Assembly (NCBI GenBank): GCA_028715415.1
Contig: JAQURX010000011.1
Coordinates: 1,320-65,319, forward strand
Direction of reading: 5' to 3'
Source: Candidatus Omnitrophota bacterium
Lineage (GTDB): Bacteria > Omnitrophota > Gorgyraeia > Gygaellales > Profunditerraquicolaceae
Length of the DNA stretch: 64,000 bases
The position numbers and the translations under genes are program-made. Under the pieces are notes generated by a model that was not told the DNA's origin, did no database searches, and saw only the letters and a list, made by a program, of their open reading frames with translations. Shown one piece after another: positions 1 through 64,000 of the stretch (positions are counted from its first letter, which is position 1; each line of letters opens with the position of its first letter).

Positions 1-341
1 TTTGTCTTCAATACTTCTCCAATAAGATCCTGAGCTTCTTGAATATTATGCTGCCTACGCAACACTTCTGCCACTCCCCACTTCGCCTCAATAATATCGG
101 GCTGCAAGCTTAAAACTTTTTCAAACGCTTCTTTTGCTTCTTTATCTTTATGTTCATTTAAGTAAAATAAACCTAAAACATACAAACTATCAACTGAAGC
201 TGGGTTACTTTGTAAAAGATTAGCTACTTGCGATTTAGTTATGCTGTCTGCCTCTTCATGCAGCCTCTTCCAATCCAGAGCAAAACAATTTAAACCCGTA
301 GAGAAAATAAATATGGCTACGAACAAAGATATTTTTTTCAT
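1..341 (-). CDS. Secreted TPR-repeat protein, 5' part only (gene continues beyond window start)
   Basis: Stop-free minus-strand frame from ATG at 341 to window edge; translation MKKISLFVAIFIFSTGLNCFA... (signal peptide) followed by TPR-like helical repeats; ATG overlaps stop of next gene (ATGA). Confidence 0.45.
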   Translation of the reverse strand, partial: MKKISLFVAIFIFSTGLNCFALDWKRLHEEADSITKSQVANLLQSNPASVDSLYVLGLFYLNEHKDKEAKEAFEKVLSLQPDIIEAKWGVAEVLRRQHNIQEAQDLIGEVLKT

Positions 342-637
342 CTTCCTTCCTTTGCCTTAAAATATTCCCAGAAAATTATCGCCATAGTAACCATACTAAA
401 GCCAAATAAAAAATCCTCTATTGGTATCGAGCCGATTCTAATACCCAGAAAATATTCCGGATTGTAAATAACTATTTGTTTCCCGGTTAAGAAACCATTC
501 ACAAGGAATTTAAAGAATACGATTGCGACAAGGAATAGATAAAAGATCGGGCGTAGCAAAATCTTAGTCTTTAAAAGAATATCTAAAAAAACGGTAACAA
601 AAATGGAAAGTATTGCGATAATTGTGTATTCTCTCAT
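338..637 (-). CDS. Lycopene cyclase domain protein (heterodimeric CrtYc/CrtYd-type subunit)
   Basis: 99 aa, 3 predicted TM helices, conserved PxE(E/D) motif (SIPIEDFLFGF); paired with second ~100 aa paralog; adjacent to phytoene synthase and CrtI. Confidence 0.55.
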   Translation of the reverse strand: MREYTIIAILSIFVTVFLDILLKTKILLRPIFYLFLVAIVFFKFLVNGFLTGKQIVIYNPEYFLGIRIGSIPIEDFLFGFSMVTMAIIFWEYFKAKEGR

Positions 638-942
638 TTTTTATTTTTTATTAATAAATTAATTGCTTCCCAAGTAAATATGCAGCAAAATGTAATTACT
701 ATGAAAAATAACACTTCTTCAACAGGCAAATTTATGATTCTATAACACCATACCCCCTCCGGACTAAAAGACCAGTGCCCGCGAAAAGTGGCAAACACAT
801 CCCAAGAACCAAATAATAGCAAAATTAATGTTATTGAATAAATAAGGGGACGTAAATGACGATAGAACTTCAAAGGCGGGTAAAAACTTAGAATCAAGGG
901 AACGATTCCTGATATTATCAAAAGGCCCATGTATTTTGACAT
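634..942 (-). CDS. Lycopene cyclase domain protein (second subunit)
   Basis: 102 aa membrane protein with PVEE motif (NLPVEEVLFF); 4-nt overlap with downstream paralog. Confidence 0.55.
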   Translation of the reverse strand: MSKYMGLLIISGIVPLILSFYPPLKFYRHLRPLIYSITLILLLFGSWDVFATFRGHWSFSPEGVWCYRIINLPVEEVLFFIVITFCCIFTWEAINLLIKNKK

Positions 943-984
943 TAGCTTATTTTATTATGTTAATTTTAGTTTTACAAGCAAAAC

Positions 985-1085
985 ATTAACGTGTTAGGCG
1001 GGTGACGCCGAGTCGGGGCACCCCGCCGAGCGCAGTGGGCGAGCACGGCGGGGTGACTCGGCGGCAGGACCCGCTCAAAAAGGAC
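985..1085. other. GC-rich (~70%) quasi-palindromic structured element between divergent carotenoid operons
   Basis: ccgagtcggggcaccccgcc ... ggcggggtgactcgg inverted repeats; strong GC skew relative to ~35% GC surroundings. Confidence 0.4.
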
Positions 1086-1120
1086 TGGATTAGCTTAAAA
1101 AAGGTTGTAGAATATTTATC

Positions 1121-1981
1121 ATGAATGGTCCAATATCACAAGGATACAAAGAAGCTGAAGGTATCACAAAAAAATTCGCTAAAACTTTTTATTTTGCCTC
1201 AAGATTCTTGCCAAAAGAAAAAAGGTTAGCCTCTTATTCTATATATGCGATTTGCCGGATTAGCGACGAAACTGTTGATAAGGCTAAATCTGAAAATTAT
1301 GCGAAAGACTTGGATGAACTGCAAGAAACAATCAACAATGCTTACTCTCAAACAGAACAAAAATCAAGCCTTCTTCTCTGTTTTCGTGAAACTGTAAAAA
1401 AATACGAAATCCCAAAATTATACTTTGATGAGCTGATATCCGGAATGCGTATGGATTTAGAAAAATCCCGTTATCGCAATTTTGAGGAATTATATAAATA
1501 TTGCTATAAAGTTGCCGGGGTAGTCGGGCTGATGATGGCAAAAATCTTTAAAAGCAACAATCCTGACTCTGAAAAATATGCTGTTAATCTGGGAGTTGCA
1601 ATGCAGCTAACCAACATCCTTAGAGATATAAAAGAAGACTTGAATAGAAATAGAATCTATTTACCCGGGGATGAATTAGAGAAATCTTCAGTCTCAGAAG
1701 GTAATCTCAACAAATCAATCATTGATGAAAATTTTAAACATTTGATGGAATTCCAAATTAACCGTGCAAGGCAATATTATGCAGACTCTTCTATTGGAAT
1801 TAAAATGATTGGTGATTTAAAAAGCCGTTTTGTGGTTTTAACAATGAGAGAGCTCTATTCTGGGATATTAAAAGAAATAGAAAGAAATAAATTTGATGTT
1901 TTTACCAAAAGAGCGCACGTTAGTTATTTTAAGAAAATATTCCTCATTCTAAAACTAATATTTAGGGGAGAAAACTTATGA
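1121..1981 (+). CDS. Phytoene/squalene synthase family (CrtB/CrtM/HpnD-like)
   Basis: Signature 1 YAICRISDETVD and signature 2 GVAMQLTNILRDIKED of squalene/phytoene synthases; 286 aa. Confidence 0.8.
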   Translation: MNGPISQGYKEAEGITKKFAKTFYFASRFLPKEKRLASYSIYAICRISDETVDKAKSENYAKDLDELQETINNAYSQTEQKSSLLLCFRETVKKYEIPKLYFDELISGMRMDLEKSRYRNFEELYKYCYKVAGVVGLMMAKIFKSNNPDSEKYAVNLGVAMQLTNILRDIKEDLNRNRIYLPGDELEKSSVSEGNLNKSIIDENFKHLMEFQINRARQYYADSSIGIKMIGDLKSRFVVLTMRELYSGILKEIERNKFDVFTKRAHVSYFKKIFLILKLIFRGENL

Positions 1982-2814
1982 AAATTAATCTTGCTAAATC
2001 AGCAGGGTTTTGTTTTGGGGTAAAAAGAGCTTTAAAGATTGCCCTTGAAACCGCCACAGTCGGCAAAGAAATATGTATGCTTGGAGATATAGTACACAAT
2101 GAAGATGTGGTAAAACAGATTAGCAAAGCCGGGGTAAAAAAAATTGGTAGGCTTTGCCAAGGGAAAGAAAAGATTTTATTGATCCGCGCGCACGGTGCAA
2201 GTTTAAGCACAATTAATAAAGCAAAAAAACTTGGATACGAAATCGTTGATGCCACCTGCTTAATGGTTAAAGAAATCCATAAAATCGCGCAGAACATGGA
2301 AAAAAAAGGTTACCGCATCATTGTCATCGGAGACAAGAAGCACGACGAAGTGATGGGAATTGTTGGACAGTTAAATTCAAAAGCAATTGTAATAGACGGC
2401 CTTGAAAGCATCCCTCCAACAATTAAAAAGATTAAAAAAGCCTGCGTTGTATCGCAATCAACGCAGAATATCAAAAAAGTAAATCAAATAGTTGATGCCC
2501 TTAAGCTCCAGATAAAGAACCTTAAGTTTTTTAATACAATATGCGTCCCGACAAAACTAAAACAAGAGGAAATAAAGCTAATGCCCCTTCAAAACGATGT
2601 CATGATTATCATCGGATCAAGAAAAAGCGCAAACACAAGAAGGCTTTATGAAATTTCAAAATCGCTTAATCAGAATAGTTACTGGATAAATTCCAGCAAG
2701 GAAATAAAACGAAGTTGGTTTAACGGAAAAAATTCGGTCGGAGTTACCGCAGGGGCTTCAACACCTGACACAACTACTAAAAAGATTATAGAATATTTAA
2801 GAAAGATAGGCTAA
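1978..2814 (+). CDS. ispH: 4-hydroxy-3-methylbut-2-enyl diphosphate reductase IspH
   Basis: N-terminus MKINLAKSAGFCFGVKRAL typical of IspH/LytB; 278 aa; start overlaps stop of upstream synthase. Confidence 0.75.
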   Translation: MKINLAKSAGFCFGVKRALKIALETATVGKEICMLGDIVHNEDVVKQISKAGVKKIGRLCQGKEKILLIRAHGASLSTINKAKKLGYEIVDATCLMVKEIHKIAQNMEKKGYRIIVIGDKKHDEVMGIVGQLNSKAIVIDGLESIPPTIKKIKKACVVSQSTQNIKKVNQIVDALKLQIKNLKFFNTICVPTKLKQEEIKLMPLQNDVMIIIGSRKSANTRRLYEISKSLNQNSYWINSSKEIKRSWFNGKNSVGVTAGASTPDTTTKKIIEYLRKIG

Positions 2815-4259
2815 ATATTCTTGTTGTTAATTAAATCCGCGACAATCCTTGAACCTGCAATTACTACCGGAAGCCCTCCTCCCGGTTGAGTACTCGCTCC
2901 CACGAAATATAAATCCTTTATCTTGGAATCAAAATTCGCCGGCCTAAAGAATGCGCTTTGCATAAGATTATGTGCTAAGCCGAAAGTTGCTCCAAATTTA
3001 ATATTATAGCGCCCGATGAAATCCTCTGGATAAAATTTATGCTCAAACTCAACCAAATCTTCAAGATTAATCCCGAGAGTTTTATTTATTTTATCAAAAA
3101 TAATCTTTCTTAACTTATCCTCATAATCTTTTATATCCTCCTGTGCATTTTCAAGATTAGGGACTGGCACGAGGATATAAAACAAATCTTTGCCTTCAGG
3201 CGCCAAGGAAGCATCGGTTACCGTAGGAACGTGTATGTAAAACGATGGGTCGTCAGGCATTGCTTTTTGATTAAATATCTGATTCAAATTCCTCTTAAGG
3301 TCTTTGGAAAAGAATAAATTATGGTGAGCTAAACCATTGACTTTTTGTTTTAACCCCAAATACATAAGATAGACGGAACAGGAATATTTAAATTTAGGCA
3401 GCCTCCTTGATAGCAAATCACTTTGCGTATAGGCATAATCGGCATTTACTACGACTTTGTCAGCTTGAACCTCTTTATTACTGCTTCTTAGGATAAACTT
3501 GCTGCCATTCTTTTTGATTTCTTTAATTTCATAATTGTAATTAAATTTTGCGCCGAATTCTTTTGCCAATCTTTCCAATGCTAAAGGTATTCTGTACATT
3601 CCTCCCATAGAATGGAAAATTTTCTGCACATGGTCAGTATAGCTAATTATGCTGTAAAATGCCGGGGCATTAAAAGGCGAAACACCCATAAACATTGCTT
3701 CAAAAGTAAATGCGTAACATAATTTCTCCGACTTGAAATATTTTTGAGCTAAGTGCCAATATGACTCAAAAGCATGAATCTTCCCGATTAAAGGCCAATA
3801 AGCAGGATTGACTAATGACTTGGCAGTAAAACATTTAAAAAGAAGCGGCCTGACAGCCTTATAGATTTTCTCAGCTTCTTTGATAAATTTTCCATAAGCC
3901 TCCACACTCCCCTTCTCTATTCTTTCAAGCTCACCCTTGGTTAATTCATTGTCTTTGTAAACATTCAGTATTTCGCCATCCGGATAATAAATCCTATAAT
4001 TAGTATCTAAGGCTTTTAAATTAAGGTAATCTGAAATATTCTTTCCGCAGTAAGTAAAAACTTCTTCAAAAAAATCCGGCATCATCACAAATGACGGGCC
4101 CATATCAATTTTAAAACCGCGGTCCTCAATTATATTATTGCGCCCGCCGCAATTAGGAAGTTTTTCAAAAACTTCAACCTCCCAGCCATCTTTGGCAAGC
4201 CGGGCTGCTGTTGCCAGACCGCCAACCCCTGCTCCAATAATCGCAATTTTTTTATCCAT
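2811..4259 (-). CDS. Phytoene desaturase family FAD-dependent oxidoreductase (CrtI/CrtD-like)
   Basis: N-terminal Rossmann GAGVGGLATAARLAKDGWEVEVFEK; 482 aa; C-terminal GGGLPVV motif typical of CrtI family. Confidence 0.8.
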   Translation of the reverse strand: MDKKIAIIGAGVGGLATAARLAKDGWEVEVFEKLPNCGGRNNIIEDRGFKIDMGPSFVMMPDFFEEVFTYCGKNISDYLNLKALDTNYRIYYPDGEILNVYKDNELTKGELERIEKGSVEAYGKFIKEAEKIYKAVRPLLFKCFTAKSLVNPAYWPLIGKIHAFESYWHLAQKYFKSEKLCYAFTFEAMFMGVSPFNAPAFYSIISYTDHVQKIFHSMGGMYRIPLALERLAKEFGAKFNYNYEIKEIKKNGSKFILRSSNKEVQADKVVVNADYAYTQSDLLSRRLPKFKYSCSVYLMYLGLKQKVNGLAHHNLFFSKDLKRNLNQIFNQKAMPDDPSFYIHVPTVTDASLAPEGKDLFYILVPVPNLENAQEDIKDYEDKLRKIIFDKINKTLGINLEDLVEFEHKFYPEDFIGRYNIKFGATFGLAHNLMQSAFFRPANFDSKIKDLYFVGASTQPGGGLPVVIAGSRIVADLINNKNI

Positions 4260-4264
4260 TAGGT

Positions 4265-5434
4265 TTATTTATTTGAAAATATTCTTTTGATAAACATAGT
4301 AGCAAAGCTACCGCGCAAAAGCATAAAACTTAATACTAATTTCTTTTTCCTTGAATAAAGCTCGTCATCAACTACATTATACTCCAAGCCTTGCGGCTTA
4401 ACAATTGCTTTACGCAAGAAAGATTTGAAGAACGCCCGCCTTAATTTAATTTTATTAAACATGGGGTTCTTAATTCCGTTCTGCTCTAAAACTTTATCGT
4501 AAGCTTCCTGAGCGATACAATCGGGCAATGAGGGCTTGTTTCCCGGAACAGGCAAATTTAAGCCATTCAAATAACGATAGCTATCCTCATCTAAGCTCTC
4601 ATAAAAAACATATTCCCCGCAAACTCCCGGATAATGAAAAGTTTTATACTTAGAAAAAGTTAAAATAATATTTCTTAATACCTCATTCCAAAGAAATGAC
4701 TGGTATGAAGAAAAATAAGTTGCCAGGGCTTCATGAGGAATTAATTTTAATACTTCCAAAAAATTATTTGGCTTTGCGCTTAACAGATCAAATGAATTCT
4801 TTTCAAAATCAGTTTTTGCTTTTAGCTTACATGCTTTCCAATCTCTCCAGTTATCAAAGAAATATTGTTTTCTATCCCTGTCTTCTTTTCTTTCATTGGC
4901 ATTAGTAGATGTAAGAAATATTTTTAATGCGCCGTTAAATTGGTTCTTTAATATTTTCTCCGCAAAAAAACCTTGCCGGGAATCAAAACTGCCAAACCGC
5001 TGGTCATCAAAATAATTGGGAAACCCCAATGAATTCACTTCTTCCATTATAATTAATGCCTTCTTAACATCCTCTATATTCAAATCTCTTATTGTTATTT
5101 TGAATTTATTTTCCTTTATTAATGCAGGGGCCATTGGCTTACCCATTAGGCCGATAAATTTAAGAGAATAATCTTTTTCTTTTAATTCAATTATCTTTGG
5201 ATTTTTTATGGTTATGTATTGACTAGTTAAGCCATATTTATCTTTTCTTCCTCCGTATGAAAAATACTTAAACTGGATTTTTGACCTTTGCGCAATTTCT
5301 TTTAAGAGCTCAACAGTATTTCTTCCTTTTTTCTCCAGTAAATAAACCGCATAATCGCCTTTTTTAACAAAAGGCAAATTAGCTATCTCTTCAACCACAA
5401 AATCTTCCGGTTTAACTTTAATTTTTACTTTCAT
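4265..5434 (-). CDS. truD: tRNA pseudouridine(13) synthase TruD
   Basis: PEDFVVEE and GFPNYFDDQRFG motifs matching TruD signature regions. Confidence 0.6.
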   Translation of the reverse strand: MKVKIKVKPEDFVVEEIANLPFVKKGDYAVYLLEKKGRNTVELLKEIAQRSKIQFKYFSYGGRKDKYGLTSQYITIKNPKIIELKEKDYSLKFIGLMGKPMAPALIKENKFKITIRDLNIEDVKKALIIMEEVNSLGFPNYFDDQRFGSFDSRQGFFAEKILKNQFNGALKIFLTSTNANERKEDRDRKQYFFDNWRDWKACKLKAKTDFEKNSFDLLSAKPNNFLEVLKLIPHEALATYFSSYQSFLWNEVLRNIILTFSKYKTFHYPGVCGEYVFYESLDEDSYRYLNGLNLPVPGNKPSLPDCIAQEAYDKVLEQNGIKNPMFNKIKLRRAFFKSFLRKAIVKPQGLEYNVVDDELYSRKKKLVLSFMLLRGSFATMFIKRIFSNK

Positions 5435-5494
5435 TTGATTGCAAATAATAAACCCCTCTGCAAAAAATTGCAGAGGGGTAGTTTGAAAATTATC

Positions 5495-5881
5495 TTATAA
5501 GTATTTTAAAATCTGATTTAACACTTTTTCTGTCGCGGCCTTATCGGAAATCATGCCTACCCTTACTTCTACCCTTGAAGCCCTATCTGAAATACGACGG
5601 ACATCAATCCAGATTGTTTTTCCGTCAGTATAATTACTTTTAATCTGAGTAATCTCATCTTTTCTGGTTTCTTTCGTGATCCTTAGCTTCATTGATTCAA
5701 GTGCGCGTTTGCAACCATCTATCGCCCTGTCATACGAAGCGTTGACCTCTTGAGACAACTTCCCTGATAACCAAGTAGAAGTTCCTGCTCCACCAGCAGC
5801 ACCGGCAACCACAGCCACACAACCGCAAATATTCATTAGCATAAAGACTGCGATAATCAACACTACAAAATTTTTAAACAT
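5495..5881 (-). CDS. Hypothetical lipoprotein
   Basis: Signal peptide with lipobox-like LMNICGC; 128 aa. Confidence 0.35.
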   Translation of the reverse strand: MFKNFVVLIIAVFMLMNICGCVAVVAGAAGGAGTSTWLSGKLSQEVNASYDRAIDGCKRALESMKLRITKETRKDEITQIKSNYTDGKTIWIDVRRISDRASRVEVRVGMISDKAATEKVLNQILKYL

Positions 5882-5901
5882 ACCCCCTCCTTATCTTAAC
5901 T

Positions 5902-6228
5902 TTAACGCTTAACCGTAATCCTTAATGCTTTTAAACCTGCCATTGTATTAATGTATTCTACAGTAACTTCATCAGATATAAGAATATCTCCTAAGGAAAT
6001 GCTCTTCGTGCCTCTTGTAATCTTTGTTTCGTTCGTAACAACAAAAGTAATTTCATCCGAATATAGGCCCTGACGAATAAATATAATTAATTTATCTGCG
6101 ACCCAATCGGTTTCCCTGACCTTGCCTGAAACGATATTTATTTGTTGCTTCGGATTAGATTCCTGAGAATAGGCAGTAGCAATTAATGAAATACTTAAGA
6201 AAAGAATAAACAAGCCAGTCTTTACCAT
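5902..6228 (-). CDS. Hypothetical secreted protein
   Basis: N-terminal signal peptide; 108 aa; no recognised motif. Confidence 0.3.
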   Translation of the reverse strand: MVKTGLFILFLSISLIATAYSQESNPKQQINIVSGKVRETDWVADKLIIFIRQGLYSDEITFVVTNETKITRGTKSISLGDILISDEVTVEYINTMAGLKALRITVKR

Positions 6229-6268
6229 TTATCCCTCCTTTGTTTTAATTATAAAGATTTATCAATAA

Positions 6269-6296
6269 TTGACAAGTAAAATTTAGTTAATATAAT
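6269..6296 (+). promoter_or_regulatory. Sigma70-like promoter (TTGACA-16nt-TATAAT) for cstA
   Basis: Consensus -35 TTGACA at 6269-6274 and -10 TATAAT at 6291-6296, 6 nt upstream of ATG 6303. Confidence 0.5.
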
Positions 6297-6302
6297 ATCT
6301 TT

Positions 6303-8081
6303 ATGCATGCCTTAACATTAATAATTACCAGTTTACTTATTTTTGCCCTAGCATATAGATTTTATGCGAAATTTATCATTACAAAAGTGCTTGTGGCAAA
6401 TATCCACCGCCCCACCCCAGCTCATACTTTCCGAGACGGAAAAGATTACCATCCTACTAATAAATACATATTATTTGGCCATCATTTCGCGGCTATTTCC
6501 GGGGCTGGCCCGCTTGTTGGCCCAGTTCTGGCAGCGCAATTTGGGTATCTTCCCGGATTCCTTTGGATTTTAATTGGAGCTGTTTTGGGGGGAGCCGTCC
6601 ATGACACCGTAATCCTTTTTGCAAGCGTAAGGATGAAAGGCTACTCGCTTACCCGCTTGGCAAGAAAACATATCGGCCCGGGTGCCGGATTTATTACGGG
6701 CATTGCAATTCTTTTTATTATTATTACAGCTCTTGCAGGACTTGCATTAGTCGTAGTTAATGCGCTTAATGAAAGCTCATGGGCAACATTTACAATCGCA
6801 GTTACTATTCCCGCAGCACTACTAACCGGGTTATATATGTATAAAATCCGCCCGGGGAAAATTATTGAGGCCTCGCTAATCGGAGTATCAATTGTAGTTT
6901 TAGGCGTAGTTATCGGAGAACCACTCTCAAAAACAAGTTTTGGATCATATTTCCTTCTCTCAAAACAATCTCTTTCCATAATTCTTCCTGCGTATGGGCT
7001 GATTGCTTCAATTTTACCGGTCTGGCTACTCCTTTGCCCGCGCGACTATTTAAGCTCTTACATGAAAATAGGAACAATTCTTTTCCTTACTCTTGGAATA
7101 TTTATTGTTAACCCGCATATTCGCATGCCCGCGTTTACCCCATTTATCCATGGGAATGGCCCGATAATCCCGGGAAAAGTCTGGCCTTTTGTCTGCATTA
7201 CTATTGCCTGCGGAGCAATCAGCGGATTCCATAGCCTGGTAAGTTCCGGCACAACTCCAAAAATGATTAACAGCGAAGCTGATATCCGCTTAATCGGATT
7301 TGGCTCAATGTTAACAGAAGCAGTGGTTTCAATTATGGCGCTCATTGCCGCAACCGTCATGCTTCCGGGAGATTATTTCTCAATAAATTTACCGGCGGAT
7401 GTTTTCCAAAAATTAGGATTAAACATTTCGCAATTGCCACAAATAGAACAAATGACAAAAGAAACCCTCTCTGCCCGGCCGGGTGGCGCGGTTTCGCTTG
7501 CCGCAGGAATGTCCCTCATACTTTCCTCTATACCCGGGATGAAAAACCTAATGGGATACTGGTATCATTTTGCAATAATGTTCGAGGCATTATTTATTTT
7601 AACAACAGTAGACACGGGAACACGGGTTGCAAGATATATCCTTCAGGAAATGATTAAAACATTTAACCCGAGGGCAAAATTAGCAAAAGGAACGTGGATT
7701 CCCGGAGTAATTATATGCGGTGTGGTTATAAGTTTTCTTTGGGGGTATCTAGTTTATAACGGAGATATATCTACTATCTGGCCGATGTTTGGTGTGGCAA
7801 ACCAACTCTTGGCAACATTAGCCTTGGCAATCGGGACGGTTTATATACTGAAGCACTCAAAGAAATGGTATTATGGATTTATTACTTTTGTTCCTTCGGT
7901 ATTTATGTTTGTAACTACTTTTGTCGCAAGCTTATATAATATATTCAACAATTACCTGCCTAAACAAACATTCCAGGGAAATCTAAACGCCAGCCTCTCT
8001 ATTATTATGCTTATTCTAGTAGTTATCATCTTCTACCACTCTTTAAGAAAATCCTATCAACTTTTAAAAGTTTCACTCTAA
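6303..8081 (+). CDS. cstA: Carbon starvation protein CstA (peptide/pyruvate transporter family)
   Basis: N-terminal region LFGHHFAAISGAGPLVGPVLAAQFGYLPG characteristic of CstA; 592 aa polytopic membrane protein. Confidence 0.85.
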   Translation: MHALTLIITSLLIFALAYRFYAKFIITKVLVANIHRPTPAHTFRDGKDYHPTNKYILFGHHFAAISGAGPLVGPVLAAQFGYLPGFLWILIGAVLGGAVHDTVILFASVRMKGYSLTRLARKHIGPGAGFITGIAILFIIITALAGLALVVVNALNESSWATFTIAVTIPAALLTGLYMYKIRPGKIIEASLIGVSIVVLGVVIGEPLSKTSFGSYFLLSKQSLSIILPAYGLIASILPVWLLLCPRDYLSSYMKIGTILFLTLGIFIVNPHIRMPAFTPFIHGNGPIIPGKVWPFVCITIACGAISGFHSLVSSGTTPKMINSEADIRLIGFGSMLTEAVVSIMALIAATVMLPGDYFSINLPADVFQKLGLNISQLPQIEQMTKETLSARPGGAVSLAAGMSLILSSIPGMKNLMGYWYHFAIMFEALFILTTVDTGTRVARYILQEMIKTFNPRAKLAKGTWIPGVIICGVVISFLWGYLVYNGDISTIWPMFGVANQLLATLALAIGTVYILKHSKKWYYGFITFVPSVFMFVTTFVASLYNIFNNYLPKQTFQGNLNASLSIIMLILVVIIFYHSLRKSYQLLKVSL

Positions 8082-9290
8082 AATACCTGTTTTACAAACT
8101 TGGGAAAATTTTAACGCGCTCTCTCTAACAGTCCTTTTATAAGTACTATAATCAATCTCTATTAATCCAAACCTCGGGCCAAAACCTTTATCCCATTCAA
8201 AATTATCCATTAGCGACCAGTAAAGATATCCCGCCACATTAACACCTTTTTCTATTGCCTGGTGGACATTTTTTAGGTGAGCGTAAATAAATTCCCAGCG
8301 CTGGCTATCATCCAAAGTACAAATTCCGTTTTCTGTGATAGTTACCGGAAGATTATATTTTTTAAGCATCAAAAGTAAATCAAAAATCCCTTCAGGATAA
8401 ATGTCCCATCCGAGAGAATTTTTCTTAAGCGGATGATGGTTATTTTGACAGGCATCCCAGACCAAATTACCAATCCCCCATTTTTTTAATTCCACTAGCT
8501 GCCGCGAGTAATAATTTAAACCGATAAAATCCATAGCCTTATGCCGGGATATTTTATTAAGGATAGAAAAATTATAAAGCTTATTTCTTAGCTTAGCAGC
8601 GAACTTGTCTTTAAAGCTCTGCGTACAAGGCACATAGGCTTGCATATGCTGGGCAATGCCTATAGACGGCTTTTCAAGATTTAATTCTTTATAAATTTCA
8701 TTTATTAACCGGTAAGCCCTGATGTGCGCTGAAACTAAATTATCTGAGACTTTTTTTGCTCTTAAATACGACTTTACCTGCGGGGGCCAAACTCCGAAAA
8801 GATAGGAATGAGACAAATATATTGTAGGTTCATTTATGGTAATCCAAAAATGAAGATGTTTTGCTAATGAACGCACTACAAAATCACAATAACGCAAAAA
8901 ATAATCAACAGACGCTTTATTCTCCCACCCGCCAAGTTTGCTAAACCAAATCGGATTAGTAAAATGGTGCAGAGTAACTAACGGCTCAATATTCCGCTCT
9001 CTTAAAGAAAGGATGACCTGAACATAATGCTTTAATTCTTCTTCGGAGAACTTACCCTCCTCTGGCTCAATACGGCTCCATTCAATGGATAACCGGTGGG
9101 CGTTGTGATTCAGGCTTTTAGCAAGATCAAAATCCTGATTAAATAATTCGTAATGACGGCAAGCCTGCCCGGAATTTTCTTTTCCGGCATCTTTCTCCCA
9201 TTGCCACCAATCAGAATTTGTATTATTACCTTCCACCTGATAGCTGGATGTCGCAGCGCCCCATAGGAAATTCTGCGGAAATTTAACCAT
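8073..9290 (-). CDS. Glycoside hydrolase family 1 beta-glucosidase
   Basis: FLWGAATSSYQVEGN N-terminal GH1 signature, catalytic TITENG and NEP motifs; 405 aa. Confidence 0.85.
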   Translation of the reverse strand: MVKFPQNFLWGAATSSYQVEGNNTNSDWWQWEKDAGKENSGQACRHYELFNQDFDLAKSLNHNAHRLSIEWSRIEPEEGKFSEEELKHYVQVILSLRERNIEPLVTLHHFTNPIWFSKLGGWENKASVDYFLRYCDFVVRSLAKHLHFWITINEPTIYLSHSYLFGVWPPQVKSYLRAKKVSDNLVSAHIRAYRLINEIYKELNLEKPSIGIAQHMQAYVPCTQSFKDKFAAKLRNKLYNFSILNKISRHKAMDFIGLNYYSRQLVELKKWGIGNLVWDACQNNHHPLKKNSLGWDIYPEGIFDLLLMLKKYNLPVTITENGICTLDDSQRWEFIYAHLKNVHQAIEKGVNVAGYLYWSLMDNFEWDKGFGPRFGLIEIDYSTYKRTVRESALKFSQVCKTGILE

Positions 9291-9345
9291 ACTAAAATTA
9301 TATCATTATAAAATAAAAAACATAACGAAATTAACATCCATAAGC

Positions 9346-9374
9346 TTGACAGAGGGATTAATACAGTGTAAATT
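9346..9374 (+). promoter_or_regulatory. Sigma70-like promoter (TTGACA-17nt-TAAATT)
   Basis: TTGACA at 9346-9351, 17-nt spacer, TAAATT at 9369-9374, 6 nt before ATG 9381. Confidence 0.45.
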
Positions 9375-9380
9375 GTTAGC

Positions 9381-10664
9381 ATGCGCTTCTTAATTAAGTT
9401 AATAAAGAAAACTTACAAAATGGCCTCACCGAAAGAGCGCAAGACAGTTATGAAAAATGTCGCTTCTCTTTCGGTTTTACAGTCTATCACCTACATCCTT
9501 CCTGTAATAATCCTACCTTATCTTTTTAGGGTAATCGGCCCGGAAAAATTCGGTTTGATCGCGTTCGCTCAGGCATTTGTACAATACTTCATGATTTTGA
9601 CTGACTATGGATTCGGGATCTCAGCTACAAAAGAAATCTCTATATGCCGCAACGAACATTCTAAAGTCTGCCAAGTGTTCTCTTCAGTAATGATAGTAAA
9701 AATCGGGCTTGCTTTTATAAGCTTAGGGATACTCGGAGCAGTTGTTTATTTCATACCAAAATTTAGAAATGATTGGATGGTTTATGTTTTAAGCTTTGGC
9801 GCTGTTGTAGGAAACACGTTATTCCCCATCTGGTTTTTCCAAGGCACTGAAAAAATGAAACATATTGCAGATTTGAATATCTTAGGAGGATTCCTCTACG
9901 CGATTTTTATCTTCGTTTTTGTAAAAACCCCGGGCGATTATATAATGGTCCCTCTTATTAATTCCGCCATATTCCTGATGACCGGGCTTATGGGGCAATA
10001 TATAGTTTTTAGAAGATTTGGAGTCGCTTTTAAATTCCAAGGTTACGAAAACTTAAAGAAACAGCTTAAAGCCGGCTGGGATATTTTTATTTCCATCGTA
10101 GCAATTAATGCTTATACAACTACGCGTATTTTTACAGTTGGGCTTCTCACAAATAATACTATCACAGGATTTTATTCTATCGCCGAAAGAGTAGCTAATC
10201 TTTGTCAAACCTTTCCGCTGTCATCTTTCTCTCAGGCTATATTTCCAAGATTAAGCAAGATATACCACAAAAACAAAATCAAAGCATTTGAAATTATGCA
10301 AAGAGTGCAAAAAATCACGATCATTATTTCAATAATCTGCCTTCCTATTATTTTTGCTTTATCTAACCTGATTGTAAGGGTTGTCTGTGGCGGGTATTAC
10401 CATGAAACAATTTTGTCCTTAAGGCTGCTGCTTATCTCGGTATTTTTTGTAAGTGCAAATGCTTTCCGTGTGCAGTTTTTATTAGTTTGCGGAAAAACTC
10501 ATATATATTCCAGAATCCACGTGGTTATGGCGATGGTGGGCTTACCTCTTATATTTCTTTTGATTTATGCTTTTTCTTACAAGGGAGCGGCCCTTGCAAC
10601 AGTGCTTATTGAAGCGGGGATTTTCACTATTACCTATCTAACGGTAAGAAAACTTAAACTTTAA
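9381..10664 (+). CDS. Polysaccharide biosynthesis protein / Wzx-type flippase (MOP superfamily)
   Basis: 427 aa, ~12 TM helices, typical O-antigen flippase topology; next to glycosyltransferase. Confidence 0.6.
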   Translation: MRFLIKLIKKTYKMASPKERKTVMKNVASLSVLQSITYILPVIILPYLFRVIGPEKFGLIAFAQAFVQYFMILTDYGFGISATKEISICRNEHSKVCQVFSSVMIVKIGLAFISLGILGAVVYFIPKFRNDWMVYVLSFGAVVGNTLFPIWFFQGTEKMKHIADLNILGGFLYAIFIFVFVKTPGDYIMVPLINSAIFLMTGLMGQYIVFRRFGVAFKFQGYENLKKQLKAGWDIFISIVAINAYTTTRIFTVGLLTNNTITGFYSIAERVANLCQTFPLSSFSQAIFPRLSKIYHKNKIKAFEIMQRVQKITIIISIICLPIIFALSNLIVRVVCGGYYHETILSLRLLLISVFFVSANAFRVQFLLVCGKTHIYSRIHVVMAMVGLPLIFLLIYAFSYKGAALATVLIEAGIFTITYLTVRKLKL

Positions 10665-10670
10665 GATTTT

Positions 10671-11783
10671 TTATTCATATTCTTTAAATACCGTTAATAA
10701 TTTATTGACCATTTTCTCTTTTGAAAAATCTTTTACAACCTTATCGTATGCTAAAATCCCCATTGATTTACATAAATCCCTATCCCTGATAAATGAATGT
10801 ACAGCCTTCACGAACTCTAGCTTATCATAAGGGCTAATCAAAACACCATTAACTCCATTGGTAATAAAATTCTTAATTCCTCCCACATCAAAAGCAATTG
10901 CGGGAATCTTAAAACTAGCAGCTTCCAGTAAAACATAACATTGTGCTTCCCAAACTGAAGGAATGACAATAAAATCTTTATCCTCAAATATTTCATTTTT
11001 ATTTAAAGACCTGCCTTTAAGATGTATATATCTAGATAACCCCTTCTCTAATACCTGTGCCTTTATGCGACTTTCTAGCTCTCCATCTCCCCAGAATTCA
11101 ACTTCAAAATTTTGTTCATTGACCTTATTAACTAACTGATCAACCATTTCAATAAAACTTAATTGGCCTTTCTGTTCACATAGCCTTCCGACCAAAGCAA
11201 TCCTTACAAGTTTATTGTTATTACGAATTGATAAATCTCCTATCCTTGACAAGTCAATACCATGCTCTATTACTTTTATTTTTTCCGAAGGATAATGATA
11301 ATAAGAAATACAAAATTCTTTACACTGCACCGTAGAACACAAAACACATTCCACATTAAACATCACTAATCGGATTAAAAACCTTAAGATTACTGACCTT
11401 AACCAATTATTAGATGCAACCGGTCCGGGCAAATGTTCGAAACAAACAACTTTCTTTCTTAATAAAACCCCGGAAATAATAAATAAAAGGCTCTTTGTCG
11501 GATAAATCTTGTTAATAAAGACTACGTCCGAAGAAAGCAACAATTTTAACGCCTTTTTGATATGCACGGGCGTTAAACTCAAAAAGTTTTTAGGCAAAGA
11601 AAGAACTGGACAATTGAGCCCTATAAAGAAATTACGTAATTCAGATATTACTTTAAAATCTCTACAAATAAGATTAACCTCATAACCGTGATCTGTTAAA
11701 TATGGGAGCACCTCCATTAAATACTTTTCAGCTCCCCCCATTGCATAAGTATCAGTCTGGATAAGGATTCTAAGTTTTTTCAT
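10671..11783 (-). CDS. Glycosyltransferase family 4
   Basis: 370 aa; C-terminal GT4-like region with E..E motif (FEVEFWGDGELE ... VIPSVWEAQCYVLLEA). Confidence 0.65.
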   Translation of the reverse strand: MKKLRILIQTDTYAMGGAEKYLMEVLPYLTDHGYEVNLICRDFKVISELRNFFIGLNCPVLSLPKNFLSLTPVHIKKALKLLLSSDVVFINKIYPTKSLLFIISGVLLRKKVVCFEHLPGPVASNNWLRSVILRFLIRLVMFNVECVLCSTVQCKEFCISYYHYPSEKIKVIEHGIDLSRIGDLSIRNNNKLVRIALVGRLCEQKGQLSFIEMVDQLVNKVNEQNFEVEFWGDGELESRIKAQVLEKGLSRYIHLKGRSLNKNEIFEDKDFIVIPSVWEAQCYVLLEAASFKIPAIAFDVGGIKNFITNGVNGVLISPYDKLEFVKAVHSFIRDRDLCKSMGILAYDKVVKDFSKEKMVNKLLTVFKEYE

Positions 11784-11840
11784 AAATTAGGTATACTTAT
11801 TATTATTCCAAGAAATAAAAGTGCAGAGCCTTTTAACAAA

Positions 11841-12701
11841 TCATTTGAAGATTAACACACTGTAAACAAGAAGAATTTCTCTTATCAGAGAATACAACTT
11901 CTGTATCGGGCTATTTTGATTAAAAAATCTGTCAAGTAATAAAGCTACAAGCATTAAACAAGAGAAAAATACTGCAATTCCCTTAATTTGCAACAAACCA
12001 TTTGATTCGCTTAAATAAAACCCTAAAGTTAAAAACATTACTCCTATCAAATCAACAAATAATTTAATCCTTCTGGAAGATTTCACCCCTAGGCGCACGC
12101 TAAAAGTCTTACAACCAGATTTAGAATCAAAATCATAATCTGTAATTGTATGCAAAATTTCATGCCCCGTAAAACAAAATAAAATTCCTAAAAATAAACA
12201 AACCGTTACAAGTGAAATTGAAGAATAGTTTATTATCAATATTAGCGGGGCTCCGGCGAATAAACCCAATGAAGCAGCCAGTGGGCCAGCCAATGTTTCT
12301 TTAAGCCTTAACTTAAAACCATTATAAAAAAACCATAATAAGCAATATGCTAGGAATGCTAAGATCGACCATACAGAACGACTAACTAATAAAAAAGAGG
12401 CAACAGAAAGAAAAGTAAAAATAAATACCAGAAATATTGCTTTTTTCCGCGGCAACCCACCGGTTTTAATAGGATTCTTGGTATCAGGATCAACCTTACA
12501 ATCACATAAAGTATTATGGATGAATCCGGAGATCATCTGAAAAAAGAAAGGAACTATGAATAACAAATCAAAATATGAGGAAAAGTGTTTTTCTCGAAAG
12601 GCTATTGCTATGAAAGGAAGAAGATATAAAAAAAAGGAATGGTACGGGAAAACGCTTCCGTGTGCTGCAGATAATATCGCAGAAAACTGCTTTTTGGCCA
12701 T
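11841..12701 (-). CDS. UbiA-family prenyltransferase-like membrane protein
   Basis: 286 aa polytopic membrane protein with N..D...D-like motif (NTLCDCKVDPDTKNP). Confidence 0.35.
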   Translation of the reverse strand: MAKKQFSAILSAAHGSVFPYHSFFLYLLPFIAIAFREKHFSSYFDLLFIVPFFFQMISGFIHNTLCDCKVDPDTKNPIKTGGLPRKKAIFLVFIFTFLSVASFLLVSRSVWSILAFLAYCLLWFFYNGFKLRLKETLAGPLAASLGLFAGAPLILIINYSSISLVTVCLFLGILFCFTGHEILHTITDYDFDSKSGCKTFSVRLGVKSSRRIKLFVDLIGVMFLTLGFYLSESNGLLQIKGIAVFFSCLMLVALLLDRFFNQNSPIQKLYSLIREILLVYSVLIFK

Positions 12702-12742
12702 AACTTTACTGACAGCAATAAAACTTAAACTTTAAACAAAAA

Positions 12743-13612
12743 TCACACTTCAATACCAAATACTTTTCTTATTATTAAGCCAATCCCAAAATTAATCGCG
12801 GCTATCCCTAAGCTAATCCCTGCCATTTCAAGAAACCTCTTTTTAAAAGACAGCCCCTTAGCAACAGAGATATAGAAAGTAAATATTAGTATTATTAAAA
12901 TGGCATCGATGACAACAAAGGACAAACACAAAAATATATTTTTAAATATAAAATACGGAGCAACTAAGACAATAACCGTCCCTATATAGACAATCCCCGT
13001 ATAAACACTGGCCTTAAACGGATTTTTTTGAGTATCTTCCTGCTTTGTAGACAAATATTCCGAAGCCGACATAGACATTGCAGCCGCAATACCAGTAATG
13101 ATCCCTACAATTCCCACTAATCTGGTATTTTGTAAAGCCAGAGTAAAACCAACAAGAGCGCCGGTTAATTCCACTAACGCGTCATTTAAACCCAGCACCA
13201 TAGAGCTAACATATAAAAGGCGCTCTTCATTTATGAGGCTGATTAATTGGTTTTCGTGCCTTTCTTCATCAATAATTATCTTCTCAACTTCCGGAGAAAG
13301 TTCTTTTAAAGTAGAATAATTTTCCTGCGCCTGCCCCTCTCCGCTCTCCATCAGCTTTATCCCAAAAGTAATCCCAAATATCCGGTTAATTAATACATAA
13401 AAGAATACTTTTAGTTTATCGGGAGATACGGATTGCTGAGTAAGGCTCTTCCAGAAATTGTAATGCTCGAGCTCTTCCTGCGATATCTTCTCTAATAATT
13501 CCTTGTTCGCCTTGTCCTTAATAATACAGCTAAGCTCTTTATAAATCAGGTGCTCGGTAATCTCGCTTCTTTGAATAGACAAAATCTTATTTTTAATGCT
13601 TTGTTCCAGCAT
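12743..13612 (-). CDS. Ferritin-like/VIT1 (CCC1) family iron transporter (MbfA-like)
   Basis: N-terminal ferritin-like domain (ELEHYNFW, EERHE) plus C-terminal VIT1 membrane domain; start trimmed to MLEQS (ORF track start 13702 would overlap upstream gene). Confidence 0.6.
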   Translation of the reverse strand: MLEQSIKNKILSIQRSEITEHLIYKELSCIIKDKANKELLEKISQEELEHYNFWKSLTQQSVSPDKLKVFFYVLINRIFGITFGIKLMESGEGQAQENYSTLKELSPEVEKIIIDEERHENQLISLINEERLLYVSSMVLGLNDALVELTGALVGFTLALQNTRLVGIVGIITGIAAAMSMSASEYLSTKQEDTQKNPFKASVYTGIVYIGTVIVLVAPYFIFKNIFLCLSFVVIDAILIILIFTFYISVAKGLSFKKRFLEMAGISLGIAAINFGIGLIIRKVFGIEV

Positions 13613-13613
13613 C

Positions 13614-13976
13614 CTATTTTGCCTCTTTGTAAACCTCAAGGACATCGCCGGTATCTTTATCAATAAATACCCAGACATCCGGAAGCGGATCTTTGAAATC
13701 AAATAATACTATTTTATAATTCTTAAGGAAACCTTTTCTTAGAATCCCATGGTTAGGCGATTTATCTTCTCCTGCAAGATAACCAACTCTTTCTTCCCAA
13801 AGTTTTCCGCCTTCATCATAGACAATATTAGCTTCTCCTATCTCAATATTCTGGCCCTTCGCTGCTTCAGTCGCAATAGTAATAACTTCATCTTTCATTT
13901 TTTCCTGGGCATACAAACAAGTTGCCATCGAAAACAAAGCTGCTGCCATTAACAGAATTACTGTTAGCTTCTTCAT
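13614..13976 (-). CDS. Small secreted PepSY-like protein
   Basis: Signal peptide, 120 aa; stop abuts start of ferritin-VIT gene. Confidence 0.3.
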   Translation of the reverse strand: MKKLTVILLMAAALFSMATCLYAQEKMKDEVITIATEAAKGQNIEIGEANIVYDEGGKLWEERVGYLAGEDKSPNHGILRKGFLKNYKIVLFDFKDPLPDVWVFIDKDTGDVLEVYKEAK

Positions 13977-13991
13977 CTTCTCTTCTCCTTT

Positions 13992-14435
13992 TTATTTACG
14001 CTTTCGGAAAGCTGGTTTTTTCCCTACGGGCCTGCGATTTTCCCTGGCTTGTGGTTTATCAAAATTAGGCTGGAATGATCCGCCGCCTTCCTTGCGCTTA
14101 GCAAAACAGTCCTTACAGTATACCGGGCGGTCTCCTGTAGGCTTAAAAGGCAATTCGCATTCAGTGTGGCACTCCGAGCAGATTGCTTTAGTAAAGCTTC
14201 TTTCCCGAAAATTTTCCCTGCCTCCCCTTCCAAAACGTTGTGAATTATCAAAACGCTTAAAAGGCCGGGAGTAATGATCCCCTCCGGAAGGCCGAGCTGA
14301 AGACTGAGTAATTAAAGTATCAATTTTCTTCTCCAAGGCAACCAGCTGCTGTTGCATTTTATCAATAAGAACCGCTACATCCGGACCAACCTGTGGCTCA
14401 ACTGTAACACTTTTACGCTTAATAACTTTTTTCAT
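13992..14435 (-). CDS. Basic zinc-ribbon protein (CxxC...CxxC)
   Basis: CSECHTECELPFKPTGDRPVYCKDCF motif, N-terminal coiled coil, Arg/Lys-rich tail. Confidence 0.35.
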   Translation of the reverse strand: MKKVIKRKSVTVEPQVGPDVAVLIDKMQQQLVALEKKIDTLITQSSARPSGGDHYSRPFKRFDNSQRFGRGGRENFRERSFTKAICSECHTECELPFKPTGDRPVYCKDCFAKRKEGGGSFQPNFDKPQARENRRPVGKKPAFRKRK

Positions 14436-14531
14436 CTTGCTCCTTATCTAAATAGATTAACCTGCCAATTCCAAGGTTCTTATTATACAGTCCTTTCTAA
14501 TATAAAGCAAACTTCTTTGAAGCCTGCATCC

Positions 14532-15116
14532 CTACGCTGCTATTTTTTTCCCAAGATGAATTGCTCTTTTGCTTATCCCTTTTAAATTAACAATCTCACC
14601 AGATTCTTTGGCATTCGGAACAAGGAGAGAATAAAATTTCATATCGCTGTAATCGGCTATCAGTTTAAATGATTTCTCAATAATATCCAAACCGATATCC
14701 TCATACGCACTTAACAATAAACACATGGACTTTCCTCTCATCGGGGATTCAAACGTATCCGTTGTATTATCCCATTTATAGAGAGAAAACATTCTATCAA
14801 TGATAAGCTTAAGCTGAGCACTTGGCCCATAGAAATAAAGCGGTGTTGCAAAAACAATTACATCAGCTTGCGCCATTTTTTTAAGCACTTCTCTTATATC
14901 ATCTTTAATAACACACTCGTATTCCTTCATCTTCTGGCATGACCTGCAAGACGTACACCCATTTGATTTAGATTTAAGCAGAGCTGCCCGGATTATTTCA
15001 ACTTTTCCCTTCTTTATTCGAGCGCCCTTCGCGAGCCACTCCACAAGCTTAGCAGTATTTCCGTTTCTTTTCGGGCTGCCATTAAGAATTAGGATCTTTT
15101 TAGGCATATAGGCCAC
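14532..15116 (-). CDS. Flavodoxin-like fold NAD(P)H-dependent FMN reductase / iron-sulfur flavoprotein (Isf-like)
   Basis: KILILNGSPKRNGNT N-terminus; Cys cluster CTSCRSC; 194 aa. Confidence 0.65.
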   Translation of the reverse strand: MAYMPKKILILNGSPKRNGNTAKLVEWLAKGARIKKGKVEIIRAALLKSKSNGCTSCRSCQKMKEYECVIKDDIREVLKKMAQADVIVFATPLYFYGPSAQLKLIIDRMFSLYKWDNTTDTFESPMRGKSMCLLLSAYEDIGLDIIEKSFKLIADYSDMKFYSLLVPNAKESGEIVNLKGISKRAIHLGKKIAA

Positions 15117-15126
15117 CTTTGAAATT

Positions 15127-16134
15127 TTATTTTAATATCAAATTAAACAAATAACCTGTAAACATAATCCCTATACCCACAATCCCCGCGAATATAATCA
15201 ATAGCTTTAACTTCATCGCCTTGCGTAAAATCATGAACTCAGGCAAAGAAAGTCCGGTTACTGCCATCATAAATGCCAATGTAGTGCCGATTTTAACACC
15301 TTTTTCTGTAAGCACGCTTACCAAAGGAATCACACCTGCAGCATTAGAATAAAGCGGTATACCTATCAAAGTAGCTAACGGCACTGCATACCATTTGTTG
15401 CCACCTGCATATTTTGCCAGGAAATCGCTTGGGACATATCCGTGTATCCAAGCACCTACCCCGATACCAACAATTATATAAGGCCAGACTCCTTTCATTA
15501 TGCAAAGCGTGTACTCCACAGCCAACCTAATCCTATCTTTCCAAGATAATTCAAGATTGGCTACCAAAGAACTCACGGGAGGCTTAAAAGCAATACGCTC
15601 AACAAGATTTTCTACTTTTAACTCTCCGATAATTATTCCTGAAATAATAGCGATAACAAGCCCACTAACCGTATAAATTAAAGCTATCTTCCATCCAAAC
15701 ATCCCTAAAAGCAAAACAAGGGCTACCTCATTAACCATCGGGGAAGAGACAAGGAAAGAAAACGTAGCTCCCAATGGCACCCCTGCTTCTATAAATCCCA
15801 AGAAAAGCGGAATTGCACTGCAGGTACAAAAAGGCGTAATGATACCGAATAATGCTGCCAGAATATTACCTGTATATTTATGTTTATGAGAAAGTATCCT
15901 TCTTATTTTTTCTTGAGGCAGAAACGAACGGATTATTGATACAGCGAAAATTATTACCGCAAGTAGAATAAAAATCTTTATCGTATCGTAGATAAAGAAA
16001 TCCAATGCTTCCGCCAAAAGCGTTTTTGGCGGGATTCTAAAAAGTTGATAAGTCAATAAATCTGCCAATAATTTTACCGGGTAAAAGATATCCATAATGT
16101 ATTCTATATTAATATAAATAAAAACCCTCTGCAA
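15127..16134 (-). CDS. UPF0718/YraQ-family permease
   Basis: Membrane protein with PFCTCSAIP motif typical of COG0701 permeases; true start may be internal Met (MDIFYPV). Confidence 0.55.
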   Translation of the reverse strand: MQRVFIYINIEYIMDIFYPVKLLADLLTYQLFRIPPKTLLAEALDFFIYDTIKIFILLAVIIFAVSIIRSFLPQEKIRRILSHKHKYTGNILAALFGIITPFCTCSAIPLFLGFIEAGVPLGATFSFLVSSPMVNEVALVLLLGMFGWKIALIYTVSGLVIAIISGIIIGELKVENLVERIAFKPPVSSLVANLELSWKDRIRLAVEYTLCIMKGVWPYIIVGIGVGAWIHGYVPSDFLAKYAGGNKWYAVPLATLIGIPLYSNAAGVIPLVSVLTEKGVKIGTTLAFMMAVTGLSLPEFMILRKAMKLKLLIIFAGIVGIGIMFTGYLFNLILK

Positions 16135-16300
16135 GCCTTTTACTCGCTTGCCCCTTGTAATTGTAATCTAATAGTGTATACTTGATTAGGAAGAGGAGTA
16201 GAATAAAGATGGTTATAGTTATGACTCTTCCGGGACAAGAGTGAGGCTACTGAATTGAAACAGTGAACCTCAACTCTTGTTTTTTTATGTGCAGAAATTA

Positions 16301-16335
16301 AAAACCCCGCCATGTATTATGGCGGGGCTAATTTT
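16301..16335 (-). terminator. Rho-independent terminator hairpin (ccccgcc-loop-ggcgggg, flanked by A/T runs on both strands)
   Basis: Perfect 7-bp GC stem at 16305-16327 followed by T-run on the minus strand after the cupin gene. Confidence 0.55.
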
Positions 16336-16354
16336 AATTTATTCTAAACCCTGA

Positions 16355-16804
16355 TCAATCCGGCTTGTAAACTGTAATCGGCTCATCTTTGGAACCGGCG
16401 TAAAAAACGGTAATTTCTACTGGTTCCTCTCCTTCGTTCTTCCCGTAATGCAAGGTATTAACTACTTCCACAATGCCTTCCCCAGCCCTTAGGTGCAAAG
16501 TCTTTCCGTCTTCGGTTTGAACCATTAACTTACCCTTCGTTAATACGCCAGCGTTAATAACCGGATGTTTATGCTTTACCAAGGTTCCCCCAGGAGGAAT
16601 AACAATGCGCAGAATGGTAATTTCCGGTTGTCCTTTAGGATAAGCAGGCAGAAGCGCACCATCCCAACTAACAGAGGATTTTGCCAACTGACAAACGCTG
16701 GGTTGTTGAATTGATTTATTACCTGTTAATCCGCCACAACCGGCAGTTAAACAAAGCAACACAACAGCAAATAAAAAACTAAGTTTACTAAGAATTTCTC
16801 TCAT
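16355..16804 (-). CDS. Cupin-domain lipoprotein
   Basis: Signal peptide with LTAGCGG lipobox; cupin-like HKHPVINAGVLTKGKL...HLRAGE. Confidence 0.45.
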   Translation of the reverse strand: MREILSKLSFLFAVVLLCLTAGCGGLTGNKSIQQPSVCQLAKSSVSWDGALLPAYPKGQPEITILRIVIPPGGTLVKHKHPVINAGVLTKGKLMVQTEDGKTLHLRAGEGIVEVVNTLHYGKNEGEEPVEITVFYAGSKDEPITVYKPD

Positions 16805-17015
16805 ATTTGTTTCTCTATATTCTACTTGCTTAATTGTTCCATCTTAATTCTGGAGACATCATACTTATCTTTTTGAATCAAGTATTGTGTACTCGGAATT
16901 CCCGGGAGGGTATGATGCGGGCATGCCCCCATACCTACTTTTCCGCCACCAAAAATTTACCCTTTTGTGCATTTGTTCAGCTCCAACTTACAGGATTAGA
17001 AAGAAAACTTCAGCT

Positions 17016-18380
17016 TTATTCATAATTAGGCTGAGTCTTACGCCATTCTCGCTTGCTTTGAATAAGCCCGCCTCCAAGAACTTCATCTATTAATCCTAAT
17101 AGCTGAGCATCATAAGGAGTCAAGAAATGATCGCCTCGACAAAGGCATTTACAAATCAAAACTATGTAATACCAAAAAATACGGGCCTGAGAGTAAAAAG
17201 GAGCAAGTAGTTTATTTCGTTCTTCTTCATTGCCAGCAGAACGAATTTTATCCGCCGTGTCTCTGTCAAATAAAGCATGTGCATGATTAACCATCATTCT
17301 TGTAGTCGCTTGGATATGGCTAGGACTCTTTATATCTTTCATAAAAGAAAAATCTTCTATAACTGTATCCAGCCAACTATCATTAATATTCTGATTCTTA
17401 TCGATAGCAAGACGTCTCGCCAATACTTCAAGTAACAGCCTAATGTCATTACGAGAAGCCTCCTCTAGTTCGGAACCCGTAGTGGACTCAGGGACTTGTG
17501 GAGGACTAGTTTGCTCCAAATCCATCTTTTTTATTACATCAATTAAGCTGCTTATTACTTTTGTAGGATCTGTTTCTTTTTCTGATTCTGCTTTCGAAAA
17601 TCTCTGTTCAATTCTTTCAATTTGTATCCACGATGCTAATAGTTCCAAGGCTCGTATCGCGATTTTTTGATCATTAGGACTAGAAAGTCTTGAATAAAGC
17701 GCCAAAGATAGACCAACAACATCTACTATTTGCTGTTGATCTTTAGGAATTAATTCACTAAATACTTTATCGTACTGTTCTACAAACTTTTTCCAACGCT
17801 CTCTGACTTTGCTAAAAGTAGGTTTCAAATCTAAATAAACCCAAATCAATCGCTCTTGCACACGGTTAGCAAGCTTTAATGAAAATACTGCGTTACTTCT
17901 TTCCAATCGGCGCGCGGCCTCTAGCGCTTTAGAAGGAGTAACGTCATCTATGTCAGAGTAACGAACATCATGATACAAAATGTTTGAGTGTGGAAAACCA
18001 ACGGAATAATCACCAAAAGCTAGAAAACTTGCTGCGGCACTAAAAGCTCTGTTAGTAGCGACAGTATAAATCTCAACCCCCTTCCCATCCTGATCGGGGC
18101 AATTTAATAAACTAAGCAGAGATTCCATTGTGCTTACGTTACCACCAGGACTATCAATCCCAACGGTAATCGGATCGGAGCTTTTCTGTTTCATTTGGAG
18201 AATAACAGGAGTCAATTCTTTCATTAAAGTGTCATCTATAGGTTTGTTTATATAAATCGCCCGCTCCCAATTTAAAGTCAGTCCAATTTTTCGTTTTGGT
18301 TCTTTAGCTACATTTGGAGTTTGACTGCTCTTTTTTGACTGAGTTTTTGTTTTTTTATTTGTTCGAATTTTATTGCTCAT
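17016..18380 (-). CDS. ClpP/S14-like serine protease domain protein with ~300-aa alpha-helical C-terminal extension
   Basis: GIDSPGGNVSTMESLL (ClpP INSPGG-like), catalytic Ser context NRAFSAAASFLAFGD (ClpP GQAASMGAF), His context ILYHDVRY (ClpP MIHQP); basic N-terminus; 454 aa. Confidence 0.5.
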   Translation of the reverse strand: MSNKIRTNKKTKTQSKKSSQTPNVAKEPKRKIGLTLNWERAIYINKPIDDTLMKELTPVILQMKQKSSDPITVGIDSPGGNVSTMESLLSLLNCPDQDGKGVEIYTVATNRAFSAAASFLAFGDYSVGFPHSNILYHDVRYSDIDDVTPSKALEAARRLERSNAVFSLKLANRVQERLIWVYLDLKPTFSKVRERWKKFVEQYDKVFSELIPKDQQQIVDVVGLSLALYSRLSSPNDQKIAIRALELLASWIQIERIEQRFSKAESEKETDPTKVISSLIDVIKKMDLEQTSPPQVPESTTGSELEEASRNDIRLLLEVLARRLAIDKNQNINDSWLDTVIEDFSFMKDIKSPSHIQATTRMMVNHAHALFDRDTADKIRSAGNEEERNKLLAPFYSQARIFWYYIVLICKCLCRGDHFLTPYDAQLLGLIDEVLGGGLIQSKREWRKTQPNYE

Positions 18381-18415
18381 TTATCTCACCCATCTATCTC
18401 TATCTAAACGCCACA

Positions 18416-19504
18416 TCAATTATCTTTCTCCTTAAACTTCAATCTCTTGCGTAAATAGGACCATGTTTGCCAATCTTCATGCTCATGAGCCAATCTCCCA
18501 GCAACAATTCCTGGAGCAATGTTCAATTTCTGAGCAAACACAGAAATAGCCTGATTAGAAAAATCACCTACTGAACAGAATTGCGCAAACTCATGTTTAG
18601 GAATTAAGGTACCTTGGGCAAATTCATCTGCTTCTCTTTCTTTTTCATTTGATTCAACGTTCTTTTTATCTTCGAATTCTATAAATTGTTCTTTTTTTCC
18701 ATGTTTAATAAGATGCCCTAGCTCATGAAAAAAAGTAAACCAGAAAATATCCTCATAACTTCCACGAAGACTTAGCTGAATCATGGCCTTGTTTGCAGTA
18801 AGCCATCGAGTCATTCCGTTAACGCATGTGTTTCTAAAATGCGGAACAAATGCAACTGCCACCCCACATGAAGCACAAATTTCAATTATTTTCTTAGGGA
18901 AGACTGACGCATCTTGTCTCGTAAGTTTCTTCAAATCATCTAAAGCTGCATTAAGCTTGTCTTTGTCAAATTCTTGAGTTTGTGTCTCTTGGGCGTCTAA
19001 TTCCCCGCAACGTAACCAAGTAGCGATACATTCATTAGAAATTCTTCCTTTATCTGACCTTCTAAAAGCGATTTCTTGAACTTTAGGTACAAAGGCTAAA
19101 GAACTAACGCCAAAAAAATTGAGTAACCTACTCACTTTTTCCTTAGGAGTACGCGCCGGTCCAATATATTTCCATTTAACTAATTCGTTAAAACAAGTGA
19201 ATTTTACTAATAAGGGGATTTCTTGTACTAATTTCTCTTCCATCTCTATTCTAGTAAGTGTTTCCTCATAGTTTCTCTGTAAGTTATTCCAAAAATTTGC
19301 TGACATACCAAATACTGAAGATAATTTTAACGCGGTATCAGTAGTAATCGAGGCTTTACCTTGAACAATCTCATTAATATGTTTTGGGGTCAATCCAGTG
19401 CGTTGCGCTAAATCAAACTGAGTCATATTAGATGCTTCAAGAGTGTCTTGCAGTGTCTTACCAGGATGAATTGCTATGGATGGGTGATAAATGTTTTCTC
19501 TCAT
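18416..19504 (-). CDS. HTH-XRE regulator fused to ImmA/IrrE-family (COG2856) zinc metallopeptidase; HigA-like antitoxin
   Basis: N-terminal HTH (TQFDLAQRTGLTPKHINEIVQGKASIT); C-terminal HEXXH (FFHELGHLIKHG); start overlaps stop of upstream HigB-like gene. Confidence 0.65.
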   Translation of the reverse strand: MRENIYHPSIAIHPGKTLQDTLEASNMTQFDLAQRTGLTPKHINEIVQGKASITTDTALKLSSVFGMSANFWNNLQRNYEETLTRIEMEEKLVQEIPLLVKFTCFNELVKWKYIGPARTPKEKVSRLLNFFGVSSLAFVPKVQEIAFRRSDKGRISNECIATWLRCGELDAQETQTQEFDKDKLNAALDDLKKLTRQDASVFPKKIIEICASCGVAVAFVPHFRNTCVNGMTRWLTANKAMIQLSLRGSYEDIFWFTFFHELGHLIKHGKKEQFIEFEDKKNVESNEKEREADEFAQGTLIPKHEFAQFCSVGDFSNQAISVFAQKLNIAPGIVAGRLAHEHEDWQTWSYLRKRLKFKEKDN

Positions 19505-19827
19505 GAATGCCCCCTATGATAATTCCTAACTCCATCAATTTGAATAGAAGTAATTGATTTTAAATCGGAAGGATCCCCATTTAATAACTCAATTAACATT
19601 CTGTAGGGATGCTTAATATCCACAGACCATAGGCTATTCAAATTCCCGGCAAGAGAATGCAATCTGGCTTGTGGTATTTTTGAAATGTCATAAAGATTTT
19701 CTGCAGAGATAAACTCGTTAATTCTTTGAATAATTTCTTTGGATTGTTGAGCGCCATATTCCCTAGTTAATAGTTTATGATCTTCAAATATCTTTTTCAT
19801 CTTACTATTCTTGAACTGAACATCCAT
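19501..19827 (-). CDS. HigB-like (RelE/ParE superfamily, PF05015-like) toxin
   Basis: 108 aa; pattern F.D..L...YG......I..RI..L.......DI...P...LH.L.GN....WSV.I....R.LIEL...D......I.I.DY matches plasmid-maintenance killer HigB family. Confidence 0.5.
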   Translation of the reverse strand: MDVQFKNSKMKKIFEDHKLLTREYGAQQSKEIIQRINEFISAENLYDISKIPQARLHSLAGNLNSLWSVDIKHPYRMLIELLNGDPSDLKSITSIQIDGVRNYHRGHS

Positions 19828-20004
19828 GGCGTGCCTTTCAGAGAAGCAGTTTAACTATAACACAGATATCGGAAATGTCAATAATTTTATTAACCTATTA
19901 GGTTAATAAAATAAATCACAACTTCATTCAAAATATATGAATTCTGGTGAAACATTATTTAATTATTATTTTTGAATTAAATTCCCCAAATAGCTATACC
20001 AATT

Positions 20005-20043
20005 AAAAAACCCTCAATACTTTTCAGCATTGAGGGCTTTTTG
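20005..20043. terminator. Bidirectional terminator-like hairpin (ccctcaat...attgaggg) with flanking A- and T-runs
   Basis: 8-bp stem at 20011-20037, A6 upstream and CTTTTT downstream. Confidence 0.4.
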
Positions 20044-20367
20044 TCCCCAATATCCGAAAAGATCGGATATTGTTATGGGTAATTTATCCCTTGCGTAAGC
20101 GCTCGAAAGTTCCTTAAATTTGCTACCTAAATTTATTAAAGGTATGCAAATTTTGCGGAACTTTCTTCGCACGCTGCGGGATTAATTTTCTACCCGCTAT
20201 TAAGCGGGAAAATTAACTCCCCCTATATGACACGTTTCGCAACCAAGATATTACTCTGGGAATTGAATTAAATACTATCAAATTACTATTTGAAGAAGCG
20301 AATTTAGGGGCAGTTTAACTTTATGCGATATAAGCTGACAGAAAGCTTCACGAGAACCCACGAACCT

Positions 20368-20733
20368 TTATTTCTTTTTAAGCAAGTTCTCAATCTGCTT
20401 CTGTTGCTCAATAATGATTTGTTGATTGGCGTTGTCAATTTTATTTTCTACAGCAGTAATTCTTCTTTCTAACTCAACCTTATCGTTTTTTGACTCAGAA
20501 AATTCTCTATACGTTAGATTATTAAAATGTAACTGGTCTATCACTATTGCCCCTACTGAAATCAGAGCGCTCACGACCATTACAACAATGACTATTACAA
20601 CTACATATAGTAAGGTATTTATGTCCCGAAACTTTTCGTCTGCTTTTTGTTCAAATGGTGATAATTTAACGGAAGCTTCGCTACTTTCGGGAAATTTAAC
20701 TTTTGGCTTTTCTGCTGGCATCTTAATAGACAC
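20368..20733 (-). CDS. Hypothetical single-pass membrane/coiled-coil protein
   Basis: 121 aa; central hydrophobic helix LLYVVVIVIVVMVVSALISVGAIVI, C-terminal coiled coil. Confidence 0.3.
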   Translation of the reverse strand: MSIKMPAEKPKVKFPESSEASVKLSPFEQKADEKFRDINTLLYVVVIVIVVMVVSALISVGAIVIDQLHFNNLTYREFSESKNDKVELERRITAVENKIDNANQQIIIEQQKQIENLLKKK

Positions 20734-20938
20734 CTTTCAAAACGTATACGCCATTCTCAGTTTCAACCTCAAAATCTCTGCCTATATATTGGATGAGGTC
20801 AATTCCGCCAAAAGATACCCCTTTTGAAAAACGAACTCCTGGACCGAATTGAACACCGCCTATTTTGATGGGATGGAGTGGCTCAATACTTCCATCGGGA
20901 TGAGATTGAAATAATTCCCAAAAGGTTATTCTGCTCAT
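20723..20938 (-). CDS. Hypothetical small protein
   Basis: 71-aa ORF directly upstream of and overlapping the 121-aa gene; no motif. Confidence 0.25.
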   Translation of the reverse strand: MSRITFWELFQSHPDGSIEPLHPIKIGGVQFGPGVRFSKGVSFGGIDLIQYIGRDFEVETENGVYVLKGVY

Positions 20939-21013
20939 ATCAATATTATCCTAATAATTATATTGCAATACTATTAAATTAAACAATTGAGAAATATTAT
21001 ACTTTGATATAAA

Positions 21014-22138
21014 ATGATAGTCAATAGATTAAATAAAAAGGTAATGAAAATGAATTATCAAGACAAACTTGACATTATTATCAAGACAATCAGCAAAGAA
21101 AGAGAAAAAGACTCAGACAATCCCTTTATTAGCCTTGACCTCGCCAAAAATAAAGAACTTTCCCTAATCCCTATTGACGAAATAGAAGGAATTATTGACT
21201 GCCTTCGTAAAGAAAAAGTCTTAATACTTCGCAACATAACATATCCTAAAGCTACCGATACTGAGAATGTTTCTCATTATGCCTTAACTCAACAACCTTG
21301 CTATAGTATAGAAATAGCAGAAAGTTTTTCCAACTGGCATTCTGCCTATATCCTCAAAAAATCAACTAAATTAGAAAATCTGAGCTTATTCAATCTTGAA
21401 AAAATTTGCTACCTTGTTCACGATATTGAAGAAAAATTTGAAATCAACCCAAATAAACAAATAATTATAAAATTAACCACAAATTCAATAGAACAATTTC
21501 CGCTTTTAAGAGAAAAATGCTCAATAAATTCTGATATTATCCCTTATAGAAAAGAAGCGTTGGAATATCTAAAAGACCACAGCATTATCTCTCATTACGA
21601 AATTAAACACTCTGAATATGCGGATAGCGAAATAGGCATATTACTAAACGTCAATGAGTTTAATAATTTTAAAAAAGAAATAACCAAAATATATGAAGAT
21701 AAACGTAAAAAACAAAATAAACAAATTCCTGCCCCTATGATACCTAAAACAGGCTCAGAAACACCAAAAGAATTTGCTAAAAAGCTTCAGCGTGAAATTG
21801 TCTATGAAATAAAATATACTGAAAACGGAGAAATTTTTCTTAATAATTTCCTATTTGCCAAAGTGCAGTTTAATGGAGAAAATGAGGCTGTTTTTAGTTA
21901 CCTTTTCAAACACCCGAATAAGAGAATAACAAAAGCAGAGTTCAAAGAAAAGGCTGGTTACTCTGTTGGAAAACCGCTTCATAAGATTGTTGAAAACTTA
22001 GGCTTTACAGGAAATCTCCGAAAAGCTTTCTTTAACGTATCCGAACAGGCTATACTCTTCAGAAATCCTCTCACAAAAAAAGAATTAGAAAAGCTCAATA
22101 TCCCTCAGTTAAAACTCAAGAAAAAAGCCATTTCTTAA
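21014..22138 (+). CDS. Hypothetical protein (no recognised domain), first gene of island operon
   Basis: 374-aa ORF, Lys/Glu-rich; no confident motif match. Confidence 0.35.
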   Translation: MIVNRLNKKVMKMNYQDKLDIIIKTISKEREKDSDNPFISLDLAKNKELSLIPIDEIEGIIDCLRKEKVLILRNITYPKATDTENVSHYALTQQPCYSIEIAESFSNWHSAYILKKSTKLENLSLFNLEKICYLVHDIEEKFEINPNKQIIIKLTTNSIEQFPLLREKCSINSDIIPYRKEALEYLKDHSIISHYEIKHSEYADSEIGILLNVNEFNNFKKEITKIYEDKRKKQNKQIPAPMIPKTGSETPKEFAKKLQREIVYEIKYTENGEIFLNNFLFAKVQFNGENEAVFSYLFKHPNKRITKAEFKEKAGYSVGKPLHKIVENLGFTGNLRKAFFNVSEQAILFRNPLTKKELEKLNIPQLKLKKKAIS

Positions 22139-22254
22139 TTTAAAAACTACTATTTAATATTCCGAAATTCGTTATAGTTAAAACATTCCCAACCTCTCCT
22201 AAACATACCTAAGTTACCCTAAATTAATAAGCCCTGTCGTATTCTTGATATACT

Positions 22255-22449
22255 TTGAGTGTGAATAATAAAACTGAATTAAAAACACTCATAGCTAACC
22301 ATATCAAAATTAAAACGGAAGAAGTACCTTCTGATTCCGAATTAACCGATTATGCAGATAATCTTGTATCCTTTGTTAAACTTCTAATTGAAGCGGATAA
22401 AAAAAATAATGAACGTAAAAATCTCCGAAATCCAGATATTACCAATTAA
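22255..22449 (+). CDS. Hypothetical small protein
   Basis: 64-aa ORF in operon context; overlaps start region of SpoVG-like gene. Confidence 0.2.
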   Translation: MSVNNKTELKTLIANHIKIKTEEVPSDSELTDYADNLVSFVKLLIEADKKNNERKNLRNPDITN

Positions 22450-22708
22450 GCCTTTAAACGGTTTAGTAGCTTTTGCCAGCTTCTTATTAAACGATAGCCT
22501 TTATCTTGGCTCAATCGCCATTATGACCCGCCCTCAAGGCGGTTATAGGCTTCTCTACCCTACCAAAAAAGTAGGCGCAAGAAATCTAAATATTTATCAT
22601 CCTATCAACAAGGAATTTGCAGAGTTGATTGAAAAAGAAGTAATAATGAAATTTGAAAAGGTAATGAATAAATATGATAGATACAATTGTTTTAACTCTA
22701 CCGCCTGA
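22409..22708 (+). CDS. SpoVG-like nucleic-acid-binding protein
   Basis: MNVKISEIQILPIKPLNGLVAFASFLLNDSLYLGSIAIMTRPQGGYRLLYPTKK...IYHPINKEFAELIEKEV parallels SpoVG (ITDVRI...ASITLD..FVVHDIRVI.G..GLFVAMPS...HPIN); start set at internal Met. Confidence 0.45.
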   Translation: MNVKISEIQILPIKPLNGLVAFASFLLNDSLYLGSIAIMTRPQGGYRLLYPTKKVGARNLNIYHPINKEFAELIEKEVIMKFEKVMNKYDRYNCFNSTA

Positions 22709-23825
22709 GCTTTTTGCTATTACAGAGCATAATAGATTTGACCCTTCTACAAAAGGCTTATTTGAGCGCCCTTACTATACGCTCGGCGGAAGGGGTAATT
22801 TCTCTTGTTTCCAGAATCCGACTAAGGAAGAATTTGAAAAAGGCATATACAAACCAAGACTTACCGCTACCAAACGTATGGGAAAAGGCGCATTCATAAC
22901 AACCTTAAAGATTGAATTTTCTATACCTAAGCTACTCTTCGGAAATAACTTTGACGAGGTTGAAGAACACCACTTTGACAAAATTGTTAACCTGTTACAA
23001 AAAAGACTGCAAGAAATGGGCGTATTAGTCTTTGAACACGTTTTAAAAAGTGCTCCTGTCTCAGCAGTGCATTATTCCAAAAATATAGCTCTTACAGACT
23101 ATTCAACACCTTCTGCTATTCTTAAGGAGCTATCAAAGATAAACCTAAACCAGAAACTTGATTTAAACCAAACGGACTTTAGAAATGAAGGGCATAGCTT
23201 GAAGTTTAGGGCTAACTATTTTGAAATATCTCTATACGACAAACTGAAAGACCTTAAAAAAGCCAAGACCAGCGAAAAAAGAGCCATTGAAAGAGATAAC
23301 GCCCTACAACTGACCCTATTTGACGATTTAAAGCCCAAGAAGCCTTTTGAAGTCTTGCGTATGGAAATAAGGTTAAACAATCGGGTAAAGATAAAGCAGG
23401 TCTTTAAAACGCTAAATATATCCTGTGAGATAATCTTCTCTTCTCTATTCAAAAAAGACATCTCTCAGAAAATCCTGCTCTCATACTTGAATGAAATTAA
23501 AAACGGTTATTCCCTGCTTGCCTATAAACCCAAAACTATGAAGGATTTTATAATTGATTTTAGAATGCAAAACCCCAAAGTAAAAATAAGAAAAATGCTT
23601 CAGGTCTTAGGGCTAAAAATGGCTTGCAATGATATGGGAATACGTGAATTTAGAAAATCAACAGAGTTTTACGGAGACTACAGCTGGTATAGATTAAAAA
23701 AGGATTTAACCGCTTATAAATATCCTAAGAGGCAATTATCAGTAATAAAACCAATTGAAAAGGCTTTGCTTGATTTTACTCCTCTAAGATTAGCTGACTT
23801 TGAAGAAAAGAAACAAACTACTTGA
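22674..23825 (+). CDS. Hypothetical protein, possibly replication-initiation (Rep_trans-like) protein of a mobile element
   Basis: 383 aa; N-terminus MIDTIVLTLPPELF reminiscent of rolling-circle Rep_trans proteins; assignment weak. Confidence 0.25.
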   Translation: MIDTIVLTLPPELFAITEHNRFDPSTKGLFERPYYTLGGRGNFSCFQNPTKEEFEKGIYKPRLTATKRMGKGAFITTLKIEFSIPKLLFGNNFDEVEEHHFDKIVNLLQKRLQEMGVLVFEHVLKSAPVSAVHYSKNIALTDYSTPSAILKELSKINLNQKLDLNQTDFRNEGHSLKFRANYFEISLYDKLKDLKKAKTSEKRAIERDNALQLTLFDDLKPKKPFEVLRMEIRLNNRVKIKQVFKTLNISCEIIFSSLFKKDISQKILLSYLNEIKNGYSLLAYKPKTMKDFIIDFRMQNPKVKIRKMLQVLGLKMACNDMGIREFRKSTEFYGDYSWYRLKKDLTAYKYPKRQLSVIKPIEKALLDFTPLRLADFEEKKQTT

Positions 23826-23847
23826 CTTATAAACATTATGTTATAGG

Positions 23848-24051
23848 ATGTTATATATGGAACTAATAAAGAGACTGGAAACTTACCGATTAGAAAATAG
23901 ACTCACCCAACAAGAACTTGCCAAGAAGCTCGGAGTTGCTTTTGCTACAGTTAATCGCTGGTTTAACGACAGGACAAAACCTAACCACATTCAGACTTAT
24001 CAAATTGAGAAGCTACTAAAAGAAAGGTCTAAAAATGCCAAAGGAAAATAA
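23848..24051 (+). CDS. Small HTH (XRE-family) transcriptional regulator, possible controller (C) protein of RM module
   Basis: LTQQELAKKLGVAFATVNRWFNDRTKP helix-turn-helix; 67 aa; immediately upstream of methyltransferase gene, overlapping its start. Confidence 0.55.
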   Translation: MLYMELIKRLETYRLENRLTQQELAKKLGVAFATVNRWFNDRTKPNHIQTYQIEKLLKERSKNAKGK

Positions 24052-25840
24052 AAAAGAAATCCAAGAATCAATCTTTATGCGTAATATTCAAAGAGGCATT
24101 GATAAAGGCATTATCTCCCTCTCCCCTGACCAATCAAAAATAACTTACCATTGCTCACGAGAATATACAACTGGCTTTAAGAACCCAGAAGAAAAAGTAA
24201 GGGCTTCTTACTTTGCTGAACTTATTTTAGATTATGATTACCCGCAAAAAAGAATAGATTTTGAGGTAACTGTTCCCAGAAGAACCCCAGAAGACAGGGC
24301 TGATATTGTTGTTTATGAAGACGATGAATTAAAGAAGCCTTATTTAGTAGTTGAGTGTAAGAAGGACGGTATAACCGAAGCAGAGCGTAAACAGGCGATT
24401 GAGCAAGCTTTTGGCAATGCCAATAGCCTAAGAGGACAACTTGCTTCTGTTGTAGCAGGAACAACAAAGACCGCTTTTGATGTTGCAGGATTTAAGCCAA
24501 AGGAACGAGAAAAAAATGTTATTTCGGATATACCTAAAAAATACGGCAGAACTCCGAAATATAAATTTGTAAAAGGCGAGCCTGAAAAGGAGTTAAAGAC
24601 AGTTTCCAAAGATGAACTTATCAGCGCATTGCAGAAATGCCACGATACAGTCTGGCAGGGCGGAAGGCTTGCGCCGACAACAGCCTTTGATGAAGTATCA
24701 AAACTTCTCTTCTGTAAACTAAAGGATGAAAAGGACACTCCTAAAAATGAAAATTATCAATTCCAAATAGGAACACACGAAAGTGCCGAAGAAATATCTA
24801 ACCGAATAGGTAAAATATACCAAAAAGCCAAAAAACAAGACGAAGAAGTATTTAAAGAGGATATACGGCTTGAGCCGAAAGTTATTTATAACGTAGTTGA
24901 GCATTTACAGGGCTTAGCTATAAATAAGATTGATTTAGACACCAAAGGAATCGCCTTTGAGAAGTTTATGGAAGACTTCTTTAAGGGTAAAATGGGACAA
25001 TTTTTTACTCCGAGAGAGATAATTAGATTCTGTATTAAAATGCTGAACCCAGAAAAAGATGAATCGGTCTTAGACCCTGCCTGCGGAAGCGGTGGCTTTC
25101 TGCTTAATGCAATGGATAAAATTAGGGAATTTGCCGAACAGCACTATGACGAACAAGAAGCATATAACCATTGGCACGAATTTGCCAAGAATAACCTTTA
25201 CGGTATAGAAATAAATGACCAAATTGCACGAGTTTGTAAAATGAATATGATAATCCACGATGACGGACATACTAACGTTATTAGCACTGACTCGTTACGT
25301 GATTTTGAAGAAATAAACGATATGCACCCAAAGTTTAACAAAGATAAATTTGATATTATTCTTACAAACCCCCCTTTTGGCGCAGTGGTTAAATCAACCG
25401 AAAAAGACTACTTAGATAAATATAGTCTTGGAAAGGATAAAGATAATCAGAAAACCGAAATAATGTTTATTGAGCGTTGCATTGATTTTATTAAGCCCAA
25501 GACTGGAAGGATTGCCATAGTTTTACCTGACGGAATATTGACTAACTCTTCTTTGCAATATGTAAGAGACTTTATTATGGAGCGGTGCCAGATTTTAGCG
25601 ATTGTGTCGCTTCCGCAATTTGCCTTTACCCATTACGGAGCTGGTGTTAAGTCCTCTCTTGTATTCCTACGCAGGAAAAGCGAAAAGGAAAAAGCGGAAA
25701 ATTACCCTATCTTTATGGCTATTTCCGAACATATTGGCTATGACGCAACAGGCAGAACTGACCCAATAAACGAATTAGAGACGATTTACGAAGAGTATCA
25801 GAAATTCCTAAAAAATCCGAGTGGATATAAAGGAGATTAA
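24035..25840 (+). CDS. HsdR_N-like PD-(D/E)xK nuclease domain fused to N6-adenine DNA methyltransferase (Type IIB/IIG- or type I HsdM-like RM subunit)
   Basis: N-terminal RADIVVYEDDELKKPYLVVECKKDG (HSDR_N-type D...ExK); methyltransferase motif I DPACGSGGFLL and motif IV ILTNPPFG; 601 aa. Confidence 0.7.
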   Translation: MPKENKKEIQESIFMRNIQRGIDKGIISLSPDQSKITYHCSREYTTGFKNPEEKVRASYFAELILDYDYPQKRIDFEVTVPRRTPEDRADIVVYEDDELKKPYLVVECKKDGITEAERKQAIEQAFGNANSLRGQLASVVAGTTKTAFDVAGFKPKEREKNVISDIPKKYGRTPKYKFVKGEPEKELKTVSKDELISALQKCHDTVWQGGRLAPTTAFDEVSKLLFCKLKDEKDTPKNENYQFQIGTHESAEEISNRIGKIYQKAKKQDEEVFKEDIRLEPKVIYNVVEHLQGLAINKIDLDTKGIAFEKFMEDFFKGKMGQFFTPREIIRFCIKMLNPEKDESVLDPACGSGGFLLNAMDKIREFAEQHYDEQEAYNHWHEFAKNNLYGIEINDQIARVCKMNMIIHDDGHTNVISTDSLRDFEEINDMHPKFNKDKFDIILTNPPFGAVVKSTEKDYLDKYSLGKDKDNQKTEIMFIERCIDFIKPKTGRIAIVLPDGILTNSSLQYVRDFIMERCQILAIVSLPQFAFTHYGAGVKSSLVFLRRKSEKEKAENYPIFMAISEHIGYDATGRTDPINELETIYEEYQKFLKNPSGYKGD

Positions 25841-25843
25841 ACA

Positions 25844-26728
25844 ATGGCTATATTTAACGTTACCAATGATACCTTAAAGAAATTAACCATAAAAAGGTTT
25901 AAAAACGAAAAAGAACTGCAAACTCTCTTTGAAAAGAATACTGAGACTATTTTTGGAGTTAGGCTTCTTGCTTCTGAATTTGAGACAACTCACGGTGGTA
26001 GAATTGATACGTTAGGCATAGATGAAGATAATGCGCCCGTAATCATTGAATACAAAGAAAATGAAAAAGACAATATCATTAATCAAGGTCTCTTCTATCT
26101 TGATTGGCTTATTGACCATAAAGGAGACTTTGAGATGTTGGTATATAACAAATGCGGAGAAAAGATAAAAATCAACTGGGATGAACCAAGACTAATTTTA
26201 GTAGCACAAAATTTTAACGATTACGATAAATATGCGGTAAATAGGATTGCTGAAAATATAGAGTTATGGAAATATACAATCTATGAAAATGACGTCCTAC
26301 TTGTAGAGCGCATTAACCTACCTAAAGAAGATAAACAAAAACAGAAAGTTAAATCTAAAAAGATAGTATTTGAAGAATATTCTTATGATGACCATTTGAA
26401 AGGAAAAAACAGTAATATAAAAAATCTTGTTTTAAAACTTAAGGAACAAATTCTTAGTTTAGACTCACATATACAAGAAAAGGTAAAAAAACACTATATC
26501 GCTTTTGCGCTTGAAAGGAATTTCTGCGAATTTGTTGTTCAAGTCAACTCTGTAAGAGTTCATCTTGATATTGAGAAAGATAGACTAAAAGACCCTAAAA
26601 ATATCGTAGAAGACCGCTCGCAAACAGGTCATTGGGCTACAGGGAATAGCGTAATAAAAGTAACGAACGAAAATGAAATCCCTTATCTTATGGGATTGGT
26701 AAAACAAAGTTACGAAAATAAACTGTAA
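25844..26728 (+). CDS. NucS/DUF91-like PD-(D/E)xK nuclease-domain protein embedded in RM operon
   Basis: GGRIDTLGIDEDNAPVIIEYKENEKDNIINQGLFYLDWL resembles NucS/DUF4263 catalytic core (GRIDLLa.D..g.lvvIElK); 294 aa. Confidence 0.5.
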   Translation: MAIFNVTNDTLKKLTIKRFKNEKELQTLFEKNTETIFGVRLLASEFETTHGGRIDTLGIDEDNAPVIIEYKENEKDNIINQGLFYLDWLIDHKGDFEMLVYNKCGEKIKINWDEPRLILVAQNFNDYDKYAVNRIAENIELWKYTIYENDVLLVERINLPKEDKQKQKVKSKKIVFEEYSYDDHLKGKNSNIKNLVLKLKEQILSLDSHIQEKVKKHYIAFALERNFCEFVVQVNSVRVHLDIEKDRLKDPKNIVEDRSQTGHWATGNSVIKVTNENEIPYLMGLVKQSYENKL

Positions 26729-26736
26729 GGGAAAAT

Positions 26737-28101
26737 ATGGAATGTTTTAAGATTAATTCTAATGAGGTTGAAGGACGACTTGACTGTTTCTACTATAAAC
26801 CAGAATTTGTTGAATTAGAGAAACGAATTAAGCGCTTAACTTCTAAAACACTGAGAGATTATATTGTAAATATCGCTGGCGGTGCGACACCAGATAAAGA
26901 TGAAAGCGAAAAATATTATTCAGATGAAACCAATGGTATACCATTTTTAAGAGTTCAAAACCTATCCGAAGAAGGTTTGAATTTTGACAATATTAAATTT
27001 ATAAATACCGAAACTCATAATGGTATGCTTAAAAGAAGCCAAGTTAAAGAAGGTTATCTTCTGACGAAGATTACAGGCGTTGGCAGAATGGCAGTATCTT
27101 CTGTTGCACCAAAAGGATTTGAAGGAAACATAAACCAACATATAGTCGCAATCAAAACAGAGAGCTATAAAACAAGCGAAGTATTAGCAAATTTTCTTAA
27201 TTCAGATATAGGCGAACGGTTAGCCTTCAGACGTTCAACTGGTGGCACGAGACCCGCCTTAGATTACGAAGCGTTAAAAACTATTCCTATTGTATTTGAA
27301 CCAAAAATTGTCTCAATTATGCAGTCTGCCTTTGAGCAAAAAAAACAAAAAGAACAAGAAGCGGATAAATTATTAAATTCAATGTATGGATTTGTGCTTG
27401 ATGAACTTGGTATAAAGTTACCAGAGCTGAAAGATAAGAAATGTTACTCCGTAGATTCTGGCGATATTAAAAGCCGTCTTGACCCATATTATCACAAACC
27501 ATCTTTTTTAAATAGATACAAGGCTATCAAAGCGTCTAAATATACTGTTTATGATTTCAGAGAGTTGTTGCTTGAAGTAAAAAACGGCGTTGAAATTAGG
27601 ACATACTCCGAAAAAGGTAATAGATATATGCGGGTAACGGATTTAGGAGAGACAGGAATAGTTGACCATAATCCCCGATATGTATTTGCAAAGGAAATCC
27701 CTGAAAGAATCAAGCTAACAACTAAAGATTTTCTTATATCTCGGTCTGGCTCTTTAGGCTTGGTATCTGTAGTAACAGAGAATATGCTCAATTATATTTT
27801 AAGCTCTCACATATTTAAAATAACCCTTGATTTCGCAAAGCTAAATCCTTTTTACTTACAGGCTTTTCTCAGAAGCAATATTGGACAATTTCAATTCTTC
27901 CATAATAATAACGGCGGTATTATTCCAGAAATAAACCAAGAGGCTTTAAAGTCAATAAAGATTGTAGTCCCACCTTTAGATATTCAACAGAAAATTGCTA
28001 ACGAGGTTGAAAGGCGTATGGATGAAGCAGGAAAATTGAAAAGCGAAGCCAATAACTTAATTGATAAGGCAAAAAGAGAAGTAGAAACGTTAATCTTATG
28101 A
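26737..28101 (+). CDS. hsdS: Restriction-modification specificity subunit (HsdS-like, two target-recognition domains)
   Basis: 454 aa with two repeated TRD halves (LDCFYYKPEF... and LDPYYHKPSF...) and conserved central/terminal coiled-coil spacers. Confidence 0.7.
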   Translation: MECFKINSNEVEGRLDCFYYKPEFVELEKRIKRLTSKTLRDYIVNIAGGATPDKDESEKYYSDETNGIPFLRVQNLSEEGLNFDNIKFINTETHNGMLKRSQVKEGYLLTKITGVGRMAVSSVAPKGFEGNINQHIVAIKTESYKTSEVLANFLNSDIGERLAFRRSTGGTRPALDYEALKTIPIVFEPKIVSIMQSAFEQKKQKEQEADKLLNSMYGFVLDELGIKLPELKDKKCYSVDSGDIKSRLDPYYHKPSFLNRYKAIKASKYTVYDFRELLLEVKNGVEIRTYSEKGNRYMRVTDLGETGIVDHNPRYVFAKEIPERIKLTTKDFLISRSGSLGLVSVVTENMLNYILSSHIFKITLDFAKLNPFYLQAFLRSNIGQFQFFHNNNGGIIPEINQEALKSIKIVVPPLDIQQKIANEVERRMDEAGKLKSEANNLIDKAKREVETLIL

Positions 28102-29591
28102 ATAAAGCCGTAATATTAGCAAGAGTCTCAACACTTAAACAGGAAGAAGAAGGTCTTTCTCTTGATAATCAGCTCAATACGTTAAGAAGCTATGCAAAAC
28201 AGAATGACTTTGACGTTATTAAGGAATTTAGGTTTAGCGAAAGTGCAGATTCAAAGATAAGAAAAAAATTCTGTGAAATGATTGAATTTGTCAAAAATGA
28301 CACAAATATTAAAGTTATTATTGCCTACCGAGTTGACCGTATTACCCGCAATTACAGAGACGCAGTCTTAATTGACGATTTAAGAACAAACTTTAATAAA
28401 GAAATCCATTTCGTTTATGACCGCTTAGTTATCGCCCCTAAGACTGTTGGAAGGGATATTACAGATTGGGATACAAAAGTTTATTTGGCGAAGCAATTTC
28501 TTAACCGCCTCAAGGAAGACGCTGTTGTTTCTATCAAACACAAGCTAAACAATGGCGAATATCCAAGTATGGCTCCTTATGGTTATACAAATATCGTAAA
28601 TGAAGACCGTAAGAAATGGATAGCGCCAGATTCCCTTGAATCTAAAGTTGTAATAAAAATATATGAGTGGTATGCAACAGGCGCTTTTTCTATGGATTTA
28701 ATCAGAAAAAAGCTAAAAGAGGAATTTTGTTTAGATTTTCATAAAGGCACGGTTGACTCTATCCTTAAAAATCCCTTTTATTACGGAGAAATGCTTCACT
28801 GTGGCAAGCTTTACCCACACAAATACAAAACAATCATTTCTAAGGAATTATTTGATAAAGCTCAAGAAGTTAAAGCGGGATTTAATAAAAAATCTTTTAA
28901 ATTTGTGGGTCTTCCATATCTTTACAGGGGTTTGATAAAATGCGCTAAATGCGGTTGCAGGATTACTCCTGAGAAGAAAAAAGGGAAATATGTATATTAC
29001 CACTGCACGCAATACTACGGCAAACACTCTGATAAATGGATACGGGAAGAAGATTTAACAAGGCAATTTGCCGACCTTATGAATAAAATACATCTTCCCG
29101 ATGATATTGTTGAATCTATTAGTAAAACGCTCAGAGAATCTCACGAAGACAAGGTAAATTATTATAACAACTTAAATTCAGAGCTTCAAACCGAGTATGG
29201 TAAATACGAAAAGCGAATTGAAAAGATGTATGAAGACTATCTTGACGGACGTATTACTGAAGATATGTATAACAAATTAAGACAGGATTATAGAATAAAA
29301 CAAGAAGAAATTCAGGATAAGCTAAACAGTCTTCAAAAATCCGATGAAGAGTATTACGAAACGGCTTCTTATATACTTAAAGTCGCAAATAAAGCCCCAC
29401 AGTTATTTGAAAGTTCTGAACCAGAGATAAAAAGGCAACTTTTGAAATTAACACTTCAGAACTGCGAACTAAAAGACGCAACTCTATGCCCCACAATAAG
29501 AAGACCCTTCAGCATATTCGCCGAAGGGTCTTCTCGTCAGAATTGGCTCCCCCTCGTGGACTCGAACCACGGACCTGGTGGTTACACTTGA
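28098..29591 (+). CDS. Large serine recombinase (resolvase N-domain + recombinase domain + zinc ribbon)
   Basis: N-terminal VILARVSTLKQEEEGLSLDNQ (catalytic Ser), IAYRVDRITRN; zinc ribbon CAKCGCRITPEKKKGKYVYYHC; ATG overlaps hsdS stop; last ~16 codons run into tRNA gene. Confidence 0.75.
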   Translation: MNKAVILARVSTLKQEEEGLSLDNQLNTLRSYAKQNDFDVIKEFRFSESADSKIRKKFCEMIEFVKNDTNIKVIIAYRVDRITRNYRDAVLIDDLRTNFNKEIHFVYDRLVIAPKTVGRDITDWDTKVYLAKQFLNRLKEDAVVSIKHKLNNGEYPSMAPYGYTNIVNEDRKKWIAPDSLESKVVIKIYEWYATGAFSMDLIRKKLKEEFCLDFHKGTVDSILKNPFYYGEMLHCGKLYPHKYKTIISKELFDKAQEVKAGFNKKSFKFVGLPYLYRGLIKCAKCGCRITPEKKKGKYVYYHCTQYYGKHSDKWIREEDLTRQFADLMNKIHLPDDIVESISKTLRESHEDKVNYYNNLNSELQTEYGKYEKRIEKMYEDYLDGRITEDMYNKLRQDYRIKQEEIQDKLNSLQKSDEEYYETASYILKVANKAPQLFESSEPEIKRQLLKLTLQNCELKDATLCPTIRRPFSIFAEGSSRQNWLPLVDSNHGPGGYT

Positions 29592-29839
29592 CCCGAAATT
29601 ACTTTCGGAAGCGGACTATATCTTTGCCACGGCTTGCGCCAGAGGCAGCAGGTACATAGTCTCTGAACCTTCCTCGCATTTCTGCGAGGCTCGGCTGCTG
29701 ATTACCCTTGCTTGCGCATTAGGGCTTCCAGCAATTCTCCTGCAGTTTCAACTACGGTTTCCCGTAGAAGCTGCGCTTAATCGCCCGCCTATGGCGGGAC
29801 TCGCACAGCCACTCGCTCTACCTACTGAGCTAAGGGGGA
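29544..29839 (-). tRNA. tRNA-Asn(GUU) gene interrupted by a group I intron in the anticodon loop (exons 29805-29839 and 29544-29584)
   Basis: Exons give UCCCCCU-UA-GCUC-AGUAGGUA-GAGC...CUGU|UAA...AGGUC-CGUGG-UUCGAGU-CCACG-AGGGGGA-G-CCA, closely matching E. coli tRNA-Asn architecture (anticodon loop CUGUUAA, T-loop UUCGAGU, discriminator G, CCA encoded). Confidence 0.7.
29585..29804 (-). ncRNA. Group I self-splicing intron (~220 nt) within tRNA-Asn
   Basis: Conserved elements P (AAUGCGCAAGCAAGGG), Q (AAUCAGCAGCC), R (GGUUCAGAGACUA), S (AAGAUAUAGUCC); P1 with U35.G wobble against GCGCAGC guide; P2 CUACGG-GAAA-CCGUAG; terminal omega-G before 3' exon. Confidence 0.65.
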
Positions 29840-29959
29840 ATAGATCTATAAAGAACAAAACAAATATAAACTTACTAGCCTTCCCTATCTTTCCACCTAC
29901 GGCGGGAAGGGGGAATAAGTGTTGTTTATTCTATATTAAAAGAACGGTAAAATCAAGCG

Positions 29960-31888
29960 CTAAATAATGCCAGACTCAAGGGCTTTGGTTTCAGTATCAA
30001 TCTCAATAATCTGCCTTTCTATCTCTTTCATCCGCCTGCCATACTCTTTGGCGGTTTCTTCATCGCGATAAAGCTTAGGATTTGATAAAGCGCGCGCCTT
30101 TGCATAGCTTTCCAGCTGCAAAGCTTCTTTTTTCTTTTGCAGTTTATCTATTTTCTCACGGATAGACGCATTATGCGCCTTACGCTTCTTCTCTTCTTCT
30201 TTTCGCTTCTTCTCATCTTCCTTAGCTTTTTCCTTTAAGAACTCAGCGGATGATTTATCATGCACAACTTTTACTTTCTTTACATCAATCATTACTTCTT
30301 TCTGATCTTTTTTCTCAAAATAATAATCAAAATTCCCGGGAAACTTTCTTACTCTTCCCTCTTTAACCTCAAAAACAACATTTGCTACGGAACGCACAAA
30401 ATAAATATCATGACTGATAAATACGAGCGTCCCTTCATAATTCTGCAAAGCCCTTACCAATGCCTCAACAGCATCCACATCAAGATGCGTTGTCGGCTCA
30501 TCAAGCAAAAGTAAATTCGGCGGGTCAATTAGGAGCTTTGCCAAAATAAGGCGGCTCTTCTCTCCACCTGATAAAACTTTTACTTTCTTATCAGCATCAT
30601 CTCCGGTAAATAAAAAAGCTCCGAGAATTGTGCGGATAGTTTCCTCTGACATAAAGCCCGGAGCTGCAGTATAAGCCTCCCGTAAAACAGTATTCTCCGG
30701 ATTTAGCACATCCATACGTGTCTGAGAAAAATACCCTGCCTCTACATTATGCCCTACAGTTCTAACTCCAGAATCAATATCAATCACACCGGCTAAAATC
30801 TTTAAAAGAGTTGATTTCCCGGCGCCATTTTCTCCGGCTAAAACTGCTTTCTCGCCTTGGAAAATTTCAAAATTAAAATCCTTATAAACCTGAATTTCCC
30901 CGTATGACTTTGAAATATTTTCTAAAGTCATAACACGATGCCCGCTTCTTTTTGCCTGCGGGAAATGAAAGCTATTAATACTCTCACGCGTATCAGGAGG
31001 CAAAACAATTTCTTCTTCCTCCATTCTCTCAAGGACTCTTCGTTTTGCGCGCACTGACGCAGCCTTATTCGGCTGGGCGTGAAAACGCTCTACAAACCTC
31101 TCTAGCTGCTTACGCTTTTTTTCCTGTTCTTTAAATTGTTTCTCAAGATGAGTTTTCCTCTCGGATTTAATCCGTTCGTATTGTTCATAATTTCCGTGGA
31201 CCTTGGCAACTGAGCCGTTTTCAAGAATAAATGTATAATTAGTTACGTCCGTTAAGAAAGCCCGGTCGTGCGAAATCATAATAAATGTTCCTTCAAAACC
31301 CGCAAGATAATCCTTAAGCCATAAAGCAGCATTTAAATCCAGATAATTTGTAGGCTCATCAAGAAGTAAAAGGTCATAGTGATAAGTTAAAAGTTTCCCC
31401 AAGAGAGCGCGCATCTGCCAGCCTCCGCTCATCTGAGAAATCTGACGGTTGAAGTCTTTTTCTTTAAAACCTAAACCCGCAAGGATTTTTTCCGCTTTAT
31501 GCTCAAGCTCAAAAAAGCCAAGATTTTCTAATTTATGCATAACCTCGCCATAATGCTTTGAGCCGGCATCATTATTCTCTTCAAGCCTTTCTTTTTCTTT
31601 TTTTAGCTCCAGAATCCTTTCGTCGCCTTCAGTTAGCTCAGCTAAAACCGTACGGTCTGATTTAAAACTGGATTCCTGTGCAAGGTGCCCAATATGAATA
31701 TTTTTATTAACCCTTACCTCTCCGGAAGAAGGCTCCATCTCCCCCAACAGCAAAGAAAAAAGCGTACTTTTTCCTGCTCCATTTGGCCCAATAAGGCCAA
31801 TCTTCTCTCCGGCATTAATGGTCAGAGAAATATTCTCAAATAATGTTTTCTTACCGTAATTTTTTGAAAGATTTGATATAGTAATCAT
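29960..31888 (-). CDS. ABC-F family ATPase (two ABC cassettes, C-terminal coiled-coil extension)
   Basis: Two Walker A (GPNGAGKST, GENGAGKST), two LSGG signatures, no TM; 642 aa with Lys/Glu-rich C-terminus. Confidence 0.8.
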   Translation of the reverse strand: MITISNLSKNYGKKTLFENISLTINAGEKIGLIGPNGAGKSTLFSLLLGEMEPSSGEVRVNKNIHIGHLAQESSFKSDRTVLAELTEGDERILELKKEKERLEENNDAGSKHYGEVMHKLENLGFFELEHKAEKILAGLGFKEKDFNRQISQMSGGWQMRALLGKLLTYHYDLLLLDEPTNYLDLNAALWLKDYLAGFEGTFIMISHDRAFLTDVTNYTFILENGSVAKVHGNYEQYERIKSERKTHLEKQFKEQEKKRKQLERFVERFHAQPNKAASVRAKRRVLERMEEEEIVLPPDTRESINSFHFPQAKRSGHRVMTLENISKSYGEIQVYKDFNFEIFQGEKAVLAGENGAGKSTLLKILAGVIDIDSGVRTVGHNVEAGYFSQTRMDVLNPENTVLREAYTAAPGFMSEETIRTILGAFLFTGDDADKKVKVLSGGEKSRLILAKLLIDPPNLLLLDEPTTHLDVDAVEALVRALQNYEGTLVFISHDIYFVRSVANVVFEVKEGRVRKFPGNFDYYFEKKDQKEVMIDVKKVKVVHDKSSAEFLKEKAKEDEKKRKEEEKKRKAHNASIREKIDKLQKKKEALQLESYAKARALSNPKLYRDEETAKEYGRRMKEIERQIIEIDTETKALESGII

Positions 31889-31891
31889 GGA

Positions 31892-32488
31892 TTAAAGAAC
31901 CCGGCGAGCCTCTAAGGATTTGGACAAAGTAGAAGAATCCGCGTATTCTAAATTTGAACCGACTGGAAGGCCTAAACCAATACGCGTTAAATTCACACCT
32001 AACGGCTTTATAAGTTTGGTAAGATAAATTGCGGTAGTTTCGCCTTCCGTATCCGCATCTGTGGCTATTATAACTTCTTTTATATTATTCTCCTGAATTC
32101 TTTGGATTAAACCCTCAATCTTTAAATCACTCGGGCCCCTGCCCTCTAAAGGAGAAATAGCGCCTAATAAAACATGGTAAACGCCATGGAAACTCCCTGC
32201 TTTTTCTATGGCAGTGACATCGGTGGGCTTTTCAACAATACAAATTAAATCTTTCTGGCGGCGCACATCCTGGCAAATCTTGCACAAGTCTTCTTCGCTA
32301 AGGTTATTGCAGACTTTACAAAACCTTACATTCTCTTTTACTTTAGTTATCGCCTCAGACAAAGATTTAATTTCATCCCGAGGAGCGCCTAATACATAGC
32401 TAACAATTCTTTCAGCGCTTCTTCTGCCTACTCCGGGGAATTTAGTCAGGCAATCAATCAATTTCTCTATGGAATCGGTGTAAGACAT
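31892..32488 (-). CDS. recR: Recombination protein RecR
   Basis: FPGVGRRSAERI helix-hairpin-helix, C4 zinc finger CKVCNNLSEEDLCKIC, Toprim; 198 aa. Confidence 0.85.
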   Translation of the reverse strand: MSYTDSIEKLIDCLTKFPGVGRRSAERIVSYVLGAPRDEIKSLSEAITKVKENVRFCKVCNNLSEEDLCKICQDVRRQKDLICIVEKPTDVTAIEKAGSFHGVYHVLLGAISPLEGRGPSDLKIEGLIQRIQENNIKEVIIATDADTEGETTAIYLTKLIKPLGVNLTRIGLGLPVGSNLEYADSSTLSKSLEARRVL

Positions 32489-32490
32489 TT

Positions 32491-34071
32491 TTATTCATCC
32501 TTATTAATTACTCTGCCGTTAAATAAATCCAAAGCGGAACGCAAAAAAGGATGATTTTCATCATTTTCTTTGTGTTTCTGCTCTTCTGACAAAATAAAAT
32601 CAGTTCTTAAGTTTACGCTAAATATGTCAAATAAGCTTTTTTCAACAAGCGCCCTGTTATCCTTTCTTTCCAATGCTTCTTTATGTAAAGAAAAATTCTT
32701 CGGGAATGAAACCACCAAAATATTTCCGTTAAGCTTAAAAGGTTGGCCTTCGTTTAAATAAGACGCTACCGATATCTTTATCTTTCCAAGGCTGTCAATA
32801 AGGCTATTCCAGGCATCCTTGACATTATCTATAGTTATTGAATGTGTTGGTTCAGGGGGCTTAATCGGAGGAATTATTTTCTTAACTTCTACTTTGGCTG
32901 GAGTTACTCTCGCAGCCGGAGGCGGCGTTTGTTTCGGTAAAACTTTTTCCGGTTGAACTTGCCTAGCGTCAACCGATGAGCCTTTTTTCTCATTTGCCAG
33001 CCTAACCAGAGTAATCTCTAAAGGGATACGCAAAGATTCCAACTTTTTAGTCATCTCTTGTGTTGATACAAGAATATTAAACGCACTAAAGATCTCCTCA
33101 AGCGTAAATGCATTGCTTTGCTTAAGCAATCTCTCGCAGGTTTCCTGAGGTAAATCAATTAATTTGGAATCTCCCTTTGTAACCTTTGCAATCATAAGAT
33201 TGCGGAAATGTTCAATTAAGTTCACAAGAAACACACCGACATCTTTCCCATCATCAATTAATTTATTAAGCAGCGCTAAAGCTGAAAGCGCATCTTTTTG
33301 AATTATTTTATCGGTTATCTCAAGCAAAGCTTCCTGCTCAACAATCCCAAGCATAGAAATTACATCCTTAAGCGAAACCTTATCCTTGGTAAAAGAAACT
33401 AACTGATCCAAAATTGACTCAGCATCCCTTAAAGACCCGTCGCTGCTTTTTGCGATGGCAAACAAAACTTCCTTTTCTACAGATAGCTTCTCCTGCGCAA
33501 CAATCTTTCCCAATTGTTCAACCATTTCTAACGCTGGGATTCGCCTGAAATCAAGGCGATGGCAACGTGATAATATCGTAGGAATTACTTTTTGCGGATG
33601 AGTAGTTGCAAAAATAAATTTTACATATGGAGGCGGCTCCTCCAATGTTTTAAGAAGGGCATTAAAAGCCGAATCGGAAAGCATATGCACTTCATCTATG
33701 ATATAAATCTTGAATCTTCCCTGGCTGGGAGCAAACTTTACGCTTTCTCTCAAATCCCTGATATTATCAACACTGTTATTGGAAGCTCCGTCAATTTCAA
33801 TAACATCAAAGGAGCGCCCTTGGGAGATCTCCAAACACGATGAACACTTCTGACAGGGTTTTTCTGAAGGGCCTTCTTTACAATTAAGCGCTTTTGCAAG
33901 AATCCTTGCGCAAGAAGTTTTACCTACGCCCCTTGGGCCGGAAAATAGATAGGCGTGCGCAACGCGATTGTTGGCAATCGCACTTTTAAGCGTAGTTACG
34001 ATATGGTTCTGGCCGACGATATCATCAAAATTCTGCGGCCGCCATTTTAATGCATAAACTGTGTAGGACAT
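32491..34071 (-). CDS. dnaX: DNA polymerase III subunit gamma/tau
   Basis: YRPQNFDDIVGQ, Walker A GPRGVGKTS, zinc module CQKCSSC, SRC motif; 526 aa. Confidence 0.85.
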   Translation of the reverse strand: MSYTVYALKWRPQNFDDIVGQNHIVTTLKSAIANNRVAHAYLFSGPRGVGKTSCARILAKALNCKEGPSEKPCQKCSSCLEISQGRSFDVIEIDGASNNSVDNIRDLRESVKFAPSQGRFKIYIIDEVHMLSDSAFNALLKTLEEPPPYVKFIFATTHPQKVIPTILSRCHRLDFRRIPALEMVEQLGKIVAQEKLSVEKEVLFAIAKSSDGSLRDAESILDQLVSFTKDKVSLKDVISMLGIVEQEALLEITDKIIQKDALSALALLNKLIDDGKDVGVFLVNLIEHFRNLMIAKVTKGDSKLIDLPQETCERLLKQSNAFTLEEIFSAFNILVSTQEMTKKLESLRIPLEITLVRLANEKKGSSVDARQVQPEKVLPKQTPPPAARVTPAKVEVKKIIPPIKPPEPTHSITIDNVKDAWNSLIDSLGKIKISVASYLNEGQPFKLNGNILVVSFPKNFSLHKEALERKDNRALVEKSLFDIFSVNLRTDFILSEEQKHKENDENHPFLRSALDLFNGRVINKDE

Positions 34072-34108
34072 AATAAGAGTAGCCTCTTTCTATTACATGC
34101 TTAAGGGC

Positions 34109-34195
34109 GAAAAAGAACGGAGAGGCTGGGATTTGAACCCAGGGACCCAGTTTCCCAGGTCAACTCATTAGCAGTGAGTTGCATTCGGCCACTCT
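34109..34195 (-). tRNA. tRNA-Ser(GCU)
   Basis: Reverse complement GGAGAGGUGGCAGAGUGG...CUGCUAAUGAG (anticodon GCU)...long variable arm...GGUUCAAAUCC...CCUCUCCG; 87 nt. Confidence 0.8.
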
Positions 34196-34212
34196 GCCAC
34201 CTCTCCAAAAAA

Positions 34213-34680
34213 CTAACTCTGTTTGATTTTACGTTTCTTTTTAAAAAAATCGCTTAATAAACTACCGCATTCTTCGGCTAATATTCCGCTTTTAACTTTA
34301 ATCCGATGATTTAATTTTTTATGGTTTACAATGTTTATAACCGAGCCGCAAGCACCGGTTTTAGGGTCTTTTGCGCCAAAATAAAGCGACTTTACGCGCG
34401 AAAGAACTAACGCACCTGCACACATACTGCATGGTTCAATTGTAACATAGAGACTAGACTCGTTCAACCACTTTGTCCCCAGAGAATTTGCCGCTGAAGT
34501 TAAAGCAATCATCTCAGCGTGTGCGGTAGGGTCTTTAAGGCGCTCAATCTGGTTATAGCCGCGGGCAATAATCTTACCATTGTGGACAACTACAGCGCCG
34601 ACTGGAACTTCGTCTTCCTCAAATGCTTTTCTAGCCTCTTTTAAGGCTTCAGACATGTAAAACTGATCTATCTTCAACAT
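34213..34680 (-). CDS. tadA: tRNA-specific adenosine deaminase TadA
   Basis: HAEMIAL and PCSMCAGAL zinc-binding CDA motifs; 155 aa. Confidence 0.85.
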   Translation of the reverse strand: MLKIDQFYMSEALKEARKAFEEDEVPVGAVVVHNGKIIARGYNQIERLKDPTAHAEMIALTSAANSLGTKWLNESSLYVTIEPCSMCAGALVLSRVKSLYFGAKDPKTGACGSVINIVNHKKLNHRIKVKSGILAEECGSLLSDFFKKKRKIKQS

Positions 34681-34700
34681 TAATCTTTAGCTTTAGATAA

Positions 34701-34774
34701 TGCGCCCAGCAGGAATCGAACCTGCAACAACCAGCTCCGTAGGCTGATGCTCTATCCAATTGAGCTATGGGCGC
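34701..34774 (-). tRNA. tRNA-Arg(ACG)
   Basis: Reverse complement GCGCCCAUAGCUCAAUUGGAUAGAGC...CCUACGG (anticodon ACG)...GGUUCGAUUCC...GGGCGCA. Confidence 0.8.
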
Positions 34775-34873
34775 GAATTTAACTTATTATTTATAACAGA
34801 AATTGACCTAAAAGGCAAATGAATTCTCTTGTTTAAAGGCGGGAAAAGCGCAGAATCTCATATTGGGAAAACC

Positions 34874-35245
34874 TCATTTCTTTTCCAGAAAACTCTTTAT
34901 TTTAGAGACTAATTCCATAGAATCATAAGGTTTTGCAATAAAATCATCCATACCGGCAACGCGGCATTTTTGCTCAATATCTTTAATTCCCGCGGCAGTA
35001 ATCGCTATAATAGGTATATTTTTAGTTGAATCTTCCGATTTAAGACGCTTACTAACTTCAAAACCATCTATTTTAGGTATGATTAAATCCAATAAAATCA
35101 AATCCGGCTTTTCTTCAGCTGCTTTTTTTAACCCTTCTTCACCATCCATAGCAAATACAACCTTAAAACCGTTTGCCTTAAGCCTGACGGAAACCATCGT
35201 AATCTGGTCCATTTCATCCTCAATGAGAAGTATTTTTTTACTCAT
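34874..35245 (-). CDS. Single-domain response regulator (CheY-like receiver)
   Basis: LLIEDE...DLILLDLIIPKIDGFE...K receiver motifs; 123 aa. Confidence 0.8.
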   Translation of the reverse strand: MSKKILLIEDEMDQITMVSVRLKANGFKVVFAMDGEEGLKKAAEEKPDLILLDLIIPKIDGFEVSKRLKSEDSTKNIPIIAITAAGIKDIEQKCRVAGMDDFIAKPYDSMELVSKIKSFLEKK

Positions 35246-35259
35246 TTAAACCTCCCCTC

Positions 35260-36033
35260 CTAAAATTTCGAGTTATACTTTGGAAGGCTAAAAGTAAACT
35301 TGGAACCTTTCCCATGCTCGCTTTCTGCCCAAATCTTTCCATTATGCATCTCAATAAGGCCTTTGGCTATAGAAAGCCCAAGGCCTGTCCCCTTAGTTCC
35401 CTCGCCAGTTGAACGTTCAAACTGTTGGAATTTACTAAACACCTTTAGCAAATCATCATTGATTATTCCCTGCCCGCTGTCAATGACACTAAACTCAACA
35501 ACACCCTCCTTTTCTTCAATATTTACTTCAATAAATCCTTTCTGTGTAAATTTTAGGGCATTACCAATAAGATTAATTACTACTTGCGTTATCCTACCAG
35601 CATCAGCATAAACTATTAACTCTTTTTTGGGGAAATTTGTTCGAAGCTCAAGGTTTTTATCTATTAAATTAAGTTTAAACGAACTGACAACCCGTTCAAC
35701 TAACGCACAAATATTGACTAACTCCTTCCTTAATACAATTTTACCGGATTCAATCTTAGCAATATCCAAAAGATTATCAATAATACGCGCAAGCCGGTCA
35801 ATATTGCTATTTGCGGTTTCAAGAATCTCTTCCTGCTCTTTATTTATTTTACCCGGTATTCCGTCGGAAACAAGGCTTATTCCCTCTTTAATTATGGAAA
35901 GCGGAGTACGCAGCTCATGCGAAACAACAGAAATAAAGTCAGTCTTTAACTGATCAACTTTTTTAAGCTCTGCTTCAAGCTGAACATTACGCCTCTTTAA
36001 TTCTTCAAATTCTTCTCTTTCTGCTTGCGTCAC
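35260..36033 (-). CDS. Cytoplasmic histidine kinase (HisKA + HATPase_c)
   Basis: H-box SHELRTPL, N/G boxes (GLGLSIAKGLIEMHNGKIW); N-terminal coiled coil, no TM; 257 aa. Confidence 0.8.
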   Translation of the reverse strand: MTQAEREEFEELKRRNVQLEAELKKVDQLKTDFISVVSHELRTPLSIIKEGISLVSDGIPGKINKEQEEILETANSNIDRLARIIDNLLDIAKIESGKIVLRKELVNICALVERVVSSFKLNLIDKNLELRTNFPKKELIVYADAGRITQVVINLIGNALKFTQKGFIEVNIEEKEGVVEFSVIDSGQGIINDDLLKVFSKFQQFERSTGEGTKGTGLGLSIAKGLIEMHNGKIWAESEHGKGSKFTFSLPKYNSKF

Positions 36034-36049
36034 GAAAAGAAGCCTCCAA

Positions 36050-36463
36050 TTACTTATTCTGGCCTTTATATTTATCCGCTATGTTAAGCGCAATATTAAT
36101 ATTATCTATTTCTTTTTTCAAATCACCTGTCTTTACCATAAATCCGGAAGCATTAAACTTATCTGCGATTTTAAATCTTTCATCATTTGAAAATGCCGTA
36201 AGCATAAAAACAGGAAGGTTTTTATCCTGTTTTCTAATCCTCTTTAATACTGAAAGCCCGTCAAGATTTGGCATCATGATATCAAGCAAAACTGCGTCAG
36301 GATGGTCTTTTGCAACCCTATCAAGCGCCTGCGCACCGTCATAAGCAGTGATAACCTCAAAGTTCTCCGACTCAAGGCGAAGCTTAACTATGTCAACAAA
36401 ATCTCTTTCATCATCAACCACAAGAATTTTCTTTTTCTCCATATATTCCTCCTTAAGCAGCAC
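36050..36463 (-). CDS. Single-domain response regulator receiver
   Basis: ILVVDDE...AVLLDIMMPNLDG; likely start at internal Met (MEKKK, ~36442). Confidence 0.75.
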   Translation of the reverse strand: MLLKEEYMEKKKILVVDDERDFVDIVKLRLESENFEVITAYDGAQALDRVAKDHPDAVLLDIMMPNLDGLSVLKRIRKQDKNLPVFMLTAFSNDERFKIADKFNASGFMVKTGDLKKEIDNINIALNIADKYKGQNK

Positions 36464-36846
36464 TATTTCTCAAATCTTCCCAAAACTTTATCTAATTTTT
36501 CCTCTAGAATCTTAACGCTTATTGGCTTCTCAATAAAACTTTCATCATACAAGCCTGCTGATATTACTTTCGCTTCTTCTGTTGTGATTGCGCTTAGCAT
36601 GATAACCGGTATAGAAATAGTATCTTCATCTTTTTTTAACAAATCCAAGACTTTATAACCATTTATATGAGGCATAAGTATATCAAGCAAGATAACATCC
36701 GGCTTAAATTTCTTTGCGGTTTCAAGCCCATGCGAAGAGTTATTCTCAATCTTAATTTCATATTTGCCTGTCAATTCAAGATTAAGCTTTAAGATTTCTG
36801 TAAAATCTACTTCGTCATCAATAATCAAAACCTTCTTCTTTACCAT
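36463..36846 (-). CDS. Single-domain response regulator receiver
   Basis: VLIIDDEVD...VILLDILMPHINGY; 127 aa. Confidence 0.8.
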   Translation of the reverse strand: MVKKKVLIIDDEVDFTEILKLNLELTGKYEIKIENNSSHGLETAKKFKPDVILLDILMPHINGYKVLDLLKKDEDTISIPVIMLSAITTEEAKVISAGLYDESFIEKPISVKILEEKLDKVLGRFEK

Positions 36847-36884
36847 GACCCCCTCCCCTCCAATCCTTACTGCATTAATTGCCC

Positions 36885-39419
36885 CTATTTATTCCCTTCT
36901 TCAATAACAGGCAAAATAACAATCACCTTGGTTCCTTTGCCTTCATGGCTCTCCATATAAATATCCCCCCGGTGATTTTCCATTATGGTCCTTGAAATAC
37001 TAAGGCCTAAACCAGCGCCCTCTCCGGGAGGCTTGGTAGTAAAAAAAGGGTCAAATACTTTATCCAATATGTGTTTTGGAATGCCTTGCCCTGAATCTAT
37101 TACTTCAATAACTACTGCCTGACTCGTAGGATTCAAAAATCTTTCATCTTGATACCCGATTATGCTTTTTAATTCAGGAAAGCTTTTATTATAAATATTA
37201 ATGGTTATACTTCCTCCTTGCGGCATTGCCTGAAGGGCGTTAATAATAATATTCACAAAAACCTGTTCAATCTGATTGCGATCTACTCTAACCTGATTTT
37301 TAACAGCTGTAAAATTTTTAACAATCTTTACATTCTTTAGCGCCATTTGCTTTGAAACAAAACCTATTGACTCCTCAACAATCTCCGGCAACTGGAAGAA
37401 CTTAAACTCAAGCCTTGATGGCCTTGAAAAATCCAATAAACCTTTTACTATTCCGTCTGCTCTTCCTACAGCCTCTTTTATCATACCCAAAACTTCACGT
37501 TGCTCCGGCTTAGTAAATAATTTTTTACGTTCAAGAAAATTCACCCCTTGCAATATTATAGCTAAAGGATTTTTAATTTCATGCGCTACCCCTCCCGCAA
37601 GAGTCCCTACCACGTGCATCTTCTCTGCCTGTATAAGCTGAGACTGGGCTTCTTTCAATTTAGAATAGGCTTTTTTCAATTCATCTACGGCTCGCTTGCG
37701 GTCATCCTCCACATTGCATTGTTGAATAATAAAAGCGGTGGTTGTGCTAAGGCTATCTAGTATCGCATCTTCAGGAGGCAATATTTTATGTTTGGCAAAA
37801 AGAGCAAGCACCCCTAATATCTCCCCATCAGGGACACGTAATTGATAACCCACAAAAGACACCAGCCCTAATTCACGTGCCCATTCATGATTATGCACAC
37901 GAGAATCATTTACTACATCATTTGTAATAAACTTATGGTCCTCACCTGAGGCTACGCGGCCAATTTTATAACATCCAAACGGTACACGGCCGTGGTCTTT
38001 ACCGTCTATATGCGTGTACCTGCCGGAACTTGCCATTAAATGCAGGCACTTCTCCCGGAAACGACAAACATGCGGGCCTTCCTTAATTTTCGCATGAACA
38101 CAACCTTGCTCACATTTATCTCCCGGACGAATCAACCAAATTCTGCAGAAATCGGCATTAAAAATACGCACAATACTATCAGTAATGATTTTAAGTTTAA
38201 TGGCAAGTTCTCCCGGGGCGATAAGAGATTGGCGAAGCGCATTAACTTCCTCCTGCCATTTTAGCATCCCTTCGCGCTCAGCCTCCATTAATTTACGCTC
38301 AGTGATATCTTCTCCGATGCTACTTATGCCTAAAATCTTGCCATTCGGGTCACGTAAGAGCGAATTATTCCAAAGCACCAAACGCTGCCCTTGATCGCGG
38401 GTTTGAATATAAACCTCATAATGCAAAGGCAAAGGATCCTCTCCTGATAACACTTTACTAAACACTGATTTGACTCTTTCACGCGATTCAACGGGGAGAA
38501 AAACATCAAACCCGTTACGGCCGAATATCTCTTCTTTCTTCCATCCGGAGAGTTTCAAAAAAGCATCATTGCAAAAAATAACCCTGCCTTCAACATCAAG
38601 CTGCACGGCAGACAGGTTAAGATTTTCTAGGGTATCCCTAAACCTTCTCTCTGATTCCTTTAGCTTAGCTTCAAATTGTCTATTTAGCGTAATATCCCGG
38701 AAGAAGCCAACAAGATACTTCTTCCCGGAAATTACTACTGGGGAAGAATTAATATCAGCATAAAAAATACTGCCGTCTTTCCTTTTAACCGGGATATCTT
38801 TGGCAAGAATACTTTCTCCTCTCGCCTGCTTTTCAAATTCCTGGATGACAAAAGGCAAATCGCTTTCCGGATGAATATCATTAACGCCCAAAGCCTTAAT
38901 TTCCTCAAGGCTATAACCGAGCATCTGGAGAAATACCTTATTGCACATATAGAATTTCTTACTTTCTATTTCTACCAGGATAATCCCATCTGTCGCATTA
39001 TCAAAAATAGTCCGGAACTTTTCTTCGGAAGCTTTCACTTCCTGCTCTGTTTTTTTCCGCTCGGCAATATCTACATTAACTTCCGCAACCAACCACTCCC
39101 CGTTTTCTGCCTGAAAAGGGATAGTAGTTACCTGAATCGGCCTATTATTCTCTTTAATAAGGACTTCTTCTGCAATAACAGTACTTTTCGTTTCAAGCGC
39201 TTTTCTTATTCCGCAATGTTCACAAACTTGGTTTCTATCAACAAAATACTCGTAACATTTCTTGTTCTTAAAATCGCCGTAAACCTTAGCCCATTCCGGG
39301 TCTATATAACGGATATTATAATTAGAATCAATTATATCAAGGCCGGTTTTAGTAACCCCTAAGATAAACTCAATTTGTTTTAATAAAATATTACTGTTGT
39401 TTTCATTATCCATTTTCAT
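36885..39419 (-). CDS. Multi-PAS/GAF sensor histidine kinase
   Basis: Several PAS-like repeats, GAF-like region, H-box HEIKNPL, HATPase (GAGLGLSIS); 844 aa, no TM. Confidence 0.75.
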   Translation of the reverse strand: MKMDNENNSNILLKQIEFILGVTKTGLDIIDSNYNIRYIDPEWAKVYGDFKNKKCYEYFVDRNQVCEHCGIRKALETKSTVIAEEVLIKENNRPIQVTTIPFQAENGEWLVAEVNVDIAERKKTEQEVKASEEKFRTIFDNATDGIILVEIESKKFYMCNKVFLQMLGYSLEEIKALGVNDIHPESDLPFVIQEFEKQARGESILAKDIPVKRKDGSIFYADINSSPVVISGKKYLVGFFRDITLNRQFEAKLKESERRFRDTLENLNLSAVQLDVEGRVIFCNDAFLKLSGWKKEEIFGRNGFDVFLPVESRERVKSVFSKVLSGEDPLPLHYEVYIQTRDQGQRLVLWNNSLLRDPNGKILGISSIGEDITERKLMEAEREGMLKWQEEVNALRQSLIAPGELAIKLKIITDSIVRIFNADFCRIWLIRPGDKCEQGCVHAKIKEGPHVCRFREKCLHLMASSGRYTHIDGKDHGRVPFGCYKIGRVASGEDHKFITNDVVNDSRVHNHEWARELGLVSFVGYQLRVPDGEILGVLALFAKHKILPPEDAILDSLSTTTAFIIQQCNVEDDRKRAVDELKKAYSKLKEAQSQLIQAEKMHVVGTLAGGVAHEIKNPLAIILQGVNFLERKKLFTKPEQREVLGMIKEAVGRADGIVKGLLDFSRPSRLEFKFFQLPEIVEESIGFVSKQMALKNVKIVKNFTAVKNQVRVDRNQIEQVFVNIIINALQAMPQGGSITINIYNKSFPELKSIIGYQDERFLNPTSQAVVIEVIDSGQGIPKHILDKVFDPFFTTKPPGEGAGLGLSISRTIMENHRGDIYMESHEGKGTKVIVILPVIEEGNK

Positions 39420-39421
39420 AA

Positions 39422-39808
39422 CTAAAGAATCTTGGCGTCTTTTACTACAAGCAGCTCTGCTATTTTGGCAAGAATAAATTCGGGGTCAAAAGGCTTAGGG
39501 ATATAGAGATCTGCGCCAACTTCTTTTCCAATTTTTATATCTTTTTCCTCCGCTCGCGCGGTAAGCATGACAATCGGGATATTTTTATACTTTTCATCAA
39601 ACTTCAAGAACCTACAGACCTTATATCCATCTAATTTTGGAAGCATAAGATCTAAAATAATTAAATCCGGATTTTCTTTTTTTGCTTTATCAAGCGCTTC
39701 CTGTCCGTCGGAAGCAGTAATAACTTCGTAACCCTTAGACTCAAGCACATCTTTAATCATAGCTAAAATAGTAGCACTATCTTCAGTAACAAGTATTTTC
39801 TTTGGCAC
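39422..39808 (-). CDS. Single-domain response regulator receiver
   Basis: ILVTEDS...LIILDLMLPKLDGY; 128 aa. Confidence 0.8.
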   Translation of the reverse strand: MPKKILVTEDSATILAMIKDVLESKGYEVITASDGQEALDKAKKENPDLIILDLMLPKLDGYKVCRFLKFDEKYKNIPIVMLTARAEEKDIKIGKEVGADLYIPKPFDPEFILAKIAELLVVKDAKIL

Positions 39809-39811
39809 TTC

Positions 39812-40180
39812 TTACTCCTTTAATACACGCCTAATTTCTTTTACCAATTCTTTTCCTTCGTAAGGCTTGGTAATATAGCCTTCGGCAAGAAGCTTTTTCC
39901 CTTTTTCAACATCAACTTCTTGTGCTGCTGTAGTAACAAAAATTATCGGGATACTCTTTATCTCAGGGTCATCTTTTGCAATTCGGCATACTTCAAAACC
40001 ATCTATTCCCGGCATGCGCACATCCAGAAGGACTAAATCTGGCTTAAGATCTTTCATCTGTTTTAACCCATCTTCTCCATTATAAGCTGCTAAAACTTCA
40101 TAGTTTGCAGCTTCAATCCTCTCTTTAAGTAAAGCCACTGTCGTCTGGCTATCTTCAATCAATAAAATTCTTTTTGCCAT
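39812..40180 (-). CDS. Single-domain response regulator receiver
   Basis: ILLIEDSQ...LVLLDVRMPGIDGFE; 122 aa. Confidence 0.8.
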   Translation of the reverse strand: MAKRILLIEDSQTTVALLKERIEAANYEVLAAYNGEDGLKQMKDLKPDLVLLDVRMPGIDGFEVCRIAKDDPEIKSIPIIFVTTAAQEVDVEKGKKLLAEGYITKPYEGKELVKEIRRVLKE

Positions 40181-40192
40181 AGATACCCCTCC

Positions 40193-41218
40193 CTAACCTT
40201 TAGTTAATCCGATAATCTCATCAGCAATTTCATTTAAAGGAATTACTTTATCAATACAACCGCTCTCTATGGCAAGTTCATTCATCCCAAATATTACAGA
40301 AGAAGCTTCATTTTGCGCAATCGTAATCCCTCCTGCATTCTTTATTGACTTAATACCTTCAACTCCATCATTTCCCATACCGGTCATAATTATTCCAATT
40401 GCATTTTCCCCAAAAGATTTGGCAACAGAATTCATCATTACATCAATAGAAGGTACATGAATAAGTTTACGGGTAGTATCTTCTTTCAAGCTTATCCTTG
40501 AATATGCATCAATAAGAATGTTGAATCCATCCGGTGCAAAGAAAACCATCCCGCTTTTTAGAACATCCCCTGCCTGTGCAACCTTAATCTCAAGATGAGT
40601 TAAATCCTTTAACCACTCAACTAAACCATTAATAAATCCAGCTGAAATATGCTGGACAATAATTAAACCAAAAGGCAAATCATGTGGAAGCTTTGATAAT
40701 AGAACTTGCAATGCTTGCGGCCCTCCAGTAGAAACACCAACTGCAACTACTTTCGTAATGTTTTCTTTCTTGGGGATAGACGTTCTCACAATTGGCCTAA
40801 TTTTCATTCTTCGTAAAGGCTTAACCCGCGAAGCAATCTTTACTTTACTAATCAAGTCATGAGAAATCTTTTCGATATCAGAAGAAATCGCTACAAAATC
40901 CATCGCTCCGATACTTAGAGCCTTTACAACGACATCAACATCCATGCTACTTACAACAATTATTGGAATCGGATTATCCTCCATAATCTTTTCAACAGCT
41001 TCAAGCCCAGACATAACAGGCATTTTTAAGTCCATAGTTATAACATCGGGCTTTAAAAATGCTGCTTTTTTCACTCCTTCATCCCCATTAGCAGCTAGAC
41101 CAACAACCTCAATCTCAATATCACTTGATAAAATTGCCTTTAATGCCTCTCTAATAAGCGGAGAATCATCCACAATTAGAACTTTAATCTTTCTTTCAAC
41201 CTTATCATTAATAAACAT
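40193..41218 (-). CDS. cheB: Chemotaxis protein-glutamate methylesterase CheB (REC + CheB methylesterase)
   Basis: N-terminal receiver; C-terminal VVAVGVSTGGPQAL, HVPSIDVMM, GMGNDG catalytic motifs. Confidence 0.85.
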   Translation of the reverse strand: MFINDKVERKIKVLIVDDSPLIREALKAILSSDIEIEVVGLAANGDEGVKKAAFLKPDVITMDLKMPVMSGLEAVEKIMEDNPIPIIVVSSMDVDVVVKALSIGAMDFVAISSDIEKISHDLISKVKIASRVKPLRRMKIRPIVRTSIPKKENITKVVAVGVSTGGPQALQVLLSKLPHDLPFGLIIVQHISAGFINGLVEWLKDLTHLEIKVAQAGDVLKSGMVFFAPDGFNILIDAYSRISLKEDTTRKLIHVPSIDVMMNSVAKSFGENAIGIIMTGMGNDGVEGIKSIKNAGGITIAQNEASSVIFGMNELAIESGCIDKVIPLNEIADEIIGLTKG

Positions 41219-43365
41219 TAGCCTATCAACCTTTCTAGTGTTTCCAACAATCCTTCGGAAGTAAAATCACTTTTTAAGATATACGCCTCAGCACCTGCTT
41301 CTAAACCACGCCTCTTATCAGCATCGCTTTCTCTTGTTGTAACAATTACAACTGGCACATCCTTATAGATATTATCCTTTTTAAGCCTTGAGGTCAATTC
41401 AAACCCATCCATCTTTGGCATTAAAACATCAGTAATTACAAGATCAAATTTCTCCTGTGAAGCACGATCAAGTGCCTCTTTCCCATCACGAGCGATTACT
41501 ACAGAATACCCTACGGACTCAAGGATATTCTTCTCAAGCATAGCTGTGCTTAAAACATCCTCAGCCAAAAGAATTGTTTTCTTTTTTTTGCCTTTTAGCT
41601 CTGGCTGCGAGACGCTAACCGGCCTTCTTACGATGACTCCTTCGGAAGATTCAATAATTGACGGGATATCTAAAATAAGGATTACCTCGCCATTTCCCAA
41701 AATAGTTGCTCCAGAAATATTCTTCACTTTCTTCAAAGGCTCTCCTAAAGATTTAGTAACGATATCTAACCTACCTAATAGCTCGTCTACTAAAATCCCG
41801 ATTCTTTTTTCAACTGACTGCACAACGACAACAGAGAAAAACCTTTTCTCAAAAATCCCTCTTTTACAAAGCCCGAATAAATCGCACAGCCTGACAAGTG
41901 GCAAAATATGCCCTCGCACAGTTATCGCTTCTTTAGTTTCAACTGTCTTAACATCCTCAACGTTTACCCTGATAGTTTCTACTACTGTATCAATAGGGAT
42001 AGCAAAGGTATCTGTCCCTGCAGCGACAAGTAAACTTTCTGTAACTGCTAAAGTCAAAGGAAATTTCATGGTGAACTTAGCGCCTATCCCAATTTGAGAA
42101 TTAACTTCGACTGTGCCTTTTAACTTAACCACTCTTTCTCTTACAACATCTAATCCAACACCTCTTCCGGAAATATCAGTAACTACTTTTTGCGTACTAA
42201 AACCGGGAGTAAAAATAAGCTGCATCGCCTGTTCGTCAGCCAATTCTTTAATCTTTTCACTTGCTACCAAACCCCTTGCTACTGCTTGTTCTTTTACTTT
42301 ATTTATATCTATGCCATTCCCGTCATCAGAAACCGAAATCACAATTTGCGAACCTTCCTGACAAGCAGACAAAATAATCTTCCCCTCTCTTGGTTTATTT
42401 TTAGAAAGGCGCTCCTCTGGCGATTCAATTCCATGGTCAACTGAATTCCTCAAAAGATGCATGATAGGATCCTTTAACTCATCAATTATTGTTTTGTCTA
42501 ACTGCGCCTCTTCTCCACGCAACTCAAAATTGATCTCTTTGCCTTTAGTTTGAGCCAAATCCCTCATTGAACGGGGAAAGGTATTAAATAAAGTTGATAC
42601 TGGCAGCATCCTGACATTCATAACTTCATCTTGTATTTCCCCGGTAAGAAAACTTATCAAACCATCTACTGAACGTAAATCACTAACTAAATTACTAAGC
42701 GCTTCGTCATTAATCCCCTCTAAATCAGCTTTGTCGCTTAAATTTTTAACAACATCATCAAGCCTTATTTTGGAAATCAAAAGCTCTCCTGATAAATTCA
42801 TTAACTTATCCAATTTTGCCTTATCAACACGCAAACTGCCTTCAATTGCCGCAGCTACATCATTACTAATAGTTGATTTAGCTACCTTTGGTTCTTCAGT
42901 TAAAACAGGGGCTGCTATAATTTCTTCGTGGATGATACCATCTTTAGATTTATGTGTTTTTTTCTCATGTTTTTCAGAGAATTCTTCTTTTACTTGCCTA
43001 CATAATTCTTCCGCAAAAGGCCTTTCAATCCCTTTTTCTTCCCATGTAACTTTATCTTCTAAAAAGCCTTCAATTGCGTCTAAACATTTAAGAAGAATAT
43101 CAATATGCTTCTTTTCTAACTTAATTTCTTTATTAAGCGCTTTTTCTAAGCCACTCTCCATTTCATGGCCAAGGTCTGCAATACGCTTATACCCCATCAT
43201 GGTTGCAGAGCCTTTAATTGTATGCGCTTCCCTCATCATACTATTAAGCAGCTCATGGTTTTGAGGTGCTTTCTCAAGCTTTAACAAACCCAAGCTTAAG
43301 GCTTGAAGATGCTCCCTTGTCTCTACCTTGAATCCTTCAATAAATTTTGACTTATCAAATACCAT
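41218..43365 (-). CDS. cheA: Chemotaxis histidine kinase CheA with C-terminal receiver domain (CheA-CheY hybrid)
   Basis: HPt (EAHTIKGSATMMG), HATPase (DDGNGID, GRGVGLDVV), CheW-like domain, C-terminal REC (ILLAEDV...LVITDVLMPKMDG); 715 aa. Confidence 0.85.
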   Translation of the reverse strand: MVFDKSKFIEGFKVETREHLQALSLGLLKLEKAPQNHELLNSMMREAHTIKGSATMMGYKRIADLGHEMESGLEKALNKEIKLEKKHIDILLKCLDAIEGFLEDKVTWEEKGIERPFAEELCRQVKEEFSEKHEKKTHKSKDGIIHEEIIAAPVLTEEPKVAKSTISNDVAAAIEGSLRVDKAKLDKLMNLSGELLISKIRLDDVVKNLSDKADLEGINDEALSNLVSDLRSVDGLISFLTGEIQDEVMNVRMLPVSTLFNTFPRSMRDLAQTKGKEINFELRGEEAQLDKTIIDELKDPIMHLLRNSVDHGIESPEERLSKNKPREGKIILSACQEGSQIVISVSDDGNGIDINKVKEQAVARGLVASEKIKELADEQAMQLIFTPGFSTQKVVTDISGRGVGLDVVRERVVKLKGTVEVNSQIGIGAKFTMKFPLTLAVTESLLVAAGTDTFAIPIDTVVETIRVNVEDVKTVETKEAITVRGHILPLVRLCDLFGLCKRGIFEKRFFSVVVVQSVEKRIGILVDELLGRLDIVTKSLGEPLKKVKNISGATILGNGEVILILDIPSIIESSEGVIVRRPVSVSQPELKGKKKKTILLAEDVLSTAMLEKNILESVGYSVVIARDGKEALDRASQEKFDLVITDVLMPKMDGFELTSRLKKDNIYKDVPVVIVTTRESDADKRRGLEAGAEAYILKSDFTSEGLLETLERLIG

Positions 43366-43383
43366 TTTTAGTTCTTTAAAAAA

Positions 43384-45264
43384 TTATTCAATTTTGAATT
43401 TGCCGGAAACATTCTTTAAATCCTGGGCTAAACCTGTAAGCTGCTTAACTGCAACCTGTGATTGTTGAGAACTTTGAGCGATCTGTTTCATTGCTTCATC
43501 AATATTGCTCATAGCATCAGCAATCTGCTTTGAACCAGCTACCTGCTGTGTCGTACCCATTGATATTTCTTTAGCTCTCTCCGCAGATTCCTGCGACAAC
43601 TTTGTTTCTTCATCAACACTTGTCACGCTTGTTTCCATAGACATAATTACATTAGACATCTCATGTTGGATTATTTCAATAAGAGCTGTAATATCTTTGG
43701 TTGACTTTGCAGTTGAATCAGCAAGTTTTCTAATTTCATCAGCGACAACTGTAAAGCCTTTACCTTCTTCCCCTGCACGAGCAGCTTCAATCGCAGCATT
43801 AACTGCCAAAAGATTTGTCTGATCAGCAACATCATCTATAACTTCTGTAATTTTGCCAATCTTTTGAGATTTTTCACTTAAGGAAGCAATTATCTGGCCA
43901 GTTTTACCAATAGCTTCTTTAATCTTAGCCATTCCTATCATGGCATGAGCAGCTACTTCTGAAACTCTTTTGATGTTCTCGCCTACCTGCTCGGCACTCT
44001 TAGATAATTCTTTTGAAGCTGATGTAGTTTCAGATACAGCGGCAGATTGTTCCCTGGCACCTGCTGCCTGCTGCTGGCTTGCAGCAAGGATTTCGCTAGA
44101 AGCGGAGGTAATCTGGTTTGCTGCATCCCTGATCTTTGACATAATTTCTTTAAGATTTAACTGCATAGTATTAAAACTAGCTGCTAACTGGCCAATCTCG
44201 TCTTTGTTATCTATAGAAATTTCACTAGTTAAATCTCCTCCAGAAATCGTATTAGCAACACCAGCTAACTTTTTAATTGGGTTAGCAATATTATTGGAAA
44301 CAGTTAATGCGAAAATTATAACTAAGATAACTGTAATCAACATAATAAGCAATATAATTCCACCAAGTTGTGCAGCCGGAGCAAAAGCCTCTTTGGCATC
44401 CATCTCTGAAACAACAACCCAACCCAAATAATCAAATGCCTTGTTAAGCTGCTCACCGGAAACTGAACCCAACACAAGGCTTTTCCTGTAATCTTGATAC
44501 ACTCCAGCATTATCTTTCTTATTTGTAAAAAAGAACCTTACAGGCTCTGAATCTACCTTTTGACTCAAAGATAAATCTTTATAAAAACGAGAATCCGTAA
44601 TCATTACTCCATCCTTATTAACTAAATAATTTTCTCCGGTTTCTCCTAACCCCATTCTATTGGCAAGAATTTCATTAAGGACTTGTAAGTTTATGCGTTC
44701 GGCAAACACTCCAACGAACTCACCAGTTTTTAAATCCTTAACTGCCATAGAAGCAACAAAACCTATCTTTCCAGTAGTTTTAGATTGATAAACATCTTTA
44801 ATAAAAAAATCTTTTTGCAGAGCACCAGTAAAATATGGATCCTGAGATTTATCTATCCCCATCTCTTTTTCCTCAGTGCTCGCTATAACTTTACCACGAT
44901 TATCCATAATGATAAATTCCTGCACTAAAGGATTAATTTTAATTCTTTCTTCAACATAATCATTTAACTCTTTAATTGCTTGAGGCGAACTAATAGTTTT
45001 ATTATTGATATTTCTCAACCCATCTATAATTGTTTTAGCGTGTCCGTACACTGCCAATGCTCTTTTTGCGCCTATTAGATACTGCACAACAGCTTGTTCC
45101 TTACCATTGGAGATGGCATCAAAGTCCTGTGTAATCTGTTTGGTTAACGTAGCCTTGCTAAACATATAAGCAACAGCCCCCAGAATGACTACAGGGACAA
45201 GCGCAATTACTAAAAACATTACGACTAATTTTGACTTAATACTACCTAATAAAATGCTTTTCAT
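43384..45264 (-). CDS. Methyl-accepting chemotaxis protein (Cache-like periplasmic sensor, HAMP, MCP signalling domain)
   Basis: Two TM segments, HAMP, highly conserved MCP hairpin (QTNLLAVNAAIEAARAGEEGKGFTVVADEIRKLA); 626 aa. Confidence 0.85.
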   Translation of the reverse strand: MKSILLGSIKSKLVVMFLVIALVPVVILGAVAYMFSKATLTKQITQDFDAISNGKEQAVVQYLIGAKRALAVYGHAKTIIDGLRNINNKTISSPQAIKELNDYVEERIKINPLVQEFIIMDNRGKVIASTEEKEMGIDKSQDPYFTGALQKDFFIKDVYQSKTTGKIGFVASMAVKDLKTGEFVGVFAERINLQVLNEILANRMGLGETGENYLVNKDGVMITDSRFYKDLSLSQKVDSEPVRFFFTNKKDNAGVYQDYRKSLVLGSVSGEQLNKAFDYLGWVVVSEMDAKEAFAPAAQLGGIILLIMLITVILVIIFALTVSNNIANPIKKLAGVANTISGGDLTSEISIDNKDEIGQLAASFNTMQLNLKEIMSKIRDAANQITSASSEILAASQQQAAGAREQSAAVSETTSASKELSKSAEQVGENIKRVSEVAAHAMIGMAKIKEAIGKTGQIIASLSEKSQKIGKITEVIDDVADQTNLLAVNAAIEAARAGEEGKGFTVVADEIRKLADSTAKSTKDITALIEIIQHEMSNVIMSMETSVTSVDEETKLSQESAERAKEISMGTTQQVAGSKQIADAMSNIDEAMKQIAQSSQQSQVAVKQLTGLAQDLKNVSGKFKIE

Positions 45265-45788
45265 ATCCCCTCTCCTTTTGCTAACCTAACCACTTCTTCG
45301 CAATTTAAAATCCTCTCTAAATCTAAGATTATAAAAATTTCTCCTTCAATTTGAACTTGCCCTTTTGTATAAAGTGCTAACTTTTGACTAAGGGTAGCTA
45401 ATGGTGGCTGTATTAAATCAACGTCAATATCCATAGCGCCTCTTATTTTATCTACGATGAAACCTATATTTGAGCCAGTTACATCAGTTATTATTCCTCT
45501 TATTTCTTTTGACTTCCCACCCGAGCTAAGCCCCAAAAAATATCTAATATCACAAAGAGAGACCACTTCGCCGCGCAAATTAATTACTCCTGAAATAAAT
45601 TCGGGAGTATTAGGAACTCTTGTGATTTTATTAATCTTAGCCACTTCTTTTGCCGATCGGATATCAACACAATAATTTTCTTCACTTAAACAAAAAGACA
45701 AAACGCGTATAGCCTTTTTCTTAATTGCCTCTTCTTCAAATTGAATATCGTCAACTTCAAGAATGATTTTATCTTTTTCTTCAGGCAT
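45261..45788 (-). CDS. cheW: Chemotaxis coupling protein CheW
   Basis: Single CheW-like domain, 175 aa; overlaps MCP start. Confidence 0.75.
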   Translation of the reverse strand: MPEEKDKIILEVDDIQFEEEAIKKKAIRVLSFCLSEENYCVDIRSAKEVAKINKITRVPNTPEFISGVINLRGEVVSLCDIRYFLGLSSGGKSKEIRGIITDVTGSNIGFIVDKIRGAMDIDVDLIQPPLATLSQKLALYTKGQVQIEGEIFIILDLERILNCEEVVRLAKGEGI

Positions 45789-46248
45789 TTTTCTTCCTTA
45801 CTTCTACTCTCTCGTGGACATTTTTAATCCCAGTCTCATCATCTACACTTAAAATCTTCTCAAAGTCAATAAGCAAAATAAGCCTGTTTCCTATTTTTAT
45901 AACACCTGTTAAATATGAAGCGTCTTTTAAGAACTTATCTGGAGGCGTAATTGCTCCATGTTCAATATTGGCAACATTTAAAACTTCATCAACAAGGACA
46001 CCAATTAAATGTTCTTTGATTTGCGTAATAATAATCCTGTTTTCTTTTTTGGAATTTTCTGATTTAAGGCTGAATTTTTTTCGTAGGTTTAATAAAGGTA
46101 TGACTTTACCGCGTAGGCTGATTACCCCTTCAACAAAATCTGCAGAATCAGGGATTGTAACAATTTCTTTCATCCTGATAACGTGGCGCACTTGCTTAAT
46201 ATCCACGCCATATTCTTTATCTGCGATTTTAAATATGGCTATGTCCAT
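45781..46248 (-). CDS. cheW: Chemotaxis coupling protein CheW (second copy)
   Basis: Single CheW-like domain, 155 aa. Confidence 0.75.
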   Translation of the reverse strand: MDIAIFKIADKEYGVDIKQVRHVIRMKEIVTIPDSADFVEGVISLRGKVIPLLNLRKKFSLKSENSKKENRIIITQIKEHLIGVLVDEVLNVANIEHGAITPPDKFLKDASYLTGVIKIGNRLILLIDFEKILSVDDETGIKNVHERVEVRKKNA

Positions 46249-47774
46249 GGGCCCATTTTCAGTCTTTCAATATTGTCACGGCAGACATTCATCAATGTCG
46301 CTGTGTCAAATCCTCCACTGTATGGGATTATATCAGAATATAAATTGTTTGACAACAATTTTAAGGTGTTTCTATAACCCCTAATTGCATCTTCAAAACG
46401 ATTTTCGTTTTTGTAAACATTTGCGAGATAAAAATTTGCGAGAGTAAAATTTTTATCTAAATAAAGAGATTTCTTTAGGCTCTCTTTTGCTTTCTCCCCC
46501 TCCTGCTCCTCTATATATATACAACCCAAGAGATAATGCGCTGGAGCAAACATAGGATTAATTCTTAAAATTGCGGAAATCTTATCTTTTGCTTCATTAA
46601 ACCTTCCCTGGTTGACATAAATTTGAGAAGCCATAAAAAGAGGGTCAACTGCAAGTTTGTCAATCATATGAGCTTCTTCCAAAAGCAATAGTGCCTGGTC
46701 ATATTTTTTTAATAAAAGATTCTTATTCGCTTGAATCAAGATATCTTCAATCTTTTTCGGTGCTGGATGGACCTTACTTGCCTCTGTTTCAATCAATGCT
46801 AAAATCTGCTTTCTCGAGATTTCTTCTAAGATTTCCTCTATTCTAGGCTTAGATATAGTTGTCCTAACTGGTTCAATCTCTTTGACTTTACCTTCTGCTA
46901 TCTTCCTATAATAGATAGCTTCGTCAGAATAAATCATCTTAAACTTATTCTGCATGAAATGCAGATTTTCTGAATAGCCTATGAAAACAAAACCATCATC
47001 AAGCAAACTTGAATAAAATTTCTCCATAATTTTTAAGGTGGTCTCTAACTCAAAGTATATCACCACATTACGGCAAAATATCACATCAAAACCAACAGGA
47101 TATTCTGAGTCCATCAAATTATGAAAACTAAAAGAAACCAATGATTTTATCGTATCTCGTATCTCATATCTGGTTGTTCGTTCGGAAGCTGATAAAACAG
47201 TAAAGTACTTTTCTAAATATTCTGGACTTACAAACTTTACCGCATTTCTTTCATACACCCCTTTTCTTGCTTTCTCTAGCACCTCGCTTGAAACATCAGT
47301 TGCAATAATCTGAATTTCCCAATTCTCCAAATCAGGGATAGCCTCTCTAACAATAATTGCAATAGTATACGGCTCTTCTCCCGTAGAACAACCGGCACTC
47401 CAGATACGTAATACTTTTTTTTCTTTCTGCTCTTGCCCTGAAGAAAATCTTAATTTTCGTTCAATAATTTCTGGCAAGATTCTTTCTTTTAAAGCTTTAA
47501 ATTGCGCTTCATTCCTAAAAAAATAAGTGTGATTAATTGTCAATAAGTTTAATAATTCTCTAAGCTCATCCTCTTTTTTGCTTGATGTAGTTAAATAAGA
47601 ATAATAATTTACTGGGGAGTCAATTCCGCAAGCAACCATCCTTAAAGCTATCTTATCTTCAAGTTCACCTAAATCATGGTCTTTAAAATAAAGGCCGGTT
47701 CTATCAGTAATAGAATTTTTAATCCTGTGTTTTAACTCATCAGGAATTAGTATTTTTCCCGTCCTATCTTTCAT
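46239..47774 (-). CDS. cheR: Chemotaxis methyltransferase CheR with C-terminal TPR repeats
   Basis: CheR N-terminal and SAM-binding domain (RIWSAGCSTGEEPYTIA); C-terminal ~150 aa TPR repeats; 511 aa. Confidence 0.8.
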   Translation of the reverse strand: MKDRTGKILIPDELKHRIKNSITDRTGLYFKDHDLGELEDKIALRMVACGIDSPVNYYSYLTTSSKKEDELRELLNLLTINHTYFFRNEAQFKALKERILPEIIERKLRFSSGQEQKEKKVLRIWSAGCSTGEEPYTIAIIVREAIPDLENWEIQIIATDVSSEVLEKARKGVYERNAVKFVSPEYLEKYFTVLSASERTTRYEIRDTIKSLVSFSFHNLMDSEYPVGFDVIFCRNVVIYFELETTLKIMEKFYSSLLDDGFVFIGYSENLHFMQNKFKMIYSDEAIYYRKIAEGKVKEIEPVRTTISKPRIEEILEEISRKQILALIETEASKVHPAPKKIEDILIQANKNLLLKKYDQALLLLEEAHMIDKLAVDPLFMASQIYVNQGRFNEAKDKISAILRINPMFAPAHYLLGCIYIEEQEGEKAKESLKKSLYLDKNFTLANFYLANVYKNENRFEDAIRGYRNTLKLLSNNLYSDIIPYSGGFDTATLMNVCRDNIERLKMGPWT

Positions 47775-47789
47775 GCTTTATTGAGATGA

Positions 47790-48980
47790 TTAATTTGAAG
47801 AAATAAAAAATTGATTTAATTCAATTCCTGTCCAGTCTTGAAAACGGGGGGCTTTAAGCCAAAACTTTAACTCTGCAGGAACCGCGACAATTTGATAGAT
47901 AGTTTCTTTTGGGAGAGTGGCGCCTCCATCTTTAACCGAGACATCAAACACCTGCATCATCTTCTTAGCGCTGAAATTCCCACGGTATTTTTCTGCCAAA
48001 GCTAAAAGATTCCTGCGCCTTCTAACCGTTAAGTCATCGGTATCATAAATCGGCTCAACTATTCCCCAGGAACTATCCACAAAATGATTGGTTGAAACTA
48101 ATAATCCCGGCCGGTCAGGTTCTCTTCTTCTTACATCAAAAGGAGGCCATTCATAAGAATATGCTTTAGTTTTATCTGCTACATTTGCAATGAGCGAACA
48201 ATTTGAGCGGTTAGTATTTATGGAATCTTCCAGATTATCAAGAGTTGAGCAATTAAACAAAAACCCGAGTTCCTGAATAAAAGTATGGATCCTATTGGAA
48301 TAGAAAACATTCCCTCCGGAAACAATTGCTTCATTATTCTCAATAAACAAACCTTCTTTATTCATACCTGTTGATAAGCAAATTTGTCCGGCATAACCGA
48401 TAATTGCTGTAGGAACGCTCGAATCGCTCGGATTAAAAACTGTTATCGTTATAAATTCAGCAAAACGTTTAAAATAATTCACGTAATCAAAGTTACGGCC
48501 AAATACAAGCGGCCCGCCAGATGTATAATCATCCCAAGCTACTAAAGAAGAACAACCGAAATTGCTTAAAGTATTATTAACGTAAGAAATCGCGATTATC
48601 TGATCTAATATAATTAATTTATTTACATCCATTTTTGAAGTCTCAGCCATGCCATAAATAATTTCTTTAAAGCGCTTTGGGTAAGTATCAAATATGGTTT
48701 CAGCGATATCTTCTATTTCCTGATACTCCAAATCTTCTCTTCGTAAAAGATTCTTTTCAATAGCGAGTTTATAGAAATTATTTAATTCCTCCTTCATTAA
48801 TGCGCCGTACTGTCGGCCCATATTCCTGTAATCACCATTTAATTGAAGAAGGTCAAATTTGCCGATTTTATAGCGCTTTCCGCCTTCAAAAGAAGAATGA
48901 AAGATAGGGTGGGAATTATCAGAATAAGAAAGGGTTAAAAGGCTTAAGAAAATAATAACTGTTAAAAATATTTTCTTCAT
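47790..48980 (-). CDS. Secreted Ntn-hydrolase-like protein (C45 peptidase / acyltransferase-like)
   Basis: Signal peptide; NFGCSSLVAW resembling Gly-Cys autoprocessing/nucleophile site of C45/choloylglycine-type Ntn hydrolases; 396 aa. Confidence 0.35.
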   Translation of the reverse strand: MKKIFLTVIIFLSLLTLSYSDNSHPIFHSSFEGGKRYKIGKFDLLQLNGDYRNMGRQYGALMKEELNNFYKLAIEKNLLRREDLEYQEIEDIAETIFDTYPKRFKEIIYGMAETSKMDVNKLIILDQIIAISYVNNTLSNFGCSSLVAWDDYTSGGPLVFGRNFDYVNYFKRFAEFITITVFNPSDSSVPTAIIGYAGQICLSTGMNKEGLFIENNEAIVSGGNVFYSNRIHTFIQELGFLFNCSTLDNLEDSINTNRSNCSLIANVADKTKAYSYEWPPFDVRRREPDRPGLLVSTNHFVDSSWGIVEPIYDTDDLTVRRRRNLLALAEKYRGNFSAKKMMQVFDVSVKDGGATLPKETIYQIVAVPAELKFWLKAPRFQDWTGIELNQFFISSN

Positions 48981-49024
48981 ACTACAATTATAAACTTAAT
49001 ACTTTTATTGTCAATAAAAACGGA

Positions 49025-49060
49025 TAAAAAAATGGGCGGTTCTATTTTTCTAGAACCGCC
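49025..49060 (-). terminator. Rho-independent terminator (ggcggttcta-loop-tagaaccgcc) with A7 upstream (T7 on minus strand)
   Basis: Perfect 10-bp stem at 49035-49060; lies downstream of minus-strand gene 49175..50077. Confidence 0.55.
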
Positions 49061-49174
49061 ACAGTTTTTAATATTTTTATACTTGAGCGGCTACAAAACT
49101 AATCTTTTGAGAATAATTTTTAGCCGGGCCGCTCAAGTATTTCGCTCCAAAACTTCTGGTGTTACCCGAGGAGC

Positions 49175-50077
49175 TCATTTATTTCCGCCTCTACCACCGC
49201 CCCTATGCGCTCCACCACCTCTTGGCCCTCCACCTGGAGCACCTTGATGCATAGCACCGCTATCCCTCATATCGCGCTTAAGTTCTCGTTGGTCATTTTT
49301 AAGCTCACGCGTATCTCTCTTGAGTTCTTTAAAATCCCCTTGCCTAAGGTCATTTTTAATTTCTCTTTTATCTTGCTGAATCTCTCTTCGTTCAGCCTGA
49401 ACCTCTCTTTTATCCCTTAAATCAGGGCTTGCACCCGGACCGCCTTGTGGCCCCGGCTGATTTTCCCAATTAGTTCCCGGACCGCCCTTTGGGCCTGGAG
49501 GATTATTGTCTCTGTCTTTCCATGGCCTTCTGTCAGGGCCTGCTCCTGGACCTCCCTGAGGCCCCGGCTGATTTTCCCAATTAGTTCCCGGACCGCCCTT
49601 TGGGCCTGGAGGATTATTGTCTCTATCCCTTCTCGGAGGCAAATATCCTTCTTGACGGCCTTCTTTAAAATCCGATCTAATTTCCTGGCGAGCATCTTGT
49701 AAACCCTTTAAATCCTGTTGTTTTTGCTGAACATTCTCTTGATGCGTTGTTTTAAGCTGTTCTCTTATTTCTCTTGCTTTTTCAAAATCACCTGATTGTA
49801 TAGCCTGATGCATCTGGTCACGCAAATTCTTTTCTTCTTGTTTTGCTTCCTGAGCATTACTTTTAACTCCTTCTTTTAAACTTTGAATCTGTTCCTTATC
49901 AGATTTTAAATCTTGTTTCCATTCTTGCTTACCTGAAACTTCAGAACTCGCTACAGTTGCAGATGTTTCCTCCTGCGCAAATACAGTTGTCGCGCAGAAA
50001 ACAAAACTAAAAACACTTGAAACAACCAACGCCTTCTTTACCATCTTCACCTTTTCCTCCTCTCTTGTATTTATCAT
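49175..50077 (-). CDS. Secreted low-complexity repeat protein (charged coiled-coil flanks, Gly/Pro-rich 37-aa tandem repeat)
   Basis: Signal peptide; repeat DRDNNPPGPKGGPGTNWENQPGPQGGPGA(G/S)PD x2; Gln/Glu/Lys/Arg-rich flanks; C-terminal Gly/Arg tail. Confidence 0.5.
   Translation of the reverse strand: MINTREEEKVKMVKKALVVSSVFSFVFCATTVFAQEETSATVASSEVSGKQEWKQDLKSDKEQIQSLKEGVKSNAQEAKQEEKNLRDQMHQAIQSGDFEKAREIREQLKTTHQENVQQKQQDLKGLQDARQEIRSDFKEGRQEGYLPPRRDRDNNPPGPKGGPGTNWENQPGPQGGPGAGPDRRPWKDRDNNPPGPKGGPGTNWENQPGPQGGPGASPDLRDKREVQAERREIQQDKREIKNDLRQGDFKELKRDTRELKNDQRELKRDMRDSGAMHQGAPGGGPRGGGAHRGGGRGGNK
49449..49670. repeat. Two tandem copies of a 111-bp in-frame coding repeat
   Basis: ggccccggctgattttcccaattagttcccggaccgccctttgggcctggaggattattgtctct at 49449 and again at 49560, near identical. 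Confidence 0.7.
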
Positions 50078-52551
50078 TTAGTTTGCACGCCCCAGATATC
50101 TTTAGCATACTCCCTGATTGTCCTATCTGACGAGAATCTTCCGGATTTAGCAACATTAATGATAGACTTCTCAACCCAACTCTTTTTATCTTTATAAAGC
50201 TTAGCCACTTTATCCTGAGTTGCACAATAATCCTCAAAATCAGCACAAACAAAATAGGTATCCGTGAAAATTAAATGGTCAGTAATCGGGCGAAATATAT
50301 CCAACTCTTTGGTAGAAAAATAATTCCCCTGGATAAGCCAAATTATCTCTTTTAAAAGCGCAGAACTCTGGATAAAACTCTGAGGCTGATATCCCGATCG
50401 TTTTAATTGATTAATATCCTCTACGCGTTTTCCAAATATAAAAATATTTTCCTTCCCTACCGCCTCGGCTATCTCAATATTTGCACCATCGTATGTGCCG
50501 ATAGTAAGAGCGCCATTAACCATAAACTTCATACAACCCGTTCCGGAGGCTTCTGTGCCCGCTGTTGAAATCTGTTCTGATAAGTTACTTGCGGGAAAGA
50601 TCTTTTCTGCTAAAGAAACATTATAATCTTCCAAAAACACTATTTTTAACAAACCGTTTATACTTTTATCATTATTGATTACTTCCGCAACATTGTTAAT
50701 AAACTTAACAATTAACTTGGCCATGAAATATCCCGGTGCTGACTTTCCCCCAAAAATACAAGTACGAGGAACAAAAGAATTCCCCAAATTATTCTTTATA
50801 GTAAGATAACTTGCAATAGCATTAAACGCAAACAGTAACTGCCTCTTATATTCATGCATCCTTTTTACCTGGACATCAAACATAGAATCAGGATCAATTA
50901 CTATTTTGTTATTTTTATAAATATAATCGGCTAAATATTTCTTGTTTTCTTCTTTAACGCTCTGCCATTTTTTACAAAATGAGCTATCATTTACAAAATT
51001 AAGCAACTTTTCTGTTTCATTAAGGTCGGTTATCCATTTATCACCGATAGTTTCCGTAATTAAATTAGACAATCTATGATTTGCAGAAAGGAGCCATCTT
51101 CTTTGAGTTATGCCATTAGTCTTATTATTGAATTTTGCAGGAAAAATTAAATAAAAATCCTTAAACACATCAGCCTTTAAAAGCTCGCTATGAAGAGCTG
51201 AAACACCATTAACTGAAAATGAACCGATGACAGCAAGATACGCCATACGCACTAACTTAGGGTTTCCTTCTTCTATGATTGAAACTCTTCTTAAGATATC
51301 AATATCATTAGGGAATTTCTTTTTAATTTCTTCAAGAAACCTCCGGTTAATTTCATAAATAATTTCTAAATGGCGCGGTAGAAGTGTCTCAAAAAGAGCT
51401 ACCGACCATTTCTCCAATGCCTCCGACATTACCGTATGGTTAGTATAGGCAAAAGTCTTTGTCGTAATCTCCCATGCAGCCTCCCAGTCTAATTTTTCAA
51501 CATCTACAAGAAGGCGCATCAGCTCAACAATAGATATAGACGGATGGGTATCATTTAATTGGATAACAACTTTCTCGGGGAATTTTCTTAAGTCCTCATC
51601 ATCTTCTTTAAACCTCCTGATGATATCCGCTAGTGAAGCTGCGGAAAAGAAATACTCCTGCCCAAGGCGCAAAGTTTTCCCACGGTCTATATTATCATTC
51701 GGATAGAGCACTTTTGAGATTACTTCTGACTCAATCTTTCGAAAAACCGCACGCTCATAATCTCCGGTATTAAAATAATCCAAATCAAAATCTTCAGTAC
51801 TCCGCGCAGACCAAACTCTTAAAGTATTAACTATATCATTTTTATATCCGGGGACAGGCACATCATAAGGCCTTGCCAATACATCTTTGGTATCTACCCA
51901 TCCAACGCAGAGTTTATTATTTTCATCATTGAACATATGTGTGCGCCCAAAGAATTTTACTCTTACAGTATATTCCTGGCGCTCAAAATCCCACGGATTC
52001 CCTTTGCTAAGCCAGGCATCAGGCAATTCAACCTGCCTTCCATTAATTATCTTTTGTTTAAAAATCCCGTAATCATAACGAATCCCGTAACCATAGGCAG
52101 GGATATTCAAGGTTGCCATTGAATCAAGAAAACAAGCAGCCAACCTTCCTAAACCGCCATTGCCTAATCCGGCGTCGCGTTCGCATTCACTTAAATCTTC
52201 TATCTCCAGCCCAAGCGACTCCATAGCCTCTTTAGCCTTTTCCCACAGCCCAAGATTAAACATATTTGTCTCAAGGAGCCTGCCGATTAAGAACTCAAGC
52301 GACAAATAATACACGCGCTTTACGTTCTTCTTGTGGTATCTTTCCTGAGTTACCAGCCATTTCTCAATCAACTCATCGCGCATTGTTAATGCAAGAGCTG
52401 TAAATTTATCTTCTTCTGTTGAATTATACTTATCTTTACCAAGCCGATATTCCAAATTGCTCCAGAAAGAAGTTTCAATACCTTTTTTTGTTGTATCCTT
52501 GTTAACTTTTACCCAATTATGGTTATTATTGTTTTCTTTTGTCTCCATCAA
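50074..52551 (-). CDS. glgP: Glycogen/alpha-glucan phosphorylase
   Basis: PLP-binding region EASGTGCMKFMVNGALTIGTYDGANIE; 825 aa. Confidence 0.9.
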   Translation of the reverse strand: MMETKENNNNHNWVKVNKDTTKKGIETSFWSNLEYRLGKDKYNSTEEDKFTALALTMRDELIEKWLVTQERYHKKNVKRVYYLSLEFLIGRLLETNMFNLGLWEKAKEAMESLGLEIEDLSECERDAGLGNGGLGRLAACFLDSMATLNIPAYGYGIRYDYGIFKQKIINGRQVELPDAWLSKGNPWDFERQEYTVRVKFFGRTHMFNDENNKLCVGWVDTKDVLARPYDVPVPGYKNDIVNTLRVWSARSTEDFDLDYFNTGDYERAVFRKIESEVISKVLYPNDNIDRGKTLRLGQEYFFSAASLADIIRRFKEDDEDLRKFPEKVVIQLNDTHPSISIVELMRLLVDVEKLDWEAAWEITTKTFAYTNHTVMSEALEKWSVALFETLLPRHLEIIYEINRRFLEEIKKKFPNDIDILRRVSIIEEGNPKLVRMAYLAVIGSFSVNGVSALHSELLKADVFKDFYLIFPAKFNNKTNGITQRRWLLSANHRLSNLITETIGDKWITDLNETEKLLNFVNDSSFCKKWQSVKEENKKYLADYIYKNNKIVIDPDSMFDVQVKRMHEYKRQLLFAFNAIASYLTIKNNLGNSFVPRTCIFGGKSAPGYFMAKLIVKFINNVAEVINNDKSINGLLKIVFLEDYNVSLAEKIFPASNLSEQISTAGTEASGTGCMKFMVNGALTIGTYDGANIEIAEAVGKENIFIFGKRVEDINQLKRSGYQPQSFIQSSALLKEIIWLIQGNYFSTKELDIFRPITDHLIFTDTYFVCADFEDYCATQDKVAKLYKDKKSWVEKSIINVAKSGRFSSDRTIREYAKDIWGVQTK

Positions 52552-52558
52552 ACCCTCC

Positions 52559-53686
52559 CTACCCCATGGTCTTGCGGAATTTCAAAGCACTAAAAATAAT
52601 AACCGATATACCTATGAAAAATAAAGGGACAAGCTGCACCCAAAGGATGTCAATACCTACCCCTTTTAAAAATATACTCCTGATAACTTCCATGAAGTAA
52701 CGTAAAGGATTAAAATAAGTAAACATTTGGATAAACTTCGGCATATTAGCAATTGGATATGCAAATCCTGACAACAAAACAGTCGGCATATAAAAAAGAA
52801 AAACCGACATCATTGCTTCCTGCTGAGTTGACGATATCGTAGAAATAAACAATCCAATCCCCAAGGTAGTAAACAAATAAATACTTGTAGAAAATAGCAA
52901 CAAAGGTATGCTTCCTCTTAATGGTATATTAAACCAAAGCACGCCTAATATCGTAATAAGAGTAATCTGAACAAGCGCAATTGCAGCAAAAGGAAGAAGC
53001 TTACCAACAATAAGCTCAAGCGGCCTTAAGGGGCTTACTATCAACTGCTCCATAGTGCCGATTTCTTTTTCTTTGACTATCGCCATTGCTGTCAGTAACA
53101 GAGACATCATAGTTACAATTGTGGCAATTACTCCCGGAAGATAATAATTTCTTGAAACAAGATTTCCGTTAAACCATGCCCGGTCTTTTAAATCAACAAG
53201 TGGAATAGGCTTCATCCATCCGGACGACTCCGCCTCTTCCTTCATAAGCGCATACTGGGTACTGTTTACAATCGTATTAGCATAGCCCATAACAACCATA
53301 GCCGTATTTGAATCTGTGCCATCAAATGCCAACTGGATATTCCCTCCTCTTCCAGCGTTAAGATCCCTGCCAAAACCACGGTCAATATGGATTACCACAC
53401 TTGATAAACCTTTATCTAAAACAAAATTCTGTTCTTTATCAGTATAAATAAAACGCTCGGGAATAAAATATTTGGAAAAAGTAAACCTGCGCAGAAGTTC
53501 ACGGCTTTCTACGGAATTATCCTTATCGTAAATTGCAGTCGGGACATAATTAATATCTTTATTGGCAGCATAACCAAACAGGATTATCTGGATAAGAGGA
53601 GTAATAAAAATTACCGTCCGCATCCTCGGGTCGCGGAAGATTTGTTTAAACTCTTTAACTAAAATTGCCAATGCCCTTTCAAACAA
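52559..53686 (-). CDS. ABC-2 family transporter permease
   Basis: 375 aa, N-terminal cytoplasmic segment, large periplasmic loop then 5 C-terminal TM helices (YhhJ/RbbA-like). Confidence 0.7.
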   Translation of the reverse strand: MFERALAILVKEFKQIFRDPRMRTVIFITPLIQIILFGYAANKDINYVPTAIYDKDNSVESRELLRRFTFSKYFIPERFIYTDKEQNFVLDKGLSSVVIHIDRGFGRDLNAGRGGNIQLAFDGTDSNTAMVVMGYANTIVNSTQYALMKEEAESSGWMKPIPLVDLKDRAWFNGNLVSRNYYLPGVIATIVTMMSLLLTAMAIVKEKEIGTMEQLIVSPLRPLELIVGKLLPFAAIALVQITLITILGVLWFNIPLRGSIPLLLFSTSIYLFTTLGIGLFISTISSTQQEAMMSVFLFYMPTVLLSGFAYPIANMPKFIQMFTYFNPLRYFMEVIRSIFLKGVGIDILWVQLVPLFFIGISVIIFSALKFRKTMG

Positions 53687-54829
53687 TTACGCCACCTTCT
53701 TTTTGAATTTCTTTATAGCCAAACTAAGCATAACAAAACCAAATAAGAATAGCAGCAATGTCTCATCCCATATAGTTTCCATACCATTGCCTTTTAAGAA
53801 TAAATCCCTTAATACTACGATATAATAGCGCGCCGGGACTAAATAAGTAACTGCTTGCACAAATTTCGGCATGTTAAAAATCGGATAGATAAATCCCGAA
53901 AGAAGCAAGGTCGGTATCATTGTAGTCAGGCTTGCCAACTGGCTTGCCATTAATTGCGTCCGGGCAACTACAGAAATCCATATTCCCTGCGATAATGCGC
54001 CGGTTAAAAAGAAAGAACTAACGATAAAGAGCAAGAAATAACTTCCCCGGAAAGGGACATCAAATAGAAATCTTGCCATAACAACTCCAACCGTAAGGTC
54101 AAAGAAACCGATTACAAAATAAGGAATGAATTTTCCAATGATTAACTCCGGAGCTTTTACCGGAGTAGAAATCAATTGCTCCATTGTCCCCCTCTCCCAT
54201 TCTCTGGCGATACAGATGGAAGTAAGTAATGAGGCTATAATCATAATAATCATCGCAATTACCCCGGGGACAATAAACCAGGTACTGGTTAAGCCCATAT
54301 TAAACCAGACCCTTGAACGGGCATCAATGGTTTTAGTCGGCTTAATATCATTCTGGGTAAATATATTAGTTAAAAGCCTGACGTTATAAGTAGCAACTAC
54401 GGAACGCACATAATTCATAGCAATAGTCGCGGTGTTAGCATCACTGCCATCTACTATCAACTGCAGGGGCGCGGTATTCCCCGAATTTATTAAACTAGAG
54501 AAATCCTTGGGGATAACCATCCCAAGCATAACCTTCCCGCTATTAATACTATGTTCAATATCGCGGTAATTATCCGTATATCCGACTATCTTAAAATATT
54601 TGGAATTTTTAAAATTAAGCAGGAAATTCCGCGTAAGCTCAGAAGAAGCATCCTGATTCCAAATAAGCGTAGGCACGTGGTCAATATCAAGAGAAAGCCC
54701 ATAGCCGAAAATAAGCAACATAAACATCGGAATTCCCAAAGCCAGCCCTAAACTCCGCGGGTCACGCTTAATCTGGACAAATTCCTTCCAGGCTATAGAC
54801 TTAATCCTTCTTAAGCTGCTCTTTATCAT
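53687..54829 (-). CDS. ABC-2 family transporter permease (paralog)
   Basis: 380 aa, same architecture, adjacent to paralog. Confidence 0.7.
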   Translation of the reverse strand: MIKSSLRRIKSIAWKEFVQIKRDPRSLGLALGIPMFMLLIFGYGLSLDIDHVPTLIWNQDASSELTRNFLLNFKNSKYFKIVGYTDNYRDIEHSINSGKVMLGMVIPKDFSSLINSGNTAPLQLIVDGSDANTATIAMNYVRSVVATYNVRLLTNIFTQNDIKPTKTIDARSRVWFNMGLTSTWFIVPGVIAMIIMIIASLLTSICIAREWERGTMEQLISTPVKAPELIIGKFIPYFVIGFFDLTVGVVMARFLFDVPFRGSYFLLFIVSSFFLTGALSQGIWISVVARTQLMASQLASLTTMIPTLLLSGFIYPIFNMPKFVQAVTYLVPARYYIVVLRDLFLKGNGMETIWDETLLLFLFGFVMLSLAIKKFKKKVA

Positions 54830-55757
54830 ATTTTTCTATAGAATAAACAAACACGTCTTCAAGAGAAGGGAGTATTTTTTCAACGCTAAATTCTCCAACA
54901 TTCTCTTTTTGCAAAAAACTCTTTATGGTTGGTATTGCCTTTACGCTATCATAAACAAGAGCATGAATATTTGCTCCAAAAAGGGCCGCATCTTTAACCC
55001 CTTCAATTTTACTTATCTCTTGAAGCCAATTCTGGGCTTGCGGCAAAACAATCTCAACTATTTCGTCTTTCATAATTTTAGTCTTCATTTCAGTAGGAGT
55101 GCCCATAGCAATAATTGTCCCGTGGTAAATTAAAACCATACGGTCGCAATTCTCAGCTTCGTCCATATAATGGGTTGTGACAAAAACAGTTACTCCATTT
55201 TTAGCCAAGCCTTTAATAACGCTCCAGAAATTAGCGCGGGTTATCGGGTCAACCCCCGAAGTTGGTTCATCCAAAAAAATGAATTTCGGCTTATGAAGAA
55301 GCGCACAACCTAAAGCCAAGCGCTGTTTCCATCCCCCGGCAAGCGTTACAGTAAGAGCTGACTCCATCCCTTCCAGTCCTGCAGTACGGACAGTCTCCTC
55401 TAAACGCTCCTTCTTTTTATCATTTGGAATCTTGTATATCCCGCTATAAAAATTAATATTCTCCTCAACGGTCAAATCATTATATAAAGAAAATTTCTGC
55501 GACATATAGCCGATGTTTTCTTTAATTTTACGCTGCTCTTTAATTATATCAAAACCCCCAACCCTACCCGATCCCGAAGTAGGAGGAATAATCCCACAAA
55601 GCATTCTTATGGTTGTAGACTTACCCGCGCCATTAGGGCCAAGAAATCCAAAAATTTCGCCTTGGTTAACTTCAAAATTAATTTTATTAACAGCGGTAAA
55701 ACTGCCGAATTTTTTCTCAAGATTTTGTACACTAACCGCTATTGTTTCTGTAGGCAT
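54801..55757 (-). CDS. ABC transporter ATP-binding protein
   Basis: Walker A GPNGAGKST, signature LAGGWKQRL, Walker B FIFLDEPTSGVD; 318 aa. Confidence 0.85.
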   Translation of the reverse strand: MPTETIAVSVQNLEKKFGSFTAVNKINFEVNQGEIFGFLGPNGAGKSTTIRMLCGIIPPTSGSGRVGGFDIIKEQRKIKENIGYMSQKFSLYNDLTVEENINFYSGIYKIPNDKKKERLEETVRTAGLEGMESALTVTLAGGWKQRLALGCALLHKPKFIFLDEPTSGVDPITRANFWSVIKGLAKNGVTVFVTTHYMDEAENCDRMVLIYHGTIIAMGTPTEMKTKIMKDEIVEIVLPQAQNWLQEISKIEGVKDAALFGANIHALVYDSVKAIPTIKSFLQKENVGEFSVEKILPSLEDVFVYSIEKYDKEQLKKD

Positions 55758-55765
55758 AGGGGGAT

Positions 55766-56509
55766 TTATTTACTTTTTTCCTTTTCTTCGCATTCATTAA
55801 TTATCTTCACAAACGCTTCTTCTAATGTCTTGGAATTGCATTCTTTCTTTATTTTTCCGGGAGTTTCACATCTTAATAGCTTGCCTTTATGCATCAGCCC
55901 CACCCTACCGCAGCGTTCAGCTTCATCAAGATAACAGGTTGAGCAAAAAATTGTTACCTTTTCTTTAAGTAATTCATAAAGGATATTCCAGAAATCCCTT
56001 CTTGAAACCGGGTCAACTCCATTGGTAGGCTCGTCTAGAAATAAAACTTTCGGGGTATGTATTAAAGCGCAGGCTAAACCTAATTTTTGTTTCATCCCTC
56101 CTGAAAGCTTACCGGCAAAACGTTCTTTAAAGGGGAGTAAACCGGAAAAACCAAGTAGGCGGTCAACTGCCTCCTCGCGATGTTCTTTACCAACTCCATA
56201 AACATCGGCGTAAAAATGGATATTTTCTAACACGGTTAATTCTTCATAAAGCCCGAATCGCTGCGACATATAAGCGATATTTTCTTTCAGGCTTTCAGCT
56301 TCTTTAACTGTATGCTTATTGTAAACCCAGGCCTCGCCTTCTGTGGGGTCCATAATTCCGGTTAGAAGCCGCATCGTAGTGGTCTTTCCTGCTCCGTCGG
56401 GCCCAACCAAACCAAAAATCTCCCCCTCTTCAACCTCAAGGTTAAGATGGTCAAGCGCAGTTAAAGCCCCGAATTTTCGGGAAAGATTTTCAGTTTTTAT
56501 GGTAATCAT
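55766..56509 (-). CDS. ABC transporter ATP-binding protein
   Basis: Walker A GPDGAGKTT, LSGGMKQKL, LFLDEPTNGVD; 247 aa. Confidence 0.85.
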   Translation of the reverse strand: MITIKTENLSRKFGALTALDHLNLEVEEGEIFGLVGPDGAGKTTTMRLLTGIMDPTEGEAWVYNKHTVKEAESLKENIAYMSQRFGLYEELTVLENIHFYADVYGVGKEHREEAVDRLLGFSGLLPFKERFAGKLSGGMKQKLGLACALIHTPKVLFLDEPTNGVDPVSRRDFWNILYELLKEKVTIFCSTCYLDEAERCGRVGLMHKGKLLRCETPGKIKKECNSKTLEEAFVKIINECEEKEKSK

Positions 56510-56519
56510 TGATAAAAAC

Positions 56520-57383
56520 TTACTCGATAATTATGTAGGCGTCAGCAGGCATCCCGGGTTTTAAATCCAAGCTTGAATTGTCAGCTCTAACCTTAATCCT
56601 GTAAACGTATTTTACTCTTTCTTCACTGGTCTGGATATATTTCGGAGTGAATTCTGCCTGGCTGGATATAAATGAAACGCGTCCGTCGTATTTTTTCCCT
56701 TTATAGCTATCCGTCTGAATATACGCTTTCTGGTTTAATTTAACTTTACCTAAATCAGTTTCGTTTATGTAAGCAGTAACCCAAACATCATCAAGGTTTA
56801 CCGCGGTAAAAACCGGAGCACCCGCCTGCACAACTTCACCGGGTAGAGCGCTTTTTACAAGAACCCATCCATCAAGAGGGCTTGCCAAATCTGTCCACCC
56901 TAATTTTGTATTAGCCAATTCCAAAGAAGCACGCAATTGCTTAATATTTGCCGAATCAGTATCCATTTTAGTTTTTGCAGCATCCCTCTGCTGGGTGGAA
57001 ATTGCGCCTGCCTTAAGAAGGTTTTCCGCTCTGATATAATCATCGGAGTCAAGCTTATACTGGTATTCCGCGTATTTTAAAGAAGCTTCTGCTTCGGCCT
57101 TAGTCTTGCTTAACTCATCTTTATTGAGCCGGGCGACGATATCGCCTATTTTAATAACCATACCTTCATCAGTTAAGAGCTCGGTAATCTGCCCCTCTAC
57201 CCTGAAGGATATACGCACATCGTCTCCTTCAATATTTCCGGAAACTTTTACAACTTTCCCATTGCCATCCCGCGCCTTTAATATAAAAAACACCGCCGCA
57301 GAAATTCCGATAATTATTATTACTAATAAAAGAATAAATTTAATCTTTTTTTTCATCCCGCCCTTACTTAATTCTAGGCTCAT
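56520..57383 (-). CDS. HlyD-family membrane fusion protein
   Basis: N-terminal TM anchor, coiled-coil and beta-barrel/lipoyl-like regions typical of periplasmic adaptors; 287 aa. Confidence 0.7.
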   Translation of the reverse strand: MSLELSKGGMKKKIKFILLLVIIIIGISAAVFFILKARDGNGKVVKVSGNIEGDDVRISFRVEGQITELLTDEGMVIKIGDIVARLNKDELSKTKAEAEASLKYAEYQYKLDSDDYIRAENLLKAGAISTQQRDAAKTKMDTDSANIKQLRASLELANTKLGWTDLASPLDGWVLVKSALPGEVVQAGAPVFTAVNLDDVWVTAYINETDLGKVKLNQKAYIQTDSYKGKKYDGRVSFISSQAEFTPKYIQTSEERVKYVYRIKVRADNSSLDLKPGMPADAYIIIE

Positions 57384-58974
57384 TTTTCCCCTCCTCTACT
57401 ACAACAGCCCTGCCCATGGTCCTGTCAAGTTTTGCTTTTGCCATAATATAATCATAGATGCCGGAAGCAAGGTTATTTTCCACTTGAGCCAAAGACACCT
57501 GCGCATCCAGCACATCCAAATTTATCCCCACACCATTATCATAACGGACATTTGAAATCCTTAAAGCCTCTTTCGCATCCTCCAGGTTATCCTGCTGCGA
57601 TTTTATAATAGAAGCTTGTTCTTTTAAATCAAGGCAAGATTGCCTTACGTCAACTGCCACCTGATCGGACAAGTTTTCTTTACCGATAACCGTTTGCATA
57701 TATTGCGCCCGGGCCGCGTCTACTTTTGCCTTTGTGGAAAATCCATCAAATATAGGTATACGTATGGCAAAACCTAAGTTCCAATAATTATGCCTAGTAT
57801 TAAACATGTTCCCCGGGTTATTTGAAATGTAATTATACTCCCCCGTTGAATCAATCTGAGGAAGCCATCCTGCGCGCGCGTATTTAATCCCCCACTTGGC
57901 AATATCAATTCCCAAAGATTTCAAAATCATCTCCGGCTCATTCAGATAGGCCTCTTTTAGAAAATCCTGCTCTTTTATTTCCAAAGGTTCATACAATAAT
58001 TTATCATTAATAACAATCTTCCCGCCGACTTTAACTCCGAGCAATTTATCCATCTCCGCAATAATCAGATCTATCGCATTCTGCGCGTTTATAAGTTGCG
58101 GCAGGAGCAAAGAAACCTGTACTTTTGACTGCAGGCAATCAAATTTTGAAGCAGTCCCCTGTTCATATTTATGTTTTACATTTATATAATGATCTTCTGC
58201 CTGCCGCACAAGGTCTTCAGCAATGCGTTTTGTCTCATAGGCAAGCAAAAGCCCGTAATAAAGCCTTTTAGCATCAAGCTCAACGTTAAGCTTTGTCGCT
58301 CGGAGTGTTTCCGTCTGTTCCTTTAAAGCAAGTTGAGCCTGCCTTAAGGCAGCAACATTAGCCCCGCCATTATAAACTGTCTCATTAACACTAACTCCCA
58401 TGCTATTATTATCAACATATCCGGAAAATATCCGCGGGTCCTTCTTGCTCCCTGCGGTAGAAGAGTTAAGGACTGCGCTATTGTGTGTATAGCCGGTATT
58501 AAAATCAACTTTTGGCAGGAATTCGCTCCTTGCGTTTAAGATATCAGCGCTTGAAATTTCAAGGCCGTACTTTTGAATTTTAATATCTTTATTATTCTTA
58601 TATGCGATTGTGATTGCTTCTTTGAGCGTGGAGAGCGTCAATTCTTCAGTTTTATTCTCTTGGCAAAAAGCGTAAGACGCTATGCCAAATAGTAAAAAAG
58701 CGAAGATAATCAGAAAGGTTGAAAGGCTGCTTGATTTCTGAACAATTGTTTTTAATTCTTTATAAAAAGCATATTTGGTATTTGCATTAAAATACCGCGC
58801 GTTGGCTTTATAACTGCTATGCAAAACCCCCTGCTTTTCAAGGTTATAGAGCGTCCGCTGAAAAACTCCCGGCTTCTTTTTTAAAATCCTTCCTAATTCC
58901 TGTATATAGAACTCTTCGGTGGGATGTGCGTAGAAAACTTTTAAGAGCTTAAGGGTATTTTTGGAAAGCTGCAT
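57364..58974 (-). CDS. TolC-like outer membrane efflux protein; ORF carries an N-terminal ~85-aa HTH-like extension
   Basis: Two TolC repeat halves after a signal-peptide-like segment (LSTFLIIFAFLLFGIASYAFC); preceding 85 aa (MQLSKNTLKLLKVFYAHPTEEFYIQELGRILKKKPGVFQRTLYNLEKQGVL) look like a winged-helix regulator; no in-frame ATG between them. Confidence 0.65.
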   Translation of the reverse strand: MQLSKNTLKLLKVFYAHPTEEFYIQELGRILKKKPGVFQRTLYNLEKQGVLHSSYKANARYFNANTKYAFYKELKTIVQKSSSLSTFLIIFAFLLFGIASYAFCQENKTEELTLSTLKEAITIAYKNNKDIKIQKYGLEISSADILNARSEFLPKVDFNTGYTHNSAVLNSSTAGSKKDPRIFSGYVDNNSMGVSVNETVYNGGANVAALRQAQLALKEQTETLRATKLNVELDAKRLYYGLLLAYETKRIAEDLVRQAEDHYINVKHKYEQGTASKFDCLQSKVQVSLLLPQLINAQNAIDLIIAEMDKLLGVKVGGKIVINDKLLYEPLEIKEQDFLKEAYLNEPEMILKSLGIDIAKWGIKYARAGWLPQIDSTGEYNYISNNPGNMFNTRHNYWNLGFAIRIPIFDGFSTKAKVDAARAQYMQTVIGKENLSDQVAVDVRQSCLDLKEQASIIKSQQDNLEDAKEALRISNVRYDNGVGINLDVLDAQVSLAQVENNLASGIYDYIMAKAKLDRTMGRAVVVEEGKNEPRIK

Positions 58975-59074
58975 TTAGCTTTTGCCTTCTAGTTATATTC
59001 TATTTGCATATGAATATATCTTTATTGCATATAATTATATGCAAGTAGCATAATCTTGTCAAGATTTTTTTTCC

Positions 59075-59103
59075 TTGCAAATCTAATTTTACACGGCTAT
59101 AAT
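59075..59103 (+). promoter_or_regulatory. Sigma70-like promoter (TTGCAA-17nt-TATAAT)
   Basis: TTGCAA 59075-59080, 17-nt spacer, TATAAT 59098-59103; GGAGGT RBS before ATG 59131. Confidence 0.45.
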
Positions 59104-59130
59104 TAATTTAACTACAAAACTGGAGGTAAA

Positions 59131-59589
59131 ATGAAAGGTATTATCAAAATTTTTACGTTTTCATTAGTTTTTGCTATTATGTTTTGCGCCCTCTCTTATG
59201 CTGAATCACCGAATATCCAAACCTTGGTTGATAATTTTCAGAAGTCAACTGACTTACAACGAAGCCAGATATTAAAAGATATCTTGGGTAAAGAAATCTC
59301 CTCCAGCGGGCTTGTTAGCAATGCAGGAGAGTATGATTTCTTTGATATAGTAGACGACATAAAAGGAACATATTACCAGGTGTCTACTGACCAGCAGAAA
59401 ACTAAAAACAACATCCCCTATCAGATTATCTACCTGTTCAAAGACAAAGATAAGGTCAAAGATTTAGATAAAGGCACAAATATTCAAAAAGACGGCAAGA
59501 TTGTAAGAATTGAAGATGAACGCCTCCAGATTGCCGTATGGATTCTCTGCGCAGACCTAACCGAAAAAGATAAAGCACTAATAAAGTAA
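59131..59589 (+). CDS. Hypothetical secreted protein
   Basis: Signal peptide; 152 aa; strong RBS; flanked by related A/T-rich palindromic motifs. Confidence 0.45.
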   Translation: MKGIIKIFTFSLVFAIMFCALSYAESPNIQTLVDNFQKSTDLQRSQILKDILGKEISSSGLVSNAGEYDFFDIVDDIKGTYYQVSTDQQKTKNNIPYQIIYLFKDKDKVKDLDKGTNIQKDGKIVRIEDERLQIAVWILCADLTEKDKALIK

Positions 59590-59593
59590 AATA

Positions 59594-59634
59594 AAAAGGG
59601 CGGTTCAATTTTTTGGACCGTCCTTTAGTTTTAC
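59594..59634 (+). terminator. Rho-independent terminator (gggcggttc-loop-ggaccgtcc + T-rich tail)
   Basis: 9-bp stem with two G.U pairs, followed by TTTAGTTTT; between convergent genes. Confidence 0.45.
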
Positions 59635-59684
59635 CTATTATGTATGCAATATGAATATATTTATATGCTCACTGCATATAAAAT

Positions 59685-60932
59685 TTAACCTAAGCTTAAG
59701 CCCTTCTTCGTATTGCTCTTAAGCAAAAATATCTTATCTTTTGGCCTTAAGGAAAATGGCAACTTAATCCCGGTTGTCTGCCCCCTTCTTGCAATCCTAA
59801 CCGGCTTATGCTGTATCTGAATCTGGCCCACTACTGCTGTCATCGCAGGAGTGGTTTTTCCAGAAACCAAGATTTTATCACCTTTTTTTAATTCGTCATT
59901 TCTTATAACTAACTGCGCAACATTTATCTTTTTATAAAACTTCTCTACTTGCCCCACAAATATCTTCTCAAAACTACTCTTTCCTCCTGAAAGCCCGCTA
60001 ATTTTAGGAGGTGAAAAATAAAATCCTTCAGAGAAACCCCTATTGTAAACACTAGAGAGTTTTTTCTTTAAGGACACCTGAAGTGCATCAGTCAATAAAC
60101 CTTTTTTATATGCATCAATTGCTTTTCTGTAAACTGAAGTAACTACAGACACATATTCAGGGGTACGCATCCTTCCTTCTATCTTAAAAGCGCTTACTCC
60201 CGCACTGACTAATTTATTAATATGCTCAATCATGCATAAATCCTGCGCGCTCATTATGTAATCCGAACCTAAGACATATTCATTGCCCAGCTCAATATCC
60301 TTTATTAAAAATTCTCTCCTGCAAGGCTGTACACATTCTCCCCTATTCGCTGACTTACCAAACAGGTCATGCGAGAAAAAACACCTGCCCGAAACACTCA
60401 CGCACATTGAGCCATGAACAAATGCCTCTAACTTACAATCTATTTTTTCGCGCTTTATCTTCTGCGCTATTTGCTTAATATCCTCAAGGCTGCATTCTCT
60501 TGCAAGCACTATACGCTTAACTCCAAACGAACAAAAAAACTTTAAGGAAATAAAATTTGATACACTCGCCTGTGTTGAAAGATGCACCGGGAGGCCTGCC
60601 TCAAAAGCCTTACTTAACACTGCCATGTCCCAACAGATAACCGCATCAACTTTCGCTTTCTTTGCCTCAAGCAACATCACATCAAGTTTCTCTAAATCCC
60701 TTTCATAAATAATGGTATTTAAAGTCAAATACCCTTTTCTTTTATGTTTATGCAGCAAAGCCATGACTTTTTTTATTTCTAAGATATCAAAGTTCGGGGC
60801 AGTTTGGCGCATGGACAAATTCCTTAGCCCAAAATACACCGCGTCTGCTCCTGCTTTAACTGCGCTCTCCAAAGACGGCCAATCCCCTGCAGGCGCAACT
60901 AATTCCGGGATAATTTCAATTGGTTTTTTCAT
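59685..60932 (-). CDS. Peptidase U32 family protein
   Basis: N-terminal ELVAPAGDWPSLESAVKAGADAVYFG and E..C.C Cys cluster typical of U32 (YhbU/RlhA-like); 415 aa. Confidence 0.7.
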   Translation of the reverse strand: MKKPIEIIPELVAPAGDWPSLESAVKAGADAVYFGLRNLSMRQTAPNFDILEIKKVMALLHKHKRKGYLTLNTIIYERDLEKLDVMLLEAKKAKVDAVICWDMAVLSKAFEAGLPVHLSTQASVSNFISLKFFCSFGVKRIVLARECSLEDIKQIAQKIKREKIDCKLEAFVHGSMCVSVSGRCFFSHDLFGKSANRGECVQPCRREFLIKDIELGNEYVLGSDYIMSAQDLCMIEHINKLVSAGVSAFKIEGRMRTPEYVSVVTSVYRKAIDAYKKGLLTDALQVSLKKKLSSVYNRGFSEGFYFSPPKISGLSGGKSSFEKIFVGQVEKFYKKINVAQLVIRNDELKKGDKILVSGKTTPAMTAVVGQIQIQHKPVRIARRGQTTGIKLPFSLRPKDKIFLLKSNTKKGLSLG

Positions 60933-60934
60933 AA

Positions 60935-63661
60935 TTATTTAAGGAAGGCTTTTAGCTTGCGGATTATATCCTGAACAGTTCTCGCTTGCGCAAATTCCAC
61001 AGCAGCAGTATCAGGGACTGTTACATTAAATTCTTTCTGCAGCTCTAATAATAATTCAATCCTTGCTAAAGAATCAAAACCTAAATCAATCTCAAGATGA
61101 TCAGTTAGATTTACTTTTCTCTTAAGCCTTTGAGACAAAAATCTAAGCACTTTTTCTGCCTCGGGCAGCTGGGCTATTTCTCTATCTACCTCCTGCTGCT
61201 CAATTGTCCCTTGAGTTGTTTTCTTTAATGATTGGAGCTGCCTTTCAACCTTATGCCGCATAATCTTACCAAGTGCGGTCCTTGGCAAGGGTTTATTGCT
61301 GATAACCAGCCCTCTTACGCGCTTATACTCGCTTAAATCTCCTGAAAATGACTTAAAATCATCCCTGATAGCTTGTTCAATTGATTCCTGGCTGGCTCCA
61401 CCCGGAAAACTTTCAAGGTTAGGAACAACAACCGCGACGAGTTGCTTGGATTTCTCAACAAATCCTTTTTGAGTTAAAGCAAGCACGCATACTTCTTTTA
61501 CATAACGGCTTAAACTATAATGGCTTTCTAATTCTTCAAGGCTTACCTTTTTCCCGGAGCTTAATACAACAAGTTCATCACGCCTCCCAAGGATATAAAG
61601 ATAGCCCTCCTTATCAAAGTATCCGATATCTCCGCTTAAGAACCATCCTCCTAAAAGAGACCTACTGGTTATTTCGGGATTTTGATAGTAACCCAGCATA
61701 ACATTTGGCCCTTTAATTGTTATCTCACCGGCTCCCTGCCTGTCTAATTGAAAAAGCTTAACCTGTACACCGGGAAGCAATTTACCAACCGAGCCAATCC
61801 GGTAATTACCCGGAGAATTCCATGCAACAATCGGTGAAGTCTCAGAAAGGCCGTATCCTTCCAAAAGGGTAAAACCCCACTTAAAGAAATCAAGCGTAAT
61901 TTCTTTATCAAGATGCGCTCCGCCTGTAATCATAACTCTTAAATTCGGCGAAAAAGAATTATGCAGCTCCTTCAATAAAACCCCGGATAAATTAACTTTT
62001 AGATACTTGCGTAAAGCCCAAGATACTTCCATAACAACTCTTAGAAACAGGCGCTTTAACACAGGCAGTTTATTAAGACTGTCTTTTATCCGGTGATGGA
62101 ATACTGAAAAAATCTGCGGGACTCCTGTCAAAACAGTAACATGCGCTAAATTCATGCATTCCCGCAGGTCTTTCGGGTTCATCGTGGGAGGAAAAGTAAT
62201 TTTAGCCCCAAACAAAAGCGGCAAAATACACGTAGTCATCAATGCATATGAATGATAAAAAGGCAAAAGGCAAATAAAGCTATCGGTTGTCTTAAGAGAA
62301 CCCACCTTAGCTATTCCGGATGCATTAGAAATCAAATTCCTGTGCGAAAGCATAACAACTTTAGACGGCCCTGATGTACCGGAGGTAAAGAAATAAACCG
62401 CTGCTTGATTTTTAAAAGGCAGTGTTTGCCCGGAACGCTCCTGATTAGAAGAATTGTGTATCTGTTCACTAACTTCAGCATCATCAACAACAATTACCGA
62501 GATATATTTTTTTATCTCTTTAATAAGTGAAGATGCTTTCTCCAAGTTATTTTTATCACAAATCAATATCTTTGGGTTACAATGAAACACTCTTTCCTGC
62601 AGTTCTTCTTCAACAAGGGTAGTATCAAGCGGGACAGCGATTGCTTTCAAATACTGAATCGCCATAAAAGCAGTTGCCCATGCAGGAGAATTATTAAGCA
62701 GAATATCTACTTTATCGAGCTCTCTTACACCCTGCTTATAAAGAAAATTCCCTAACCGCACAACCTCATCGTGTAATTGCGCGTAGCTGGAGAAACAATA
62801 CCCTGCTTGCGTCTTATAATAAATGGCGGGCGCGTCAGGTTGTCCTTTTACCCTGTCCCGGAAAATATCGTACAAGCCCGGCTCAGAAAACCCGGCTGTT
62901 TCTTTTTTATTTAATTCCGGCCAAAAGTCCCGCTCAAGGCCATCAAGAAGGTAAGTATCAAATACATCGGGGAATTTAACACGTATAGAATTTTCTATCT
63001 CCTCAACTGATGCCAGATAAGGCCGCACCGGGCCATAAAAATCAACTTCCTCTCCTATCGGATGGAATAAAAATCCATTAAGCTTAAGCAGTGTCCATAA
63101 AGAAGGTTCCATAACCGCGTACCAATATTTTACCCCTCTTCGCTTGCTCTCCTGATAAATCTCGCGATACATACCAAAAATCATTGGCCTTATACGCTGG
63201 CTGCGCGGAGAATCTTCCTCAACTTGCTCTTCAGGAGGAGAATGAAAAAGCCCGTCATTAACGCGGCGGCGGTATTCTTTACTGATAACCAAACGCGATA
63301 TCTCAGCTATTTGCTTGCTCGGGAGGCTGTCTTTATTAATACTTAAGACATTCCCACAATGCTCCTCAAGAGGAAAACCCAAAGGCGAGCTTAAAATAAG
63401 GCGGGCAGCTCCAATAATTCCCTTGCTATCCTCAACCGCAAACTGAAGCGAATAAGGGTCGTATTTATCGTGCTCTTTTGCTTCCGGATAATCCTCTTCT
63501 TTAATAAACTTGCATTCCCGGCAGTATACCTGATAGCGAAGGGCAAAAATATCACTAAGTTGATCTTTTGAATCAACAACCCGATATGTAAAACCAGTAT
63601 TTCCTATTACTTCTCTATGCATTATAAACCTCTTTATTAATATATTCTGGCATGAATACAA
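60935..63661 (-). CDS. Tri-domain protein: GNAT-type N-acyl amino acid synthase-like domain + acyl-AMP/CoA ligase (AMP-binding) + acyl carrier protein
   Basis: N-terminal ~250 aa resemble exosortase-associated N-acyl amino acid synthase/LuxI-like GNAT (ALRYQVYCRECKF); central AMP-binding motifs (YFFTSGTSGPSKVV, GYGLSE); C-terminal 4'-PP site LGFDSLARIELL; likely start at internal Met (MHREV ~63622). Confidence 0.6.
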   Translation of the reverse strand: MYSCQNILIKRFIMHREVIGNTGFTYRVVDSKDQLSDIFALRYQVYCRECKFIKEEDYPEAKEHDKYDPYSLQFAVEDSKGIIGAARLILSSPLGFPLEEHCGNVLSINKDSLPSKQIAEISRLVISKEYRRRVNDGLFHSPPEEQVEEDSPRSQRIRPMIFGMYREIYQESKRRGVKYWYAVMEPSLWTLLKLNGFLFHPIGEEVDFYGPVRPYLASVEEIENSIRVKFPDVFDTYLLDGLERDFWPELNKKETAGFSEPGLYDIFRDRVKGQPDAPAIYYKTQAGYCFSSYAQLHDEVVRLGNFLYKQGVRELDKVDILLNNSPAWATAFMAIQYLKAIAVPLDTTLVEEELQERVFHCNPKILICDKNNLEKASSLIKEIKKYISVIVVDDAEVSEQIHNSSNQERSGQTLPFKNQAAVYFFTSGTSGPSKVVMLSHRNLISNASGIAKVGSLKTTDSFICLLPFYHSYALMTTCILPLLFGAKITFPPTMNPKDLRECMNLAHVTVLTGVPQIFSVFHHRIKDSLNKLPVLKRLFLRVVMEVSWALRKYLKVNLSGVLLKELHNSFSPNLRVMITGGAHLDKEITLDFFKWGFTLLEGYGLSETSPIVAWNSPGNYRIGSVGKLLPGVQVKLFQLDRQGAGEITIKGPNVMLGYYQNPEITSRSLLGGWFLSGDIGYFDKEGYLYILGRRDELVVLSSGKKVSLEELESHYSLSRYVKEVCVLALTQKGFVEKSKQLVAVVVPNLESFPGGASQESIEQAIRDDFKSFSGDLSEYKRVRGLVISNKPLPRTALGKIMRHKVERQLQSLKKTTQGTIEQQEVDREIAQLPEAEKVLRFLSQRLKRKVNLTDHLEIDLGFDSLARIELLLELQKEFNVTVPDTAAVEFAQARTVQDIIRKLKAFLK

Positions 63662-63881
63662 ATTTTGTCAACCCTGATTACTGTACAATTCTATATTATC
63701 CCGCGTCTGCCTTGTCTTGTTTCTCGCAGGGACGTTCGCCAGCCCCAGCGTGGCTGGCTCACTCTCGAAAATTCTCGCTCTGCCTACATTTATTTAGCGG
63801 GGCAACCATGCCCGCTCGAATTTCCGGAAGCCCTGCTGCGAACCAAGCCAATCCTCCCGAATATATAATGAGGCAATGTTT

Positions 63882-64000
63882 ATGAAAGGTAAGTTTATCA
63901 CATTTGAAGGTTCAGAAGGATGCGGCAAAAGTACGCAATCAAAGCTACTTTACCAATATTTAAAAGATAAAAAATATCCTGTGGTTTATCTGCGTGAGCC
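63882..64000 (+). CDS. tmk: Thymidylate kinase, N-terminal part (continues beyond window)
   Basis: [24 protein letters not shown]-loop N-terminus. Confidence 0.7.

Follow-up and report, generated by a model that had tools for sequence, protein, structure and literature searches.

A Type IIB-like restriction-modification pair with an embedded PDC-S18 gene on a small integrating element of an Omnitrophota bacterium

Gene layout and the carrier element

We analysed a 64-kb window (the whole stretch of Candidatus Omnitrophota DNA under study), in which five genes at 23848–29591 of the forward strand encode an HTH protein, an RM fusion, a PD-(D/E)xK protein, a two-TRD HsdS and a large serine recombinase, each gene abutting or overlapping the next. 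The HTH gene (23848–24051, +; Xre-type, 67 aa; Pfam HTH_3, E 1.1e-9) overlaps the RM gene (24035–25840, +; 601 aa) by 17 nt. The middle gene (25844–26728, +; 294 aa) starts 3 nt past the RM stop, with an AAGGAG box within the RM 3' end, and hsdS (26737–28101, +; 454 aa) starts 8 nt past the middle-gene stop. The recombinase gene (28098–29591, +; 497 aa; Pfam Resolvase, Recombinase and Zn_ribbon_recom) begins within the hsdS stop through an ATGA overlap. The first-pass annotation of this DNA had described the same parts at these positions, namely three tightly coupled genes with a small HTH gene upstream and a serine recombinase over the hsdS stop, and this layout was reproduced throughout.

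Homologues of the HTH protein occupy the same position in five related loci (L081, L095, L098, L178 and L179). The PADLOC Control_protein profile did not match the product of 23848–24051. We regard this protein as a candidate C-protein-like controller for the RM cargo; with its gene overlapping the RM start, it would probably set the timing of expression.

The module rides on an integrative element of ∼8.8 kb, in which a conserved backbone is followed by a cargo slot and the large serine recombinase. The backbone (21014–23825, +; 82–87% nucleotide identity to the sister Omnitrophota element L081 from 21041 on) encodes a 374-aa protein, a small ORF, a SpoVG-like protein (22388–22708) and a 383-aa protein (22674–23825). 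Except for SpoVG, these proteins gave no matches in Pfam, PHROG or PDB. The same backbone order was found in L178, L179 and L180 with other cargo: a Type III-like Mod and Res pair, a Dam-like MTase with an unknown protein, or an unknown gene. The RM module is swappable cargo in an element family that has a fixed backbone and a variable RM slot.

The recombinase, the element's integrase (PHROG integrase, E 2e-64), is 88% identical to that of L081. The final ∼16 codons of its gene lie antisense to the 3' exon of tRNA-Thr(UGU) (29544–29839, −), a gene with a 220-nt group I intron (Rfam RF00028, 68.8 bits; ARAGORN, introns allowed). The overlap of the recombinase 3' end with a tRNA gene was seen in 11/11 related loci, and L081 adjoins the same tRNA, whose intron is longer there. 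This tRNA gene is the probable integration target at the right end of the element, which would have integrated at the tRNA 3' end with the RM module as exchangeable cargo.

The RM fusion and its specificity subunit

The RM protein has a PD-(D/E)xK restriction domain at its N-terminus; a helical connector links this domain to a gamma-class N6-adenine methyltransferase, which is followed by a C-terminal helix. Pfam HSDR_N_2 matched aa 51–167 (24185–24535, +) with 56.4 bits against a cut-off of 25, N6_Mtase matched aa 302–560 (24938–25714, +) with E 2.1e-47, including motif I (DPACGSGGFLL) and motif IV (NPPF), and the same scan found no HsdM_N. PADLOC assigned the protein to MTase_I (PDLC03030, E 8e-141). 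The AF2 model (pLDDT 52) was too poor for a fold test; at this low confidence a lone C-terminal helix is predicted (H581–593). In the source annotations, members of the RM family are named 'N-6 DNA methylase' or 'type I restriction enzyme M protein'.

The best PDB relative was RM.BsaXI (8w0p; E 6e-38 with the single sequence, 2.5e-52 with a profile). The alignment runs in three collinear segments, comprising the connector and MTase plus a collinear N-terminal segment, and the Type I HsdM chains align from ∼aa 275 only. By sequence the N-terminal domain matches BsaXI weakly (5 bits). Residues E77, D90, E107 and K109 align with BsaXI E73, D90, E105 and K107, all four of which are essential by mutagenesis (PMC11997821), and they are invariant both in close homologues (75–94% identical) and in distant fusions (28–30% identical). 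Invariant residues of the MTase domain are D347/P348/G351/G353 and N445/P446/P447/F448. The HSDR_N_2 match and the invariant catalytic residues agree with the earlier description of a methyltransferase carrying an intact N-terminal nuclease domain, rather than an ordinary HsdM_N domain.

HsdS, annotated beforehand as a two-TRD protein, does contain two TRDs and two conserved regions (Pfam Methylase_S), with an NCBIfam match and PADLOC Specificity_I matches in two stretches. It is 38% identical to the S protein of L081; the two proteins share their central and C-terminal conserved regions and differ in their TRDs.

The first-pass annotation had also stated that an SF2 helicase gene is lacking. 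There are eight ORFs of at least 590 aa in the window. Six were identified by Pfam as CstA, a histidine kinase, CheA, an MCP, glycogen phosphorylase and an AMP-binding/NRPS-like protein; the seventh is RM itself, and the eighth (29960–31888, 642 aa) is 78% identical to an L178 gene annotated ABC_tran. None looks HsdR-like, and no hsdR lies within the 64 kb, just outside the operon included. A tblastn search found no second copy of RM, S or the middle gene in the window. We also compared 80 metagenomic loci of close relatives of RM, 76 of which are informative for the RM–S junction. No HsdR-type family is among the neighbour families listed for these loci. S is nearly always downstream of RM, directly after it in most of the 76, and ∼70% are plain RM–S.

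We consider it likely that RM and S form a self-contained, helicase-less, two-subunit R-M system of BcgI/BsaXI (Type IIB) design, carried as exchangeable cargo, with the middle gene as a separable passenger. The BcgI-like resemblance proposed earlier is sustained by BsaXI as best solved relative, the aligned tetrad, an S adjoining RM and the absence of HsdR. BcgI-like enzymes are 2RM:1S assemblies, trimmed-down kin of Type I enzymes (PMC3874165). We infer a similar stoichiometry here, with two RM subunits binding one S subunit that would recognise a bipartite site. The MTase domains would methylate host DNA using SAM, and the N-terminal domains would cleave unmodified DNA at fixed positions without an ATP-driven translocase. 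Two-sided cleavage by this RM subfamily would be an extrapolation from BsaXI and BcgI.

The middle gene, its distribution and its possible role

The middle protein matched the PADLOC family PDC-S18 over its full length (E 2e-97) and Pfam DUF5655 with 52.6 bits. NucS_C scored 21.3 bits, under its cut-off of 24, the NucS equivalog 22 bits against a cut-off of 216, and no DUF4263 profile match was obtained. From an AF2 model of pLDDT 83, Foldseek related the N-terminal domain to EndoMS/NucS and SduA and the C-terminal domain to YjbR. In the protein a Lys-rich linker connects an N-terminal NucS/Shedu-like PD-(D/E)xK nuclease to a YjbR-like domain at the C-terminus. The nuclease motif (D55, E69-x-K71, Q81..Y85) is invariant, the length and domain order are common to thousands of homologues, and homologues 57–70% identical occur across Bacteria and Archaea. 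Of the 'NucS/DUF4263-like' core described before, the NucS likeness stands by fold, and the DUF4263 part is a likeness of fold only. PDC families are defined by genes embedded in RM, BREX or DISARM loci ('guilt by embedding'; 10.1101/2024.01.29.577857). We found no defence test of any DUF5655/PDC-S18 member in the literature searched. The gene is uncharacterised, yet already catalogued as a defence candidate.

In L081, whose RM is 94% identical, the RM stop and S start abut and there is no middle gene. DNA homology between the two elements is interrupted from ∼25806 to 27973, save for a central-S stretch (27307–27494, 72% identical), so that the segment replaced comprises the middle gene and most of S. 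A middle gene is present at the RM–S junction in 8 of the 76 informative loci, and unrelated ORFs occupy it in 12 others. In the RM tree, loci with the middle gene occupy at least four separate positions, and in one six-locus clade all members carry it. Divergence of RM correlates with that of the middle gene (Spearman 0.44, p 0.003), and the RM–middle–S order recurs in Omnitrophota, one Pacearchaeota archaeon and several metagenomes. Taken together, the recurrent order, the clade and the correlation make some functional benefit of the linkage possible.

The majority of the DUF5655 family, on the other hand, is located outside RM operons. An N6-MTase-like gene lies anywhere within the flanks in 15/80 DUF5655 loci, and is the gene directly downstream in 9/71 genome loci (13%). 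In classical Type I systems on Acinetobacter and Cupriavidus plasmids a member separates hsdS from hsdR, on a Staphylococcus plasmid a member stands alone, and in Anaerolineales one adjoins an aminotransferase gene, a position that is stable and apparently vertical in 9 Chloroflexota loci. Further neighbours are BrxL, Fic, PLD and RadC. The PDC-S18 match, the separability and this spread identify the 'extra nuclease' as a known kind of embedded passenger. The hybrid or uncharacterised three-gene restriction arrangement suggested in the first pass is not upheld, and the middle gene is no evidence for a new restriction architecture. Most likely the passenger, in which a NucS/Shedu-like nuclease is fused with a YjbR-like domain that putatively binds DNA, would act as an independent add-on nuclease with a putative defence role, co-transcribed and co-transferred with RM and carried along in recombinational swaps of the S/TRD segment.

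It is unlikely, in our assessment, that the nuclease is coupled to RM–S as a PrrC-like guard or back-up, being held inactive by RM–S or sensing its state, and the corresponding scenario, in which a phage anti-restriction protein disables RM and so frees the nuclease as a second defence line, appears equally so. The tight same-orientation embedding with 3-nt and 8-nt gaps, its recurrence in both Type IIB-like and Type I operons, the clade that keeps the gene stably with correlated divergences, and the precedent of PrrC/EcoprrI for embedded back-up systems (10.1101/2024.01.29.577857, discussion) are consistent with such coupling; most of the family, however, has no RM neighbour, as the Anaerolineales and Staphylococcus members illustrate.

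About as unlikely is a non-defence role, either as a selfish homing-type nuclease entering mobile operons or as a NucS-like repair or housekeeping nuclease in a 'genomic sink'. The patchy presence among near-identical elements, the 57–70% identity across domains, which points to recent transfer, the stable Chloroflexota site and the repair nucleases NucS/EndoMS as nearest folds would fit this role. Against it, an N6-MTase as next gene in 13% of loci would be far more often than expected for a gene so rare in genomes, BrxL, Fic, PLD and RadC are among the other neighbours, and the protein is without the NucS N-terminal domain and far under the equivalog cut-off.

We find it very improbable that the middle protein docks on an M2S core as the true, or an additional, restriction subunit, replacing HsdR and taking its sequence specificity from that core. 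Its position between M and S with translational coupling to both, its intact and invariant PD-(D/E)xK and QxxxY residues and the lack of HsdR in the window would suit this role, but RM already has a complete conserved Type IIB tetrad, the gene is absent from ∼70% of related loci, L081 included, and family members are found within full Type I systems that possess HsdR. Moreover, the middle protein is 59–85% identical while partner S proteins range from 29 to 42%, and so it cannot hold the matching sequence specificity itself. Least credible of all is an orphan M+S with a vestigial nuclease domain, serving epigenetic marking or element protection: the family's annotation names and the MTase_I assignment agree with it, but the four catalytic residues are invariant down to 28% identity, toxic R-M cargo typically has an HTH gene upstream, as here, and the architecture is that of the active BcgI/BsaXI enzymes (PMC11997821, PMC3874165).

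Comparison with known systems

With BcgI and BsaXI the module shares an RM subunit made of an N-terminal PD-(D/E)xK domain, helical connector and gamma-class N6A MTase, the E/D/E/K tetrad, a separate two-TRD S encoded alongside, and no translocase. The BcgI RM subunit is ∼640 aa long, near the size found here, whereas BsaXI (916 aa) has an extra C-terminal 'knob' and 'paddle' region that is absent. Further differences are an S of full Type I size, the weak sequence similarity of the N-terminal domain (cleavage here being putative), the third gene between RM and S, and a serine-integrase element as carrier. With classical Type I systems it shares an HsdS-type S, an MTase domain with homology to HsdM (solved HsdM chains match at E 1e-20 to 1e-25) and probably an M2S-like assembly, but it has no HsdR or SF2 motor, and its M subunit begins with a nuclease domain of the HsdR type in place of HsdM_N.

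MADS (mad1-8) of Pseudomonas aeruginosa provides the best NCBIfam matches, MAD2 for RM (the alignment, aa 49–574, takes in the N-terminal domain) and MAD5 for S. These are far under the cut-offs (330 vs 720 bits and 138 vs 400 bits), and the other mad genes, the kinase among them, are absent here; MADS requires mad2-4 and mad6-8 (10.1101/2023.03.30.534895).

The middle gene is like PDC-S18/DUF5655 in its strong full-length HMM match and same-orientation embedding in an RM operon. Its host operon, however, encodes a Type IIB-like RM+S with no helicase and is not a classical Type I, BREX or DISARM locus, and its slot is the M/S junction, as against the S/R junction on the Acinetobacter and Cupriavidus plasmids. 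NucS/EndoMS and Shedu (SduA) share the RecB-like PD-(D/E)xK fold of its N-terminal domain, with D, ExK and QxxxY; it differs from NucS in having no N-terminal mismatch-binding domain, from Shedu in having no DUF4263 profile match, and from both in its YjbR-like C-terminal domain. The parts are known ones, a Type IIB RM+S design and a PDC-S18/DUF5655 passenger, here joined on a small integrating element.

Gene organization and relationship of RM and S to Type IIB enzymes

Five genes on the + strand form a tight block, as the first-pass annotation had proposed and as the ORF listing and Pfam searches confirmed. An HTH gene (23848-24051) overlaps by 17 nt the gene encoding a 601-aa nuclease::methyltransferase fusion (RM; 24035-25840). 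The gene of a 294-aa middle protein (25844-26728) starts 3 nt past the RM stop, that of the 454-aa HsdS (S; 26737-28101) follows after an 8-nt gap, and that of a 497-aa large serine recombinase (28098-29591) overlaps the hsdS stop in an ATGA. The source is a Candidatus Omnitrophica MAG contig. In Pfam searches the fusion matched HSDR_N_2 (aa 51-167, 56.4 bits) and N6_Mtase (aa 302-560, E 2e-47, 162 bits), HsdS matched Methylase_S, and the recombinase matched Resolvase, Recombinase and Zn_ribbon. We also scanned for promoters and terminators. Promoter-like sites were no commoner than chance, and the sole signal was a lack of terminator-like sites (zero in 9 kb versus 6 ± 2.6 expected).

Among solved structures the fusion is closest to RM.BsaXI, which belongs to Type IIB (E 6e-38 with the single sequence, E 2.5e-52 with the family profile), and aligns to it in three collinear segments. 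The RM.BsaXI alignment begins at aa 163, in the helical connector; Type I HsdM chains align from ∼aa 275. The N-terminal segment is also collinear with RM.BsaXI, though weak, and within it E77, D90, E107 and K109 of the fusion line up with BsaXI E73, D90, E105 and K107. The cryo-EM study of BsaXI reports all four to be essential, with absolute conservation throughout Type IIB (PMC11997821). We observed no variation at E77, D90, E107 and K109 among 20 close homologues or in fusions at 28-30% identity (alignments A7 and A8). An AF2 model of RM had a pLDDT of 52, from a shallow alignment of sequences 75-94% identical, and was left out of the fold search.

BcgI-like enzymes are 2RM:1S assemblies, described as 'trimmed-down' relatives of Type I systems without the translocase (PMC3874165). 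The present locus has a PD-(D/E)xK endonuclease and a gamma-class N6-adenine methyltransferase in one polypeptide, conserved catalytic E...D...ExK residues in the REase domain, and a separate two-TRD S subunit encoded in the operon of RM. No ATP-dependent translocase subunit and no helicase-type ORF were present in the 64-kb window, and none of the window ORFs of at least 590 aa, six of which were scanned with Pfam, was HsdR-like. One of these ORFs, of 642 aa, has 78% identity to a gene annotated ABC_tran in L178, a locus that shares the backbone of the element described below. In all but a few of 76 related loci (from 80 metagenomic loci), RM is followed by S. For large neighbours in the 80 loci (24 ORFs of at least 550 aa), the 25 of 54 families listed included none of HsdR type, and six annotated contexts of related loci were also devoid of HsdR. 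From the BsaXI match, the catalytic residues, the position of S after RM and the absence of an HsdR-type family among those listed, we read RM and S as a self-contained Type IIB-like enzyme, for which we infer a 2RM:1S stoichiometry and SAM- and Mg2+-dependent cuts on either side of a bipartite site. The earlier suggestion of a BcgI-like, Type IIB system is therefore supported.

Close homologues of RM (71-87% identity) are very numerous; they usually carry the annotation 'type I M protein' and come from Omnitrophota, Elusimicrobia, Leptospiraceae, Patescibacteria, Pacearchaeota and Nanoarchaeia. A helicase-less, BcgI-like RM+S family is abundant, is labelled 'Type I M protein' almost everywhere, and has 73-87% identity between members in Omnitrophota, CPR bacteria, Leptospiraceae and DPANN archaea. 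The viral collection contained a single RM relative, indicating that the module is not typically phage-borne.

The middle gene and its relationship to the RM-S pair

The middle protein matched the PADLOC family PDC-S18 (PDLC04946) over its full length (aa 2-292, E 2.1e-97) and Pfam DUF5655 at 52.6 bits (cut-off 24). PDC families are candidates drawn from genes embedded in Type I RM, BREX and DISARM loci, most of them untested (10.1101/2024.01.29.577857). The names 'PDC-S18' and 'DUF5655' were absent from the text and supplements searched of this guilt-by-embedding preprint, so the PDC-S18 link rests on the name of the PADLOC-DB model. No functional report on PDC-S18/DUF5655 was found in the papers searched, and the family is an anti-phage candidate only. 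It has >6,900 matches of nearly fixed length, with 57-70% identity between Bacteria and Archaea, and E45, D55, E69, K71, Q81 and Y85 are invariant in it. In an AF2 model of the middle protein (pLDDT 83), a disordered Lys-rich linker joins an N-terminal nuclease domain to an alpha/beta domain at the C-terminus. Foldseek related the N-terminal domain to NucS/EndoMS, Shedu SduA and other PD-(D/E)xK nucleases, and the C-terminal domain to YjbR-like proteins.

The comparative evidence says that the middle gene is not part of the RM+S enzyme. A near-identical element in a sister Omnitrophota locus, L081 (82-87% nucleotide identity; RM 94% and recombinase 88% identical), does not have the middle gene, and its S starts directly after the RM stop. 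DNA homology between the two breaks from 25806 to 27973, save for a short central stretch of S (27307-27494), and the two S proteins have only the conserved regions in common; a single exchanged segment takes in the middle gene along with most of S. The boundaries of the insertion could not be defined relative to L081, because the adjoining TRD of S has itself been replaced. Among the 76 informative metagenomic loci, the middle gene lies at the RM-S junction in 8, a distant homologue is located just past S or upstream of RM in 4 more, and unrelated ORFs occupy the junction in 12, the remainder being plain RM-S. On the RM tree, carriers of the middle gene fall in at least four places, and in one clade of six loci all have it.

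DUF5655 genes also occur away from this enzyme. An N6-MTase-like gene was nearby in 15 of 80 genome loci with a DUF5655 gene, and the gene just downstream was an N6-MTase in 9 of 71. The neighbours were otherwise diverse (an aminotransferase in Chloroflexota, RadC, Fic, PLD and BrxL). The gene stands alone on a Staphylococcus plasmid, and complete Type I systems on Acinetobacter baumannii and Cupriavidus plasmids carry it between hsdS and hsdR. The claim of a hybrid restriction arrangement was therefore not borne out, given the L081 element, the 8/76 junctions and the occurrence of the gene alone or within Type I systems.

The order RM-middle-S nevertheless recurs across domains (L001, L086/87, L088, L096, L126, L159, L160, L165 and L169), so the linkage of the passenger to RM may bring a selective benefit through co-transfer, co-expression or a PrrC-like back-up role. 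A stronger version, which we consider improbable, would have the DUF5655/PDC-S18 nuclease wired to RM, either as a latent second nuclease freed on inhibition of RM-S or by recruitment to stalled or uncut sites. The recurring RM-nuclease-S cassette, moved across Bacteria and Archaea by tRNA-targeting serine-integrase elements, would then be a two-layer defence unit and not a chance insertion. As the middle protein is 59-85% identical while the partner S varies at 29 to 42% identity, it cannot be a cognate sequence-specific endonuclease.

We also observed that, in the 80 loci of close RM relatives (L094-L173), the stretch from the RM stop to the S start is a hot spot where accessory genes insert: about a quarter of the loci have an insertion, and the unrelated small ORFs there are 74-419 aa long. 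In a pooled scan of junction inserts and large neighbouring ORFs, DUF559 and Schlafen AlbA_2 were among the Pfam families matched. The window and L081 elements constitute a natural experiment, being two near-identical mobile elements, one with and one without the embedded nuclease gene. This opens the PDC-S18/DUF5655 family to direct testing, on its own as well as in combination with the host RM system.

The carrier element and its flanks

The RM, middle and S genes occupy the cargo slot in a small integrative element associated with a tRNA gene, as seen from a shared backbone with variable cargo and from the overlap of the recombinase gene with a tRNA gene. The backbone comprises, in order, a 355-379-aa protein, a small ORF, a SpoVG-like protein, a 381-385-aa protein and often an HTH protein. 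The upstream 383-aa protein is one of about 1,500 members of an uncharacterised family, and neither it nor the 374-aa backbone protein had matches in PHROGs, Pfam or the PDB. The element spans 21014-29591 in the window and 5013-12652 in L081. Three further contexts have the same backbone, other cargo and then a large serine recombinase: L178 (7370-16432) carries an N6_N4 MTase and a ResIII/DEAD/RE_endonuc protein (Type III-like), L179 (7329-13563) a Dam-like MTase and an unknown protein, and L180 (7372-13140) an unknown 405-aa protein.

In all 11 loci with sequence (window, L081, L095, L103, L120, L128, L133, L134, L178, L179 and L180), the recombinase ORF enters a convergent tRNA gene (Thr, Asn, Gln or Asp) by 0-60 nt. 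This suggests a serine integrase family that targets tRNA 3' ends and whose ORF is terminated inside the tRNA. At the left end we found no convincing att-like direct repeats or displaced tRNA fragment; such an outcome is expected for a serine recombinase. The flanks of the element differ between the window and L081 genomes. Such a small element family, with its recombinase gene ending inside a tRNA gene, is a plausible vehicle for the inter-domain spread of restriction systems. The value of the locus is that the candidate nuclease can readily be tested in it, and that it exemplifies RM cargo that is mobile and swappable.

Several features of the flanks were recorded. The tRNA-Thr(UGU) of the window (29544-29839, - strand) has a 220-nt group I intron in its anticodon loop (Rfam 68.8 bits). 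The same tRNA-Thr in L081 (12607-13247) has a 566-nt intron with a 108-aa ORF inside, and a tRNA-Asn with a 200-nt intron (13126-13400) adjoins the related element of L180. To our knowledge, bacterial group I introns in tRNA-Thr and tRNA-Asn are outside the classical cases (Leu, fMet, Arg and Ile). The 5' end of the window tRNA-Thr is imperfectly repeated, over 26 nt and in direct orientation, 75 nt upstream of the tRNA (29892-29917 versus 29817-29842, 81% identical), perhaps as a trace of some earlier rearrangement. A three-gene cluster immediately to the left of the window element (17016-19827, - strand) encodes a 108-aa HigB-like toxin, a 362-aa HTH and M78 peptidase protein (PADLOC PD-Lambda-2_B, E 4.6e-41) and a 454-aa ClpP-like-domain protein, and is a possible toxin-antitoxin or defence module. 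The L180 element has at its left edge a fragment (6895-7203) similar to the C-terminal quarter of the serine recombinase (41% identity to aa 386-488), which may be a scar left by a tandem element that once occupied this site. In L081, an nhaA-I riboswitch-like RNA (Rfam RF03057, 52 bits) is located just past the tRNA (13408-13462).

Comparison with known systems

We considered membership of MADS, as MAD2 and MAD5 were the top NCBIfam matches. This system is defined by MAD2 and MAD5 orthologues over the family cut-offs in an eight-gene mad operon (gene content from 10.1101/2023.03.30.534895). The scores here were 330 versus a cut-off of 720 bits and 138 versus 400 bits (NCBIfam MAD2 and MAD5), other mad genes were absent, and PADLOC yielded only weak mad1, mad2 and mad5 matches, so MADS was rejected on scores and gene content.

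Shedu (DUF4263) membership of the middle protein was rejected, as there was no Pfam or PADLOC Shedu match at E ≤ 0.01; its likeness to SduA is one of fold only. NucS/EndoMS proteins have an N-terminal domain and a C-terminal nuclease domain and score over the equivalog cut-off, whereas the middle protein scored 22 versus 216 bits with NCBIfam NucS and 21.3 versus 24 with Pfam NucS_C; the likeness is limited to the nuclease fold.

Classical Type I R-M systems require an HsdR with a DNA-translocating SF2 motor, which is absent from both the window and the element. Their HsdM has a helical HsdM_N N-terminus; the fusion has no HsdM_N match and begins instead with HSDR_N_2. The locus is a BcgI-type RM+S pair with an embedded PDC-S18 candidate, both of kinds already known.

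Follow-up and report, generated by a model that had tools for sequence, protein, structure and literature searches.

[quoted passage not shown] The number of intron-interrupted bacterial tRNA types was raised from 4 to 21 by Williams in 2020 (bioRxiv 10.1101/2020.01.27.920355), who is credited with the class "Asn.4Ug" by Nakagawa et al. (PMC13011429). The latter study (mSystems, 2026) reported 15 tRNA-Asn introns at 35/36 in 95 Patescibacteria genomes, demonstrated precise in vitro self-splicing for Patescibacteria homologues, and assigned 25 of 28 introns at 35/36 to subgroup IA (PMC13011429); in the portion of its Table S5 consulted, tRNA-Asn 35/36 introns occur in further phyla, among them Nitrospirota and Bipolaricaulota, and Omnitrophota appear once, with a tRNA-fMet 33/34 intron. 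A preliminary description of the locus analyzed here regarded tRNA-Asn as an unusual and possibly new host for such an intron, a view that does not hold, the class having been catalogued in 2020 and its in vitro self-splicing shown in 2026.

Islands at the 3' ends of tRNA genes, with flanking repeats and an adjoining integrase, are a general pattern (PMC7192596). For serine recombinases as a class, tRNA targets have rarely been described; the use of tRNA genes by serine integrases was flagged as unreported and in need of proof by the 2020 TIGER survey (Mageeney et al., PMC7192596), which cites the phiRSM recombinase as a serine-family site-specific integrase. In the window, that is, the whole 64,000-nucleotide stretch of Omnitrophota DNA under analysis, a single tRNA-Asn(GUU) gene very probably holds two independent mobile elements, a group I intron and a serine-recombinase island, a reading documented by their anatomy, homology, covariation, boundaries, and recurrence. 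The gene is laid out as follows:

29839 to 29805, minus strand: tRNA-Asn 5' exon, 35 nt, positions 1 to 35, ending in ...GGCUGU (C32 U33 G34 U35), by direct reading
29804 to 29585, minus strand: group I intron (Rfam RF00028), 220 nt, starting with GCGAG and ending with CAAGUG, terminal G, no ORF
29584 to 29544, minus strand: tRNA-Asn 3' exon, 41 nt, positions 36 to 76, UAACCACC...GGGGGAGCCA, by direct reading

The 3' exon contributes U36, A37, and A38, the 3' strand of the anticodon stem, the variable loop, the T arm, the 3' strand of the acceptor stem, G73, and CCA, and the 5' exon shares 91 to 97% identity with the corresponding half of syntenic tRNA-Asn genes. Run on the joined exons, ARAGORN identifies the spliced 76-mer as tRNA-Asn(gtt), with the anticodon loop CUGU|UAA split between positions 35 and 36. 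The preliminary description had proposed a tRNA-Asn(GUU) gene split by a group I intron between U35 and U36, with G73 and an encoded CCA; its coordinates proved exact to the base, the position of the split is borne out by the covariance model, by covariation, and by uninterrupted syntenic alleles, and both G73 and CCA can be read in the sequence. That the segment is instead a tmRNA or another structured RNA is exceedingly improbable, as neither ARAGORN nor Rfam reports a tmRNA at the locus and the exons join into a canonical tRNA-Asn.

In default mode, ARAGORN finds no tRNA at the window locus, at L081, or at L082; the window tRNA is found in intron mode only, where option -i calls the precursor tRNA-Thr(tgt) with an intron (34,220). 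A tRNA-Thr(UGU) gene with the intron two bases upstream, at 33/34, would likewise have a U before the 5' splice site and a G at the intron end, but it is very unlikely: the uninterrupted syntenic alleles read CTGTTAA (= GTT) in 34 of 34 cases, it is U35 that makes the P1 U.G wobble while U33 pairs with A, and the U1-A72 pair and G73 of the window tRNA agree with those of E. coli tRNA-Asn. The same two-base miscall has been documented for homologues and disproved by their sequenced spliced products (PMC13011429). The tRNA-Asn(GUU) gene is a further tRNA that default annotation misses or takes for tRNA-Thr, and missed or miscalled split tRNAs affect the tRNA-based completeness scores of metagenome-assembled genomes.

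The group I assignment stood up to both a covariance search and folding. The full Rfam model RF00028 (Intron_gpI, positions 1 to 253) matches 29592 to 29814 on the minus strand with 68.8 bits (E = 2.4e-15), above the gathering score of 50, and RNAalifold recovered the helices from 16 homologues:

29803 to 29810 with 29769 to 29776, minus strand: P1, U35.G at 29805
29762 to 29767 with 29752 to 29757, minus strand: P2, GAAA loop
29739 to 29743 with 29648 to 29652, minus strand: P3
29728 to 29731 with 29698 to 29701, minus strand: P4
29722 to 29725 with 29704 to 29707, minus strand: P5
29693 to 29695 with 29667 to 29669, minus strand: P6
29686 to 29689 with 29672 to 29675, minus strand: P6a
29657 to 29661 with 29614 to 29618, minus strand: P7
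29644 to 29647 with 29625 to 29628, minus strand: P8
29603 to 29608 with 29593 to 29598, minus strand: P9
29609 to 29613 with 29585 to 29589, minus strand: P9.0-like helix
29585, minus strand: omega-G

The details given in the preliminary description were recovered as well: the interruption, put at about 220 nt, measures 220 nt; the P/Q/R/S elements AAUCAGCAGCC, GGUUCAGAGACUA, and AAGAUAUAGUCC are all present; the GAAA-capped P2 reads CUACGG-GAAA-CCGUAG; in P1, where GGCUGU|GC pairs with GCGCAGCU, the U.G pair is formed by U35 with G (GGCUGUGC with GCGCAGCU); and the terminal omega-G is the G at 29585. Among the 16 copies, compensatory changes were seen in 27 of the 54 intron base pairs, with 98.3% of cells paired, a level reached by none of 500 shuffles; slid controls gave 3 to 7 pairs. 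Such changes back P3, P4, P5, P6, and P8, and covariation (GC, CG, and AU) is seen at the two P1 pairs on the intron side, whereas P7 (GACUA with UAGUC) and J8/7 are invariant across the aligned copies, all 16 copies have the U35.G pair, and a G ends the intron in every one.

We infer from these features that the window intron is active in splicing. The precursor should self-splice: exogenous guanosine would attack after U35, held in the P1 U.G wobble, the terminal G would next occupy the guanosine site in P7, and exon ligation would yield the loop CUGUUAA. If the intron were a decayed, nonsplicing relic and this tRNA-Asn copy a pseudogene, with function coming from a copy elsewhere in the genome, the missing P7.1/P7.2-like block of the published IA1 relatives and the lack of a homing endonuclease ORF in the 220-nt window intron would find an explanation. 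This is quite improbable, given that every core helix is kept by compensatory changes over 16 diverged copies, that P7, J8/7, and the U.G pair do not vary, and that the exons are intact and 91 to 97% identical to uninterrupted alleles. The compact form is moreover common to all 16 aligned Omnitrophota copies, which argues for a conserved architecture and not for decay.

Judged by its sequence, the self-splicing candidate in the window belongs to the tRNA-Asn 35/36 lineage known from Patescibacteria, Nitrospirota, and Bipolaricaulota. What is new is an Asn 35/36 intron from Omnitrophota, a phylum unlisted for this class in the part of Table S5 of PMC13011429 from which the published comparison sequences were taken. 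Host tRNA, insertion site, and the U-1 and omega-G boundaries are all the same as in the Asn.4Ug class, as is the miscall by ARAGORN as Thr(UGU) at 33/34. The class members aligned are collinear with the window intron and have the P1-P2 motif GCAGCUUC-stem-GAAA-stem-GUUGAAA in common; between the Omnitrophota members and those of Nitrospirota and Bipolaricaulota, likewise collinear, the mean column identity is 68%, exons included. Apart from the host phylum, the window intron differs in that a block of about 41 nt, situated between P7 and P3' in the three published IA1 members aligned, is missing from all three Omnitrophota copies aligned with them, the gap between P7 and P3' being 4 nt in the 16-copy alignment; because of this, the splicing of the published IA1 members is not automatically transferable to the Omnitrophota introns. 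Classical IC3 introns, which have a compact architecture, are small (about 200 to 250 nt), self-splicing introns of the anticodon loop without a P7.1/P7.2 extension, and in this architecture the window intron is like them. They have other tRNA hosts and insertion positions, however, and the window intron aligns with the tRNA-Asn lineage and, by eye, not visibly with the IC3 sequences in the part of Table S5 used here. The value of the intron is modest, in that a recently described class is extended to Omnitrophota, whose copies show the compact form without the P7.1/P7.2-like block.

Among the syntenic Omnitrophota loci, 34 have an uninterrupted tRNA-Asn with contiguous exons and the loop CTGTTAA, and introns at exactly 35/36 are present in 17 complete and 3 contig-truncated alleles; the exon junction is 35|36 in all 17 complete split alleles. 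Three long intron variants (L047, L051, and L081) carry an ORF of 108 to 110 aa with the motif CxxC..HH..CxxCH, which has no Pfam match at E <= 0.01 and shares 53% identity (E = 2e-33) with the ORF of a Patescibacteria tRNA-Asn intron, classed as HNH in PMC13011429. By its motif and its homology to the published ORF it is probably an HNH-like endonuclease, and its occurrence in same-site relatives would fit spread of the intron by homing, which could explain the presence and absence of the intron among close relatives. This single syntenic locus offers a natural series of 34 uninterrupted alleles and 17 interrupted ones for which the locus includes both exons, L047 being the one complete allele of the series with an endonuclease-like ORF (L051 and L081 also carry one), and it is useful for the study of intron gain, loss, and homing. 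No link between intron and island presence was seen, islands adjoining split and unsplit alleles alike. In four loci the tRNA-Asn gene is inverted relative to the neighboring ABC-F gene, for which an exact-protein lookup gave no record.

The second element occupies 9.3 kb on the 3' side of the tRNA:

20217 to 20224, no strand: left 8-bp direct repeat CTCCCCCT, attL core, with host DNA on its left
20225 to 29546, no strand: integrated island, boundaries from cross-island comparison
20368 to 20938, minus strand: two small ORFs (121 and 71 aa), no family match, missing from sister island L081
21014 to 24051, plus strand: conserved island core, four genes
21014 to 22138, plus strand: 374-aa protein, no family
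22388 to 22708, plus strand: SpoVG-like protein
22674 to 23825, plus strand: 383-aa protein, no family
23848 to 24051, plus strand: 67-aa HTH protein
24035 to 25840, plus strand: type I-like N6-adenine DNA methyltransferase, 601 aa (Pfam N6_Mtase and HSDR_N_2; PADLOC MTase_I, E = 8e-141)
25844 to 26728, plus strand: DUF5655/NucS-like protein, 294 aa (PADLOC candidate defense family PDC-S18, E = 2e-97)
26737 to 28101, plus strand: type I specificity (HsdS-like) subunit, 454 aa (Pfam Methylase_S; PADLOC Specificity_I, E = 3e-39)
28098 to 29591, plus strand: large serine recombinase, 497 aa (Pfam Resolvase PF00239, Recombinase PF07508, and Zn_ribbon_recom PF13408)
29506 to 29537, minus strand: hairpin (GAAGACCCTTC ... 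GAAGGGTCTTC), directly 3' of the tRNA and inside the recombinase coding sequence
29547 to 29554, no strand: right, tRNA-proximal 8-bp direct repeat CTCCCCCT, antisense of tRNA positions 66 to 73, attR core

The GC content of the island is 34.3%, versus 37.4% for the whole window, and its genes lie on the strand opposite to their neighbors, with strand and skew switching at the island. The order of the core genes is the same in L081, L083, L088, and L089; the two core proteins of about 375 aa match nothing in Pfam, PHROGs, NCBIfam, or PADLOC. The DUF5655/NucS-like gene is missing from L081, and the methyltransferase also has a MAD2-like NCBIfam match below the curated cutoff. The window island and its sister L081, which adjoins tRNA-Asn in a different neighborhood, are 82 to 87% identical in different chromosomal contexts, and their similarity begins exactly at CTCCCC(C), CTCCCC being the minimal core common to four islands. 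Repeats of 6 to 9 bp flank these four islands, whose island arms are conserved, whereas the host arms are not. Right of the left repeat copy in the window lies the island-arm motif ATAT-GAC-ACG-TTTCGCAAC, and the same core-plus-arm signature marks the left ends at L089:699 and L086:4822; in L083 and L084 the arm is natively joined to the recombinase 3' end, which is the predicted attP-type junction. Of the 51 syntenic loci whose tRNA-Asn is complete, the majority have no recombinase beside the gene.

The 8-mer AGGGGGAG at 20217 to 20224 is expected 0.02 times per 10 kb by composition; the window has it at two more sites on the minus strand, and the fetched loci contain it 0.38 times per 10 kb of strand, tRNA-Asn copies included. 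As further copies exist in the window, the repeat alone is weak evidence, and the boundary rests on the cross-island comparison. At L053 the distal 8-mer comes without the arm motif and the reconstructed tail is unrelated, which makes it a candidate left end only. A long-repeat model in the style of tyrosine integrases was tried and dropped, since no stretch of the tRNA 3' half longer than 9 nt recurs in the window, where a displaced copy was looked for. The tRNA-Asn 3' end with its native flank (attB) reads ...GTCCACGAGGGGGAG-TTAATTTTCCCGC... and the predicted excised junction ...CAGAATTGGCTCCCCCTATATGACACG...; exact-match scans of metagenome and viral collections found neither the empty attB nor the excised attP junction. 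The earlier proposal that the tRNA is the integration target is supported, with the site narrowed to the extreme 3' end (positions 66 to 73) and not the 3' half in general. The tRNA is complete, its CCA being located on the island's side of the core. The adjoining hairpin, which in L083 preserves its pairing through a compensatory change, was not called by a strict terminator scan; it may be a terminator supplied to the tRNA by the element.

The recombinase, identical to an NCBI Omnitrophica MAG protein, matches PHROG 95 "integrase" (E = 2.4e-64) and the catalytic domain of the TP901-1 integrase, 3bvp (E = 4.5e-8); its matches to the NCBIfam XisF and Ccr models are below their cutoffs. Near its N terminus, where the ARVST motif lies, MNKAVILARVSTLKQ shows the R-V-S-T-x-x-Q motif, whose serine, residue 11, is conserved in the homologues listed and is the probable nucleophile. 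As the preliminary description had noted, the ORF runs into the tRNA: it extends antisense over the entire 3' exon and 7 nt into the intron, with the last 15 codons (WLPLVDSNHGPGGYT) antisense to the 3' exon and the stop codon inside the intron. Overlap between a recombinase ORF and tRNA-Asn is present in the window and at L008, L014, L038, L044, L051, L053, L086, and L088. The sequences of L081, L082, and L089, loci for which ARAGORN makes no tRNA-Asn call, show it too, and three different reading frames are used for it among the window and the six ABC-F-set loci. Homologues of the recombinase number about 1,559; of 120 homologue clusters, about 94 have at their C-terminal end a peptide translated antisense from the 3' end of a tRNA.

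One could regard this overlap as an accident of ORF calling, the island having been placed otherwise or the recombinase being a cargo invertase or resolvase. The reading frame of the tRNA-antisense tail varies from locus to locus, and the tail is therefore no conserved protein segment; the collection scans found no excised form, and four loci have the tRNA-Asn gene inverted relative to ABC-F, all of which would suit an accident. We nevertheless hold it to be improbable, because the protein has the full domain set of large serine recombinases together with the match to the phage integrase family PHROG 95, lies at the tRNA-proximal edge of every island examined, in at least two phyla, and is the only recombinase encoded by the island. 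The conserved arm motif at the far edge, the short direct repeats, and the native attP-type junction in L083 and L084 likewise argue for integration at the tRNA. Reconstructed across attP, the protein would have 516 aa. A conserved translated C-terminal tail of the excised form (WLPLYDTFRN...) is the less likely reading: beyond the core, L083 and L084 are conserved over only about 25 nt before a stop is reached, which fits a DNA-binding attP arm better than a functional peptide.

Integration by the island's own recombinase, whose activity and exact crossover position we infer from these comparisons, would take place at the last bases of the tRNA. The crossover would lie within GGGGAG (positions 68 to 73), such that the host would keep the tRNA to G73 and the element would supply CCA and the downstream hairpin, leaving the tRNA gene intact. 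The attachment site of the element would be contained in the recombinase gene, at its 3' end, and for this reason the integrated ORF would cross the junction, run antisense through the 3' exon, and stop in the intron. Large serine integrases (TP901-1, phiC31, Bxb1, A118, CcrAB, and XisF) have the same set of Resolvase, Recombinase, and zinc-ribbon domains and an N-terminal catalytic-serine motif, and, as in the window island, a short core common to the attachment sites and a gene at the element's edge. The window island differs from them in its target, the 3' end of a tRNA gene, and in having its predicted attP within the recombinase coding sequence, by which integration would change the C-terminal tail. 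With tyrosine-integrase islands at tRNA 3' ends it has in common the site, the restoration of the gene by element sequence, the direct repeats, and an integrase beside the tRNA, but the enzyme family is another one, no Phage_integrase domain and hence no tyrosine integrase being found in the island, and the repeat in islands of the window type is only 6 to 9 bp, covering only positions ~66 to 73. The phiRSM integrase, which targets a tRNA-Ser gene, is likewise a serine-family site-specific integrase; it is small and resolvase-like, lacks the Recombinase and zinc-ribbon domains of the window recombinase, and belongs to a filamentous phage and not to an island with restriction-modification genes.

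The recombinase side of the locus may matter more than the intron: serine integrases had not been known to have tRNA genes as targets, and a whole clade appears to target them here. The antisense-tRNA signature was found in at least ~100 clusters at 90% identity, from sources that include Omnitrophica, Patescibacteria, Chloroflexota, and Dehalococcoidia. The chances are slightly better than even that these form a multiphylum clade of serine integrases with attP in their own 3' end and attB in the last 6 to 9 bases of tRNA-Asn (tRNA-Gln in a subclade), carried by small islands (7 to 11 kb) whose core is fixed and whose restriction-modification or defense cargo can be exchanged. If so, the clade would be the first tRNA-using family of serine integrases with good support, and, the tRNA target being nearly universal, its enzymes could serve as broad-host-range integration tools. 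The C-terminal antisense-tRNA peptide is a simple signature by which attB/attP pairs could be mined for genome engineering. At one further locus, L087, a recombinase adjoins only the 3' half of a tRNA-like sequence.

The tRNA-Asn gene that follows the ABC-F gene is interrupted by a group I intron, and its parts are arranged as follows.

29839-29805, minus strand: tRNA-Asn 5' exon, 35 nt, 3' end ...GAGUGGCUGU
29804-29585, minus strand: group I intron, 220 nt, GCGAG to CAAGUG
29584-29544, minus strand: tRNA-Asn 3' exon, 41 nt, UAACCACC...GAGGGGGAGCCA

Rfam Intron_gpI matched window positions 29592-29814 (minus strand) over the full model with 68.8 bits (E = 2.4e-15; gathering score, 50), and ARAGORN named the spliced exons tRNA-Asn(gtt). 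The structural reading of the preliminary description is borne out, with splicing itself predicted: the intron elements it quoted (AAUCAGCAGCC, GGUUCAGAGACUA, and AAGAUAUAGUCC), P2 with its GAAA cap, the P1 U.G pair, the intron's terminal G, and the G73 and encoded CCA of the tRNA are all seen in the sequence. A tmRNA, named there as the alternative, was not found at the locus by ARAGORN or Rfam; in default mode, ARAGORN found no tRNA there. In intron mode it called exactly a tRNA-Thr(UGU) with an intron at 33/34, a formally possible reading shifted by two bases and a miscall already described by Nakagawa et al. (2026; PMC13011429). However, among 80 syntenic loci gathered via the ABC-F protein (68-81% identity; mostly Candidatus Omnitrophota/Omnitrophica, the phylum to which this assigns the window), 34 have an uninterrupted tRNA (loop CTGTTAA, anticodon GTT) directly downstream of ABC-F, and the U.G wobble of P1 is formed by U35, not U33. 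This identifies the gene as tRNA-Asn(GUU), with the split at 35/36.

An alignment of 16 intron precursors shows the pattern of variation expected of a functional ribozyme rather than a relic. Unguided RNAalifold recovered P1, P2, P3, P4, P5, P6/P6a, P8, P9, and a P9.0-like pairing; P7 was added as a pseudoknot before pairs were counted. With P7 included, standard pairs fill 98.3% of cells and 27 of 54 pairs have two-sided changes; none of 500 shuffles reached any of five pairing measures, and sliding the 3' partners by 1 to 3 columns as a control left just 3 to 7 pairs with two-sided changes. P7, J8/7, and the U.G pair are invariant across the alignment.

The suggestion that tRNA-Asn might be an unusual host does not stand, since the class has been described. 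Williams (2020; bioRxiv 10.1101/2020.01.27.920355) increased the number of tRNA types with known intron interruptions in bacteria from 4 to 21, and an 'Asn.4Ug' class is credited to that preprint in the text of Nakagawa et al. (PMC13011429). The latter authors counted 28 introns at 35/36 in 4,934 complete genomes and 15 tRNA-Asn 35/36 introns in 95 complete Patescibacteria genomes, with 35/36 introns outside this group in Cyanobacteriota, Nitrospirota, Bacillota_A, Bipolaricaulota, and Pseudomonadota; they also reported precise in vitro self-splicing of tRNA-Asn introns, with an omega-G mutant as the control. The accessible part of their Table S5 has one Omnitrophota entry, a tRNA-fMet 33/34 intron. 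The window intron is collinear with their Nitrospirota and Bipolaricaulota tRNA-Asn introns (the aligned ones classed there as IA1) and has the P1-P2 motif in common with them, but the three aligned Omnitrophota copies lack a block of ~41 nt that lies between the P7 5' strand and the P3 3' strand. Long variants of the intron (533 to 570 nt) at three relatives' loci, L047:6243-6851, L051:3725-4368, and L081:11440-12092 (minus strand), hold on the tRNA strand a 108- to 110-aa ORF bearing the motif CxxC..HH..CxxCH; this ORF shares 53% identity (E = 2e-33) with a Patescibacteria tRNA-Asn intron ORF classed as HNH by Nakagawa et al., and a Pfam search with it gave no match at E <= 0.01. The window intron is thus a compact, endonuclease-less addition to an already known lineage for which its phylum is not listed.

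Among the 80 syntenic loci, 17 have both exons, split at exactly 35/36 by 189 to 568 nt, and a further 3 are intron bearing with the allele cut by a contig end. The anticodon stem of all intron-bearing alleles is GUGG/CCAC, which suits P1 pairing, save for CUGG/CCAG at L062, whereas intron-less alleles mostly carry AGAGA/UCUCC or GGAGA/UCUCU; this difference could reflect co-conversion in homing or selection for P1. At four loci (L031, L061, L064, and L067), tRNA-Asn is on the locus minus strand, inverted relative to ABC-F, and more than 12 MAG contigs break off at or within it; the site seems to be a hotspot of rearrangement and assembly breaks. The tRNA 3' end is duplicated ~100 to 190 nt past tRNA-Asn in L034:8127-8240, L040:12386-12500, and L063:7218-7420; the extra copy spans 12 to 14 nt at L034 and L063 but is shorter and imperfect at L040. 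At L034 it is followed by TCTTT..., the usual host flank. These copies resemble att sites left over from lost elements. Directly 5' of an intron-bearing tRNA-Asn at L082:3439-3760 (minus strand) stands an ORF for a GIY-YIG endonuclease (Pfam E = 2e-15), bracketed by a 17-nt duplication of the tRNA 5' end (TCCCCTGTAGCTCAGTT); this arrangement resembles a mobile insertion of a third kind at this gene.

The 3' end of tRNA-Asn is also where an island ends, whose genes (21014-29591) run opposite to the strand of their neighbors and over which the GC skew flips.

20217-20224: left copy of the flanking repeat CTCCCCCT
20225-29546: island, delimited by cross-island boundary comparison
29547-29554: right copy of the repeat, antisense of tRNA positions 66-73
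ORF end 29591, strand opposite to the tRNA: large serine recombinase, 497 aa
Island core genes: 374-aa unknown, SpoVG-like protein, 383-aa unknown, small HTH protein
Island cargo: type I-like methyltransferase, DUF5655/PDC-S18 candidate defense protein, type I specificity subunit

Since the recombinase ORF ends at 29591, it runs antisense through the entire tRNA 3' exon and 7 nt of the intron. In intron-less alleles, the recombinase stop in the same frame is TAA, the antisense of U35-U36-A37; the intron splits this triplet, so that the window ORF is two codons longer, reaching into the intron at 29585-29591 (...GGYT, then stop).

The recombinase protein has an identical entry from an NCBI Omnitrophica MAG and another homolog, 88% identical, at L081, where the same island lies beside an intron-bearing tRNA-Asn in a different chromosomal neighborhood; an nhaA-I riboswitch (Rfam, 52.1 bits) is found beside the tRNA-Asn locus of this sister genome (L081:12250-12304). 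The two islands are 82 to 87% similar in DNA along their length, and at the far end the similarity starts exactly at CTCCCC(C), with unrelated sequence leftward (window, ...AAAATTAA/CTCCCCCT/ATATGACACGTTTCGCAACC; L081, ...GTCAATTA/CTCCCC/GTATATGACGCATTTCGTAACC). The core, followed by N4-6 and GAY-RCR-TTYCKYAAC, also stands at the left ends of the L089 and L086 islands (Patescibacteria-type contexts), and in L083 and L084 the recombinase 3' end, core, and arm form one native contiguous stretch, an attP-type junction. Because this boundary signature is common to L081, L089, and L086 and the junction is present in L083 and L084, we place the island at 20225-29546. The repeat by itself is not significant, having two further occurrences in the window; the minimal core common to four islands is GGGGAG, tRNA positions 68-73. 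A search for an empty site and an excised junction of the island found neither. The earlier proposal that the tRNA is the island's integration target was right and can now be stated more precisely: the host would supply the tRNA through G73, and recombination would bring CCA and a hairpin (29506-29537) from the element. This hairpin, within the recombinase 3' coding region and ~7 nt off the tRNA 3' end, is preserved in its pairing by a compensatory change in L083 and missing in the Patescibacteria-type members; it may be an element-supplied terminator for the tRNA. At L083:2452-18956, two islands of the family stand in tandem, the first recombinase joining the attP-type junction, not a tRNA, and an extra recombinase 3' end plus core (ACGCCTCTCGTCCAGCTTGGCTCCCCC) within the L086 island (L086:6824) may have been left behind by an earlier element.

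Less closely related recombinases of this type (23 to 37% identity) converge on tRNA-Asn in 8 of the 80 syntenic loci, and in 6 of these 8 the ORF enters the tRNA. Because three different reading frames are used, window included, the overlap is positional, not a conserved protein feature. We compared C termini in the best 120 homolog clusters (51 to 100% identity), whose named sources include Omnitrophica, Chloroflexota, Dehalococcoidia, and Patescibacteria: 48 have W-[LR]-x-x-x-D-S-N..., at least 6 more have a G-S-N variant or depart from the strict pattern in some other way (as in the homolog P0002, LLPREDSN), and 40 stop 1 or 2 residues past W-[LR]-x. Such C termini are antisense translations of a tRNA 3' end, with W from CCA, L from G71-A72-G73, and D-S-N from the T-loop GTTCGAGTC; the origin of L, with U1-A72 and G73, fits tRNA-Asn. 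In 25 clusters, the stop falls exactly 12 residues past W, the antisense of positions 35-37 (TAA for U35-U36-A37). At the loci themselves, the recombinase overlaps tRNA-Asn(gtt) in L086 and L088, adjoins the intron in L081 and L082, and overlaps an intron-bearing tRNA in L089 (miscalled Tyr by ARAGORN) and tRNA-Gln(ctg) in L085, which stands for nine '...IQSxLSYH' endings. In the Chloroflexota-labeled L087 (5600-5745), the tRNA-Asn-like sequence that it overlaps consists of just a 3' half, starting at the anticodon loop; neither a 5' half within 700 nt nor, by Rfam, an intron was found.

Mageeney et al. (2020; PMC7192596) reported tRNA/tmRNA targets for 14 of 297 serine-integrase islands versus 44.5% for tyrosine integrases, and a limited literature search found no later description of a tRNA-Asn-targeting serine-integrase clade, which is absence of evidence. 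Judging from sequence, the recombinase is apparently one of a widespread clade of serine integrases that dock small restriction-modification islands on the last bases of tRNA-Asn, with an attachment site that seems to lie within the recombinase's own coding sequence. We regard the recombinase as a more interesting by-product than the intron.

The host-side flank of the island (16355-20216) carries four genes.

16355-16804: cupin-domain protein
17016-18380: ClpP-like protein, 454 aa
18416-19504: HTH/M78 protein
19501-19827: HigB-like toxin

Since none of the four has a homolog in the 80 syntenic loci, this flank may be further variable DNA. Elsewhere in the window, a 111-nt tandem repeat (1.8 copies, 93% identical) occupies 49422-49624, a locally GC-rich patch of skewed composition, and five related segments of ~56 nt (63 to 73% identical) in adjacent minus-strand ORFs at 35055-41053 probably represent a conserved motif of paralogous genes.
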